Of a stretch of DNA of 64,000 nt, positions 1 through 64,000 are shown in pieces; positions within the stretch are counted from its first letter, which is position 1, and each line of letters starts with the position of its first letter. The notes beneath the pieces were generated by a model. The model saw only the letters and a list, made by a program, of their open reading frames with translations, had not been told where the DNA came from and did not search any database. Made by a program: the position numbers and the translations under genes. The DNA comes from Piromyces finnis finn (Eukaryota > Fungi > Neocallimastigomycota), in contig MCFH01000030.1 of NCBI GenBank assembly GCA_002104945.1, positions 567,783 through 631,782 on the forward strand. The letters run 5' to 3'.

Positions 1-2017
1 AACATCTAAGGCTAATGTCAAATTAGATGGACAATTCTCGAAATCTTTTGATGTGAAGAAAGGAGTCCGTCAAGGTTGCCCACTTTCTCCTATTCTCTTT
101 AATCTCTTTATTAATGATATATTTAAAGAGTGCGAAGATCTAGGAGTCAGTTTAGGTGACACTCGATGCTGTGGTGGACTTTTTGCAGATGATATAGTTA
201 TTTGTGCTCCAACAAGAGGATGATTAAAAAAGATGCTTAGAAGAGTTAATGAATGGGCCTTGTATAATGAAATGGAATTTGGTATCCAGAAATGTTCAAC
301 GATGGTGATTCGTCCTGAATCAATAGAAAATCAGATCAAGAGAGATCCAACATTTTACTTAGCAGGACAACCCATTCCAACTACTGATTGCTATACTTAT
401 CTTGGTGTTCCATTTGATAAGAATTTGTCCCTTAAACCAGTAATTAAAGCTCTTAATAACAAGGTTTTGAAAGGACTTTTCTCAGTCAGTAAATTCTTAA
501 GAAATCATAATATTCCTATTCCTTTCAAAAAACTAGTACTTAACTCACAAGTGATTAGCAGAGTTTCATACTTTGCACCATTACTTGGATCCAACAAAGC
601 TAGGTCTAGGATTGCTCAGAAGCATGTTAACAAAGGAATACGATGGGTTGCCGGAGTTCATAAAGCCGTATCGTTTATATCTTTATACTCTATCTCAAAA
701 GATTTGAATATTCCTCCATTGTCAGCCAAATGTGCGTTAGCTCAGGTTAGATGTTTTAACAAATGGAAAAACTCGAATTGTATTATCTCACACCTTGTCA
801 ATTACATTCCTAAATTTAGAAAATACACGTGGTGCAAATCAAGTAGGACACTTGATAAAAAACTAAAGAAACATGGAGATATTAAAGCAGTTAAAAACTT
901 TTATTGGAAAGATCTCAAAAGGAATTCAATCAAAGCGCAATATTATGATGATAATAAATTTAGTGAAACTAAAGATTTTATTAAATTATGTTATGAATAC
1001 CCAGAGTTTGCCTATGGCTTCTACTGGCTATTGAAAGCAAGAAGCGGATACAAGTTGGATGCTAGAGTTGCCAAAGCTGCTAAATTTGTTGATCCAGTTT
1101 GTCCTAACTACTGTCCATGTTGCAAGTGTGGAGATCAAAGTTTTAAACATTGGTTATTAGATTGTCCAACATTTAGAGATATCCGTATTAAGCATTATGA
1201 TTCCATAGTCCAGCTATTAAATTTTTTCAGTAAACGTAATTCCAACAATCCTATCAATAATAATGAAAATGTTAATATCAGTAGAGATAGCAATAGTATT
1301 AATAGTAATAGTAGCAATAGTAGTAATAATAATAACAATAGTAGTAGTAGAAATAATAATATTAGTAATGATAATAGTGAAGATAATAATTCTAATTTAG
1401 ATAGTAATTTAGTTAATGATAGTAATAGTTCTAATAATCCGGTGAATATTAATGTGTATGATTATTCTAGTGTGTGCAGTAAAATATTTAAATTCCTTCT
1501 TGGGGGAAGAAGTTTTAACAATATTAATTACAATTCAAGGGAATGGAAAGAACTTTGTAAGCGTCAGATTCAATCTGGTACTAATGAAGGAACACCATTC
1601 TTGACGGTAACCGCGGAACTTCTAACCAAAATCATGCCTTTTGCTATTGGCTAGCAATGGTCAATGTTCAAAAGGTTTGAAGCAACATCCAAGAGCGTCA
1701 ATGCTGAAGAAACAGTAAGACAGGCCAGGAGGGCCAGCGCAACCAATGGAGATCATAATTTTGTTCCATGACAAAATTTTGATCTTTGGCTCGGTGTCCC
1801 ATTGGAAGTCAAATACAATTATTATACTTTAGTATGATAGTGGCTTTCTTACTTTAATTAAAATTACTAGAATACATTATACCCAATTTTTATTCATTTG
1901 TGTTTATTTAAACATATTTTATTTTTATTTTTATTTTTAATTTTTTATGTAACATGTATTATAATTTTAATTAAATTAATAATAAAGTTTAAAATATTTG
2001 ATCCTAAAAAAAAAAAA
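1..2017 (+). mobile_element. LINE (non-LTR retrotransposon) copy A, 3' part; 5' end outside window
   Basis: Frame from nt 2 reads GVRQGCPLSPILFNLFIND...LFADDI (RT motifs), then a TGA at 221-223 (TGC in copy C), ORF 233-1654 with CCHC-type finger CPCCKCGDQSFKHWLLDC and an Asn/Ser-rich tract, a 3' UTR, and an A12 tail at 2006-2017. Near-identical to 9300-11115. Confidence 0.95.
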
Positions 2018-2149
2018 GACCTAATCGAGAGCGCCGACGTCTCATCGATATTTATAAGATAGACTAATTAAATATTAATTATAGTTTTGTCTCCTGTAAA
2101 TTCTTAATTTTGAGAATATTTTTTATTTAGAATACGATCGTATGAACAA

Positions 2150-2740
2150 TTTAATTGAAAGGAGTATAATAAAAATGTCTATACTTTTAAATATTATTTT
2201 TAAGGTGGGTGGGAAATTTACTGTAAGTTTAGAAAATATATATATTGTTGCTTTGACTTTTTTGCAGATGATATACTTATTTTATCACCAAGAACATATA
2301 TATAAAGTTAAATGAAGATAATAAATAAGCTGTCCATAATAAAATTTATATTTAATACCAATAGATGTTTAACAAAAATAGTATTTATTTTTGTAAGTAC
2401 AATTATCCTAAAGCCAGTAATATTCAACATTTTATATATCTAAAGTATATTTAAATTAAATATAATTAAGATTTTAAATATTAATCGAAATGAAATTAAA
2501 TTCTATTACAAATTTATATGGTTTATTTAATCTAGTAAATATAATTAAAAAGATATAAAATTAATTTTTCAGATGCTATTAATAATTTGATAAAAAATTT
2601 TACGGATATTAGAAATAATAATTATAATAAAAGAAATAAAGAATCCTCAAGTATTTTTCTTATAGATACTTATGTATCTTTCTGGAGAAATTAAAAAACA
2701 AGAAATCAATATATTTTCTTGGGTACAAAAATAAGAATAT
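2150..2740 (+). pseudogene. Highly decayed LINE reverse-transcriptase remnant
   Basis: GAAAGGAGT at ~2157 matches the KGV motif of copy A; TTTGCAGATGATATA (FADDI) at ~2261-2275; TTATCCTAAAGCCAGTAAT (~2404) resembles TTGTCCCTTAAACCAGTAAT of copy A. Collinear but full of stops. Confidence 0.45.
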
Positions 2741-5638
2741 TTTAATGGTTAAGTTTTGTAAAAAAAAAAAAAAAAAATTAAAAAATTTTGCAATTAAAAT
2801 ATATAATTTATATTATTGTTATTATATAAATCTTATTTATTAAGAATTAATATTTATTAAATATATTAATCCTTCTTAATTACATATTTAAAACATTATT
2901 TAAGTTTTATCATTAAAAAAAAAAAAAAAATAGAAATAAAATACTATTAAGTAATATTCTAATTTCTTATGTTTTATTTATTACTTTTAATATAAATTAT
3001 TCTTAAATAAATATATTAAAGTTTTAATGTTTTAAAAATATTCATTTTGTTTTAACAAATTAGCGAACTGGTTATGATACAAATTTCAAAAAGTTTATGG
3101 TAAATTAAACTGTTTTTTTTTTTTTCTTATCCTAATTATAATTTATTATTGAAATTATAATTATTTTAGGTATTTAATAAAAAAAAGAAACCTAGTATAT
3201 CCATAATATATTATAGGAATAAATAATTTTTTTTTCTTCAAGTTTTCAAGTTTTATTAAAAAAAAAAAAAATTTCCTATTTATTTAACATTTATTAATAA
3301 TTAAAGTTTAAAAGCTATATTAAATTTTATATCTTTAATAGTTAAGAAATATTACACAAAATTATATACAAAATAGGTAAATGTAACAAAAAAGAAAAAT
3401 ATTTATATAAAAGTTTTTTTCTTTTTTAAAGTATTATTGTATTATTATTATCATTAAAAAAAAATAATGATAATTTTAAATTATGCCAATAGATACAAAT
3501 ACTTGTACACATTACAAAAGATACCCGTACATTATATATTTTATTTTTCAAAATTAAATTTATATTATTTTTTTTTTAGTGTTGGTTTTATTTTTCAAAT
3601 TTTAATAGTTATTTTTCATTATAATAGTTATTGATTATTAAAACTTTATTATTATTTAAAATATAATTGTGAAACAATATATATTTTGTATTATTATATT
3701 AAATAAAACTTTGTGGTGAATATTAAATTATCATTAAATAATTATTATAAATTCCAATTTTTTATTTCGATAATTTAAAAACATTTCAAATAGATCTGAT
3801 ATAAATTACATGTTTCTTTTTTTTTCTTTTATTATAACATTTCATTAATGTTTAATTAATATTAAAATATATAAAATTAATACAATAACAGTTAACTGAT
3901 AGAAATTATAAGTTTTTTTATTCTTCTAAAAAAAAAGTATGAATAATTAATATGGGAATGAACATTAATTGAAATTATAAAATATTATTATTGTATTGCC
4001 CAATAAGATAAAACAAAATTAGATGGATTGTCCTTTTCATATCAAACTTTATTTCTATTTAAAATCTCAAAATTACAATTATACCATATAGAATAATAAT
4101 AAAAAATAAAATTGATTATCACTTTTTGAAAATACAATTTTAAGAATATCATTTTTCACTATCGCATTATTATGTATAAATAATTTATGTTATTATATAT
4201 TATAATAAATAAATACTACTAAATTAACCATATACACTATATATTTTTATTAATATTAATGATTTTATAATGATTAAATATTAATAAAGTATATATATCA
4301 AAAATGATAGTATTAGTTTTAAGTATTTTTTTTTTCATCCAAGATATAAAGTTTAATTTTATTTTATTAAAAAACTTCATATTAATATATTTTTAATTAA
4401 ATATAAATTAAAAACTTCAGAAATAATAGTTAATGTTTCCCTTTTAATTAAATTTTAATTAAAAAATTTCCATAAATAATAATATTTAGAATTTATACAA
4501 ATAATTTTTAAAAACTCATAATTTAATGTTTATTTATTCACTAATATTTAATATTAGTATTGATTTGAGGAATAATAATAGAAATAAAAATATAATAGTT
4601 ATACCACTACTACTAATAATGATAATAAGATAAAACCATAAAAAAATATAAAAAATATATAAATTATTAAAATTTTTAAGATTTATAAAAGTTTTATAAT
4701 TTTTATTATATTTGCTAAAAGTTATTATTATCAATAATTATTATAATTAGAAATTAGTATTATAATATTTGCATAATAATAAAAAAGAAAGTTACTATAA
4801 TACTAAAAAAAATGTTTTATTTTATATTTTTTTAGGCAAAACATTAATATTATCTATTTTAAAATATAATAAAAATTCAAAATTTTATTGGTTTTTGCTT
4901 TATTAGTAGTTGCATCTAAAAAATTTAAACTTTTAATACTTATAATTTTAAGTTTACCACATAATATCGAGAAATTTAAAGATAAAAATAGTTATTTTAA
5001 TTTCTACTTTAATTTCTATAAAATGATTCTATTTGTTAAAGGAAAAAAAGTCTCGTATATTGTTGGTAATGATTTATTAATATTAACATTATTGGTATAT
5101 AAAGTTATTTTAATTTTTAGTTTTTATTAAATTACTGGTTTTTTATATATATATATATTGATTATTATTATGCCTTTTTATTTGTTATTTTATTATTATT
5201 ATACCTACTTTTTTTTAAAAGGTTACTTTTTAATATTAATATTATTATTTTTAAAAATCTAAAATATTATGAAAATTTTTAAAACTTTATTATTAAGTTT
5301 TTTTATTGAATATTTTAGATCATAATGATTTCTTAATATTATTATTTTTTGTACTACCAATTTTGCTTTTTAGTATAAAAAGAATGTTTTTGAACTTTTT
5401 TTGCATCTCATTACTAATAAAAAGTATATAATTAATTTTTATTTAATTTCTTTTATAATAAAAAGAAAAAAAAAAGAGTAATATTATTATTATTACTCTT
5501 TTGTAAATTTGTAATATATATAAAAAAAATAATATTTTTTAAATAATTTTTTTATTTAAGATAGAAAAATTAATATTACAGAAAATAAATATTTAAAAAT
5601 TAATAATTTATTAGATAATATAAGTAAATTAATTAAAA

Positions 5639-8599
5639 ATGAAGGCATTTTTATTTATCCCATTTTTAGGTAAATAACAATATATATTTTTTTTTCTTTG
5701 TTATATGTTATATATTTTCATTTCAAAAATAACATTATTAATATAATTCATTTTTAATATAATTGTAGTATCCACTGTATTAGGTGGTTTCTTAAGTGGT
5801 TTAGACAGAACATTTGATGAAGTTGAATCAAAAATAATTGACTTATATGTCACTTTACCAACAAGTCAAGTTAATAGTTTAATATCTATGACTCAAATTT
5901 CTCAATCTAAAGTTCAAAGTGTTGGAGCTAACAATATTCCTGATTTTTCATATGATGATGCTACCATCGTTGTAAAATGGAATGGGTATATATATTATGA
6001 TCATAAATTTATTCTTGAAAATAAATTAAAAGTATTTTTAATACTTATACTTTTTTTTTTTTTAAAAAATAATAAATATAAATAATTTAATGATAGAAAT
6101 TCTAAAACCTTTGATAAAGTAACTTTTAAAACTGGTGGTATGTATGGCCGTTCCTATGATAAAGTTGGATTTAATCTTAAATTCGATAAGAAATTCTTAG
6201 GTCGTAAAAGTTTCAAGCTTAGACCAGATAGTGGTGATGCTAGTAAAATCCGTTCCAAACTTTGTTGTGATATCGTTAACAGATTAGGTTTACCATCTAT
6301 TCAAGGAACTTATGCTAGACTTTACATGAACAATGAATTCTGGGGTTTATACGTTTTTATGGATTCTCTTAAAACATCATGGATTAAGAATACTTTCAAT
6401 CCATCTGAAAAAGAAGTTACTACTTTATATCAATGTAAGAATGGTGGTTTTAATTTTAGATCTTCTTCTTCTTATGCCTGTATTAATGCTAATGATGATT
6501 ATCCAGATATGACTGAATTCAAGAAATTTATTAATGACGTAAACAATGCTAAATCAGTTTCTGAAATTGAAAAAATTATGGATGTTGATGGTTTCTTAAA
6601 ACACTTAGCTTTTGAATGGTTAATTGGTTCTTTTGATCATTTCTTATATTACGGTCATAACTTTGTTTGGTACAAGAGAGAAAGTGATGGTAAATGGGTT
6701 GTTATATACTACGATTTTGATAATACTTTTGGTAATGGTGTAAGCTCTTCTTTATGGTCTAATAAGGGTTTGAATCAAGATGGTACTGGTGCTAATCGTG
6801 GTAATCAACCTGTCAATTATACTTTTGCTGACTGGGAAAACAATATTCCAATTCTTAAAACTTTAGTTTACCAAAATAAAACTAAATTTAAGCAAATTGT
6901 TCGTGACGTTTTAGTTCAAGCTTTCAATCCTACCCTCTTAAATTCTCGTATTAATGAAATTAAACAATTTATTTCTCCATACGTCAAAGAAGATTTTACT
7001 CCAAACTCAAATGGAAAATACCCAGGAAGAATCAATAACTCTGGTTCTAAGACTTCTACTTCTTACAGTTATTTCGAATATAATATTGAAAACAGTCTTA
7101 AGACTTGGATCAAAACAAAGTTTGAAGTTGCTTGTTCAAACTATGGTTTTAGTCAAAGCGAAATTTTAGCTGAATCTTCAAAGTTCACTCCAAAACCATA
7201 CAACTATGGATCTAGTTCTTCATCTACCGAACAACCAAAAACTACTACTACCAAATCATCCACTTCAACCACCCAATCAACTAGTTCTGGAAAGAGATAC
7301 GATATTATCAAGGAAGGATCCTCAAAGATTTCTGTTGAATGGGAAGATTGGTCATGGGGTGTTGAAAGTAGTAGATTCAATTCAAAGGGTGAAATGGCTA
7401 ATAATATTGTTGCTGGTAAGTGGGGAGGTGTTTCCTTTAAGAGAAATGACGGTGCTCAATTAGGTTCTGGTACTTTACACTTTATGGCTAGAACTAATGA
7501 TACCTCTGCTACCCTTCAAGTCTTATTACATCTTAGTGAAGTTGACGAATATGTTAGTGCAGGTAATGTTAAGAGTACTTCAACTTCTAAATTAACAGAA
7601 TTCAATGTTGCTATTGAAGAACCATCTGCTGGTAAATATGATAGAATTACAATTCAAGATGCCAATAATAAGGGTCTTATATTATATCTTAACGACGTTT
7701 ACTTTATTGATGGTGCTTCCACTACAACTACTACAACAACTATTAAGACAACAACTACCACAACTGTTAAGAAGACAACCACTACTACAACTACTGTTAA
7801 GCCAACTACTACAACAACAACTGTCAAATCAACTACTACCACAACTGTAAAACCAACTACTACAACTACTACTAAAAAGACTACCACTACTACTAATACT
7901 CCAGAACCAACCAGTACTGGAAAGAGATACGATATTATCAAGGAAGGATCCTCAAAGATTTCTGTTGAATGGGAAGATTGGTCATGGGGTGTTGAAAGTA
8001 GTAGATTCAATTCAAAGGGTGAAATGGTTAATAATATTGTTGCTGGTAAGTGGGGAGGTGTTTCCTTTAAGAGAAATGACGGTGCTCAATTAGGTTCTGG
8101 TACTTTACATTTTATGGCTAGAACTAATGATACCTCTGCTACCCTTCAAGTCTTATTACATCTTAGTGAAGTTGACGAATATGTTAGTGCAGGTAATGTT
8201 AAGAGTACTTCAACTTCTAAATTAACAGAATTCAATGTTGCTATTGAAGAACCATCTGCTGGTAAATATGATAGAATTACAATTCAAGATGCCAATAATA
8301 AGGGTCTTATATTATATCTTAACGATGTTTACTTTATTGATGGTGCTTCCACTACAACAACTACCACCATTAAGAAAACTACTACTGTTAAAACTACAAC
8401 TACTGTTAAGACTACAACTACAATTAAGGCCACAACCACTACTGCTAATTCAAAGCCAACCAATGGTTGTACTGAAATTACTAAAGGTTATTATCCATGT
8501 GGTGGTTTACTTTATCCAGATGCTTCTCCATGTTGTGAAGAAGGTTTCAAATGTGAAGTAGTCAATGAATATTTCTCAATGTGTTCATTAATCATTTAA
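5639..8599 (+). CDS. cotH: Secreted CotH-family atypical kinase with 2x CBM29, Thr-rich linkers and C-terminal CBM1-like module (916 aa)
   Basis: Exons 5639-5669, 5769-5985, 6097-8599 join in frame through GT-AG introns; signal-like N-terminus MKAFLFIPFLVSTVLG. CotH motifs KTGG..GRS, KLRPD..DA, D(HFLYYG)HNF, YDFDNTFG. Two modules with WSWG, GKWGGVSFKR, YDRITIQDA match CBM29; C-terminal CGG..Y...CC..GF.C...NEYFS.C matches CBM1. Confidence 0.88.
7287..8358 (+). repeat. Intragenic 442-bp direct repeat (7287-7728 and 7917-8358) encoding the two CBM29 modules
   Basis: Offset 630 bp; I count 3 differences (GCT/GTT, CAC/CAT, GAC/GAT). Confidence 0.95.
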
Positions 8600-9299
8600 A
8601 CGAAAGAAATCATAATAGAAAATTAATGAAAAACTAATCATTTATATAGAAGTAAATATAACTGGCTTATATAAATATATAAATGAATTATCTTTTTATT
8701 TAATTGTTACTTTTATTTTTATTTAAACATATAAATAATCATATAAATAATATAAATGATATAAATAATAATAATATAAATAATAATATAAATAACAATA
8801 ACAATATACTTATTGATATAATTAATAATATAATTAAAAATATAATTAAAAATATAATTAATAATAATAATTATAATTATTATAATGATAATTAAACGTA
8901 TATAATAATATAATATATAAAATATATTTAGTAGTCATTATTAATTACATAAATAAATATCTATTAGTAAATATGTATAAAAAATTATCAAAAAGAATAT
9001 TAATAAAATAAAGCATAAAAAACATAAAAAAAAAATATATAATAAAATAAATTAAGAAAATTTTAAAAACTCTAAAAAACTGTGAAATTAATTTTTTTAT
9101 AGCCATATGAAATGCTTATTTTTGGTGTTAATAAAATGCTACTATCGCTATTAAATTTATCAACTTTAAAGATGGTATAATGTGAAATATTTACAGATTT
9201 TTTATGTTGAAATTTATTTTTATTTATTTAATATTTTTATTTTTTATTAATTTAATATATTTTTAAATGTTATTATGTACAAGGTCATCATCCTTGTAT

Positions 9300-11115
9300 A
9301 TCCCTCTTGGAGGATACTTAAAAAAGATGCTTAGAAGAGTTAATGAATGGGCCTTGTATAATGAAATGGAATTTGGTATCCAGAAATGTTCAACGATGGT
9401 GATTCGTCCTGAATCAATAGAAAATCAGAACAAGAGAGATCCAACATTTTACTTAGCAGGACAACCCATTCCAACTACTGATTGTTATACTTATCTTGGT
9501 GTTCCATTTGATAAGAATCTGTCCCTTAAACCAGTTATTAAAGCTCTTAATAACAAGGTTTTGAAAGGACTTTTCTCAGTCAGTAAATTCTTAAGAAATC
9601 CTAATATTCCTATTCCTTTCAAAAAGCTAGTACTTAACTCACAAGTGATTAGCAGAGTTTCATACTTTGCACCATTACTTGGATCCAACAAAACTAGGTC
9701 TAGGATTGCTCAGAAGCATGTTAACAAAGGAATACGATGGGTTGCCGGAGTTCATAAAGCCGTATCGTTTATATCTTTATACTCTATCTCAAAAGATTTG
9801 AATATTCCTCCATTGTCAGCCAAATGTGCGTTAGCTCAGGTTAGATGTTTTAACAAATGGAAAAACTCGAATTGTATTATCTCACACCTTGTCAATTACA
9901 TTCCTAAATTTAGAAAATACACGTGGTGCAAATCAAGTAGGACACTTGATAAAAAACTAAAGAAACATGGAGATGTTAAAGCAATTAAAAACTTTTATTG
10001 GAAAGATCTCAAAGGGAATTCAATCAAAGCGCAATATTATGATGATAATAAATTTAGTGAAACTAAAGATTTTATTAAATTATGTTATGAATACCCAGAG
10101 TTTGCCTATGGCTTCTACTGGCTATTGAAAGCAAGAAGCGGATACAAGTTGGATGCTAGAGTTGCCAAAGCTGCTAAATTTGTTGATCCAGTTTGTCCTA
10201 ACTACTGTCCATGTTGCAAGTGTGGTGTTCAAAGTATTAAACATTGGTTATTAGATTGTCCAACATTTAGAGATATCCGTATTAAGCATTATGATTCCAT
10301 AGTCCAGCTACTAAATTTTTTCAGTCAACGTATTTCCAATAGTCCTATCAATAATAATGAAAATGTTAATATCAGTAGAGATAGCAATAACAGTAATAGT
10401 AATAGTAACAATAGTAGTAATAACAATAGTAGTAATAGAAATAATAATATTAGTAATGATAGCAATAGTGAAGATAATAATTCTAATTTAGATAGTAATT
10501 TAGTTAATGATAGTAATAGTTCTAATAATCCGGTGAATATTAATGTGTATGATTATTCTAGTGTGTGCAGTAAAATATTTAAATTCCTTCTTGGGGGAAG
10601 AAGTTTTAACAATATTAATTACAATTCAAGGGAATGGAAAGAACTTTGTAAGCGTCAGATTCAATCTGGTACTAACGAAGGAACACCATTCTTGACGGTA
10701 ACCGCGGAACTTCTAACCAAAATCATGCCTTTTGCTATTGGCTAGCAATGGTCAATGTTCAAAAGGTTTGAAGCAACATCCAAGAGCGTCAATGCTGAAG
10801 AAACAGTAAGACAGGCCAGGAGGGCCAGCGCAACCAATGGAGATCATAATTTTGTTCCATGACAAAATTTTGATCTTTGGCTCGGTGTCCCATTGGAAGT
10901 CAAATACAATTATTATACTTTAGTATGATAGTGGCTTTCTTACTTTAATTAAAATTACTAGAATACATTATACCCAATTTTTATTCATTTGTGTTTATTT
11001 AAACATATTTTATTTTTATTTTTATTTTTAATTTTTTATGTAACATGTATTATAATTTTAATTAAATTAATAATAAAGTTTAAAATATTTGATGCCATTA
11101 AAAAAAAAAAAAAAA
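9300..11115 (+). mobile_element. LINE copy B, 5'-truncated, with poly(A) tail and target-site duplication
   Basis: Starts just after the LFADDI region; A16 tail 11100-11115; TSD TCATCCTTGTAT at 9288-9299 and 11116-11127. ORF 9267-10745 is the LINE C-terminus with a fortuitous flank-derived start. Confidence 0.96.
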
Positions 11116-11240
11116 TCATCCTTGTATTTCATACTATCCCAGAAAAATAATTCCTTTTTTAAAAAAAGTTATAAAATTTAATCCATAAATATATGATTTT
11201 TCAACATAACAAAAAATATATTAAAATTTTAGAAATATTA

Positions 11241-11271
<31 letters not shown>

Positions 11272-11524
11272 AATATTATATTTATTAATATTTTTTTTTC
11301 AAGAATGATAGTTATGTGAATAAATAAATGAGTACAATAAATTATTGAAATATTATAAAATACAGAAAAACTATTATTGTAATGTGATTCAATTATATAA
11401 AAGAAAATGAATAATAACAAAGAAAAATAATTAAAAAATAATTTTTATATTAAAAGGATATTGATAATAAACTATTTTTATAATAGAGGTTATTTTTTAA
11501 TAATAATAATAAAAAAGTTTCATC

Positions 11525-14500
11525 TTATTTTATTTCGTAAAGTTTAGTTTTGAAGTTTTCAATCATTTTAATAATAATATTATGTTGATAATCATTATAG
11601 TAAGAATCACGTATTTGTATTAATTTTAATTCATTCAAAAAGTATTCTAAAAAGTTTGTAAATACAGTTTTGTGAATAAAAGGTGGAGATAAGCTAGGAT
11701 TTTTATTGGAAGTTATCCTTGAGTAATAATTAGCCCAAAGCTGATCAATATGATTCATTATAAATTTTGAATAAGGTTCTATTTCTGATCCCAATTCATT
11801 TTTAATAACCGATAGTTCGAATAAACTTGACAAGAATCGTTTGAAAAAGAAAAATTTTAGAAGAACTATAAAATATTTATTTTCTATTTCGATATAATTT
11901 ATTCTTTTATTTGACTCTTCTTTCTAACTTTGTAATAATAGCTATAATGTTCGGTATTGGTATTATGATTCAAGTTTTTGTATTTCATTAGAAGCATTGG
12001 TTTAACAAAGGATTCATCCTTTGAAAATATTACTTTTGCCTTTCCTGGTTGACCTTGTCTACCAGCTCTGCCAATACCTTGATATTCTATTCTTGAATTT
12101 TGTGGAAAGAAACCTAAGATGACGTATAAACCACCAACTTGTAATGCTTCTTTACTTAGTATAATATCTGTTCCTCGACCTGCAGCATTTGTAGAAACTA
12201 ATATATTTCCAATATTTCCAGACTTTTCTAGTATATACTCTTCTTTCTCTTTCTGAGCATCATTTAATACTAAATTACCAATCCCTAGTCGATTTAATTT
12301 CATTGAAAATTCTATGCTTTCATGAATATTTTCTAATAGAATTAACATTGGTTGCTTCAATGTATTATTTCTAATCAATTTAATAATTCTCTGATATTTT
12401 TGTTCCTTTGTCTGATAAATTTCTGGTTCTTCTATGATCAATTTTTCTTTAAAATTTCTTGGTAGATTATATAACTCAACATCATATAGTTTACTAATCT
12501 CTCTTTTTTCTATCTCTTCCCCAATTGTGCCAGTTAATCTAAATATGGTTTGATAGTTTTGGAAATAAATTGGATGTGAAATAGATCCAATGACGGAAGT
12601 TTCTTCCTCAGGAGTTAATCCTTCTTTAATTACAACAAATTCATGAATACTTCTATTCCATTTAGAGCCATATTGAATTCTACCAGTATTACTCGATATA
12701 ATCTGAATTTCTTTTTTTTTGTAATTCTTCATTAAATCCAATAATATAATCTTCATTTAGTTTTTTATTCATGGCTATTTTTACAGCATTGATCCATTCG
12801 TTAATCTTTTCATCTTTAATTTGGTGCAATTGTTCCCGATGAATTCCATCTTCGAACGTACTTAATATTTTTCTAATGGTAGGGACATTTGGATTCATTG
12901 CGGTTTTTACATAATCAAATATTGGACCGTAAACCCAATTATAGTGATATTGAGAATTATAAGCGATGTTAGCACTATTTAATGATGTATCTATAAAAAG
13001 ATTATCACACTCATCCACAATAGCAACGTGATATTTTCTTTCTACTAATTCATTTTTGCCTAATGGTTGTGTCCTATTTTTATTTTGAATAAATAGTCCT
13101 TCTCTTAGTAGGGTAAATTCAAAATCTGTATTTGTTCCATATAAAATTATACCATTGTAATCTTCTTTTATTAGATATTGTTTTGCTAAGTTACTGGAAG
13201 AAACACCAAAAAGAGAAAATAATTTTTTGAATTTAATTTGATCTCTTTTAGCAAGATAATGAGTGGATGTTATAACATCTACAAAATAACCCATTAATGC
13301 ATTAGACAATGCAAGTATGGCTATAATCATACTTTTTCCTTCTCCAGTTTTAATTTGGGCAATTCTTCCATGATTTGTTTTCTTTTTATAGTGAATTAAA
13401 AATGATGCAATAGCTAATATTTGAATTAAATATGGAGTATAATTCAAGGTTTCTTCAAATCCTCTCGAAATAATAGCTAATAATTTTGCTATATTTTTCA
13501 ATGTTGGATTATATTTAAATTCTTGTCCTATTTGCCTACCTAATTCACTAAAGTTTTTACATGTATTGTATTCGGTGTAGTAGGTATTGAAATGGAGGGC
13601 AATTTCTTTTAACATAAACTTATCATTAAATTCAATTTTATCAAGTAGACTATCCAATTTATCGACATAGTTATAAAAATTAAATTCAGGTAATTTATTA
13701 AGTTTATTGAATTTTATAATAATATTGCTAATGCTTTCTGATTTGGTATTTAATATCTTTGTTGCCATTTTAATATCTCTAAATTTTATAATGTAGAGTT
13801 CAGTAGCCTTGACCAAGGATAAGAATTCTTTTGAAATAGTAGAGTTTTTATCGAGTAATTTTTTCATCGACTCAAATATATCTATTTTTTCACCCACAGT
13901 TAATTGTTCAGAGTTTTTGATGTACTGGTCACATTCTAAAGCTATATTTAAGGATTCAGAACCGATATTTTTGTTAGATAATACTTTTTGGATGAAACAA
14001 TCAATAGGTAATAAAGAGTCAATACTTTTATGAATAATAGGATATTTTTCTAGATAGTCATTGATTTCTTCTTCATCAAGCAATGGTGGAATAAAATGAG
14101 CATATTTAATATGAATATATTTCATACTACTTTTCTTTTTGCAAATTTTTAAAAGATTATTAATGAAGGAATAAGCAGAAATATTAAACCGTATGGATTT
14201 AAGATTTTTAAAGATTGGATAAGGATCACATTCAATAATTAACCTAAACCCCTTAATAGTAGAAATTAAATCACGAATTTCAATCTTTGTCTTTGATTCA
14301 AAAGCGGAAAGGATTATTGCTCGAATAATTCGAACAAAGTCAAAAGTATTTTTACAATCATTACATAATAAGAATAGGTTATTCATTTCATTTAATATTA
14401 CTTCAACATACTCAGGGTCTACTTTATATAATATAAAATTTAGAAATAGATCACAAATTTCAATGACATATTTGTTATTATTAATATTGGCTATGGTGGT

Positions 14501-17500
14501 GAAAAATTTATCAATGAAATCATTTCTGTTAAACGCATTCCATTTAATAAAAGCCAACAATGCATTAAGATTTCCGATTAGGGAATGATATTGAATATAT
14601 AGGTCTTTAGTGAAATATTTTGAAACATATATCATTGCTAAGGATGAATTAAATTCTTCAAATGTATCCGTGTTGTGGATTTTTTGATTTTCCAATTCTT
14701 CCTGTTGTGAACTGTTGTTCATTTGGGTTTCGGGTGATACCTTATCTTTTATATCCATGATTTTTTCTTCTATAGGTTTTTTCTTATTATAAATAATGTC
14801 ATAATATTTTTTTCTAACTCTTGATTTGATAGCATTTTCATTATTATAATAGGTGATGAATTGATTCAATTCAAGAGATATTTCAGAGATGCTTCTATTT
14901 TTTATATCATTCAGAGATAAATTATGGTATTCCATAAAAAGTTGGGCTATTTCAAATTGATTAGATTTTATGGAAAGTTGGAGGGGCGTAAGATTATTAT
15001 TGTTTTTAATACGTATTTCATCGGTAGTATCAAGAGAGGATAGGAATAGAGCAATCATTGAAAATAAACCAAATTCCGAAGCAATATGTAATGGTGTATT
15101 TCCTTCCTTATTTTTAGTTGTAAGTAATTTAAAACTAAATTCTCCATTTATTTTTGATAATATTTCACTGGCACAAGATACACTGTTAGAATAACAACAT
15201 AGGTGTAAAACGTTATTTCTATACTTATTTTGGGATAATAATTCTATATCAGAAAAAAGAAATAAATTAATCATACTAGGCTGATTATTGATACAACTTA
15301 TCATTAGTATATTATTCATAGTTTCATCGGAAAAACTATTTAGTTCATAGATAGAGTAAAGATCAATATAAGATTTTACATAGAATTCAGCATTTGGATT
15401 TTTAATTAATGCCAATAAATGGGATACACTGTAACGATTTCGTAAAACAAAAGGTGAGTCCATTAAATAGGCAAGTAATTTTTTATTACCATATTCAAGG
15501 CCAATGGATATGGCATCACTGTTGTTTGAATCTTTAAGATATGGATCGGCTCCATATTGCAATAATAATTTAAAAATTTCAGTAGCGGAACATTTTGCAG
15601 CACAATGAATTGGAGTGGAATAAGAATTGAAACGTTTTTTGAGGGAAGGTTCTTCTTTTGGAATAATTTGTAGATTGACATCATAATTTAAATATTCAAT
15701 TAAATATCTTACAGTATTTATTTTATTGGCGTAGCAAGCCTCGTGTAATGAAGAGGTGCTAATGGAATACTTTTCTATTAATTCTGGTGGATAAAATAGA
15801 GACATTAAAAACAAACCAGTATTACATCCAATTCTTGCGGCTAATAAATAAGGCGTTTCTAATTTTCGATTTTGAAGTAAAATATAAGAAGGCCTTTCTG
15901 ATATTACCTTTAATACTATATCATAAAATATATTTATTTCAGAATCGTATTTATCACTTGACAATGGTTCCTTAAAAAGTAAGTGTAAATAGGAATCACC
16001 CTCTTTATTACGCTTTTCAAAATCAATATTAAAGGAATTAATTATTTCATTAGCCAAACCAAAGTTTTTATTTTTAATAAGGTTCATTACTAAAGTTTCA
16101 CCTTCAATATTTTGTTGATTAATATTTAATAATTTGAGATGCTTTTTAAATACTTTATTAAAAGTTGCATTACGGTTTTTTGATAGGATATAAAAAATAT
16201 TTTCGTTGTTATCGCTAAAATAGTCATAAACATAATCATATTTTTCTAAGACATCATTAATATCAAAGTCATTGCTTATATTTGTAAAAAGTACCTCATG
16301 AAAATTCTGAATAATCCTGTCCAGAGCTAATAAAATATAATTAGCTTTTATTTTATTACCAACGTTTAAATGATCAAAATAATCAAAAATTAGAGTTAAA
16401 CTATTTTTAAAATCGAGAGAAAAGTGTATATAATCAAAGGGATAGTATTGATTTTCATCTTTAATAAAAAAGTAGTTTGCATAGTCATCAGGTAATGATT
16501 TCATAGCCCACAAATTATTACTTTTAATAATAAGATGTGGTAAAAAGGTTTTTTCTTTTGTTAATTCAGACAATCCAATATTTATTAACTTTAATAAATT
16601 AGTTAATCGAGAATGTTTTATCGATTCATTAAACCTTTCATTTTCTGATAATAAATTTTCAATAGATGCTAGTGTTTCGCGATAATGTTGATACTGATTA
16701 CTGTTAAGAAGAGAAGGGTAAAATTCTGATAGTACGTAAAGGTTATCTTTTCTTGACATTCCTAAATTTTCTAGAATTTCTAAATCCTTTGAGGATAGTT
16801 TTTTATGATGTAGTATGAGCATTTTTTTGAATACCCCTGGACGACAGAATTTAATTGCTGTATATAAATCAATTGTGGATAAATCAATACATTTAAACAT
16901 TTTCAAAATGATTTCAAAGGACACTAATGTTAAACGAGGTGTTTTACATAAAGGAAGAATGGAGAGACGGAAAGATTTGAATTTTTGTAATTCTAAAATA
17001 TCACATAAAATACCCAAGGATTCCATTTTTTCATTGATAGCAGCTTTACAAATAAGATGGTTTAATATTTTGTACACTTTTTCATCTGCTTTTTGAATGG
17101 TTGTGAATATTACCTTTAACATTTTATCATCGTTTGATTCAATGCAACAATCAAAAATGGTATTTCCGTTATAAACCTTGTTATTATGTGTGAATAAATC
17201 ACATCCATAGCCTAGAGCTTCCTTAATCCAATCGCATAAATTATTTTTTCCAATAAAGGTCATGATAGGATATTCCTTAAGATCTATTAATTGAGACAAG
17301 TATTTAATGGATTCCTTTTTCCTTCCTTTACATGCAGTTTCAATAAGTTCAATACAATTATTAAAGGATTTTAATGGAAGTTCTTCATCCAAATTTGGGA
17401 TCACTTTTTCAATTTCATTAAGGTTTCCATCACTAAAAAGTTTGACCAAATATTTTAATTTATTTTTGTCACCGTCATGATGAGAGTGTACAGAGAGTAA

Positions 17501-20500
17501 GGTATGTTTTAATTTTTCAAGTAATTTTATATTCCTATTTAATTTATAAAGTTGTTGATAACAATCTATTCTACCCGAATATAACGCCATATCAAGACAG
17601 TCGTGATTATAACAATCTTTTGTTAAGGCATTAGCATTATTTCTTAATAATATTTTAGTACATAAAATGGAGTGACTGGAAGAAAGGCAAAGTGGAGTTT
17701 TACCATCTGATCTTTTAACATTAATATAAGGTTTGGCTAAATCAAGATTTAAAATCTCTTTTAGTGTTTCAGCGTTTGATTTTAGACAAACTAAATGTAA
17801 GGGTGTATTTCCATCTTTTTTATCTTTGGCATCAATCTTACTATTTTGTAGTATGAGCCTTTTAGCAATAGTAGGTATATTATATTCACATGCATAATGT
17901 AAAGCTGTCTTTTTCAATTCATTAGTATAATTTATATCACCTATTTTTTCAGGGTAATCTAATAATAAATGAATCATACATTCATCTTTATTTAATATAG
18001 CCATTAATAGCGGTGTAATAGCATTATGGGATGGTAAAGAGAAACGGGAATTCTTTAGTTTTATTAATTTTGAAACCACATCTACATTACCCGTAGTTAC
18101 AGCTATTAATTCAGGAGTAATACCTGAATCTGATACAACATTTAAATCAGAGTCTGTTATTAATTGATCATAACCAAATAAAGCTTTGTAATGTCCTATA
18201 GAATATCCAGATAAATCCTTATCCTCAAGTTGCATATTTTCTTTTGATAGTAATGAATGAATAATTTTATTCTTTTTGACATCGTAGTTCGCTTTGACGA
18301 ATTCGTCTAACGAATCTCCATGGACTGACGACTGAATTAGTTTTGAATTAATACAATAATAGTCTTTACTAGTAGTATTGTTTACTAGATGATAATAAGT
18401 AGAGTCGTCTAATTCTTTTTCGATGAACATCAAATTTTTATTCAATTGAACATGACATCCACCACGTATTTCTATTTTTGATATTTCATCAGAGGAAAGG
18501 TCAAAGCATAGGGATTGCAAATTTAATTTATATTTAAATTTAAGTTTATCTACATTTTCCTTATCTAATGCCTCGAGAACTGTTTTATTTGCTAAATTTG
18601 TTTTTAAATTTTGCATAGCATTTATTAAGTTAGTTTTATAGCAATTTATACTAGTAAATTTAAGTTTTTCATTCAGTTCCTTCTCCATGGAATTTATACT
18701 ATCTTGATATGCCTTTTTATAATGATCTATAATCTCTTTTTCTCTGTTCATAATATTGTTTTTAACTTTTTCTGAATTCATTATTTCTTTCACTTGATGT
18801 AAACAATTACCATTGATACATAATTTTTCTATTTCATTTTTATAATTGCTTTTCATTTTGGCAATAGTTTCTGCTTTTATTTTTTCTAATTCATTTTTAA
18901 AACTAGTTATATTCTTATGGTAGTTTTCAATCAGTAAATCCGTCAACTTTTTTAATATTAAATCAAATTTATTTAATAAATTTGTAACATGTTTATTTAA
19001 TTCTTTTAATGTAGTGGCAGTTTGGAGGATATCCTTTATGTCTTTACAAATCTTATTCATAGTTGTAATATGATATTCATCTATCAATAAATTAATAACA
19101 TCATTTAATTCTATGCAGGCATTTAAAACTTTAGAACATACCAACAAATCTAAGCTTACTGAAAATTTTTTAATAACATCAAAAATAGATAAATCATAAT
19201 CATTTGTGATATCCACAAGATAGGCATCTTTATCAAGTAATTTCTTTAATTTTTCATACATATAGATGACAATTTTTTTTTCAATAGCTTTACTATTTTT
19301 CTCCATTTCTTCTATATTATTAGGCTTTATGTCTGAAATATGGTAACTAACGATATGATTTAAGAAGTTCATTTGACCTTCTGAAAAAATATTTAATAAT
19401 TCTTTCATGGTAACAGAATAGGTTAATTTTATTGTTTTTTTAATAGGCAATGGTGGGAATACATATGGAATATTCCTAATATATTTTTTATTTTTATGAA
19501 GGATAGAACAGGATAAATCGGGAAACATACCACAAGCCTGAACATTTGGTAAATTGTGTAAGCAAAAAGTTATAATATAAAGTAATTCAAAATACGGTTT
19601 AAAGTGAGGAATTGAATTCATTTTTTCTTTTACAAAAGTAGCCATGATTTTATGACTCCTTTCATTATCTGCGATTATATTTTGATTATCTTCATTTTTC
19701 ATTAGGCTAGCTTTAAATTCCGGAGAAACATCTATGTCATATTCAACATCGTAATAACACTTTGGTAAAACAACATCTTTATTATAATATAAAGTTTTAA
19801 TTTTTCCAATGATTCTAAATGCCGATAAAAATAGTTGTCTTTCACAGCCATGATCAGTTTTCATATCATTCAAAGATTGATAAATAATTTTATTCTTGTC
19901 ACCGTATTGGGACAATAGATATTTTTTCATATTTATAAAATGGTGATCTAAATAAGTTTTATCGGTATTTTTAGTATTTTGCCATTCAAATATAAATTCT
20001 TCCTCAAAAAATCCACCATTAACATAACATTTAAGAAAATAGTCCAACATAGTTATTACATGTCCAACCAGTGTATGTTTATAATATTCGTCCATCACCG
20101 AGTATAATAGTCCCTCTTGATTAAAATGAAGTGAAATAAAAGGTAATTTTTTATCTACGAGATATCCTATAGATAATTCGTGCATGATAGTTGAAAAAAC
20201 TTCTTCCATATTGTTAAATTTAACTCCTGGAATTAATAATTTATTGTTCAACAAATTTAAGATGTCATGTTCGGTAGTTTTTGAATATTTATTAAAGGCA
20301 ATGTACAATTGATCATTGAAACAATATCGATTTTTAAACTCTGGTATTATTCTTGGTATGATAAATTCTACTCCACCTGTGTCTCCAGAAGCATTTAATC
20401 CAGCAGCACACATAGCGTTATAGCCAACATTGAACATACACATATCATAAAAAAAATCAATAATAAATTTTATAAATCTTAAACCAATATCACAGAAAAC

Positions 20501-21026
20501 TATACTCATTAGATTGCTTAATATACGAGTCCATTTACCTCCACCAGGACCAGGTCCACCCTTAGGACCATCAGGACCATCAAAAATATTACCAATATAC
20601 TTTCCAAATGTAAAGCCAATGTTGATAAAAAGAAAAGAAAATACTAATTCTCCAAAATCCATAATACCATCTTTGTACTTTTTTTTTTATAAAATTCAAA
20701 ACTCCGTATAATACTCTAGTTGTTCTCCATAGTTTGCCAATAGCATTGTTATATTTTTCAAATATTAATCCAATTTTCTTTAATTTTTTTCTTTTAGATT
20801 TTCTCATAGGAAAAAAATAGTAAACATATTTATATTTTTTGTAATTTTTACCAGTCTTACCATTATTAGAAAAGCTAGTACCTTTTTTATGATTATGATA
20901 TATTAGATTTATATCTTTCAGAATATTACCACAAAACCCAATAAATTCTGTAATATGACCGAAAAGATATTTGTTAGAAAGATATTTAAATGCTTCCAAG
21001 CCATCATTTTTATCAAAAGTATCCAT
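11525..21026 (-). CDS. Giant intronless ankyrin-repeat + SecA-like ATPase protein (~3,166 aa if repaired); three 1-bp frameshifts
   Basis: ORFs 20589-21026, 12689-20662, 11899-12756 and 11525-11833 join with single-base corrections at ~20679-20688, ~12712-12720 and ~11921-11923. Ankyrin units (GNTPLHLVC, KTALHYAC, STPIHCAA, GNTPLHIAS) at ~18130-17560 and ~16080-14940. SecA motifs in order: IAQIKTGEGKS, TSTHYLAKRD, YGTNTDFEF, AIVDECD, TGRIQYGSKW, LTGT, STNAAGRGTDI, GRAGRQGQPG (~13400-11960). Confidence 0.88.
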
Positions 21027-21177
21027 TAATTAAACTTTTTTTTTAAAAAAAATCTCTTTAAAAAAAAATAAAAAATATTTTATTTAAATTCTTTTTTTTT
21101 TTTTTATTTCTAATAAAAACAATAAAATTTTTATTTATTTAAAAAATAAATTATTTATATTTTTCTATAATTTAAAT

Positions 21178-21263
21178 AATAAGTAAATGGACGGATAAAA
21201 ATATAGTAAAAAAAAAAAAATAAATAAAAAAAAAAATAAAAATAAGTAAATGGACGGATAAAA
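21178..21263. repeat. 23-bp direct repeat AATAAGTAAATGGACGGATAAAA, two copies
   Basis: Copies at 21178-21200 and 21241-21263, 150-240 bp upstream of the ankyrin-SecA start codon. Confidence 0.85.
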
Positions 21264-21485
21264 TAAAACCTTTATTCTTTTAAAATATCTTATCAATTGA
21301 AAACTGATAGGATTACTTTTATAACTTTACATAAAATGATTTCAAATTAAAAATTTAGACATATATTTTATATTTTATATTTTATATTTTATTTCGGACA
21401 TATTTAAGTATGAAACTATTATTTTTATATTATATATGCATAATAGATTCAGAAAAAAAAAATTTTTTTAAAAAAAAAGAATTAG

Positions 21486-21570
21486 AAATAAAATAAAATA
21501 AAATAAAATAAAATAAAATAAAATAAAATAAAATAAAATAAAATAAAATAAAATAAAATAAAATAAAATA
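21486..21570. repeat. (AAATA)17 microsatellite
   Basis: Perfect pentanucleotide run. Confidence 0.95.
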
Positions 21571-21644
21571 ATGTTTTATTATTATTATTATAACAAAAAA
21601 AACAAAAATAATATTTTATTTTATAAAATTATCATCATTCATAT

Positions 21645-21691
<47 letters not shown>

Positions 21692-23084
21692 TAAATCATT
21701 TTTTATTATAGAAATATTATTAAATAGGTATTTTAGAAAAAAAATCTTTTTCCATAATTTGCCTAGATTTTTTAATATTTTGTTTTAAAATTAATTTCTT
21801 CAGCTTCAGGATACAAACAAAGCAAAACCAAAAAAAAATTCTTTTTTTTTATAATAAAATTTTATATAATAAAATATATAATAATTTATAATTAGCTTTT
21901 ACTAAAAAAAAATTTTTCTGTATTTTTCCAAAAGAGTAAGTTTTTTTTCTTAGTATTGTTACAAACTTTATTAAATAATAAAAATACTTTTTTTTTATTT
22001 TAATAAAAGTTTAAATATTATTAAAAACGTTATTTATTAAGTACCATTAAAATAAAAAAATTTTTTTAAACACATGTTGTAAAACAAGCATTAGCTATAG
22101 TTACCAAAAAAAAAAATAAGCATGGCTATAAGGTTTCATTGATGAAAAAATTAATAGAAAAACTTTACAAAGATAATTCTAGTAATATTAATAAAATTTT
22201 TTTAAAAAAATAGAATTTAAAGTTTGAACTAATAAAAGATAATGTTTAAAATTTTAATTTATAAAGTAATAAAATTATGATAGAATAAATTAATTTTTAT
22301 CCAATAAACTTTTAAAATAAATAAATGGATGAATGAATAAATTATTAATAAATAAATATGAATGAATGAATTGTTTAATTAATAAATAAACGAGTAAATA
22401 AATAAATTAATTTATATATAGTTATTAATATGATTTCATCATGAATAATAATGAGTTTTAATGATGGATAAAATGATGCTGATGATGATGGTATTACTAG
22501 TATTTTTATACAATTAAAAAAACTAGTCATACCATCCATTCTCTTTCTATTTGTAAGAAGAAGAAGAGGGAGAATTAAAGGAATTTTTTTTTCATTCAGG
22601 AATTCATATAGCAAATAAAAAGGTTTTAATAAAATAGAAACAAAAAGGATTAAAACTAATATTTATAAATTATTTTTTTTTATAAAAAAAAACAACACAC
22701 ACAGTAATGAAACCTTTTTAACAATAAAATAAAATTTAAATTTATATCAAAATATAATTTTTTTTTATTTTGTTGGTTTTCTTATTTTTACAATTAAAAA
22801 GTATCAAAAAGATGTTTTTTTTTTAATAATTTTATTCTTTATATAAAGAATTTTATATTTTTATTTTCTATATTATAATATAAATAAATTAACTTAAATA
22901 TAATTATTGATTCTAGTATTATCTATACATTTTTTTAAAAGATATTTATTTAATATAAATGGTTTTATTTTAAATAATAAAATAGTGTATTACTTTTAGT
23001 TTTGATTGTTGTTTTTTTTTTTTTTTTTAATGAAAATTTAGGTTTATTTTTTAATGAGCTTTCCTTTTTTTTTTTAATTTGTAC

Positions 23085-24515
23085 TTAAAATTGGTTTTTT
23101 AGACTATATTTTCTAGTGGCTATTTGATCATTGTCATTACTATTTAAATGAATAGCATATTCATTTGAATTTAACCTATCATTTTTACCATTATGTAAGG
23201 TTGAAGCATTTTTTATTATATTATAGGAAAAGTTCATTTCTTCATCAAAATTATTTTGATTCATATTCATATTTTTTATACTGTCTTTTCTATTTTGATT
23301 TAAAATATTATTATAGTAAGAATTGGAAATACTTGTACTACTACTATTATTATTATACTTGTAAAGGGATGTTGATAATCCATTATAAGTTGGAACTGGA
23401 TTTCCATGAATGGAAGTAATGGAATTGTATGAAGCAGTAGGATTAAAGGATGACATTCCTTTGTTATAGGATGATGTAATACTATGGGATGATATTTTAT
23501 AATTTGAATCTTTACGTTTTACATAGAATTTTAATAATATTTGATCAATAAATATAATATAGTAGTTAAAACTTAATACAATATCTAAATAGGTTTGTAA
23601 AAGCGGTGCAATTCCATTACCAAATTGATCTCTATCAACATTTTTATTGAGTATATATTTATATATATGATACAAGATGATCATAGGAATAAGGAATAAA
23701 GATACAATAATTGAACAATAGATACGGTATTCTGAGGTCTGTTTAAATCTTTCCATAAAACTATTTTTTAACATCTTACTGTTATTCATATTTGTTCGAT
23801 TAAAAAGATTTTTTCTCATGACATATAAAATAGTAATATCGTATATTATACTTCCAATAACAATTAATTGATAATCATCAAAACTTATTCTGAACATCTC
23901 CTTACTATACATCTTACTAAAGCAATAAATTTTTAAGGCATTGTAAATGAGGCAAGCAGCGTATACAAATTTTATAGATCTCTTATTTTTTATTACAGCT
24001 TTAGTTCTTAAAGTAGGATACCAATCACCAACCACACTATAAATAATCAAGAATGTATTGAATATTTTTTCTATTATTGAACCACCTGCTTGTGGTGGAG
24101 GAAGATAAGCAGAAAAATTAAATGTAACTTCTTTGACAGCTGTATATAGCAAAAAATTTATATAAAATACTATAATAAAAATACCCATGACTCTTTTCCA
24201 TTTTTTATTTAAATAAAATACCAAAATAAACCATAATAAATAGGTATTACTTGTAAATAAAACCTTAATAATGTATTGCTCAATTGTCATTGGAAGGCTT
24301 TTTTTATTATTATCATGAAAACAATTTAGTATTCCATCAAGATTTTGAAAATAACATTTATTATCAAAAATTATTGGTGAGCCATTATCGTCCACACCTG
24401 GTGGAGGACAATCACCCATACCTGGAGGAGGACCCATGCCTGGAGGAGGACCATCACCCATACCTGGAGGAGGACCCATGCCTGGAGGAGGACCACCACC
24501 CATGAAATCACCCAT
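23085..24515 (-). CDS. Orphan 7-transmembrane receptor-like protein with N-terminal GPPPGM repeats (476 aa, intronless)
   Basis: Seven hydrophobic segments by eye; motifs GDWYPTLRTKA, SEYRI, FIDQILL shared with 29365-30897; Asn/Ser-rich C-terminal tail. Confidence 0.8.
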   Translation of the reverse strand: MGDFMGGGPPPGMGPPPGMGDGPPPGMGPPPGMGDCPPPGVDDNGSPIIFDNKCYFQNLDGILNCFHDNNKKSLPMTIEQYIIKVLFTSNTYLLWFILVFYLNKKWKRVMGIFIIVFYINFLLYTAVKEVTFNFSAYLPPPQAGGSIIEKIFNTFLIIYSVVGDWYPTLRTKAVIKNKRSIKFVYAACLIYNALKIYCFSKMYSKEMFRISFDDYQLIVIGSIIYDITILYVMRKNLFNRTNMNNSKMLKNSFMERFKQTSEYRIYCSIIVSLFLIPMIILYHIYKYILNKNVDRDQFGNGIAPLLQTYLDIVLSFNYYIIFIDQILLKFYVKRKDSNYKISSHSITSSYNKGMSSFNPTASYNSITSIHGNPVPTYNGLSTSLYKYNNNSSSTSISNSYYNNILNQNRKDSIKNMNMNQNNFDEEMNFSYNIIKNASTLHNGKNDRLNSNEYAIHLNSNDNDQIATRKYSLKNQF

Positions 24516-27500
24516 TTCTATATTTCTATTTTATTATTATTATTACTTCTTTAATTTATTATTTTTTTTTATTTTAATACTTTATCTCTTTTATTTTATG
24601 TATATATATAAAAGTATAATCAAACTATTATTAATTTTCTTTTTTATTTAATAATTTTTTTTTTCAAAAAAAAAAGATATTTATTTCTTTATATATGAAA
24701 AAATATAATTTTTTTTTTATTTTTATACATATTTTTATGGTGGGTGGGTGGGTGGTGATTTCAGAGTTTCATTTTTTTTTCTTTTTTCTATCCTCCCCAT
24801 CACAATATTAAAAAAAAAAAAAGTTTATTTTTTATATTTAATTGTAACATTAAAAATTTTAAAAAAAACAAGTAATATAAAACAATTTAAAAATAAAATT
24901 TAAATATATATTATCCATTCTAAAACAAATCAATATAAATATAATTATATTAAATATAATATATTAATTGCTATAGCATTACATTGCATTGTTCTAATTT
25001 AAAATCTTTTAAAATACTTTTATTTTCGGGTTTTTATTAACAACATAAATGAATTTATTATTTTATAATAAAGCTTAGATTAATATAATATTATAAAAGT
25101 TATTTTATACCTATTTTTTGAATTTTTTTTTTTATGATAGTTCAATGAAATATTATTAATTATACTTTTTAAAAAGTTCTGGATTTAATTTAATTTTAAC
25201 GCAAAGCGGTTAAGTTTTTTTTAATAAAAAATTAAAAAGTTTATTTAATAATAGATTTTTATATTTAAGAAAAAAATGAACTTTTTATTAAATTTAGTTG
25301 GATCACTTTTAAATTAAAATATAAACTAGAAAAATAGAGTCAATAAATTAAATAAATTAAAATTTAAAAAAAAAAAAAAGAATTCTAGAAATTATTTTTA
25401 AATCCTGATTAAAAATAGTAAAGTATGAAATGAAATAGAATTTGGTTTATTATTTTTAAATAGTAATCCAATTCTATTTTAAATATATAATTATTGATTT
25501 TATGTTTCTTTTAATTTTATAATATATTTTTTTTTTTAATGTAATGAGAATTTTTTTTTTCTTTTAGTGTAATATAGAAAAAATCAAAGTAGGTGATATC
25601 ACCAACAAAATTACTCTTTATATAACTTTACTAATTTATTTTATTGTTAAATTTTACACATTAATGTTTAATATATCTTTGAATTATTTTATTGGTTATT
25701 ACAATGAAATGATAAATAATACAATAAATTATTTCTTGGAAATTTTAATTTCAATTTTTGATTAATTTATTTTTATGTAATTCAAATCGAAAGATGATTC
25801 GTTTCTTTTTTGTATCCATTCATAAAGTTAAAAATTTAAGATTTTGAAATTCTTTAATTTATCTTTCAATAGTATATTAAATTTAAATTAATGATAAATT
25901 AAATAATATCATAATAATAATTAAAAAAAGATGGAAAATTAAAATATAATTTTTTAAATAGTTGATTTTAATAAAAAATAGTTTTATATATTAATTGATA
26001 GATCATACCTAAATAATAATTATTTTTACCTATCTCTATTATTGATTAATCTGGTTTTTATTTTTTTTTGTTATAATTATTATTATTAGGATTATAATGA
26101 TATTATATTACTTGAACCACTTCTATACTAATCAAAGAAAAATTGATGAAATTATTAAAAAATATTATTATTTATATAATATTTTATTTATATTATGAAA
26201 AAGCTGAAGGAAATAAGTTATAAATAATCAAAGAAAAATACTACTTAATAATTCTCAATCTATATTATATATATATATAATATTGATAACATTTGTAGTA
26301 TATTATGTATCCTATAACTACTACAAATTTTATTAATTATATTTCAAAAATAAAATGATTTCATTTATAATATAAATAAATATTAGCTGAGAGGGAATAT
26401 GGTGAAATGATAATATAAAAAAAGTATAATGGATTTAAAGGTCTCTTAAATGAATGCTTTTAAATTTTCAAGACCGATAAAAGTATAAATATGTCAATAA
26501 TAAAATTAAATAATACCTAAAAATTTTAATTTTAATTATTATTATTAATGATTATCATTTCATATAACATTGATTTTAATAATAAAGGTAATATGTCAAG
26601 TTAAAAGTAATCATGGAATGATAACTTTCTGTGTAATTATTTCAATAAAAAAAAAGTAAATTCTTAGGTTTAGGAGGTCCTTAAAAATAGAATTTTCATT
26701 GCTCTATAAAACTAAATAATATTATTATGTTAATAATAATGATAATAATTAATTTATTATTTTTCTTTAATAAAGATGATTCTCTACTACAAACACATTA
26801 AAATTTCTATAAAAAGATAATATTTATTTTTTTTATTCATTTTAATAGTTGAAAAGCATCATTTTTTTTTATAAATTTAAATAAAAAAAAATTTAATAAT
26901 TAATTATTAATTTTAACTATTATAAAAATTATTTACAGTTAACAGTCCTTTTTTTTTTTACTTTTACTTAAGAAAATATTTTAAACTTTTCTTTATTAAT
27001 CTTTTATTAGTTAATTTTTGAGAAAGTTAAAAAGATATCTAAATGATACTAATTTAGTTTTATTTTTATTTTTATTATAAGAAATCCTAATATAAAATTT
27101 AAAATGGGATACAATTAGGAATAATTCAAAATTAATTTCCATATATTTTTTCCATATATTTTATAAAATTATCCGAAACTTAAAATTTATTTCTCCTATT
27201 TGCTAAATAATTATACGTATACATTCATCATATGTATATAACTTAAATTTTTTTTTGTATTAAAAAGAAATAGGATAAAACCAATAAAAAAATAAAAATA
27301 TCATTATACCTATATACCTATAATAATGTATAATAATACCTAATATTATAATAATAATAATAATAATAATAATACATAATACATAATACCTAATATTATA
27401 ATAATAATAATAATACATAATACCTAATATTATAATAATAATAATAATACATAATAATAATTATTTTAAAATATTTTCAATAATTTTATTTATATTATTT

Positions 27501-29364
27501 TTATTTACTATATTTCAAAATGATAAAATAACTTTTATAAATCATTTTTTTTTAAATTAATAATTAAATAAAATATTTTTTTTCTTAAATATATAACCAA
27601 GTAATTAATACAAAAAAAAATAAATAATTACTTTTAAAAAAAACATAATTATAATTTATTCTAAAGATTATAAATATTATGATTTATATAAATTCATTTT
27701 AAATTTCTTATGGGAATATGAATATTATTAATAGGTCATAGTAAATTAAATTATTTTAAAATCAATATATATTCACTATACCATTTTTTTGGCATTTAAT
27801 TATTAATCATAAAGCTACTTTTAATACAAAAAGTAAATTAGAATAATAATAGTATTTTAATATTATTTTTATTATTATTAATGTTGATTCATTTTTTAAC
27901 TTTTTTTTTTTTTATTTTATACAATAGCAATAGTTTAATTATTAAAATTGTCCATCGTTTTTATATCATAATTGATTAATTTTATAATAGAATTATTCAT
28001 TTATTGATTAAATAAATTTTAATTTTTTTAAAAGTTTATATTTATTAATAATTAAAATTAATTGTTGTTTAAATTAAAATTTAAAATTAAATCTATTATT
28101 CTTAATAAAAAAGGTTTTTTTTAATATTTTAAATTGAATCTCGTGTAACAAATAATGCAGATCAATTATTATTAATTTGCTTTTTTTTTTAAATTATATT
28201 CCATTCAAGAACTTTAATTATTATTATTTGATATTTACTAAAAGGTTAAATAGTTATTTAGGAGGTTAAAATACTTATTTATATATTCATTCATTAAAAT
28301 AGGAATAGCTTTTATTGATTTATTTATAATTCCTATTATATTCATTTATTTTTATTTATTCTATGTATTTCTGTAATAACATAATAATTATTTCTAGTAG
28401 ATATCAATTATAATAAAAGAAATATTATGATATTTATTATATCAATATAATTTATAATAATTTATATTATTCTTATAGAATAATATACAATAACGTATTT
28501 GTAAAAAAAATAAACTTTTGGAATAATAATAAAAGATGAATAAAATGATAAGCATTCATAAATAACAATAAAAAATGGTGGAAATATTCTTTTAAATAAA
28601 TTAAAATTATTTGTTTAATTAAATTATTTTTAAAATAAACAATATAATCAATAGTTGATTATTTGTAAATAAATAAAAATACATCAATAACATTAAAACA
28701 AATATTATATTTAAATTATTAAATAAATTGTTAATGCATTAACATTTTAATAATAATTAATTATTGAAACTTTCCTCTTACAAACTCTTTTATGATTAAT
28801 ACCTTTTCTTTTTTAACAGACATTCTTAAAAAACAAGATTATTTTTTAAAAGCTAACTCTCTTTTTTTTTATTATTTATGATTTAGATTTAGGTTGCACA
28901 AAATAATGTAAAAAGTTTAATAATTATAATTTAACTATCTTTATTCATTATTTAAAAATTAATTTTTATGTGTAATTTTATGTGTAAAATTTATTTTAAT
29001 TAATTATTACCAATCTAGAACAATAACTTAATTTTTCAAAATTAATTTAATATTTCAAAATTATTAAAAATATCTTTTTAATTTAAAAAATATTAAATAA
29101 AGTTTATAAAATGAAGTTTTATTTTTTACTTTAAAAAAAATTATATATAAATACAAATAATATTTTTATTTTAAAAAAAATTTTTTTTATTTTTCTACTT
29201 TATAATAATAAAGTAGAAAATATTGTAATATAGAATAGAATAAATATATAAATAATAAAATTGTAAATAAAGAAACAACAAAAAAAAAAAAATAAATGTA
29301 AAATAGATAATAATAATAATAAAAAAATCTTGGAGAAACAATAATATATATACAAAATTTCAAT

Positions 29365-30897
29365 ATGCTAACAGTAGAAGAAATCAATTCTTTATCAAGT
29401 AGAGTAAACTACAATTATACATTAAATAATGAACGTAGTTATTTTATTGAAAATGGTCAAAATGCAACATTGTTTCAATGGTTAAAAAGTAAAGGAACAA
29501 GCTTTGATTGTTATATTCGTTTTTTGAATGAAACGAATACATCTGATGTAAAACTATTGAATGATAAAATAGATTTTGCTAGAACTATATTTTATGCATT
29601 TTTAAAACCATTTCAGTCTCAATTTTTTTATTGGACATTATTACTTCTTATTATGTATAAATTTAATACCAGAAGACCTATTATAAAACTCATTTTATAT
29701 CATTATACTTTCCGGTAATATATCTTTAATAACAATATTATATTTATTTAAAATTTGTAAATAAATAATAAATAAGCAATAGCAAAAAAAAAAAAAAAAA
29801 GATTATTTCTAATATATGTTTAAATATATTATTATAATAGGGCCATAGGGGATATTATTGAACAATTAGGAAAATTATTACCTTATTATCACTCAATGGG
29901 AAGTAATGGTAAATGCATTAGTACTTTATCATACACAGAACAACATCCTTTAAAATGGTTTCTTACTCGACAAATCAATAGCTTTTTTTGGTATACAGGT
30001 GAAATTATAGGAGATTGGTATCCATTACTTCGTACAAAAGCTGTCACAAGTAATAAGGGTGCATTAAAAATTTTGTATACAACATGTATAATTTATAATA
30101 TTTCAAAATTAACAGTACCAATATCTCAATTATTTGTATCACCTACAATGTTATATGTAAATGGTGAATATAATTGGGATTATGTCAATAAATATTACAA
30201 TTATTATTGGTGTCTTCAAGCTTTAATTATTTTTTCCACATTTGTTTATGAATTAGTGATTTATCTAATATTAAAAAAGGAACAATTTGATAAAACAAAT
30301 ACAGAATATGGTTTTTTAAAAAAATTTAGATTAATATCTGAATTTAGAATCATTATTTCTGCTGTTGTTGCTATAATTGCATTCCCATTTTTGTTTACTG
30401 TTTCTGCTATGAAAATTTACTTTTTTTACTCTGGTACGGAGAAAAGAGCAATTAATGTTTCCGTAGAGGATTTTAGAATTGTTGTTACTAATGTTCAATA
30501 CATGATTATTTTTATTGATCAAATTTTATTATTGAATTCTAAATTTGATGGTAGAAATATAATGAAATCAAATGGTAATAGTTCCTATTATTATAGTAGT
30601 GATGGTAATAAAACCTCTGGAGATTATCATAACTATTACACGGGTATACTTCATAGTCAGGATACAAATGTTGAAAAAATTGTTTTTAACCATAATATAG
30701 ATAACAAAGATAATAATAAAATCAATAAATTAAACAATGGAAACAATAATGAAATACCATTTCAAATGAATGATAATTATAATAATAACAAAATGAATAC
30801 TAATCTGGATCCATTACGTTATAATAAATATAATAATCGTTCAAGTTATCCAAGTTTTAATAGAATATCATATAATCCAAATCATTATCCTTATTAA
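29365..30897 (+). CDS. Orphan 7-transmembrane receptor-like protein, paralog of 23085-24515 (468 aa)
   Basis: Exons 29365-29714 and 29841-30897 join in frame (GT-AG). Motifs GDWYPLLRTKA, SEFRI, FIDQILL; Asn-rich tail. Confidence 0.82.
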
Positions 30898-31003
30898 TAA
30901 TGATAATTTTCAAAAATAAAAAATGAAAAAAAAAAAAACTCCATAAAAATCATAAACCTATATATATTCATAAAATCCAAAAAAAAAAAAAAAAAAATAT
31001 GTA

Positions 31004-31058
<55 letters not shown>

Positions 31059-31373
31059 TAAAATAAAATAAAACAAGGTTTAATTTATATTTTATTTTAT
31101 TTTCTATTATTAAAATATAATGTAAATATAAATATATCAAAAAAATAAAAATGATATAAAAAAAATTATAATAATGTAATCTATATTTTTTTATCATTAT
31201 CATCTATAATACATTCTTAAATAATTAATAAAAAAAAAAAATAGTAAAACAAGTATTGACTTTTTTTTTTGTATTATAATTTTTATTCGTTATTCGTGAT
31301 GATAGTAATTAACAATTTTCATTATCAGTTTTTTTTTTTTTTTTTTTTTTATTTTATTTTATTATTTTTATTT

Positions 31374-34282
31374 TTATTCTTTTTTTATTGTTGCGCTCTT
31401 TTTTTCTCTTTCTTCTTTTTTCTCATATTCTAATCTTTTCTTTTCTTTTTCATAAGCTTTCCTTCTATTCTCTTCAAATACTCCCAGGTATCTTCTACAT
31501 TTTAATTCTTTTGGAAAATATTCCTGTTCCACTGGTTCTTCATAATCTGGAACATATAAATTACTAATAAGGGCGTGGATAATAATGTATATATACATAA
31601 ATATATTTAACAAAATATAAAATAATTTAATAAAAATATAGAAATAAAAAAAGCATTACACTATATTCTGCAAAGTTTTAATTTTTATGTCATCTAAAAA
31701 AAATGATTAATAAATTACCCTACTCCATAGCCAAGTTGCCTCATTAATTCAGTTGGTGCATTTCTGTTTATTTTAAAAAATAAATATTAACATTTTTATC
31801 ACCATTCAATTTTTTTTTTTTATTATTATTATTATTACTATACTATTAAAGTTTTTAATTTTACCTTAAATGCATTGGCACGGGATAATTAATTTCTTCT
31901 TCCATAACTTCTTTTACCATACTTAAAGCTTTAAAAACTTCTACACTCTTTTTTGCCCTTGCCATATATACCGAAGTTTGTGCTAAAACAACGTCACATT
32001 CTGGCATACCAATAAATTGACATGTTTGATAACAACTAATGGCTAGATTAAGAGCATTATTATCTCCAAAACCAATATCTTCACTTGCAATCCTTATTAA
32101 TCTTCTTGCAATATATAAAGGATCCTGTGATGATTAGTTTTGTTTTAAAAGCTGTTAATATCCTACATTATTAAATATATATATAAATTATATTTCAAAT
32201 GATCATCTTTTATTAAATTTACTTCTCCAGCATATATCATTCTTCCTAACCAATATAGTGCTGCATCTGCATCATTACCTCTTATACTTTTTGTCAAAAA
32301 AAAAAAAAATAAAATAATATTAATAAAAAAAAATTTATATATAGTCTATTTAAATACATAATATTTTTATTATTTAATATATTTTAATACCTGTCATGAA
32401 ACGCACTAATTACATTATTATGCTCTATATATTTATTTATTAATAATAATAATATTATTAATTAGGTGTGTATAGGTATATTTATAATATTATTAATTTT
32501 TTTTTTTTTTGTCTCTTAAAAATAATTTAAGAGACTAAAACTTACCTTCGCCATCTCTGTCATAAAGTAATTGTGTTTTTTGGAATGACATTTTTATCAT
32601 ATCTTTTGTTATTTCATTTTTGGATTCATTTGATATAATATAATTTAATGTCATATCAACTATCTATTATTTTTTATTTTTATTTTTTTTATTTTTTTTT
32701 AATAAAAATATATTAATATTTCCTTTCTTTCTTTTTTTTTTTTTTTCTTAGTTTATTTTTTAATTATTGCTATTTTTACTTTTACTTTATAATTTATTTT
32801 TTTTTAAAAAAAAAATATATATATATATTTATTACATTTAGTGAATTTCTTGCATCTCCATCGGACAGAACAGCTAATAATTCCAATGTTTCTTTATCTA
32901 TATAAATATTATTTAAAGTTTTATTATCGTCTATTGTTATATGTTTTGTTTCTGAATCATTTTTAATTATTAAATTTAAATTGTAAATATCTAATTTAAT
33001 CTTTATAGCACGTTCGATAATGGACATAATTGCGTTTTTACTTAATTTTTTTAGTTGAAATACCCGACAACGACTTAATAAAGCAGAATTTAAATAAAAT
33101 GAGGGATTTTCAGTAGTGGCTCCAATCAAAGTATAGGACCCATGTTCAACCCACGATAGAAAAGAATCTTGTTGTAATTTATTAAATCTATGAATTTCAT
33201 CAATAAACAGTATTGCTTTTTTTCCTGTTAGTTTCAAATGGTTAGCACATTCTTCTGAAGCTTTTTTTAAATCGGATAATGAATGGATTGTGCCACTTAT
33301 TTCTTTTAAAAATGTATTATTTTGGTGTGCGATAATTCGTACCAAACAAGTTTTTCCTTTTTTTTTATTCATTTTTTTATTTTCATTTTTAATTATAAAA
33401 TAAATGGATTCAAAATGTATATGGTTTTATTATTTTATTAGTACAAATTAATTGATGATTAATAAATTAGTATTTATGATTTTATATTGGATATTAATTG
33501 ATTAAATATTAAATGATTTATTATAATGTTTTTTTTTTTTTTTTTATTTTTTTTACACTATTCTTGATATGTATTTTTTAATTCTATTTATATTTGATAA
33601 AATGTCTTTTCTTTATATAAAATATAATACAATGATAATTACCAACACCTGGTGGACCCCAAAATATTAGTGAAGGTACTTTATTTTTTATTATTAAATC
33701 TTTTAATATTGTATCATTTCCTATTAATTCTTCTTGACCAAAATAATCATCCAATGTTTTTGGCCTTGCTAATTCTGCCAATGGTAATTGTTCTTTTTTA
33801 TTTTTTTTAATAGGGCTAATTCTGTATTTTTCATCCATATAATTATTATTATCAAATTTCATTGAATAAGTTTTTTCATCAATTTTAATTTTTTTATTAG
33901 AATGGCAAGAAAGGTTATTGATATTATTTTTACTCTTATTATTATCCTCTATATTTTCATTGCTGTGATTGGAAAATGATTTGAAGTGTGATTCTGAATA
34001 ATTTGAAATGTTTTTATTTAAGGAATCTTCACTTTTTTTCCCATTTGATAGTTGACTGAAAAGTGTTACCTGAACCGTTTTTTTCTTTTCAGGAAAATTA
34101 GTACATAGATTCTTACTGTTTAAATTAAAAGTATTATCTTTATTTTTTTCATTTATTCCATCTTTTAAGGTATCATCCATTGGAACTATTTTGAATTGAC
34201 AATTACTATCTATATGTTCATTGATATCAGATATTACTACATATTTATTACATATTGGACATTTAACAATATTATTGCTCAT
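31374..34282 (-). CDS. MGS1: Mgs1/WRNIP1/RarA-family AAA+ ATPase with N-terminal UBZ zinc finger, multi-exon
   Basis: CPICN...INEHID..C (UBZ); PLAELARP, WGPPGVGKT (spliced 33643/33356), FIDEIHRFNKLQQD, GATTENPSF, LLSRC, DGDAR, YDRDGE, GEDPLYIARRL..IASEDIG, GMPEC, LGYG. Last splice junction is uncertain. Confidence 0.93.
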
Positions 34283-34588
34283 TTTCTCTTTACTTTATAA
34301 CATTATATAAAATAAAAATATATCATTATTATTATGTTTAATACTTTATTTTTTTTCAAAAATTTATCACCATTTTTATTATTATTATTATAAAAATCAT
34401 AATAATAATAATAATAGGATATTCTCAATAATAACTTAAGATTATCAAAAATTCATATATTGTTTATTTAATTTATGTGATGGTCAACATTTTATTAAAT
34501 ACTATTATTAATTTATTTAGTAATAATGTAATAATACTATTACAATATTATAGATAGACTTAATTATAATAAAAATTTAGTTTTTTGA

Positions 34589-34800
<212 letters not shown>

Positions 34801-36204
34801 TTTATTATGCTTATTATGTTTATTATTATTACTAAATATTCTAATTTTGATTTATTTAACAAATAATTAAATCCATACTTCTTATAAAAACAGTGTTTCA
34901 ATTTATTTATTTATTTTTTAAAATTTTGAATAGTAACAACTTCATATTTTTATTATTTATTTTTTTATATTAATAAAAATGCGGATATCAATCTATTTTA
35001 TACGAATATATAATAAATTAGTTTTTTTAAAAAAGAATGTAATTCTTTTTTCTGATTTCTTTTTTTATATAATAAACTAAGTTAATTATGAACGCTTTTA
35101 AATTAAATTTTTATGTTTTAGTTTTATAAATATTATACTACCATACTGATATTTTCTTAATTCTTTTTACATTATATTATTTTTTAAAATTACGTATTAA
35201 AAACATGTTACTTCTTTGATACAATGTCTTTTATTTGTACCGAAAAATAAAAATTTCTTATTTAAAAAATCTGGTAAAGGTTTGAATTTTTCTGGTTAGA
35301 AAGAGTGACATAAATTTTTATAAAGTCATCTAATTTTTTTTTTTTTTTTTGTATCGATTAAAAATGTTTAATATATTTTTGGATACATTTTTTATTATTA
35401 TTTAGGATGGAAGTATTATTTAATGTAAACTTTATTTACTAATAAAATCCAAATTAAATTTCATTTTATGTAATATTTTATGACTCCAAATCATTATAAT
35501 AATTAATTTGGAAAAATAATAACTTTAAATATAATAAAATAGATTAATTTTTAATTTTATTGGTTAAAATAATGATTTATATGAAATGCAGAAATTTTTA
35601 AATATTTCAATATTAAAAAAAAAAGTAGGATTTTTGAGGGTTTTTTTTTTTTTTTTTTAAAAAAAAAGAGGTTATATTAACTTTAACAAAGGTTTAAAAC
35701 TATAAGAAAATAGTTTTTTTCTACGACTTTTTAATATTATTTTTAAATAATACTACTACTAATAATAATTATAATTATTATTATTGAATTATTGAATTAT
35801 TATTAAATATTATATATATTATATATAAAATTGAAAAGTATAAAAAATATTTAATTCCTTATAAATTTAATTTTAATTATATTAATATAATATATTACAA
35901 TAAATTTAAAATATATAAGTTAATAATTCATAAATTCATATATTAATTTAAATAAATATTTAAATTTAAAAAAAAATTATATAAAGAGAAGTGTTAAGCA
36001 AAACATTTTCTTTTTTTTTAAACCAAAAATTTAAAAAAAAAAATAACATTATATATATAAATAATAATAATAATAATAATAATATTTTATATTTTTTTTA
36101 CAATAAAAAAATAAATTTAATAGAAGATAAACAATAGAATATAATATTACAATTTTTTTTATCAATAAAAATATATAAAATTAATTCAATAAAAAAGAAA
36201 CAAT

Positions 36205-37569
36205 ATGAAAGTAATTGCGTTTGTGATAAGTATTCTTTTTTTTAGCCAAGTAATGGCGTATTCAGGAGACTGTAAAGAAATATATGATTTCTTATACGGT
36301 AAATCTTCAGGAGAAGACTATGGTGAAGATTATAGTAAAGATCTTATTTCCTGTAATGTAGATGAAAATGGAAAAGTTACCGAAATGTAAATATTTAAAA
36401 TATATTTTTTTTTTTTTAAAAAAAAAAAAAAGGAAGTAATAATAATATTTATTATAATAATTTTATATTTTAATTTTATTTATTCAATTTTTCATTATTC
36501 TTTTTTTATAAATGATATGATATAAAAGATCTATGTATACGTATTGTTTAAATGAAACTGAACTCAATACCATTCTTTCATACAATACTATCACCTCTTT
36601 GTAAGCAATTTTATGTATAAATATAAATATAATATATAATATATTTTTGCTAATATTTATTTTAAATTTATTTTATAATAACAAAGGTATTTCGATGATA
36701 TACATCACTATCATTCTTCTGGTATGGATACTATAAGATCTTGTGGTTCAACAAAAGCTCTTCCAAGTGCATTATCTGATTTGAAAAACTTAGAATATTT
36801 GTAAATACTTTTCTTTTTTGTATTATTATGACAATTATAATTATAATAACCATTAATAAAATTAATTTTTTAAATGAATAATAGAAATCTTTTTGGCTAT
36901 TTTAGTTATAAAGAAAGTGATATTGCTAAGCTTCCAAAAAGTATTAAACATTTGTAAGTTTTTTTATAATTTATCGTTTTTATATATTGTTATATATTTT
37001 ATAATAATAATAATATATATATATTCTTTTAAATAGATCATTAGGTGATACTACATTTCCACAAGTTTCTATTAATGAAATTACTAACTTAACAAATCTT
37101 GAACAATTGTAAAAAAATATTTAATAATAGTATCGAATTTTATATACAAATATAAAAATAATATTATTTACCAAAATTATATATGATTCATTAGATCATT
37201 AATTGGTACCAAAATCCCATCCGACGCTGATGTTTCACCATTTAAAAATCTTAAAAATCTTAAAAAGCTGTAAGTTTTTAATTTATTATGAATAAATCCA
37301 GCATAATAATAGGTTTTATTTATATAATTTATGTATATAATTTATTTATTTATTTATATTTTATAATAGTTATGTTTCAAATAATGACAAAACCATGACC
37401 TATACTAGTGAATATTTAAATCCTTTCTTCATAAGTTATTTCCCAAATTTAAAACAATTGTAAGTAATACAATCTTAATTTTTTTTTTTAAAAAATTAAA
37501 ATATCAATACTAATTTAATTTTAATGATTTAAATCCAATTAATAATGCTATTACTATACTACCAATACA

Positions 37570-37630
<61 letters not shown>

Positions 37631-40403
37631 GAACCCTAGAGTACTATGTATTAAATCAAGATGCTATTAACTCATTAGCCACTTTAACAAATATTGATGA
37701 ATTGTAAAATTGCTAAATTTTATTAATAATTTAAAATATTTTCTTTGAAAAATATTAATATTTTTTTATTCAAATAGAATTATTAAAGAATGTGGCTACG
37801 ATCCAGAAGTCATTATTGATCCATTAAAGAAGCTTACTAATCTTCAAATTTTGTAATTTATATTATTTATTATCCACAATTAATGATATAATTTATATAA
37901 TAATAAAATACTTTTTTTTTTTTTTGTTAATTATTATTCTTTTATTATAAATAGAGAACTTCAAGGAACCTATCCTCATTGTACTGATAGTGTTGATTTA
38001 TTTAGTAATTATTACTGCCCATTGACTGAAATTTCAGAATCTATTTTCGAATTAACTAAATTAAAGAAATTGTAAAATATATAAATTTGGTTTTTTATAT
38101 TATATATCATATATATATAGATTATTAATTTAATACAATTTTTCTTTAATATTCATATTTTTTTATATGATATTAAAAGAACTATTTCTGGACAAAGATC
38201 TACTATATATCCATCCATTAAAAGTATAAGTAAATTAGTTAATTTAGAATCCTTGTAAGTAATAAATATAATTTTGTTATTATTTTTATAATAAAGAATA
38301 GTCATCAAACTTCAATTAAAAATTTTTAATTGAAGTCTTAATATTAAATTTCCTATAATAATGGATGATTTATCAATGTATATTTTTAAATAATAATCTA
38401 TAGAACTTTAAATGATTTTAATATAAAAGAATTTCCTGATATTTCTAAATTATCAAATCTTGTTTATATGTAAGTTACAAAAAATATAGTAGTAAAGAAT
38501 TTTTTAATTTTATTATTTATATTACAATATTACAATATAATTAATTATTTTAATATTAATACTAATTATATTCTTTCTAACTTTTTTTATGTTATACCTT
38601 TATATATATGTATTTTTTTTAGTGATTTAACGGCGAATAGTATTTCTACTATTCCTGAAAATATTGGAAATCTTAGTAATCTTGAGATTTTGTAAATATC
38701 AATTTATTTTCATATTTTATTTATTACAAAATAAAAATTCATATCTTGCTAACTCTAATTATTATTATTATCATTATTTATTATGATAATTTATTTCTTT
38801 AATATTAACCTATTTAGAATGTTAAGTAAAAATAAAATCAATAACTTACCTGAATCTATTGGTGATCTTGTAAATTTAAAAGAATTGTAAGTATCATTAA
38901 ATTAACACTCTTTATTGAAACTTTATTAAAATATTTAAATTTTTATTAATATTTATTACTGTTGTTATAAAAGATTATTAGATAATAATGAAATTACAAA
39001 TTTGCCAGAATCCATTGGTAATCTTACTAATCTTGAAATTTTGTAAGCAATAAAAACAATCAATTATATTTATTTAAAATTATTTTTTATCCATATTCAT
39101 ATGATTATTAAACTATTAATGCTTATTATTTACAATATAGAAATTTAAATAAAAATAAAATAACTTCTATTCCATCAACTTTTGGAAATATGAAAAGTCT
39201 TATGAAATTGTAAATATTTTTAAAATAAAAATTAAAGCAAAAAAAAAAAAAAAAAAAAAAAATAAATTTATATTATAATAAAAAATATTCATATTAATAT
39301 ATGTATATATATTATAAAGTTTAATTAGTTACAATGAACTTACCGAAATTTCAGAATGTATAAGTGAAAACATTAATTTAAAAGAACTGTAAAAGAAATT
39401 CTTATCAATAATTATTATTAAAATATAATATTAATAATAAATCATTAATATTTAATTTTTTTAACATTATATTTTCATATAATAGTGACCTGAGTTATAA
39501 TAAAATTGATTCTGAATTACCTAAATCTTTAAATAACTTAACAAATCTTCTTAGAATGTAATGAATATAAATTTTTATTTTTAATTTAGTAATTAATATA
39601 ATTATCAATATTCTAATTATTATATATTTTTATTAATAAAAAAAAAAAAAAGATATCTTGAGGGTAATATTAATGTTAAAGGTGAAACTTTAACTAATGA
39701 AAGTCTTATCTCCTGTAAATATTTAGTATATGGACAAAAAATATTGTATTCTATTTGTAAAGCTAAAGAACACACATGTTTCAGTTATACTGATAAAGAT
39801 ATTCCTCTTTGTCCTCCATCTTCTACCACTACTACTACTACTACTACAACTACTACTACCACCACCACCACTACTACTACTACAACTACAACTACTACTA
39901 AACCTTCTACAACTAAAACTAAAACCACTACTACTACTACCACCACAACTACTAAACCTTCTACAACTAAAACTAAAACCACCACTACTACTACTACCAC
40001 AACTACTAAACCTTCTACAACTAAAACTAAAACCACTACCAAAACTAAAACTACTAAACCTTCCAAAACCACAATTAAAACTACTACCAAAACTACTACT
40101 GTCAAACCTACAGCCACTCCAAAATATAAATGTATGTCTGAACTTAAAGGTTATCCTTGTTGTTCCAAGGAAATAAGCATTGTTCTTAAACATGATCAAT
40201 ACGGTGACTGGGGTTATGATTTTAAAAAAGGAAAATGGTGTGGTCTCACGCCATACAAATCTACTCAAGAAGAAAAATGTTGGTCTGAAGCATTAGGTTA
40301 TAAATGTTGTAAGAAATGTAATGCTCTCTATAGAGATTCTAACGGTTTATGGGGTATTGAAAATTTTAAGAGATGTGGTATTCCTTCTTCCTGTTCAAAA
40401 TAA
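36205..40403 (+). CDS. Secreted leucine-rich-repeat protein with Thr/Lys linker and two fungal dockerin (CBM10-like) domains; 19 exons
   Basis: Signal-like start MKVIAFVISILFFSQVMA. 17 internal exons of 66-117 nt, all multiples of 3 (e.g. 36529-36600, 37037-37108, 38818-38886 = MLSKNKINNLPESIGDLVNLKEL); 18 phase-2 GT-AG introns. Last exon 39653-40403 has a Thr-rich linker plus C..ELKGYPCC..D.YGDWG..WCGL and CWSEALGYKCC..D.NGLWGIEN..CGI. Confidence 0.9.
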
Positions 40404-41310
40404 GTTATGATAGACAAATTAGCGAAATATAATAATATATAAAAGAAAAAAAATATTACATACATTAAATATGATATTTACACAATGTTATGCTTATATT
40501 GTATAATATTTAAAATAATAACTTATTATTCTTATCATTTATTAGTATTTAAATTATTAAATTTCAAGTATAATAGTTATTTAAATTTAATATATATAAT
40601 TATCAAAATATAACAAAAATTAAAAAGAAATATTAAATATTATATTTTTATAAATATAATATTTATAATATTATATTTGAATTATACTACGTTTATATAT
40701 GTAATACACGTAAAAATAAAAATATAAAAAATAAAACTTTATAAAAACTAAAATGGCTGCTTAGTTAGTCTTTAAAGGAAAAATATTAAGGACTAAGCTC
40801 ATGATTAAAAACATTTATCCATCGAATTTAAGTATTTGATGGATAAGTTGAATGTTTGGTATTCAGATAAGTTTGTATAGTATTTAATTAGAAGAGTAAT
40901 ACACTATTGTTGCTGTATTTTTTCCTTTATTCATGCAATACTACTCTTCTCTTGTAAGAATCCAATGTAGATAACTTTAGTATTTGCATCGTATATTTAT
41001 ATTCATGTAACTATTGTTGAATTGTTTCCTGTAAGAGATTGATTCACTCTACATCATGTAAAAATACTTAAAAATACTATTCACAATCTTTCTGGTGTTG
41101 GCATTCAATTCTGCTTTAAAATCTTATCAATTTAAATATTTAATGAAAAGTAAAGTTAGCGAATCGAATTTACTAACAACAAACCAAAACCAGAATTTAC
41201 AAAGAAAATTTACAACTTGAATTTCAAAAGAAACTTTAATCAAAGCATTGAAACAATTTTTTGTATTATCCAGTACTTTTTTAAGAAGAGAGAGACAGTT
41301 TTTTTTTTCC

Positions 41311-44300
41311 TATAAACATTATATTTAAATTTTTTATTAGTATTTATTTTATATTCAATTTATTTTTAATTAAAATTAATTATCATGTCAGACCTTTATA
41401 TTAAAGATAAGAACTATATCAGACGTGGTGCTCGCTTTTATGGTATCCATTTAGATAATATTAGCTCCTTCTTTATCCGTGGTATTCGATCATGGTCAGT
41501 TAGTATGCTATGGGAAAAACTCGAGGTTATTCTGAAGGATAAATTTAATTCAGTGATAAGTGTTAAATATTTTAAGAATTTCAATATTCACTTTTCTCTT
41601 AGTCAAGGTTCATGGCTGGAATAAAATCCTACACATCTTAAGGAAGAAACTTCCCATTGTTTCAATTTCCTTTTCAGCTCGTAGTAGAATGAATCACAAA
41701 TACACTTTTTCCTCACTCAAACATAAATTTTTAGTTTCTAATAAACATCAGCAATCAATTCAACAGTCAATTCATCAATCTCATCAACAATCATATCATC
41801 AATCTAATCAAATTCAATTTCAACAAAATCTTCAACAGGATTTTCAGCATGAAAATATTCCAGATCTAAAACAAACACAATTTCAACCTCAACATTCAAC
41901 AATTATTTCTGATAGTTCTATCAACTCCGATAACAGTTCAATGGTTGATAGTTCTTCAGTTACAAAGCCATCTAATAATAGTTCAACTAATTCCTCTGTC
42001 ACATCATCCATTAATAATGATGACTATATTAATAATAATAATAGCAACGACTCTTCCTCATCCAACAAGCCTGATAACTTTTCTTTTTGTATTAGTTGGA
42101 ATACCAATGGGTGGAATCATGAGAAAAGAGATAATATCAGTTATTTCATAGCTATTTTCAAACCATTATTTTTATGTTTTCAAGAAACTAGTAATAGTTC
42201 TGGATCGAATACAGAATATCCTTTTCGTGTTACATTACGAAACTACGGACACTTTTTCAAGAAAGCTAATGAATCAGTTCCAGGAATGAGAGGTTTATAT
42301 TTAGGTATTCACAATTCATGTCAAGCCTCACATGAAAACTTCTCAAGAAAGTATATTATTTCTATTTATACTATTTATACTTTTAGTTATTGGAATAGAT
42401 TCAAATACTCAATTAGAAATGTTTATATGCCTCATAGGCATCACACCATCTATGTTGACTATGCAAAGTTAGAAGTTCGCTTGTAGTTACAAACTCATTC
42501 ATCCCATCCATCGATTCTTGTTGGTGATTTTAATATATCTAAAGTAAAATTATCCAACTGGTTATCATCTAATGGATTAGGAGATTGGGAAGTACTTCCA
42601 CTTAAAGGTTCACCTATCTCCTGGACTCAAAGTGATCAATCACCCGACATTGATTATGCTCTTATCAATTTGAAGATGAAAGATCTTATTCACTCAGGAT
42701 CATTTATAAATGGCTTTTATCCTGTATCAGATCATAAGCCACACCTTATTAATGGTAAAATTATTCCTATGGAAGACTTTTCTAATGACATTAATGTTCC
42801 TATGAAAATTCTGAAATAGAATAGATTAAAATGTTTTGAGGAAAAGGAATCTATTCTCAATCATAATAAATTCCAAATACTTTTAGCAAAACTTAACGAT
42901 CTTAATGTTTTTACAGATGAAATTTCCAATGAGTTTACTTTATCTGCGTTTTCAATTGCAGATGAGCTCAGTATTACTTCTTTAAATAATGTTATAAAAT
43001 CTTCATTCATATTTCACAACAAACTTTTAATCTCCAAAAAATCAAAATGAAGTTGTATAAGAGATTTAAAAAAGAAAGAATTTATGATATAGATGAATTT
43101 ATTAAAAGAATTAAAATCTACCATAAGCTCACCAGTTACATACATAAAAGATGTAATAAATTTAGGAAACAAGAATATTTTCATTGAATTAAAACAGAAT
43201 GTGAGTATATGAAAAGACATAATCCTAAGAAGACCTGGAAATGGATCAAGAAAACTGCAAAATTGGAAAAGATACTTTCTTTACTGCTCAACCAACTAAA
43301 AATAAAAGTGGAGATTTAGTTGTTGCTACGAAAGAACAACTAGAGGTTTAGCATGCCCATTTCGAAAATCTTGTATATGATCCAAGTGGTGTAAGTCTTG
43401 ATTTGGAGCATTGGTATGAAGAACCAATAAATAAGCGTTTTTCACTTCCTATGCTTGATGAATGGGATATTAACCAAAATATTAGTATTGATGAAGTCAA
43501 ATCAGCCATACTCTCTACTCTAAATTATAAAGCATCAGGTCCGGATAGTATTCTTATTGAATTTTAAAAAACATTAATTTTTTCAAGTAATGATTTTAAT
43601 AATGCTACAAATAATAATTCTTCTGGTAATGCCACTTCAAATAATGATGCTCATGGTTTAAATTTTATTCATAAATTATTCAACCATATTTGGGATGGAG
43701 ACTTCACTAGCTCTTGGAATGAATCCATATATTGTTTCTATTCCTAGGAAGGGACATTTGACAGACTGTAATAACTACCGAGGTATATCACTTATCAATA
43801 ATGGTATTAAGTTGATATCAAAGATTGTCACCACTGGAATTTCAGAATATGGTCTTAAGAATAATTTCATTAGACCCGAACAATTTGGTTTTCGAAAAAA
43901 GGAAGAAAGTATCAGTTTTTTCATTTCAATCCAAGAAATATGACGTAGATGTCAATTAGATAATAAAGAGACATATTTAGCCTTTTTAGATCTCAGGAAA
44001 GCATACGATTCAGTTCCAATCGGTGGTATTCTCCATAAATTAGATTGTTTAAGAATTAGAGGTAAGAGTTTACAGTTTATCAAAAATTTATATTTAACAT
44101 CTAAGGCTAATGTAGATGGACAATTCTCGAAATCTTTTGACATGAAGAAAGAAGTCCGTCAGGGTTTCCCACTTTCTCCTATTCTCTTTAATCTCTTTAT
44201 TAATGATATATTTAGAGAGTGCGAAGATCTCGGAGTCAGTTTAGGTGACACTCGATGCTGTAGTGGACTTTTTGCAGATGATATAGTTATTTGTGCTCCA

Positions 44301-45410
44301 TTAAGAGGATGCTTAAAAAAGATGCTAAAAAGAGTTAATGAATGGGCATTGTATAATGAAATGGAATTTGGTATCCAGAAATGTTCAATAATGATGATTC
44401 GTCCTGAACCAGTAGAAAATCAGAGCAAGAAAGATCCAACGTTTTATTTATTATGAAAACCCATTCCAACTACTGATTGCTACATCTATATTTGTGTTTC
44501 ATTTGATAAGAATTTTTCCCTTAAATCAGTTATGAAAGCTCTTAATAACAAGGCTTTGAAAGGACTTTTCTCGTTCAGTAAATTCTTACGGAATCATTTC
44601 AAAAGATTTGAATATTCCTCCAATGTTGGCCAAATGCGCATTAGCTAATGTTACATGTTTTAACAAGTGAAAAAAATCAAAATACGTTATCTCACACCTT
44701 GTCAATTACATTCCTAAATTTAGAAAATATACATGGTGCAAATCAAGTAAGACACTTGATAAAAAATTAAAGAAGCATGGAGATGTTAAAGCAGTTAAAA
44801 ACTTTTATTGGAAAGATCTCAAAGGAAATTCAATGAAAGCGAAATACTACGATGATAATAAATTTATTGAAACTAAAGATTTTATTAGATTATGTTATAT
44901 TATGTTATAAGTATCCAGAGTTTGCCTATGGTTTCTACTGGCTATTGAAACAAGAAGCGGATACAAGTTGGATGCTAGAATTTCAAAAGCTGCTAAATTT
45001 GTTGATCCAATTTGTCCTAACTATTGGTCAGCAATGGTTAGGACAAATTGGATCAGCAATGGTCAATGTTCAAAAGGTTTGAAGCAGCATCCAAGAACAT
45101 CAATGCTGAAGAAACAGTAAGACAGGTTAAGAGGGCCAGCGCAACCAATAGAGATCATAATTTTGTTCCATGACAAAATTTTGATCTTTAACTCGGTGTC
45201 CCATTGGAAGTCAAATACTTTAGTATAATAGTGGCTTTCTTACTTTAATTAAAATGATCAGAATACATTATACCTAATTTTTATTCATTTGTGTTGATTT
45301 TAAACCTATTTTTTAATTTTTATTTTTATTTTTTTATAAAATGTATTATAATTTTAATTAAATTAATAATAAAATTTAAAAAATATTTGATGTCATTAAA
45401 AAAAAAAAAA
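41311..45410 (+). mobile_element. LINE copy C, near full length, degenerate (N-terminal extension, APE endonuclease, RT)
   Basis: APE motifs SWNTNG, LCFQET, LVGDFN (~42517), IDY, SDH (~42728). RT motifs SGPD, NYRGISL, QFGFR, AFLDLRKAYDSV, QG.PLSP, LFADDI. A13 tail 45398-45410. Probable TSD AG(T)nCC at 41297-41310 and 45410-45421. Many stops and frameshifts; deletions of ~185 and 536 bp relative to copy A. Confidence 0.93.
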
Positions 45411-45411
45411 G

Positions 45412-45477
45412 TTTTTTTTCCCCATATTCTTATGTTGTAGGACTTGTGAAATTTCTTACCAATGACATACCAATTGT
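45412..45477 (+). pseudogene. Possible decayed Gag zinc knuckle in the sequence interrupted by LINE C
   Basis: Removing LINE C joins ...SKETLIKALKQFF..RRERQ to FFFPIFLCCRTCEISYQ*HTNC, which has C-X2-C-X4-[Q for H]-X4-C spacing. Confidence 0.3.
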
Positions 45478-47180
45478 GATTTTTGGCTTTTACACAATGA
45501 TCGATAGATATAAGTACTCTAGGAATACCAACTGTTACTGGGAGTATCGATGTTGAAAAGAAAAAGGCAAAAAAGAAATTCAGATACAGAATCAAATGAT
45601 AAATAATAATAATATTCACAAGGAATCAGCATCAAAGAACGGGAAGAGTTAGAAGTTCTTTTCGTCCTTTTTTTTACTATGTGGTTTTCTTTTATTCATT
45701 TAAGTTTCATTTTAATTTTTATATATTTTATTATTTAATTTTATCTTTTTTTTTATATTTTTATATATATAATATAATTTAATTAAATTATAGCTATTAA
45801 TAAATAAAAATTACATAGCTTTAATATTAATAGTCAAAAAAATAAAATAAAATAAAATAAAATTATATAAATATATTATCAACAGATATTAGTTTAACAT
45901 TATCTAATATATACTAAATAACTATTTTTGAATATTTTTAATTCATTTATAAAACTAAAGATTTTAAATTTATTATATTGTATCCCCTTCCATTTGTAGT
46001 TTCAAAAAATTTCAAGGGATATGTTTATTATTATCCATAATAATATGGTAAATATTAATTTCATTCAAAATATTATTTGCTTTTTATCATAAAGATCTAT
46101 ATAAATTCAATGTATCTTTATCGTCAGTAATTTTTTAACACTCTATTTAATTCATAGGAATTCATAAATATAATATATTAGTTGTTTATTACACATTACA
46201 CATTGATATTATAATATTTTAATTTTATCATTCTTTGTGAATCAATTCTTTTTTCTATGTTATAATTTAGTTAATATTTAAAAAAAATAAAAATGAATCT
46301 CAGTTTATTTATTTTAAAAAATTTTTATGACTTCTACAACAAAAACTAATTGTAATCCTAGAATAATAATATTAATAAAAGAAATAATGGTTTCCTCTAT
46401 TTCTATATGTAATTTGATAGATTCTGAAAATCTATCAACAGGAAAAAAATTTTCCCTTATTTTAATGTTTTATTTCACTACATTTTTTACTATCTTCTTT
46501 TATAGGCAGGCATTTTAATACTAATTTCTACTAATAAAAATAATGATAATAATATTAATGGCAACAATAGAATTTTACTACATTTTAATTCATTAATATG
46601 AACTTAATATTATTAATTATTATAATAAAAAAAAGTTCATAATTTAATAATAATAAAAAAAATGTAATATCAAAATAAATAATAAGTTTAAATAATAGGT
46701 AATAATTATTGAAATTTATTATCATATTTTATAAAAGTTTTTTCAATATTAAAAAAATAATTTTAATTAATATGATCTTTGAATTGAAAAAATAGTTTTT
46801 TTTTATTTAAATCTTAAAAATGGTTGATCCATTTAAAAATGTAAAATCTTAAAAAAAACCTAATATATAATATCTAATATATTATAATATTAATTAAATA
46901 ACTTATAATAATATTAATATAAAAATAAAAAATAAAATTAAAGAAATAAGAAAAAAGAAAGTAAAACCTAATTTATTAAGGATATTTTAATTAACGAATC
47001 ATATTAAATCAATGAATATTAATTATTAAAAAGTTTAAAATGTTATTTATTGTAAATATAATTATATTGTTATCACTTTTATTTTTAAATTTATTGCCTT
47101 GTTTTTACAATTTAACAAAATAAATTATTATTTTTAAAAAACACATAATCATAATAAAAATCATTTAAATTATAAAAAAA

Positions 47181-47699
47181 ATGTCATCTTTTGAAATTGA
47201 TAGTACTGAAACTTCAACAATGATCTTGTCAAATAATTCTTACACTTCAGATGTAGAGTTATTTGAGGATATAGAAGTATCAAATGAAATGATTCAACCA
47301 AACCATTTAATTGAGGAAAAGGATTTTGATGAGGTCATTTCTGCAATTGAATACAATGTTCCAATTGCATATTTAGATTTATTAATTGAAAAAAAGAATT
47401 ATCCACTTAACAAGTTCATCATTTTCAAAAATGGTGAAATAAAGTCCCCATTATACGCTGCAATTTCTAACAATCATTTTAAAATTGCAGATTTCATTAT
47501 CAGCAAAGGGGGTGATATTAATTTTACTCAAAACAATATTAATATAGTCAAATTATTAATTGAAAAAAACTTACTCACCACTAAAATTCTTTTATATCTT
47601 TTAAACAAAAATTGGAATATAATGGAGATTAAAGATTATATTTACGATTATAGTTTTAACTTCAATTTAGCATCCAAATATATCAAGTATAATTGTTAA
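47181..47699 (+). pseudogene. Ankyrin-repeat gene, probably 3'-truncated by the copia relic
   Basis: SPLYAAISNNHFKIADFIISKGGDIN ankyrin unit; its last codons and stop overlap the antisense end of the copia pol frame (~47690). Confidence 0.65.
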
Positions 47700-47862
47700 G
47701 ATTATTTTCATCTTGAAAAATTTCTTCTGTGTAACCATCATCACTATTTTCATGATTATTATTTTGCTGAAAAATTTCTTCTGTGTAACTATCCTCACTG
47801 ATATTATTATAATTATTGTCAAAATTATTCTTGATTTTAATTATGGTAGGATAGTGGTTGGT

Positions 47863-48423
47863 TTTTTTTTTTTTTTTTTTTTTTTTTTAACTTCCGAGTG
47901 CATTTCTCCCATCGATCAGAGTTAGCTCCAATGGTGGTTCTTAGAGAAACGTTGGCTCATTCCTATTGCTAGGTGGTTGTGACCCTCCTGGTCTGTCATA
48001 CTGTTTCTTCAGCTTCAACGCTCACTTAATCCATGTACATTAGATGCATGTCGTTGTACGATATTTCACAACTACAATGCTAAGCCTCTTATAGTCAATT
48101 TGATCACGTGTCAACCGCCCCCTAATGTTTACACTTAAATTGATTAAGGAATATTATGTGTTTTTGGCATAGCCTAAGTCACCACTTATTAAGTTCTAAT
48201 TTGGAATGTACCATGTACACTAGACCCTCTCAGGCCGGCTAGACGAGTGTTATTATCATAGTAGTAAATTAGAAAGTTCATTTATACTTACCTGAATATC
48301 ATAACCCAACCCATGGCAAACCCAGTGGGAAAATCCACAGGCACTGACATCTGCGGGGTCGAACCAGAAGCCTTATGTATGCTAAGGAAACGCCTTAACA
48401 ACCAGGATAAAAACTGGAACGAC
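47863..48423 (-). mobile_element. tRNA-derived SINE, copy A (535-nt body + poly(A))
   Basis: Body 48423-47889, poly(T) on + strand to 47888; 13-bp TSD GATAGTGGTTGGT at 47850-47862 and 48424-48436; removal restores the copia frame (DTNHY-PTIIK). One difference from copy B seen. Confidence 0.9.
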
Positions 48424-49191
48424 GATAGTGGTTGGTATCGATCTCCTCATAGTTAGATTCCTGATCATGTTTATATACCATTGTACCATTAGAAATTTTT
48501 GTTTTTGAAATATTAGAGTAACCAGGATTGTTGCCGGATACAATTTTGAGATTGCCTGGTTTTTCTTCTATGAAAATTGCTTCTCTTACTAAATGTATAT
48601 TATGATCGTAGAAATCCATAATTATAAAACAGTGAGTATTATTATTAAATCCTAAGTAAATTCCTTTTCTGGAGTTGATATCAAATTTTCTTTTGTTTTG
48701 GTTGAAATTCTTATAGTATGCAATGCAACCAAAAGTTTTTAAATAGTTTAGATTTATCTTTTTATTGAAGTATATTTCATTAGGAATTTTATTGGAAATA
48801 CAACTGTGTGGTATTATATTATAAATATATACAGCATGTTTTACTGCATATTCCCAAAAGTTTAAACTAAGTTTTGCCCAAAACAAAATTGTTTTAACGC
48901 ACGATGTAATAGTTCTGTTGAAACGTTCAGCTATCCCATTGTTTTGAGGATTGTAAGGTGGGGAAAATTCTTTCTTAATACCATTTCGTTTACAAAAATT
49001 TAATAATTTTTTATTATTGTATTCTTTTCCATTATCAGACTTAAAGATTTTAATTTTTTCATTTTGGTAGTTATTGTTGATTAATTTAATAAAATTGATA
49101 GTCGTACTAGTAACATCTGATTTGTTTTTTAGATTAAATACCCAACCTTTTCTAGTAGCTTCGTCAATAAAAGTTAGAATATATTTATATT

Positions 49192-49566
49192 TGTAACGAA
49201 ATATTATAATAATAAACACACACACTCTAATGTATCAAATATATATGTATTTTTTTTAATAATGTTTATTTATTAAATTTATTATTATAATACGACTAAC
49301 TCGCTAGGTCAGTGTATTATCAAACTAAAGACGAAACAAAAAAAAAAACTAATTTTTATTAATTATTAATAAAAACACTAAAGAACTATTTTATCTTTCT
49401 TATTCTCTCTTTTATACATGAAAATTATTTTTTTTTTTTTAATACAATTTGATAAGTGAATTAATTACTTAATGATTGGTTATAAAAATATAATTATGAA
49501 ATTTTCATTAATCTAACCTTAATGATTTTCTAGTCTAACCCTTATCATTAGATATACCTCATTACA
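49192..49566. mobile_element. Solo LTR, 375 bp
   Basis: TGTAA...TTACA termini; 5-bp TSD ATATT at 49187-49191 and 49567-49571; removal restores integrase PSINQY-KYILTFID. Confidence 0.85.
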
Positions 49567-49751
49567 ATATTGATTTATTGATGGTGGTAAAGGTCCCATA
49601 ACATCGGAATGAATAACTTCGTTTCTTCTAGTCGCTTTGGGTGGGATTCCATTGTGTGGTTTTCTATTTAATTTTGATATTTTACAATGTAGGCATTCAT
49701 TATTTTCAATTTTGTGTGACTTTAAAAAATTTTCTAGATTTTTGTTATAGT

Positions 49752-51140
49752 AATGTCCTAATCTATTGTGCCATATATTATTTGATAAATTTTCATTGAT
49801 ACAATATATTGTTACGGTTCGAGGAATTTACTTTTATTTATAAAATATTAATAAATTTATTAATACTCAAAAATAATATTAAAATGAAATAAGAAAAATT
49901 GTTTTATTAATAAAATTGTTTTATTAAGATATTAATATAAAATTATAAAATAAAATAAAAATAAAAATAAAAATATCTGTATATTCTCTAATTCTTATAA
50001 TATACACCTTTTTATACTTTTTGTAAAAAATTAAGTAGTGTTAATTAAAAGAATTAGTCTTTAATTATTTACATTAATTTTAGTATTTAAATTACTTTTA
50101 AATGAATAATAAAATTACATTACTATTATAATAAATATTTATACATATTATTAAATTGATTAACATACATTAAAAGTTTACTTTAAATATATTTAACTAA
50201 AGAATTTTACTATTTTACAGAAATATTATTCATAATTTTAATTAATAAAAATTCATTAACTTGATAAATTAAACTAAAAGTTCAATAAACTATAATTTTC
50301 AATATATTATTATTACTAAATTAATTTTTAAGTTTAATAAAATAAAATTTAAGTTCAATAAAAATAATTATTAATAATTTTAAATATAATTTAAGTGTAT
50401 ACATTAATTTACAAATAAGAATATTGTAAAGTTTTCATACATTTAGGAACAATAATGGATTAGGTCATAATCATTAATTATGACAAGAATAACATTATTT
50501 GTTGGTTCCTTAACAATATTGATAAATAATAATTATAAATATATTATACATTTGATATTAGTAGAAAATTTTATTATAAAATAATTATTAAATAATTTTA
50601 TATAGTTTATTATAAAAATATAATTTACATAAAATCAAATATTTTATAAATTTATATATTTGATTGGGTTAAATTATAAAAATAATTTTTAATATAAAGA
50701 ATAATAATAATTTTTAGTAGAAAATAAGAAGACTTAGATTATTAATAATAAGTTAAATTTTAATAATAGTTAATATAATTAATTAGTGAATACATAATAA
50801 TATTTAAAAAGACAAAAATAAGTTTTTATATAATAAAAATTATTGTTAAAAAGAGCGTAAGAACAATAAATAAAAGAAAATATAAAAACGAAATTAAACT
50901 TGTCTAATTTGTAATTATTGTGTTAATAATAAATAATATTTTATAGAATAAATCTGGTGTTATTATTCTATATAAATATTATTAAATAATAAAACTATTA
51001 AAACTATAAAATAGCTTAAAATAAATTAATAAAACTAGTAGATATTGTTAAAGCTCGTACAATAGCTGTCGAGATAAAACAATATAAGATAACAGAAGAA
51101 GTAGTTAAAAAGTTGTAATATAACTACCAATCCGTTATCA
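49752..51140. mobile_element. ~1.39-kb TG...CA insertion, probable solo LTR
   Basis: Starts TGTTACGG, ends CCGTTATCA (imperfect inverted termini); ATAT on both sides (49748-49751, 51141-51144); no ORF; sits inside the left TSD of SINE B. Confidence 0.6.
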
Positions 51141-51147
51141 ATATCTT

Positions 51148-51700
51148 GTCGTTCCAGTTTTTATCCTGGTTGTTAAGGCGTTTCCTTAGCATACATAAGG
51201 CTTCTGGTTCGACCCCGCAGATGTCAGTGCCTGTGGATTTTCCCACTGGGTTTGCCATGGGTTGGGTTATGATATTCAGGAAAGTATAAATGAACTTTCT
51301 AATTTACTACTATGATAATAACACTCGTCTAGCCGGCCTGAGAGGGTCTAGTGTACATGGTACATTCCAAATTAGAACTTAATAAGTGGTGACTTAGGCT
51401 ATGCCAAAAACACATAATATTCCTTAATCAATTTAAGTGTAAACATTAGGGGGCGGTTGACACGTGATCAAATTGACTATAAGAGGCTTAGCATTGTAGT
51501 TGTGAAATATCGTACAACGACATGCATCTAATGTACATGGATTAAGTGAGCGTTGAAGCTGAAGAAACAGTATGACAGACCAGGAGGGTCACAACCACCT
51601 AGCAATAGGAATGAGCCAACGTTTCTCTAAGAACCACCATTGGAGCTAACTCTGATCGATGGGAGAAATGCACTCGGAAGTTAAAAAAAAAAAAAAAAAA
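51148..51700 (+). mobile_element. tRNA-derived SINE, copy B (535-nt body + A18)
   Basis: Same 5' nucleotide as copy A (GTCGTTCC); loop TTAGCAT at 51186-51192; B-box GGTTCGACCCC at 51206-51216; A18 at 51683-51700; right TSD CAATATATCTT from 51701. Confidence 0.9.
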
Positions 51701-54035
51701 CAATATATCTTTTTATCATTGAAATTATTATTTTGTGTTTTAATTTTGAAATTATTCCTTTTATTGACATGTGTTCTAAATATATTTTTATTATTGTATT
51801 TGATTATTAACTGTGGTTTGAAATTTTTATTAATTATTTCACAATTTATGTGTGATTGCGCTAATTTTATTCCACTTATTAGATTTTGTGCTATATCCTT
51901 GGAGTATAAAACCCTTTTTAATGTTATGTTATGGTTATTTAGTTTTCCTTCGTATGTACCGAATCCCTGAAATTCACAAGTAGTATTGTTGGCACACTTC
52001 ATTTTTAATTTTTGTTCAACAAAATTTCTTAAAATACTTTTATCATTAGTTATGTGTTCAGAAGCACTGTGTCATATATCCAGGTAGTAGAGTTCGAAGA
52101 TTTCTCATTATTTTCTTTATTATTGATGTTATTAATATAGGCAAGTCCATCATTTGATAAAATTTCATCCATTTCTTTCTTGTTTAAATAATTGATGTTG
52201 TTTCTATTATAATTTCTTTTGTTATTTTGATATAGTTTCCTTCTGTTGTTGTTGCTGTTATTGTTGTATTTGTTGTATCTACTCTTGTTTTTTGTGTTAT
52301 AACCGCATTCACTAGTATTATGATTTTTCATATTGCATATATGACAGTATTTGCTTATTCTAGAGTTATTGTTGTTGCCCTTGTTAAATTTCATTATATT
52401 GTTAACTAAGTCAATGTCCATCATATCTTCATCATAGCTTCTTGTATTTCTAATTTCTTTATTTTTTCCTATATGGTAGAGTAATTTGTATTTATTTTTA
52501 ATATCTTCATAAAGGTCATTTGCAGTAGTTGTGGTTCCAGAAATGAAAATGATTTTTAGTTCTTTTGGCATACATCCTAAGAGATAATCTATTTTTTCTT
52601 GTTCAGTAATTGGTAACTTTTTCTTCTCCATTTGTTTAAATATGGACATCATTTTATTAGTTACGCTAAGTATTTCTTTGTGATTTTTGACCTTCATATC
52701 TCTTAATTTGTTCATCCATTCTTGTAAAGTTACATCTTCGTCTTGCTCAAAGAGGATTTTTAAGTTTTCCATAAGTTCGTGGGCAGTATCAGTATCGGTT
52801 ATCAGCGGGTAGATTTTATCTTCAATATTGTTAAGTATAATAGATACAGCAGCTGCATTTTCCTTTTGTATTCTTAGGATTTCACCTGGATCTTGAATTT
52901 CATTAGTAGTAATATTTTGGTCTAAATAATTCTTGAGATTTAAAGCGGTGAGGATGCTGGTAATTCTTAATTTCCACTAAAATTGTCACCGTTAAGTGGA
53001 CGTCCGTGGTTAGAAAGAATACATTCGGTAGCCATTGAGACTCTTAATCTGAAAAGTAAATTTAGGTTTAATAAAGTTTATTTATTATGTTTATTAAATT
53101 TAATTTAATAAAGGTAATTACAAAGATTTTAATAATACATTTACAAATTCCTTTTTATACTAAAGTATGTGGCTAATGTAAATTAGTAATACTATATGTT
53201 ACGATTATTCTAAGAAACATTACATTAGTAATTACATTATAATTTTATTATTAATTAAAGTTTAATATTAGTAATATAAATTTTTATTAGTAATTTAAGT
53301 TCTAGCTAAATTCTATTCTTTCATGTTTAATTTAGGTTTATAATTATGTCAATTTATGATATAACTCGGTTCAATACAATTTTATTTTTAAGGGTTTTTG
53401 TGATTAAATACTAAATTTATTAATAATATAATTTTTATATTAATTTTTTTTTTTATTTTTTTTTTCCAAATTTTAAATTAAAAAAAAAATGGTGGATTTT
53501 ATTAAAGATCATGGAATTCCTTTAACTATATATATTGAAGTATTATAATAAATTCAATATAAATTAAAACATATTAATATATATGTGTTAAAAGGAAATT
53601 AATATAAATATGATAAAATTTGAATAAAGATTTATATTTTAAAAAGTAAATATAAGATATATTTGAAAAATAATTATATTTATCTTTTATTTAAAAAAAT
53701 AAATATTTTTAAATATTAATAAAAGTATTAATAAAAAGACTAATATTATTTAAAAATATATTTATAAAGGGTAATAAAAGGTAATAAACAAATTAGAATA
53801 ATTGATAAAACGGCGTTTATTATAAACTTATTATTTTAATATTCTTTTTTAAAAATTTTAAAAAGATAAAAAAAAAAAAAAATAATAAAAATTATTATTT
53901 TAACTATTTTAACAATTTAATAGAATTATGTTTTAGCCTTTTATTTTAAAATTAATAATACTAATAATTATGGATATTAATTATTTGTTTGAATTTTTTC
54001 TTCTTATGTTATTAATAGGGAAAAAATAAAATAGA

Positions 54036-55046
54036 ATGAATATGAGATATCTGGTTCTTTTAATGAGCTTCCTCATTACGGTGTATGCTTACCTATTTGA
54101 TTTTAAAAAGATAGCTCCTGAAATACCTAATTTTAAAACTGATGAATATGATGCCACTACTGGTTATCCGAATGAAAAATTTATAAAATATACTTTAAAC
54201 GGTAATAATAAAAAACCAATAAATATTGAAGAAGTGATTAATGAATTTTTTTGGGAATATTATGATACTGATGAATACATAATTGATAGTATTACTAGTA
54301 TTAATGAAAATCAATTTAGTAATGTTTTTATTACACAAACATTTAAAAATTATGAAATTTTTAATAGTAAAATAAAAATAGTTTTAAATAATAAAAATGG
54401 ATTAATCCTTAGTAAAACCGAGGGAATATGGAAAAATTTTTCAGTTAAAGATTTCGAGGAAAGAGACTTGGTTTATTCTCTTGCTATGATGCTATTATCC
54501 ATGTCTAATATATTAAACGTTGAAATAGATTTTAACGATGTCTTTTGTGAAGAAAAATCAAACAATTCATTTATTGCTCAAAATGTAAAGTTTTCAAGTA
54601 ATGGAGAAGTGTTAATTACAAAAGGACTTATAGGAAATAATAATAATCAATTAGAGGCCGCTTGGAAACTTGATTTTTTGCTTGATTACGTTTATGTGTC
54701 GTTTGTTTTAAGTGACCTTAACGGAAAAATCATTAGTGGTATAAACTATGTATCTAAATTTACAATGAATAACGATGTTTCTAATATTAACAGTTATATA
54801 GATTCTCAAAAAATGTTTAATGATATATCAGAGTTAAACATTTTTGATAAAAATAAATATTCACCCTTTGGGTGGAATCAGGACCAAAAGGTTAACTACA
54901 TGGTGACCATAGGAAATAACGCGAGGGTGGTAAATGGGGAATGTAAATATATTTCTTTATATTATTTTTAATTATTATATTATATAATAAATATAAAATA
55001 TAAATAATTTATATTTGTTATTCCATAATAATTTATTATTAACATT

Positions 55047-55084
<38 letters not shown>

Positions 55085-55104
55085 CATTTTATATTTTATT
55101 TTTA

Positions 55105-55137
<33 letters not shown>

Positions 55138-56371
55138 GATGCTTTTAATGTGTAAAGATGAATCGTATAACTTTAATTTAAATTATTTCGCGGATAATTT
55201 TGATAATAATAATAATAACGTTGAAGAAAATATGAACTTCAGTTTATTTTATTCATTTTATATTAGTAATCTTCTTCATGATGCGTTTTATATGCTGGGT
55301 TTTAATGAAGATAATGGAAATTTACAAAAATATAATTTTAATAAAGGTGGCGAAGAGGATGATAGATTAATGATTATTATTAATCATAAATATTGTAATG
55401 AAGAAGCAATGATATGGACTACTACTTTTGATGATGGATTTATTCCATATATATTTATATGTCCTATTCGAAAAGAAAATGGAAAAAAAGTATTTATTGA
55501 TGGTGTAATTTCCTCCGGTGCATTAACTCATGAATATTCTCATATTGTATTATCCAGATTAGTCAATGGATCAAAATCAACAACCTGGGATATATACAAT
55601 ATAAAAGGAAATGGTATGGAAGGTTGTTTAAATGAAGGGTTAAGTGATTTTTTTGCTGAAGCTTTTCATGTAAATAAGGAAATGGATAGAAATACACCTT
55701 TTGTTATTTCTAAAATAGCAAAAAGAAAATATCCAATTTCTTCTGACCATAACATTAATCCTTTATTATATTCAAGTTATAACCCTGAAAAAGGTAATCT
55801 TGAAAATTACAGACATGAATATGGAGAAATATGGGCTACTGTATTACATGAGGTTTTATGGAATATTATTGATTTTTATCCAAGTAACTATACTTTTTGG
55901 GATGCTGTATACAAAGATATTGATGAACCTCCTGTTTATATATTACTCGTAAGTATTTAAAGAGTTTTATTTTCAATTATTTTTTAAATAATAATAAATT
56001 AAAATATTTAATTTTATAATCATATTCATAATGATTTTATTATTAACTTTTTAATATTGTATATTCGAAAATAAAACTCAATACAGTTGAAAGGAATTAT
56101 TAATGCAATTAAGGATTTCACTGGTCTTGGTTTAACTACTTTCTTGGAAGCAAGAGATAAAATAATAAAGTATTGTGAAGTCGAGTTTCAGGATGAAACC
56201 TTTATATGCTTAATAAAAGAAGGTTTTGCTAGACGTAGCTTTGGTTTTGGAGGATTGGCATCTACTGTAGACAATCCGCTATCTAGTAAATATAAATCTT
56301 ATGATGATTTCGAAATCCCGTTAAATTGTAAAACTATTTTAAAAGAAGCCAACTTTAAATTCGAAAAATAA
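54036..56371 (+). CDS. Fungalysin (M36) metallopeptidase, secreted, with FTP propeptide (660 aa)
   Basis: Exons 54036-54942, 55158-55948, 56087-56371 join in frame. Signal peptide; TIGNNARV; NLLHDAFY.LGFNE..GNLQ..NF.KGG..DD; zinc motif THEYSH; NEGLSDFF; HEYGEIWA. Confidence 0.9.
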
Positions 56372-57158
56372 AGATAGTTAACAAAAAAATAAAAAATATT
56401 TTAAAACAAAAATAAAAGTAGAAAAAAAAATAAATAAAAATAATAAATAAAAAATAAGATAAAACTCTATGTTAAAAATAATAAATAAAAAATAAAAAAT
56501 AAGATAAAACTCTATGTAAAAAATAAAAAATAAAAATAAAAAATAATATTTTTATTTAAACACATTAACAAACATTAATATTTATTTATTAATATTCAAG
56601 ATAAATTAACTTAAACATTTCTTTTCTACGAAGAATATTTTGATAGTGTTTTTTTTTTATTTTTATATTAATTTATATATTTATTCAATAATTGTATTTA
56701 TAATTTTATAATAAATTAAATAATTATAATTATTTACTTATTATATTATTAGTTTTTAATGTGATTTTATATTATTTTTGTTATAACATTAATCATTATT
56801 GTTCATTTCATTCTATAATGAATTAATAAATAACTTTTTTTTTTTTTTTACTTTTTATATATAAATTTGATAATAAATAATTAGAATTTTCTTATAAATA
56901 TTAATTTTTATATAATAATATTTATTAATTATTATTACTAAATATTCTTATTATCCTTATCTTTATTGTATTACTATTACTTATTATTTTTGCTGTTGCT
57001 GTTGCTGTTGTTGTTGTTGTTGTTGTTGTTAAATTTATTATTGTTATTTTATTATAATAAAATATCAATTATTTGTTTTTTGATAAAAAAAATAAATATT
57101 GATATATATTAGGATGGATTTAAATTTTTTTTTGATTTTATAAATATTGGTATTAAGG

Positions 57159-60100
57159 TTAAACTCCGTTATCACCGGCTAAAATCATTTCATAATAATC
57201 ACCTTTCTTTTTTAATAATTCTTGGTGATTACCTTTTTCGACAATTCTACCTTCTCTCATAACGACAATAATATCAGCATTTTTAATAGTGGATAAACGA
57301 TGAGCAATGGTAATAATAGTACGTCCTTGGGAAGCTTCTTCTAAAGCGTTTTGAACAACCAATTCGGATTCGGCATCTAAGGCGGAAGTAGCTTCGTCTA
57401 ATAATAATATTTTTGGGCTACGAATAATAGCACGAGCAATGGCAATACGTTGTTTTTGTCCACCACTCATTTGGGATGTACCTTCTCCACCTACTAAAGT
57501 ATCATAACCTTCTGGTAAGGACATGATAAAGTTATGAATATTGGCTTTTTTAGCAGCCTCTTGAATTTCTTCATCACTAGCATCATCCTTACCATAACGA
57601 ATATTATCCTTTATGGAAATATTGAAAAGACATGGCTCTTGACTTACAATACCAATCTGTTGACGTAACCATTTAATATTATAATTTGTATTTTTCTCGC
57701 CGTCAATTTTAATATCACCACATTGGGCGTCATACCAACGTAATAATAAACCAATTAATGTACTTTTACCACAACCAGATCCACCAACAAGAGCTAATGT
57801 CTTGCCTTTTTGTATTTCAATATTTTCACTTCCCATACGTAATACAGTAATATCTGGACGAGATGGATATGAGAAACGAAGTTGATTGAAAGAAACTTTA
57901 CCATTAAATGATTCTTTTTGAATACCCTTTGGATCACTTGCATCAATCTTTGGTTGACGACTGATCATACGAAGGATACGTTTGAAAGCATCTACAGCTT
58001 TAACAAAATCAGGACCAGCAGTACTAGCTTGTCCAATAGTATTAGATGTGAAAATAATAGCCATGACGACTCTAAACATACTTTCAAAATCTAATTCACC
58101 GTTCTTAAGGAAAACAAAACCAAAATAAAATCCAACACCATAGGAAATGAAACTCATTGCGTTACCAAAACCAATTCCAAGACCAGATGTATAATGCTTA
58201 TGTTCAATGCGTTTTTGTGGCTCTACCAAATTATTATCATATAGGGTGGAGAAACGATCTTCTAAGTTAAGAGCATTGACTGTCTTAACTCCAAGAATAG
58301 CTTCAACTGCAATCTTTGTACTATTTTCAAAGATGCGACGTTTTTCATCATTCTTACTTGCCATTTCCTTCATTTGGATGTAGACCCCGATGAAAAGGAA
58401 AGGTGTGAAGGCTAATAAAATTAATGAAAGTTTCCATCCGTGACAGAAAGCAATGACAAAACAAACAATAACACCAGTGATAGTTTCAAGAATGGTTCCA
58501 AAGTTAAGGTTTAAACCTTGAGCTAAAGTTGTTTCAGTTGAAAGTTTAGCCGTTAAAGTACCGACGCTAGTATTATTACTACTATCATTGGAGTTGACAT
58601 TTGTAGAGGAGTTGTTATTACTATCGGCGAATAATTTATCGCCAGTATCAAAGAAACTAATATCTTGTTTAATCATAGAATCATACATTTCTTTACGGAA
58701 AATATATAATAAATATTCACCAGCAGAAGAGAAACCATAATTCTTAAAGTAAGCTGCAATGAAATTAGCAAGTGCTAATACCATAAACATTAAACCCCAG
58801 AATTTGGTACTGTCTAATAAATCATTGCCTTGTTTGTTGAAGGCATTGATAGCAGAAGCGTAGATGTAGGCGCATACAGGTTGCATACAACCGTTGAATA
58901 ATGATCCAATGATACCAATGATATTTTTAAACCAAACAGGTTTATTGTAATCAAGGTAAGGACGACGCCAGTCAATATTTTTAGATTCATTTATAGAAGT
59001 TGATTGAGCTTCGGATCCTGTGCCTTTTTGCTTAACGATAAGTTCAGAATTGGATGAGGCAATGTTTTCAAAATTATCATTAGCATCGGAATATTTTATA
59101 GAATCATCATTAATTTCTTCGGTCATCTCATTGGTTAAATCTTTAGTATTTTCAGCCTTTAATTCTTGGTTCTTGACAAGATGATAGTATGTATTTCCCT
59201 TAGCCATTAATTCTTCATGAGTACCACATTCAACTATAGTGCCCTTATTCATAACGATAATGCAATGAGCATTTCTTACTGTTGTAAGACGATGGGCAAT
59301 AACAATCGTGGTTCTTCCAACCGAAACAGAATCTAAAGCTTTTTGAATAATTTTTTCTGATTGATTATCTAAGGCTGAGGTGGCTTCATCCAATAACAAA
59401 ATATTTGGATTGGAAATTAATGCACGAGCTATACAAATACGTTGTTTTTGTCCTCCACTTAATTGTAATCCCTTTTCTCCAGTCTTTGTTTGATAACCAT
59501 GACTTAATTTAGAAATAAATTCATGAGCATTAGCTAATTTGGCAGCTGTTTCAATTTGTTCTGGAGTAGCACCTGGGCAGGTAATAGCAATGTTTTCAGC
59601 AATAGTAGCATCAAATAAGATTGGTTCTTGTGATACTAATCCAATTTGTGAGCGTAACCATGGAATGTTATAGCCTTCAATTTCTTTACCATCGATTAAA
59701 ATTTGACCATCGCTTTTTTCATAGTATCTTTCCAAGAGTTGAACAATTGTAGATTTACCAGAACCGGAAGCACCTACTAAGGCAATTGTTTGTCCCGGGA
59801 GACATTTGAAATTAATGCCCTTTAAAATTTCGGTATCCGGTCTGGAAGGATAAGTGAAATGGACATCGCGGAATTCGATATGACCTTTAAGAGGTTGGGA
59901 TGGACATTCTCCTGATTCTTTATTAATTTTTGGTTCTCTTTGGATAATGTGGAATAAAATAGCAGCAGCGCCAGTAGCAGCGCTAATAGCTGTGAAAGAA
60001 GTACCACACATACCGAAGGAAGAAGCACCAAACATAACACTCATTAAAATCTTAAGAACATCACCAGCAATCAATTCTCCCTTATTAACAAATTGTCCAC

Positions 60101-61392
60101 CTTTAATAAATGCAATACTGTAGGAAAAGTATGCAACACCAAAAATCAAACCCATACTGATACCTAAAATATGTGATTTTTTCATACCTAACTTTAAGGT
60201 TGGCATTAATTTTTGGGTATAGCGATCACTTTCTTTTTGCTCATTACCGAATGAAACAACAGTACGAGCTTGAGAAAATGTTTCTTGGGCAATACCACCA
60301 GCAGTAGCATAGGAATCTTGAGCCTTTTTAGTGATATTAGCTAAAACAGTACTCATGATGATAACTACAATAGTTACTAAAATGAAAGTTCCTGACATGT
60401 ATAACGATAATTTCCAACCGCTGATAAATGCAATTATCATGCAAAAAACAAATGTGGTAAGATTTTGATATAACATACCAATTTTTGAACCGATACCATC
60501 TTCAATTAATAAGGTATCACTAATTATTCTAGATGATAATTCTCCGGGATTGGCTTTTTCATGCCATGGAATATCTTGTTTCATTAAAGATTTAAAGACT
60601 AAAGAACGTATTTTAGTTGATTGACGAAGAGCTGAAACATCTAAAAAGGCATTATAGATAAATGTGGTGATAAAGGAAACTATGGCAATGACAGCAAATA
60701 AAACAAAATATTTGTATAATTCATGGAAAATATCGTCAACTTTTTTGAATTCAAATCCATTGGTGGCATTAAAATCATAACTAGCATAATCGGATTGTCT
60801 AAAATTATTATAAAGGTTTTGAAGATCATAATTGGGATATTTTTGTTCGAGATTTACAACATTAGTAAGATTACCGGAACTAACCACACTCATTATGTCT
60901 TGCAAAACATTATCATTATCAATCCCTGTAATTTTTTTTAACTTTAAGTTAACAACGAGAGAAATGAAAGAATCTGTCATATCACCTAAATTATAAATAC
61001 TGTAACAAAAGAGTAAATTAGTATCATATTTTTTTTTTTTATTTTAGAATTGATAATTATTAATATAGGTATCATAATTTTCTTTTTAGATAAATAAATA
61101 TATTAATATTAATATTATTTTTTAATATTAATGAAAATTTTATTTATCTCCTGTATCAATGAATATTTAAATAAGCTTACATTAATGGAAAAGCACAACC
61201 TTGAATGATGGAACTTATAATACCAAATAAGGTCATTAATTTTTCTTTCCCATTAGAATATTTAAAAATTTGAGAAAAAGGAATATTTTGGACTTCTTCA
61301 TCACCGAAAATTATCGGTTTTTTTTCTTTTTTTTCCTTTTTTCCCCTATTTTCCTTTTTATTATGGACCTTTTCAGATTTATTTGATTTCAT
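57159..61392 (-). CDS. Full-length ABCB (MDR/P-glycoprotein-like) transporter (1,350 aa)
   Basis: Exons 61392-61181 and 60999-57159. Two TMD-NBD halves with GASGSGKS/LSGGQKQR/LLLDEATSALD and GGSGCGKS/MSGGQKQR/LLLDEATSALD. Confidence 0.96.
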
Positions 61393-62133
61393 TTTTTCTT
61401 TTTTATTATTATTTTATTTTGATTATTGTGTAATTAGGAACATTTAAAATATTTAGTGATACTTTAAAAATTTCCTGTATATTAGTAATTAAACTGTTTA
61501 AGTAATAATTACTTTTATTATTTTTTATTTATTTAAAAAAAATAAAAGAAAAAATAATGAAATTTTATATGGATAAAGAAAATTTCTGATTACAAAAAAT
61601 ACCAAAAATATATATAATAAGATTTAATAATATTTTTAAGTATAGATCTTTTTAATTTGTGTAACTAAAAAAAAAACCAATTAGGGTTATAATGTAATTA
61701 ATAATTTTTAATTAAAAGAATAAAGTAAAACAATTAATTTTTTTTTTTAATTTATTTGGCTAAAATCTTAAAAATACACCAGTAATATAAATTGGAAAGT
61801 TGTATGGTTAATATGTAAATTTAATCATAATAAATAAGAAGTATAGATGTAATAATTCATTAGTATATAAAATACAAAAGTAATATTTTGTCAAATATAT
61901 TAATTAATATAATTAATGAATTGCTTATTCATTTTCTATTTAATTTTTAATTTATCTTTAAAAATATTTATCATCCACTCATACTATTTATTTCACAATT
62001 AAAAAAAAATTTTTTTTTTATTTTTAATATAAATATGGTTTATATGTAACATATGTAACAGAAAAGAAAAAATAGCATTTTCTTAAAAAGTAATTTTAAT
62101 AAATAAAATACAGTCAAAGAATATGAAATATAA

Positions 62134-63594
62134 TTAAATATTAAATTTAATGAAAACAAGGTTGAGTATATTAGCAATAAATTTTTTTACCACCAAGAGT
62201 TAAGTAGAATTGCAAAATCATATCCAAATAAGTGTGCTCTTATATTCGAAAACCAATTCTTTACCTACAAACAATTAGATTGTATGAGTAATTCCTTAGC
62301 AAATTCATTGAGGAATCTTGGAGTTAAAAGAAATGATATTGTACCAATTATTTGTGATAGATCCTATTATTACATTGTTGCTGCAATTGGCGTAATGAAA
62401 TCTGGAGGTGCTTTTATTTATATTGATCCAGATTTCCCTTATAATCGTATTCAATATATGATTAAGGATATGAAAGCTAAAATTATTTTAAAATATCTTC
62501 CAAATAAAAATAATGAAAATGTCTTAAAGGACGGGTTAGTTATGGAATATGATTTGGAACATCATAATTACAACGAAAATACGAATCAAGTACCAAATGT
62601 AAATCAATGGGATGATCTCTGTTATTTGTTTTTTACATCGGGTACCACTGGAAAACCAAAAGTAACAAAAATTATTCATGATAATTTAATTCATTATTGT
62701 TTACATACTCAAAGCGTTAATGGAAAGGAAGATGTTTATAAGGATGAGTATAACAACATTTTAGGTTTTACCAAATTTACATTTGCTATGACAATCATTG
62801 AAATATTTCACACATTGTTAAAAAATAAAACTATTGTATTATGTAATGATAATGAATATAATGATCCAAAAGGGTTAGGTAAATTAATTTCACAATATAA
62901 TATTGACTTTATCGTTAGTACGCCTTCGAGAATTAATAAGTATCTCAAGGATGAAACTTTTAGAACATCAATAAATAATGTTAAAATTATAAATTTTGGG
63001 GGTGAAAATGTTTCCATTAATTTCTTGAAAGAACTAAAAGCAAATACTAAAGCAAAAATATATAATGGTTATGGATTATCTGAAGCTACCGCTTTTAGTG
63101 CAATTGGTATTGTTACTGAAAATGATATTAATGTTGAAAATGAAGTGACCATTGGTAAGCCAGCTTGTAATTATGAAATATATATTTTAGATGATGATTT
63201 AAAACCACTTCCTATTGGTATTGAAGGCGACATATATATTTCTGGCTACAGTATAAGTGAAGGATATTTAAATCTTGAAAATTTAAATAAAAATAAATTT
63301 ATCTATTGTCCATTTAATGGTAGAAAGATGTACAAAACCGGTGATATTGGCAAATGGACTCCGGATGGAAGGATTGTATATATCGGAAGAAAGGATTTCC
63401 AAGTAAAAATTCATGGACAAAGAATAGAATTGGAAGAAATTGAAAATACTATTAAGGAAATAAAAGGAATTGATTATGCTACTGTAATTACTAGAGTAAA
63501 AGAAAATTTAATAGATAAATATTTAATAGCTTATTATATTATTAAAGAAAAATTAAATGGAAAAGATATTAGAAAGAATTTGGAAAGGGGTTAG
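62134..63594 (+). pseudogene. NRPS adenylation domain truncated by the telomere
   Basis: Open frame from 62134 (first ATG 62284). A1 TYKQLD, A3 FTSGTTGKPK, A5 NGYGLSE, A7 YKTGD, A8 GRKDFQVKIHGQRIELEEIE. Ends before LP.YM.P and the A10 Lys; the TAG stop lies inside the first telomeric repeat. Confidence 0.9.

Positions 63595-64000: not shown

Follow-up and report, generated by a model that had tools for sequence, protein, structure and literature searches.

The window analysed here, a 64,000-nt stretch of the Piromyces finnis genome, carries on its minus strand, at 11525-21026, an intronless gene of about 9.5 kb that joins ankyrin arrays to a SecA-like module. Our overall reading, which we consider probable, is that this locus is the sole P. 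finnis copy of a giant intronless gene of ~3,170 codons, that this copy is a recent pseudogene of ciliate derivation, and that intact members may serve in conflict or as effectors rather than in the Sec pathway. The family is large and uncharacterised, with members in Piromyces, in one or more animal-like genomes, and in rumen ciliates, where it is common and diverse. Roles beyond the Sec pathway have barely been explored for SecA, the classic motor of bacterial secretion. The locus leads to a giant eukaryotic family that keeps the SecA clamp and scaffold and joins them with ankyrin arrays, a conserved N-terminal domain (NCD), and interchangeable effector-like heads.

The gene is single-copy in its genome and falls into four open reading frame pieces of 145, 2657, 285, and ~131 aa in differing frames; placing an X at each break gives a readthrough of 3,171 aa. 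In tblastn searches, orthologs matched the main frame of the P. finnis gene at 51-54% identity across ~2670 aa. The initial annotation had described a single protein of ~3,170 aa with no introns. Its length and the lack of introns stand, but the open reading frame is not continuous, being interrupted three times. The features are as follows, from the N-terminal to the C-terminal end.

20679..21026, minus strand: putative N-terminal head, piece A, 116 aa (ORF 20589-21026; frame differs from the main ORF)
20679..20688, minus strand: break i, A10 homopolymer, where the frame shifts from that of piece A to that of the main ORF (sequence and translations)
12689..20662, minus strand: main open frame, 2657 aa (tblastn with orthologs)
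20381..20662, minus strand: hydrophobic segment rich in Gly and Pro, placed where orthologs have the glycine-zipper head, degenerate here (alignment)
19223..20380, minus strand: NCD, ~390 aa (family alignment and AF2 model)
18143..19222, minus strand: poorly conserved linker without Pfam match (conservation profile, Pfam)
17363..18142, minus strand: ankyrin block 1 (Ank_2 1.4e-28)
15863..17362, minus strand: middle region with no assigned fold, its beginning weakly matched by ankyrin (Pfam)
14783..15862, minus strand: ankyrin block 2 (Ank_2 3.8e-30, Ank 7.9e-23)
13634..14782, minus strand: pre-motor region without Pfam match
12721..13633, minus strand: SecA-like module part 1, with N-terminal helices, NBD1, and reduced preprotein-binding region (SecA_DEAD, PDB SecA matches)
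13331-13351, minus strand: Walker A, KTGEGKS
12995-13018, minus strand: Walker B, VDECDNLF
12712..12720, minus strand: break ii, A9 run (sequence; frame switch in tblastn)
11923..12711, minus strand: SecA-like module part 2, comprising the last part of the PPXD and of NBD1, followed by NBD2 (P-loop_SecA)
12163-12192, minus strand: TNAAGRGTDI, in NBD2
12043-12072, minus strand: GRAGRQGQPG, in NBD2
11922..11923, minus strand: break iii, 13-nt deletion (DNA alignment against ortholog L002)
11525..11922, minus strand: C-terminal ~131 aa, SecA scaffold-like helices (frame differs from NBD2; ortholog comparison)
11720-11752, minus strand: conserved D..W..YYS motif of the scaffold-like helices

The main frame stops at a premature TAA (12689-12691) within the preprotein-binding region, and the frame containing NBD2 terminates at a TAA at 11899-11901. 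Piece A shows a weak likeness to the N-terminus of the ortholog P0002 in the form of short common motifs (not significant by blastp), and we assign it to the gene only tentatively. Two ankyrin blocks followed by a SecA-type motor, as had been proposed at first reading, are confirmed at 17363-18142 and 14783-15862 with the motor motifs in order. The preprotein-binding region is likewise as short as had been described, at ~90 aa and not full size.

The ATPase is of SecA type and is not an ordinary DEAD helicase. Pfam profiles matched the P. finnis motor as SecA_DEAD (3.2e-33) and P-loop_SecA (2.6e-26), with a DEAD match under the cut-off (21 bits vs 26); all of its PDB sequence matches were SecA, the NBD2 part matching SecA2/SecA at 4.5e-33, and hhalign against E. 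coli SecA gave an E of 8.8e-73, with residues 16-598 covered for the N-terminal helices, NBD1, and the preprotein-binding part. Both NBD1 and NBD2 are present with Walker A/B and SF2 motifs, in P. finnis in two different frames. The SecA_PP_bind match is weak and partial (E 0.006 in P. finnis, 8e-4 to 2e-6 in orthologs), and no Pfam match to SecA_SW or SEC-C was obtained in any family member. Modelled with AF2 (pLDDT 91.7), the module of an intact ortholog resembled SecA with a Z of 32.5 and a TM of 0.70, vs Z <=17.4 and TM 0.32 for helicases, so that the SecA assignment of the initial annotation is borne out by profile and fold alike. The best fit by TM-score was to SecY-bound, substrate-engaged SecA (5eul_A, TM 0.70, 614 residues, rmsd 3.5), while M. 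tuberculosis SecA2 (4uaq, solved chain of 705 residues) aligned up to residue 733 with a Z of 31.3 and an rmsd of 3.0. In the ortholog model, the last ~150 aa are predicted to make up the scaffold helices of SecA; the alignment extends to residue 831 of the E. coli protein, although ~200 fewer residues align. The module as predicted has neither wing domain nor C-terminal tail, and its length leaves no room for a wing. The earlier view that the C-terminal scaffold had been replaced by ~170 aa therefore needs amending: ~160 aa do follow NBD2, but scaffold helices are predicted there, and only the wing and tail are missing. In a FastTree phylogeny, all 163 SecA-like rows are set apart, by a branch with a support of 100, from canonical SecA, which was represented by two rows only (E. 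coli and the Volvox chloroplast).

Intact relatives are 3,100-3,470 aa long and colinear over their full length, in the order variable head, NCD, linker, ankyrin 1, middle region, ankyrin 2, and SecA-like module, the last running through NBD1, a reduced preprotein-binding domain, NBD2, and a helical scaffold. The P. finnis gene follows this pattern, with NCD motifs leading to two ankyrin blocks and the SecA-like module. The NCD is recognised in the family alignment by the motifs TGGVEF, VNGGFFxE, FRIIG, PYFELL, and PPLP; its profile matches 39 of the proteins fetched, and the P. finnis genome carries this single copy. The conserved ~390-aa NCD, as modelled by AF2 (pLDDT 85.5), is without a known fold match: Foldseek against PDB returned nothing at E<1e-3, the best hit of a wide structure search (Z 5.5) covered terminal helices only, and in the ESM Atlas the TM was <=0.26, with nothing above 0.79 in a feature search. 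The heads differ among family members, including glycine zippers (in many members), a PPPDE peptidase (6e-6), and a PARP (8.5e-6), by Pfam matches whose scores (E about 1e-6) fall under the gathering thresholds.

The NCD-ankyrin-SecA-like architecture occurs also in an animal-like genome and in organisms of 42-45% GC. Other organisms have a split architecture, one split version adjoining an Ntox28-ankyrin giant; one distant bacterial relative combines a SecA-like domain with NACHT, and Legionellaceae and other bacteria have SecA-like proteins without a wing domain. When GTDB species genomes were scanned using the module alignment, housekeeping SecA (26-32% identity) dominated, and a Tatlockia MAG alone stood out, at 34% identity. 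None of the 48 loci from an IMG/VR scan (25-39% identity) was close. In the literature on SecA with ankyrin in gut fungi or in ciliates, we did not find the family described. The architecture is not a fungal invention, given that ciliates and an animal-like genome have it too and that split forms occur elsewhere.

Our best guess is that the family comprises putative ATP-driven effectors or conflict proteins, and by analogy we infer that the function may be NLR-like or toxin-like. The variation of heads between members makes an effector-like N-terminal part plausible, as the initial annotation had supposed from a single gene. The effector reading is also backed by the split version beside the Ntox28-ankyrin giant, by the bacterium with SecA-like and NACHT domains, and by the SecA-like domains published for Amoebophilus effectors (PMC3482391) and for giant bacterial proteins (bioRxiv 10.1101/2023.11.21.568195). 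PADLOC gave no defence-system match on the SecA-like proteins, with only weak DpdF/helicase matches on NBD2. In the mechanism we propose, the ankyrin arrays of intact members would bind a protein target, and the SecA-type clamp and two-helix finger would grip an unfolded polypeptide and move it in an ATP-driven manner; that polypeptide may be either the protein's own N-terminal part or the captured target. The interchangeable head would act last, inserting into a membrane (glycine zipper), cleaving as a PPPDE peptidase, or transferring ADP-ribose in the manner of a PARP. The ciliate chromosomes carry this one gene alone, so no adjoining immunity gene is possible on them. A more specific scheme, which we offer as speculation and regard as quite unlikely in its entirety, is that intact members are an unrecognised kind of eukaryotic machine, cytosolic SecA-derived motors that thread their own head, be it a pore-forming glycine zipper or an enzyme, across a membrane, or thread a target caught by ankyrins; they would be self-delivering effectors in rumen conflicts, handed on between unrelated eukaryotes, from ciliate to fungus, in the form of one 9.5-kb gene, with the NCD as an essential new fold.

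It is also conceivable, if unlikely, that the module of intact members is a secretion device that exports or membrane-inserts the giant itself, possibly with Sec61, and is not a sensor/effector switch. The predicted module retains the clamp and the scaffold/finger helices, its closest structural fit is to SecA engaged with SecY and substrate, glycine-zipper heads are found in many members, and self-export was proposed for Omnitrophota giants (bioRxiv 10.1101/2023.11.21.568195). However, we saw neither a signal peptide nor a conserved transmembrane domain, and some heads (PPPDE, PARP) are soluble enzymes. Ankyrin arrays are typical of cytosolic proteins. Fungi have Sec61 and are without SecYEG, and we know of no case in which SecA was shown to work with Sec61. 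We retain the effector or conflict role as the preferred reading for intact members.

The copies in P. finnis and in Piromyces sp. E2 both look like recent pseudogenes, judging from their lesions. Break ii is an A9 run with one A beyond the reading frame of the ortholog, a +1 frameshift, and break iii, where 13 nt are missing relative to L002 in the DNA alignment, is a frameshift that does not lie in a homopolymer. Since intact orthologs run colinear straight across both, these are frameshifts and not introns; a short intron (GT...YAG) had been considered at break iii, and was dropped when orthologs proved colinear there and the difference proved to be a 13-nt deletion. The public JGI gene model, P0001, which has 2860 aa and bears the annotation 'ankyrin', is incorrect: it spans the breaks with artificial introns, which mask three frame breaks, and drops the Walker B segment. 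Every piece of the gene is open far beyond chance, at a stop probability per codon of 0.09 in P. finnis, and we take the lesions to be recent for this reason. Family-invariant residues are altered in P. finnis at 21 of 284 positions, compared with 0-10 in the other members tested, and 9 of the 21 changes lie within the motor. Lesions of independent origin disrupt the Piromyces sp. E2 copy: a deletion, a duplication, and a change from CAA to TAA. The motor described as 'complete' in the initial annotation is therefore not so, with three frameshifts in the gene and 21 family-invariant residues changed.

That the P. finnis gene is still functional, either through slippage at A9/A10 that restores the frame or through a 2,657-aa product that works alone, appears improbable to us. 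Breaks i and ii sit in runs of 10 and 9 A, where polymerase slippage could rescue some transcripts; the main frame has 2,657 codons without an in-frame stop, and the Walker A/B and NBD2 motifs are kept. Yet break iii lies outside a homopolymer, so the scaffold helices remain out of frame, and the excess of altered invariant motor residues and the nonsense codon and other lesions of the sister species both argue for decay. The largest possible product is at most 2,657 aa and is without NBD2; to our knowledge, a SecA motor without NBD2 is unable to hydrolyse ATP. Less credible still is the idea that the breaks are long-read assembly errors masking an intact 3,170-codon ORF. Homopolymers are a typical site of long-read errors, and two of the three breaks fall in them. 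However, break iii is a 13-nt deletion, and breaks ii and iii are unchanged in contigs from two sequencing runs of different studies, X1 (9,832 nt, depth 170) and X2 (4,241 nt), each with 0 differences and 0 gaps there. X2 alone counts as independent evidence, because X1 may be the assembly's own source; the nature of X2 (RNA or DNA) is ambiguous, RNA being our guess. This read support covers breaks ii and iii, and break i is a probable indel. The sequence words of the gene were next to absent in three further runs labelled P. finnis, for which an RNA type was guessed. We continue to treat the P. finnis copy as a recent pseudogene.

As to its origin, horizontal transfer from a rumen ciliate is the most likely way in which the gene reached the fungal lineage, as the phylogeny suggests. 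(CCCCAAT)n is the rumen-ciliate telomere repeat (bioRxiv 10.1101/2022.01.05.474053), and such telomeres cap the contigs L003, L011, and L012, which are single-gene chromosomes. The telomere check covered these three contigs, and the other rows called ciliate were assigned by clustering with them. AT-rich contigs of ~10 kb had been taken for fungal, an assignment dropped after ciliate telomeres turned up on them. In the maximum-likelihood tree, the fungi are monophyletic (100/100) and nested inside ciliate groups, which points to transfer from ciliate to fungus, the named fungal genomes in the search being two Piromyces only. An AU test, for a group chosen after the tree had been seen, rejected the ciliates as one clade (p=3.4e-15). 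The horizontal origin that had been thought plausible is supported by this nesting; a direct bacterial origin is not, the probable donor lineage being rumen ciliates. There is a slight chance that the family is instead ancestral in eukaryotes, or that fungi and ciliates each took it up from some other source, for instance an intracellular bacterium. The same architecture in an animal-like genome and in organisms of 42-45% GC fits this, as do the wing-less SecA-like proteins of Legionellaceae and other bacteria. It sits poorly with the fully supported nesting of the fungi in rumen-ciliate groups, with the rejection of a single ciliate clade, with a best bacterial species representative that is only 34% identical, and with a named fungal sample of two Piromyces. 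The transfer from a rumen ciliate remains our preferred account.

The fungal origin of the contig itself is hardly in doubt. Although the closest diverse relatives come from ciliates, contamination of the fungal assembly by ciliate or bacterial DNA is barely credible, as the gene sits within a 631-kb contig beside genes of fungal type (CotH and a eukaryotic ABC transporter) and one for an AMP-binding enzyme, groups with the Piromyces sp. E2 copy, and lies in a window from which the ciliate telomere repeat is absent, so that the possibility of a contig from another organism, raised at first reading, falls away. A comparison of the P. finnis window with the sequences flanking the E2, L002, and L013 loci showed no synteny, which for the two Piromyces loci counts against our account. 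The transfer of a 9.5-kb gene between eukaryotes within the rumen is statistically well supported, and the independent decay that followed in two fungal species is a pattern typical of dispensable conflict genes.

Compared with canonical SecA and mycobacterial SecA2, the family module has the same plan of N-terminal helices, NBD1 with the PPXD inserted in it, NBD2, and a long scaffold helix with finger-like helices, and all motor motifs are present. M. tuberculosis SecA2 is also without the wing domain. Unlike canonical SecA, the module forms the C-terminus of a ~3,100-aa protein, its PPXD is cut to ~90 aa, both a SecA_SW match and the zinc-binding tail at the C-terminus are absent, its branch falls outside canonical SecA (support 100), and its hosts are eukaryotes without SecYEG.

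Wing-less SecA-like ATPases are known from intracellular bacteria, and the P. finnis protein shows the pattern of wing-less SecA in giants and effectors: SecA_DEAD, partial PP_bind, and P-loop_SecA matches, no SecA_SW, and a giant repeat protein. SecA-like domains occur in Amoebophilus asiaticus effectors (PMC3482391), and Legionella fallonii lfa2470 is SecA-like (PMC4256840); these and the Tatlockia MAG (L020) have a wing-less ATPase like that of the family, which there also goes with ankyrin/Sel1 repeat proteins and toxin/effector domains. Unlike the family, the versions of intracellular bacteria are ~1,000 aa long or split over two genes and are <=34% identical, with no NCD in the parts examined. 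Giant Omnitrophota/Actinobacteria proteins carry divergent SecA_DEAD/PP_bind modules (bioRxiv 10.1101/2023.11.21.568195). In both groups the SecA motor is divergent, gives no scaffold-and-wing match in Pfam, lies toward the C-terminal end of a multidomain giant, and is phylogenetically separate from housekeeping SecA. The bacterial giants, in contrast, have many transmembrane helices and carbohydrate-active or adhesion domains, whereas the family is set apart by eukaryotic hosts, ankyrin arrays, the NCD, and variable heads. Polymorphic toxins join a constant body to exchangeable toxin domains; the family may resemble them in its differing heads, which all score under Pfam cut-offs and lie at the N-terminus rather than the C-terminus.

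Fungal NLR/STAND proteins differ in that their NTPase is a central NACHT or NB-ARC, while in the family it is a C-terminal SecA-type SF2 motor preceded by the repeats; no Pfam match to NACHT or NB-ARC was obtained in the P. finnis protein. What the two have in common is that one giant, fast-evolving gene brings together an NTPase and repeat arrays with a head of effector type that is N-terminal and variable. Fungal NLR/STAND genes, too, are often pseudogenised.

The window covers the final 64 kb of contig C157 (631 kb) in the Piromyces finnis genome (56.46 Mb, 232 contigs), and its GC content varies from 13 to 35% along its length. The locus at 11525-21026 on the minus strand consists of four open frames, not one, and its top database match is "ankyrin [Piromyces finnis]" (the public gene model P0001, 97% identity).

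Features of the locus, in the direction of the gene (open frames from the open-frame listing, ankyrin blocks from Pfam)
20589-21026, minus strand, open frame of 145 aa
20679-20688, minus strand, break i, an A10 run
12689-20662, minus strand, open frame of 2657 aa
17363-18142, minus strand, ankyrin block 1
14783-15862, minus strand, ankyrin block 2
12712-12720, minus strand, break ii, an A9 run where the ortholog frame requires eight A
11899-12756, minus strand, open frame of 285 aa
~11923, minus strand, break iii, right after GTTAGA, a 13-nt deletion relative to contig L002
~11922 to 11525, minus strand, open frame, 3'-most piece

By Pfam, many ankyrin repeats make up the two blocks, the large piece ends in SecA_DEAD (3.2e-33), and the 285-aa piece contains P-loop_SecA (2.6e-26), Helicase_C and a weak match to SecA_PP_bind. 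PDB chains matched by sequence are exclusively SecA or SecA2 (the NBD1 piece reaching 1e-14 and the NBD2 piece 4.5e-33), and the motor motifs were all located by coordinate, so that the ankyrin blocks and SecA-type motor described in the initial annotation are confirmed; its length of ~3,170 aa also agrees with the 3,171 residues obtained by reading through with X at every break. SecA_DEAD, P-loop_SecA and a conserved ~390-aa N-terminal domain (NCD) each occur once in P. finnis. Adjoining the locus, an ORF of 819 aa (6140-8599, plus strand) encodes a CotH kinase domain (1.6e-41); the flanking ORFs at 9267-10745 (plus strand, 492 aa) and 23085-24515 (minus strand, 476 aa) have no Pfam match. 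Farther along the window, the minus strand encodes a full-length ABC transporter of eukaryotic type at 57159-60980; an AMP-binding enzyme is encoded at 62284-63594.

When the intact fungal orthologs P0002 (3101 aa) and P0006 (3468 aa) were aligned to the locus by tblastn, both were colinear across all pieces, with frame switches at 12710-12720 and ~11923; because they run through breaks ii and iii while changing frame, these are frameshifts, not introns. The gene is intronless when intact, since L002, an AT-rich metagenome contig without telomeres, encodes P0002 in a single uninterrupted 9.3-kb ORF. The public 2860-aa gene model spans the breaks via invented introns, and even the Walker B segment is lost. 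As for assembly error, contigs from two public runs were compared with window 11401-17400: a 9,832-nt contig from run X1 (depth 170), which may itself be the source of the assembly, is identical to the window within this interval with zero gaps, and so is a 4,241-nt contig spanning 11590-15830 from run X2, a separate study. Therefore, breaks ii and iii exist in the DNA and did not arise from assembly error. Similarity between the 5' piece and the N-terminus of the orthologs is weak, and the assignment of this piece to the giant gene is therefore tentative.

Decay extends to individual residues. The P. finnis copy alters 21 of the 284 columns that are invariant across the 19 other family members compared, versus 0-10 for other members in the same test. 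The motor holds nine of these 21 (e.g., GSRW to GSKW, HEFVEVKEG to HEFVVIKEG, and FGLTGT to FRLTGT), and the glycine-zipper segment is also degenerate. With breaks ii and iii and the altered motor residues, neither the uninterrupted frame nor the complete motor initially reported holds in the P. finnis genome. The lesions must be recent, because every piece is open far beyond chance: at a stop probability of 0.09 per codon, derived from base composition, the chance of an open frame is ~4e-6 over 131 codons and 2e-11 over 264 codons. Among named fungi, Piromyces sp. E2 has the sole other copy (L019, KZ150883.1), and its breaks are at different sites.

Lesions of the Piromyces sp. E2 copy (L019 coordinates)
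near 7245, frameshifting deletion of about six codons
near 7670-7684, second frame change
~10488-10515, tandem duplication
14466, CAA to TAA nonsense codon in NBD2

Comparison of the two sequences indicates that the copies decayed independently. The E2 public model P0004 (2,930 aa) is not translatable as a single frame, and masks a nonsense codon as well as three or more frame changes. The P. finnis locus most likely has no function today. In the P0032 cluster, several ciliate-type contigs of ~9.7-9.9 kb carry the gene split into at least two ORF fragments (one contig of 9,785 nt, for example, has fragments of 601 and 2582 aa), reflecting either frequent frameshifts across the family or metagenome assembly errors.

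The motor was modelled from the intact ortholog (P0002:2371-3101, 94 aligned sequences; pLDDT 91.7, pTM 0.91), and structure prediction, one of the checks first proposed, favors SecA over helicases. The first 36 PDB matches in Foldseek are SecA throughout (E down to 7e-35), with the best TM-score (0.70/0.69) for 5eul_A, a substrate-engaged SecA-SecY complex, and DEAD-box helicases rank after them (E ~1e-9, TM 0.32). VIA gives Z 32.5 for E. coli SecA (model 25-706 on chain 12-831), 31.3 for M. tuberculosis SecA2 (rmsd 3.0) and 31.0 for 5eul_A (614 residues, rmsd 3.5), versus 17.4 at most for helicases, and hhalign places the module profile on E. coli SecA residues 16-598 (E 8.8e-73). Past NBD2, the model predicts a 48-residue helix and then three more, which correspond in the prediction to the scaffold and finger-like helices. 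Because these helices are modelled, space for the wing domain is absent, and SecA_SW and SEC-C have zero Pfam matches in any family member, the scaffold appears to be kept and the wing and tail lost, rather than the scaffold being replaced as first thought.

A protein search identified 65 long relatives, and family conservation peaks twice, in the NCD and in the motor. The NCD has the invariant motifs TGGVEF, LDYxLKxxVNGGFFxE, FRIIG, PYFELL and PPLP (alignment A2), and its AF2 model, which is confident (pLDDT 85.5, pTM 0.81), includes a long beta-hairpin. The model has no match in Foldseek against PDB, in an exhaustive VIA search, where the best Z of 5.5 covered just terminal helices, or in the ESM Atlas, where TM did not exceed 0.26. 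The heads N-terminal of the NCD vary by member: several are glycine zippers, that of P0007 and P0008 is a PPPDE peptidase (6e-6) and that of P0034 a PARP catalytic domain (8.5e-6), all with scores under Pfam cut-offs. The NCD profile also matches several other giants and P0085 (3567 aa, single-exon), whose gene lies next to a ZBED5/hAT-like gene on a 1.37-Mb hifiasm contig that looks like an animal genome. P0006 (L013:2891-13297; also P0005), an intact fungal family member, carries two CBM26 starch-binding modules (Pfam 1.2e-25) ~270 aa past the SecA-like module, which hints at attachment to starch or glycogen granules.

Most close relatives are on ~10-kb contigs containing this giant gene alone. 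L003 is capped by (CCCCAAT)n on one side and by the complementary repeat on the other, and L011 and L012 each bear the repeat at a single end. It is reported as the telomere repeat of all rumen-ciliate macronuclear chromosomes (bioRxiv 10.1101/2022.01.05.474053), and is absent from the window and the fungal contigs. Given the repeat on these three contigs, the only ciliate contigs checked for telomeres, and one gene per contig, we interpret the ~10-kb relatives as gene-sized chromosomes of rumen ciliates. The architecture is also present in rumen ciliates and in the animal-like genome encoding P0085, and is not a fungal innovation. In a full-length ML tree (28 rows, 3,003 columns, LG+G4), the fungal rows (window, Piromyces sp. 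E2, P0002, P0006) form one clade (100/100), sister to the ciliate group P0007/P0008 (94/95), inside a 100/100 clade that leaves out another ciliate group, P0022 and relatives; lying on one side of a branch is a root-independent criterion. Zero bootstrap trees unite the ciliates as one clade, and a tree forced to have such a clade fails the AU test (delta lnL 106.9, p=3.4e-15), for a group chosen after the tree was seen. These results support the suggested horizontal origin, and the simplest reading of the tree would be one transfer from a rumen ciliate to a Piromyces-related lineage.

Beyond this family, 371 clusters passed E<1e-30 in an exhaustive search of representatives, and all nine sampled proteins of ~900-1,500 aa combine SecA_DEAD with a short PP_bind and P-loop_SecA, without SecA_SW. 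A 100* branch separates all SecA-like rows from E. coli and chloroplast SecA in a 165-row FastTree tree with just two canonical SecA rows. A role in the Sec pathway seems unlikely, given hosts without SecYEG and a tree position outside SecA. On L006 (GC 44%), the 990-aa SecA-like gene P0094, one of the nine sampled, lies 14 nt downstream of a >2,762-aa giant with Ntox28 and many ankyrin repeats (L006:1-8973), a two-gene, split form of the fused design. A bacterial contig of 2.0 Mb (L005:6001-19275) encodes a 2,424-aa relative with SecA-like, NACHT and HEAT domains, directly followed by a 3,436-aa ankyrin/TPR giant, and in a Tatlockia (Legionellaceae) MAG, a 1,017-aa SecA-like version adjoins a Sel1-repeat protein. 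In IMG/VR, 48 viral-collection contigs (L100-L147), some of 170-360 kb, have SecA-like matches at 25-39% identity.

Taken together, the preserved clamp and scaffold, ankyrin arrays, interchangeable heads and repeated pseudogenization suggest that intact family members may be ATP-driven effector or conflict proteins, with a motor that would handle unfolded polypeptide from their own head or from a target they capture. SecA-like domains are listed for effectors of Amoebophilus, a symbiont of amoebae (PMC3482391), and for giant actinobacterial toxins (PMC8195603), and self-export has been proposed for bacterial giants with SecA_DEAD/PP_bind but without scaffold and wing (bioRxiv 10.1101/2023.11.21.568195). 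Giant effector-like proteins with a wing-less SecA-like module have already been noted in bacteria; the family described here is a eukaryotic form of this kind, and adds to the bacterial cases the fold-unmatched NCD and a well-supported ciliate-to-fungus transfer.
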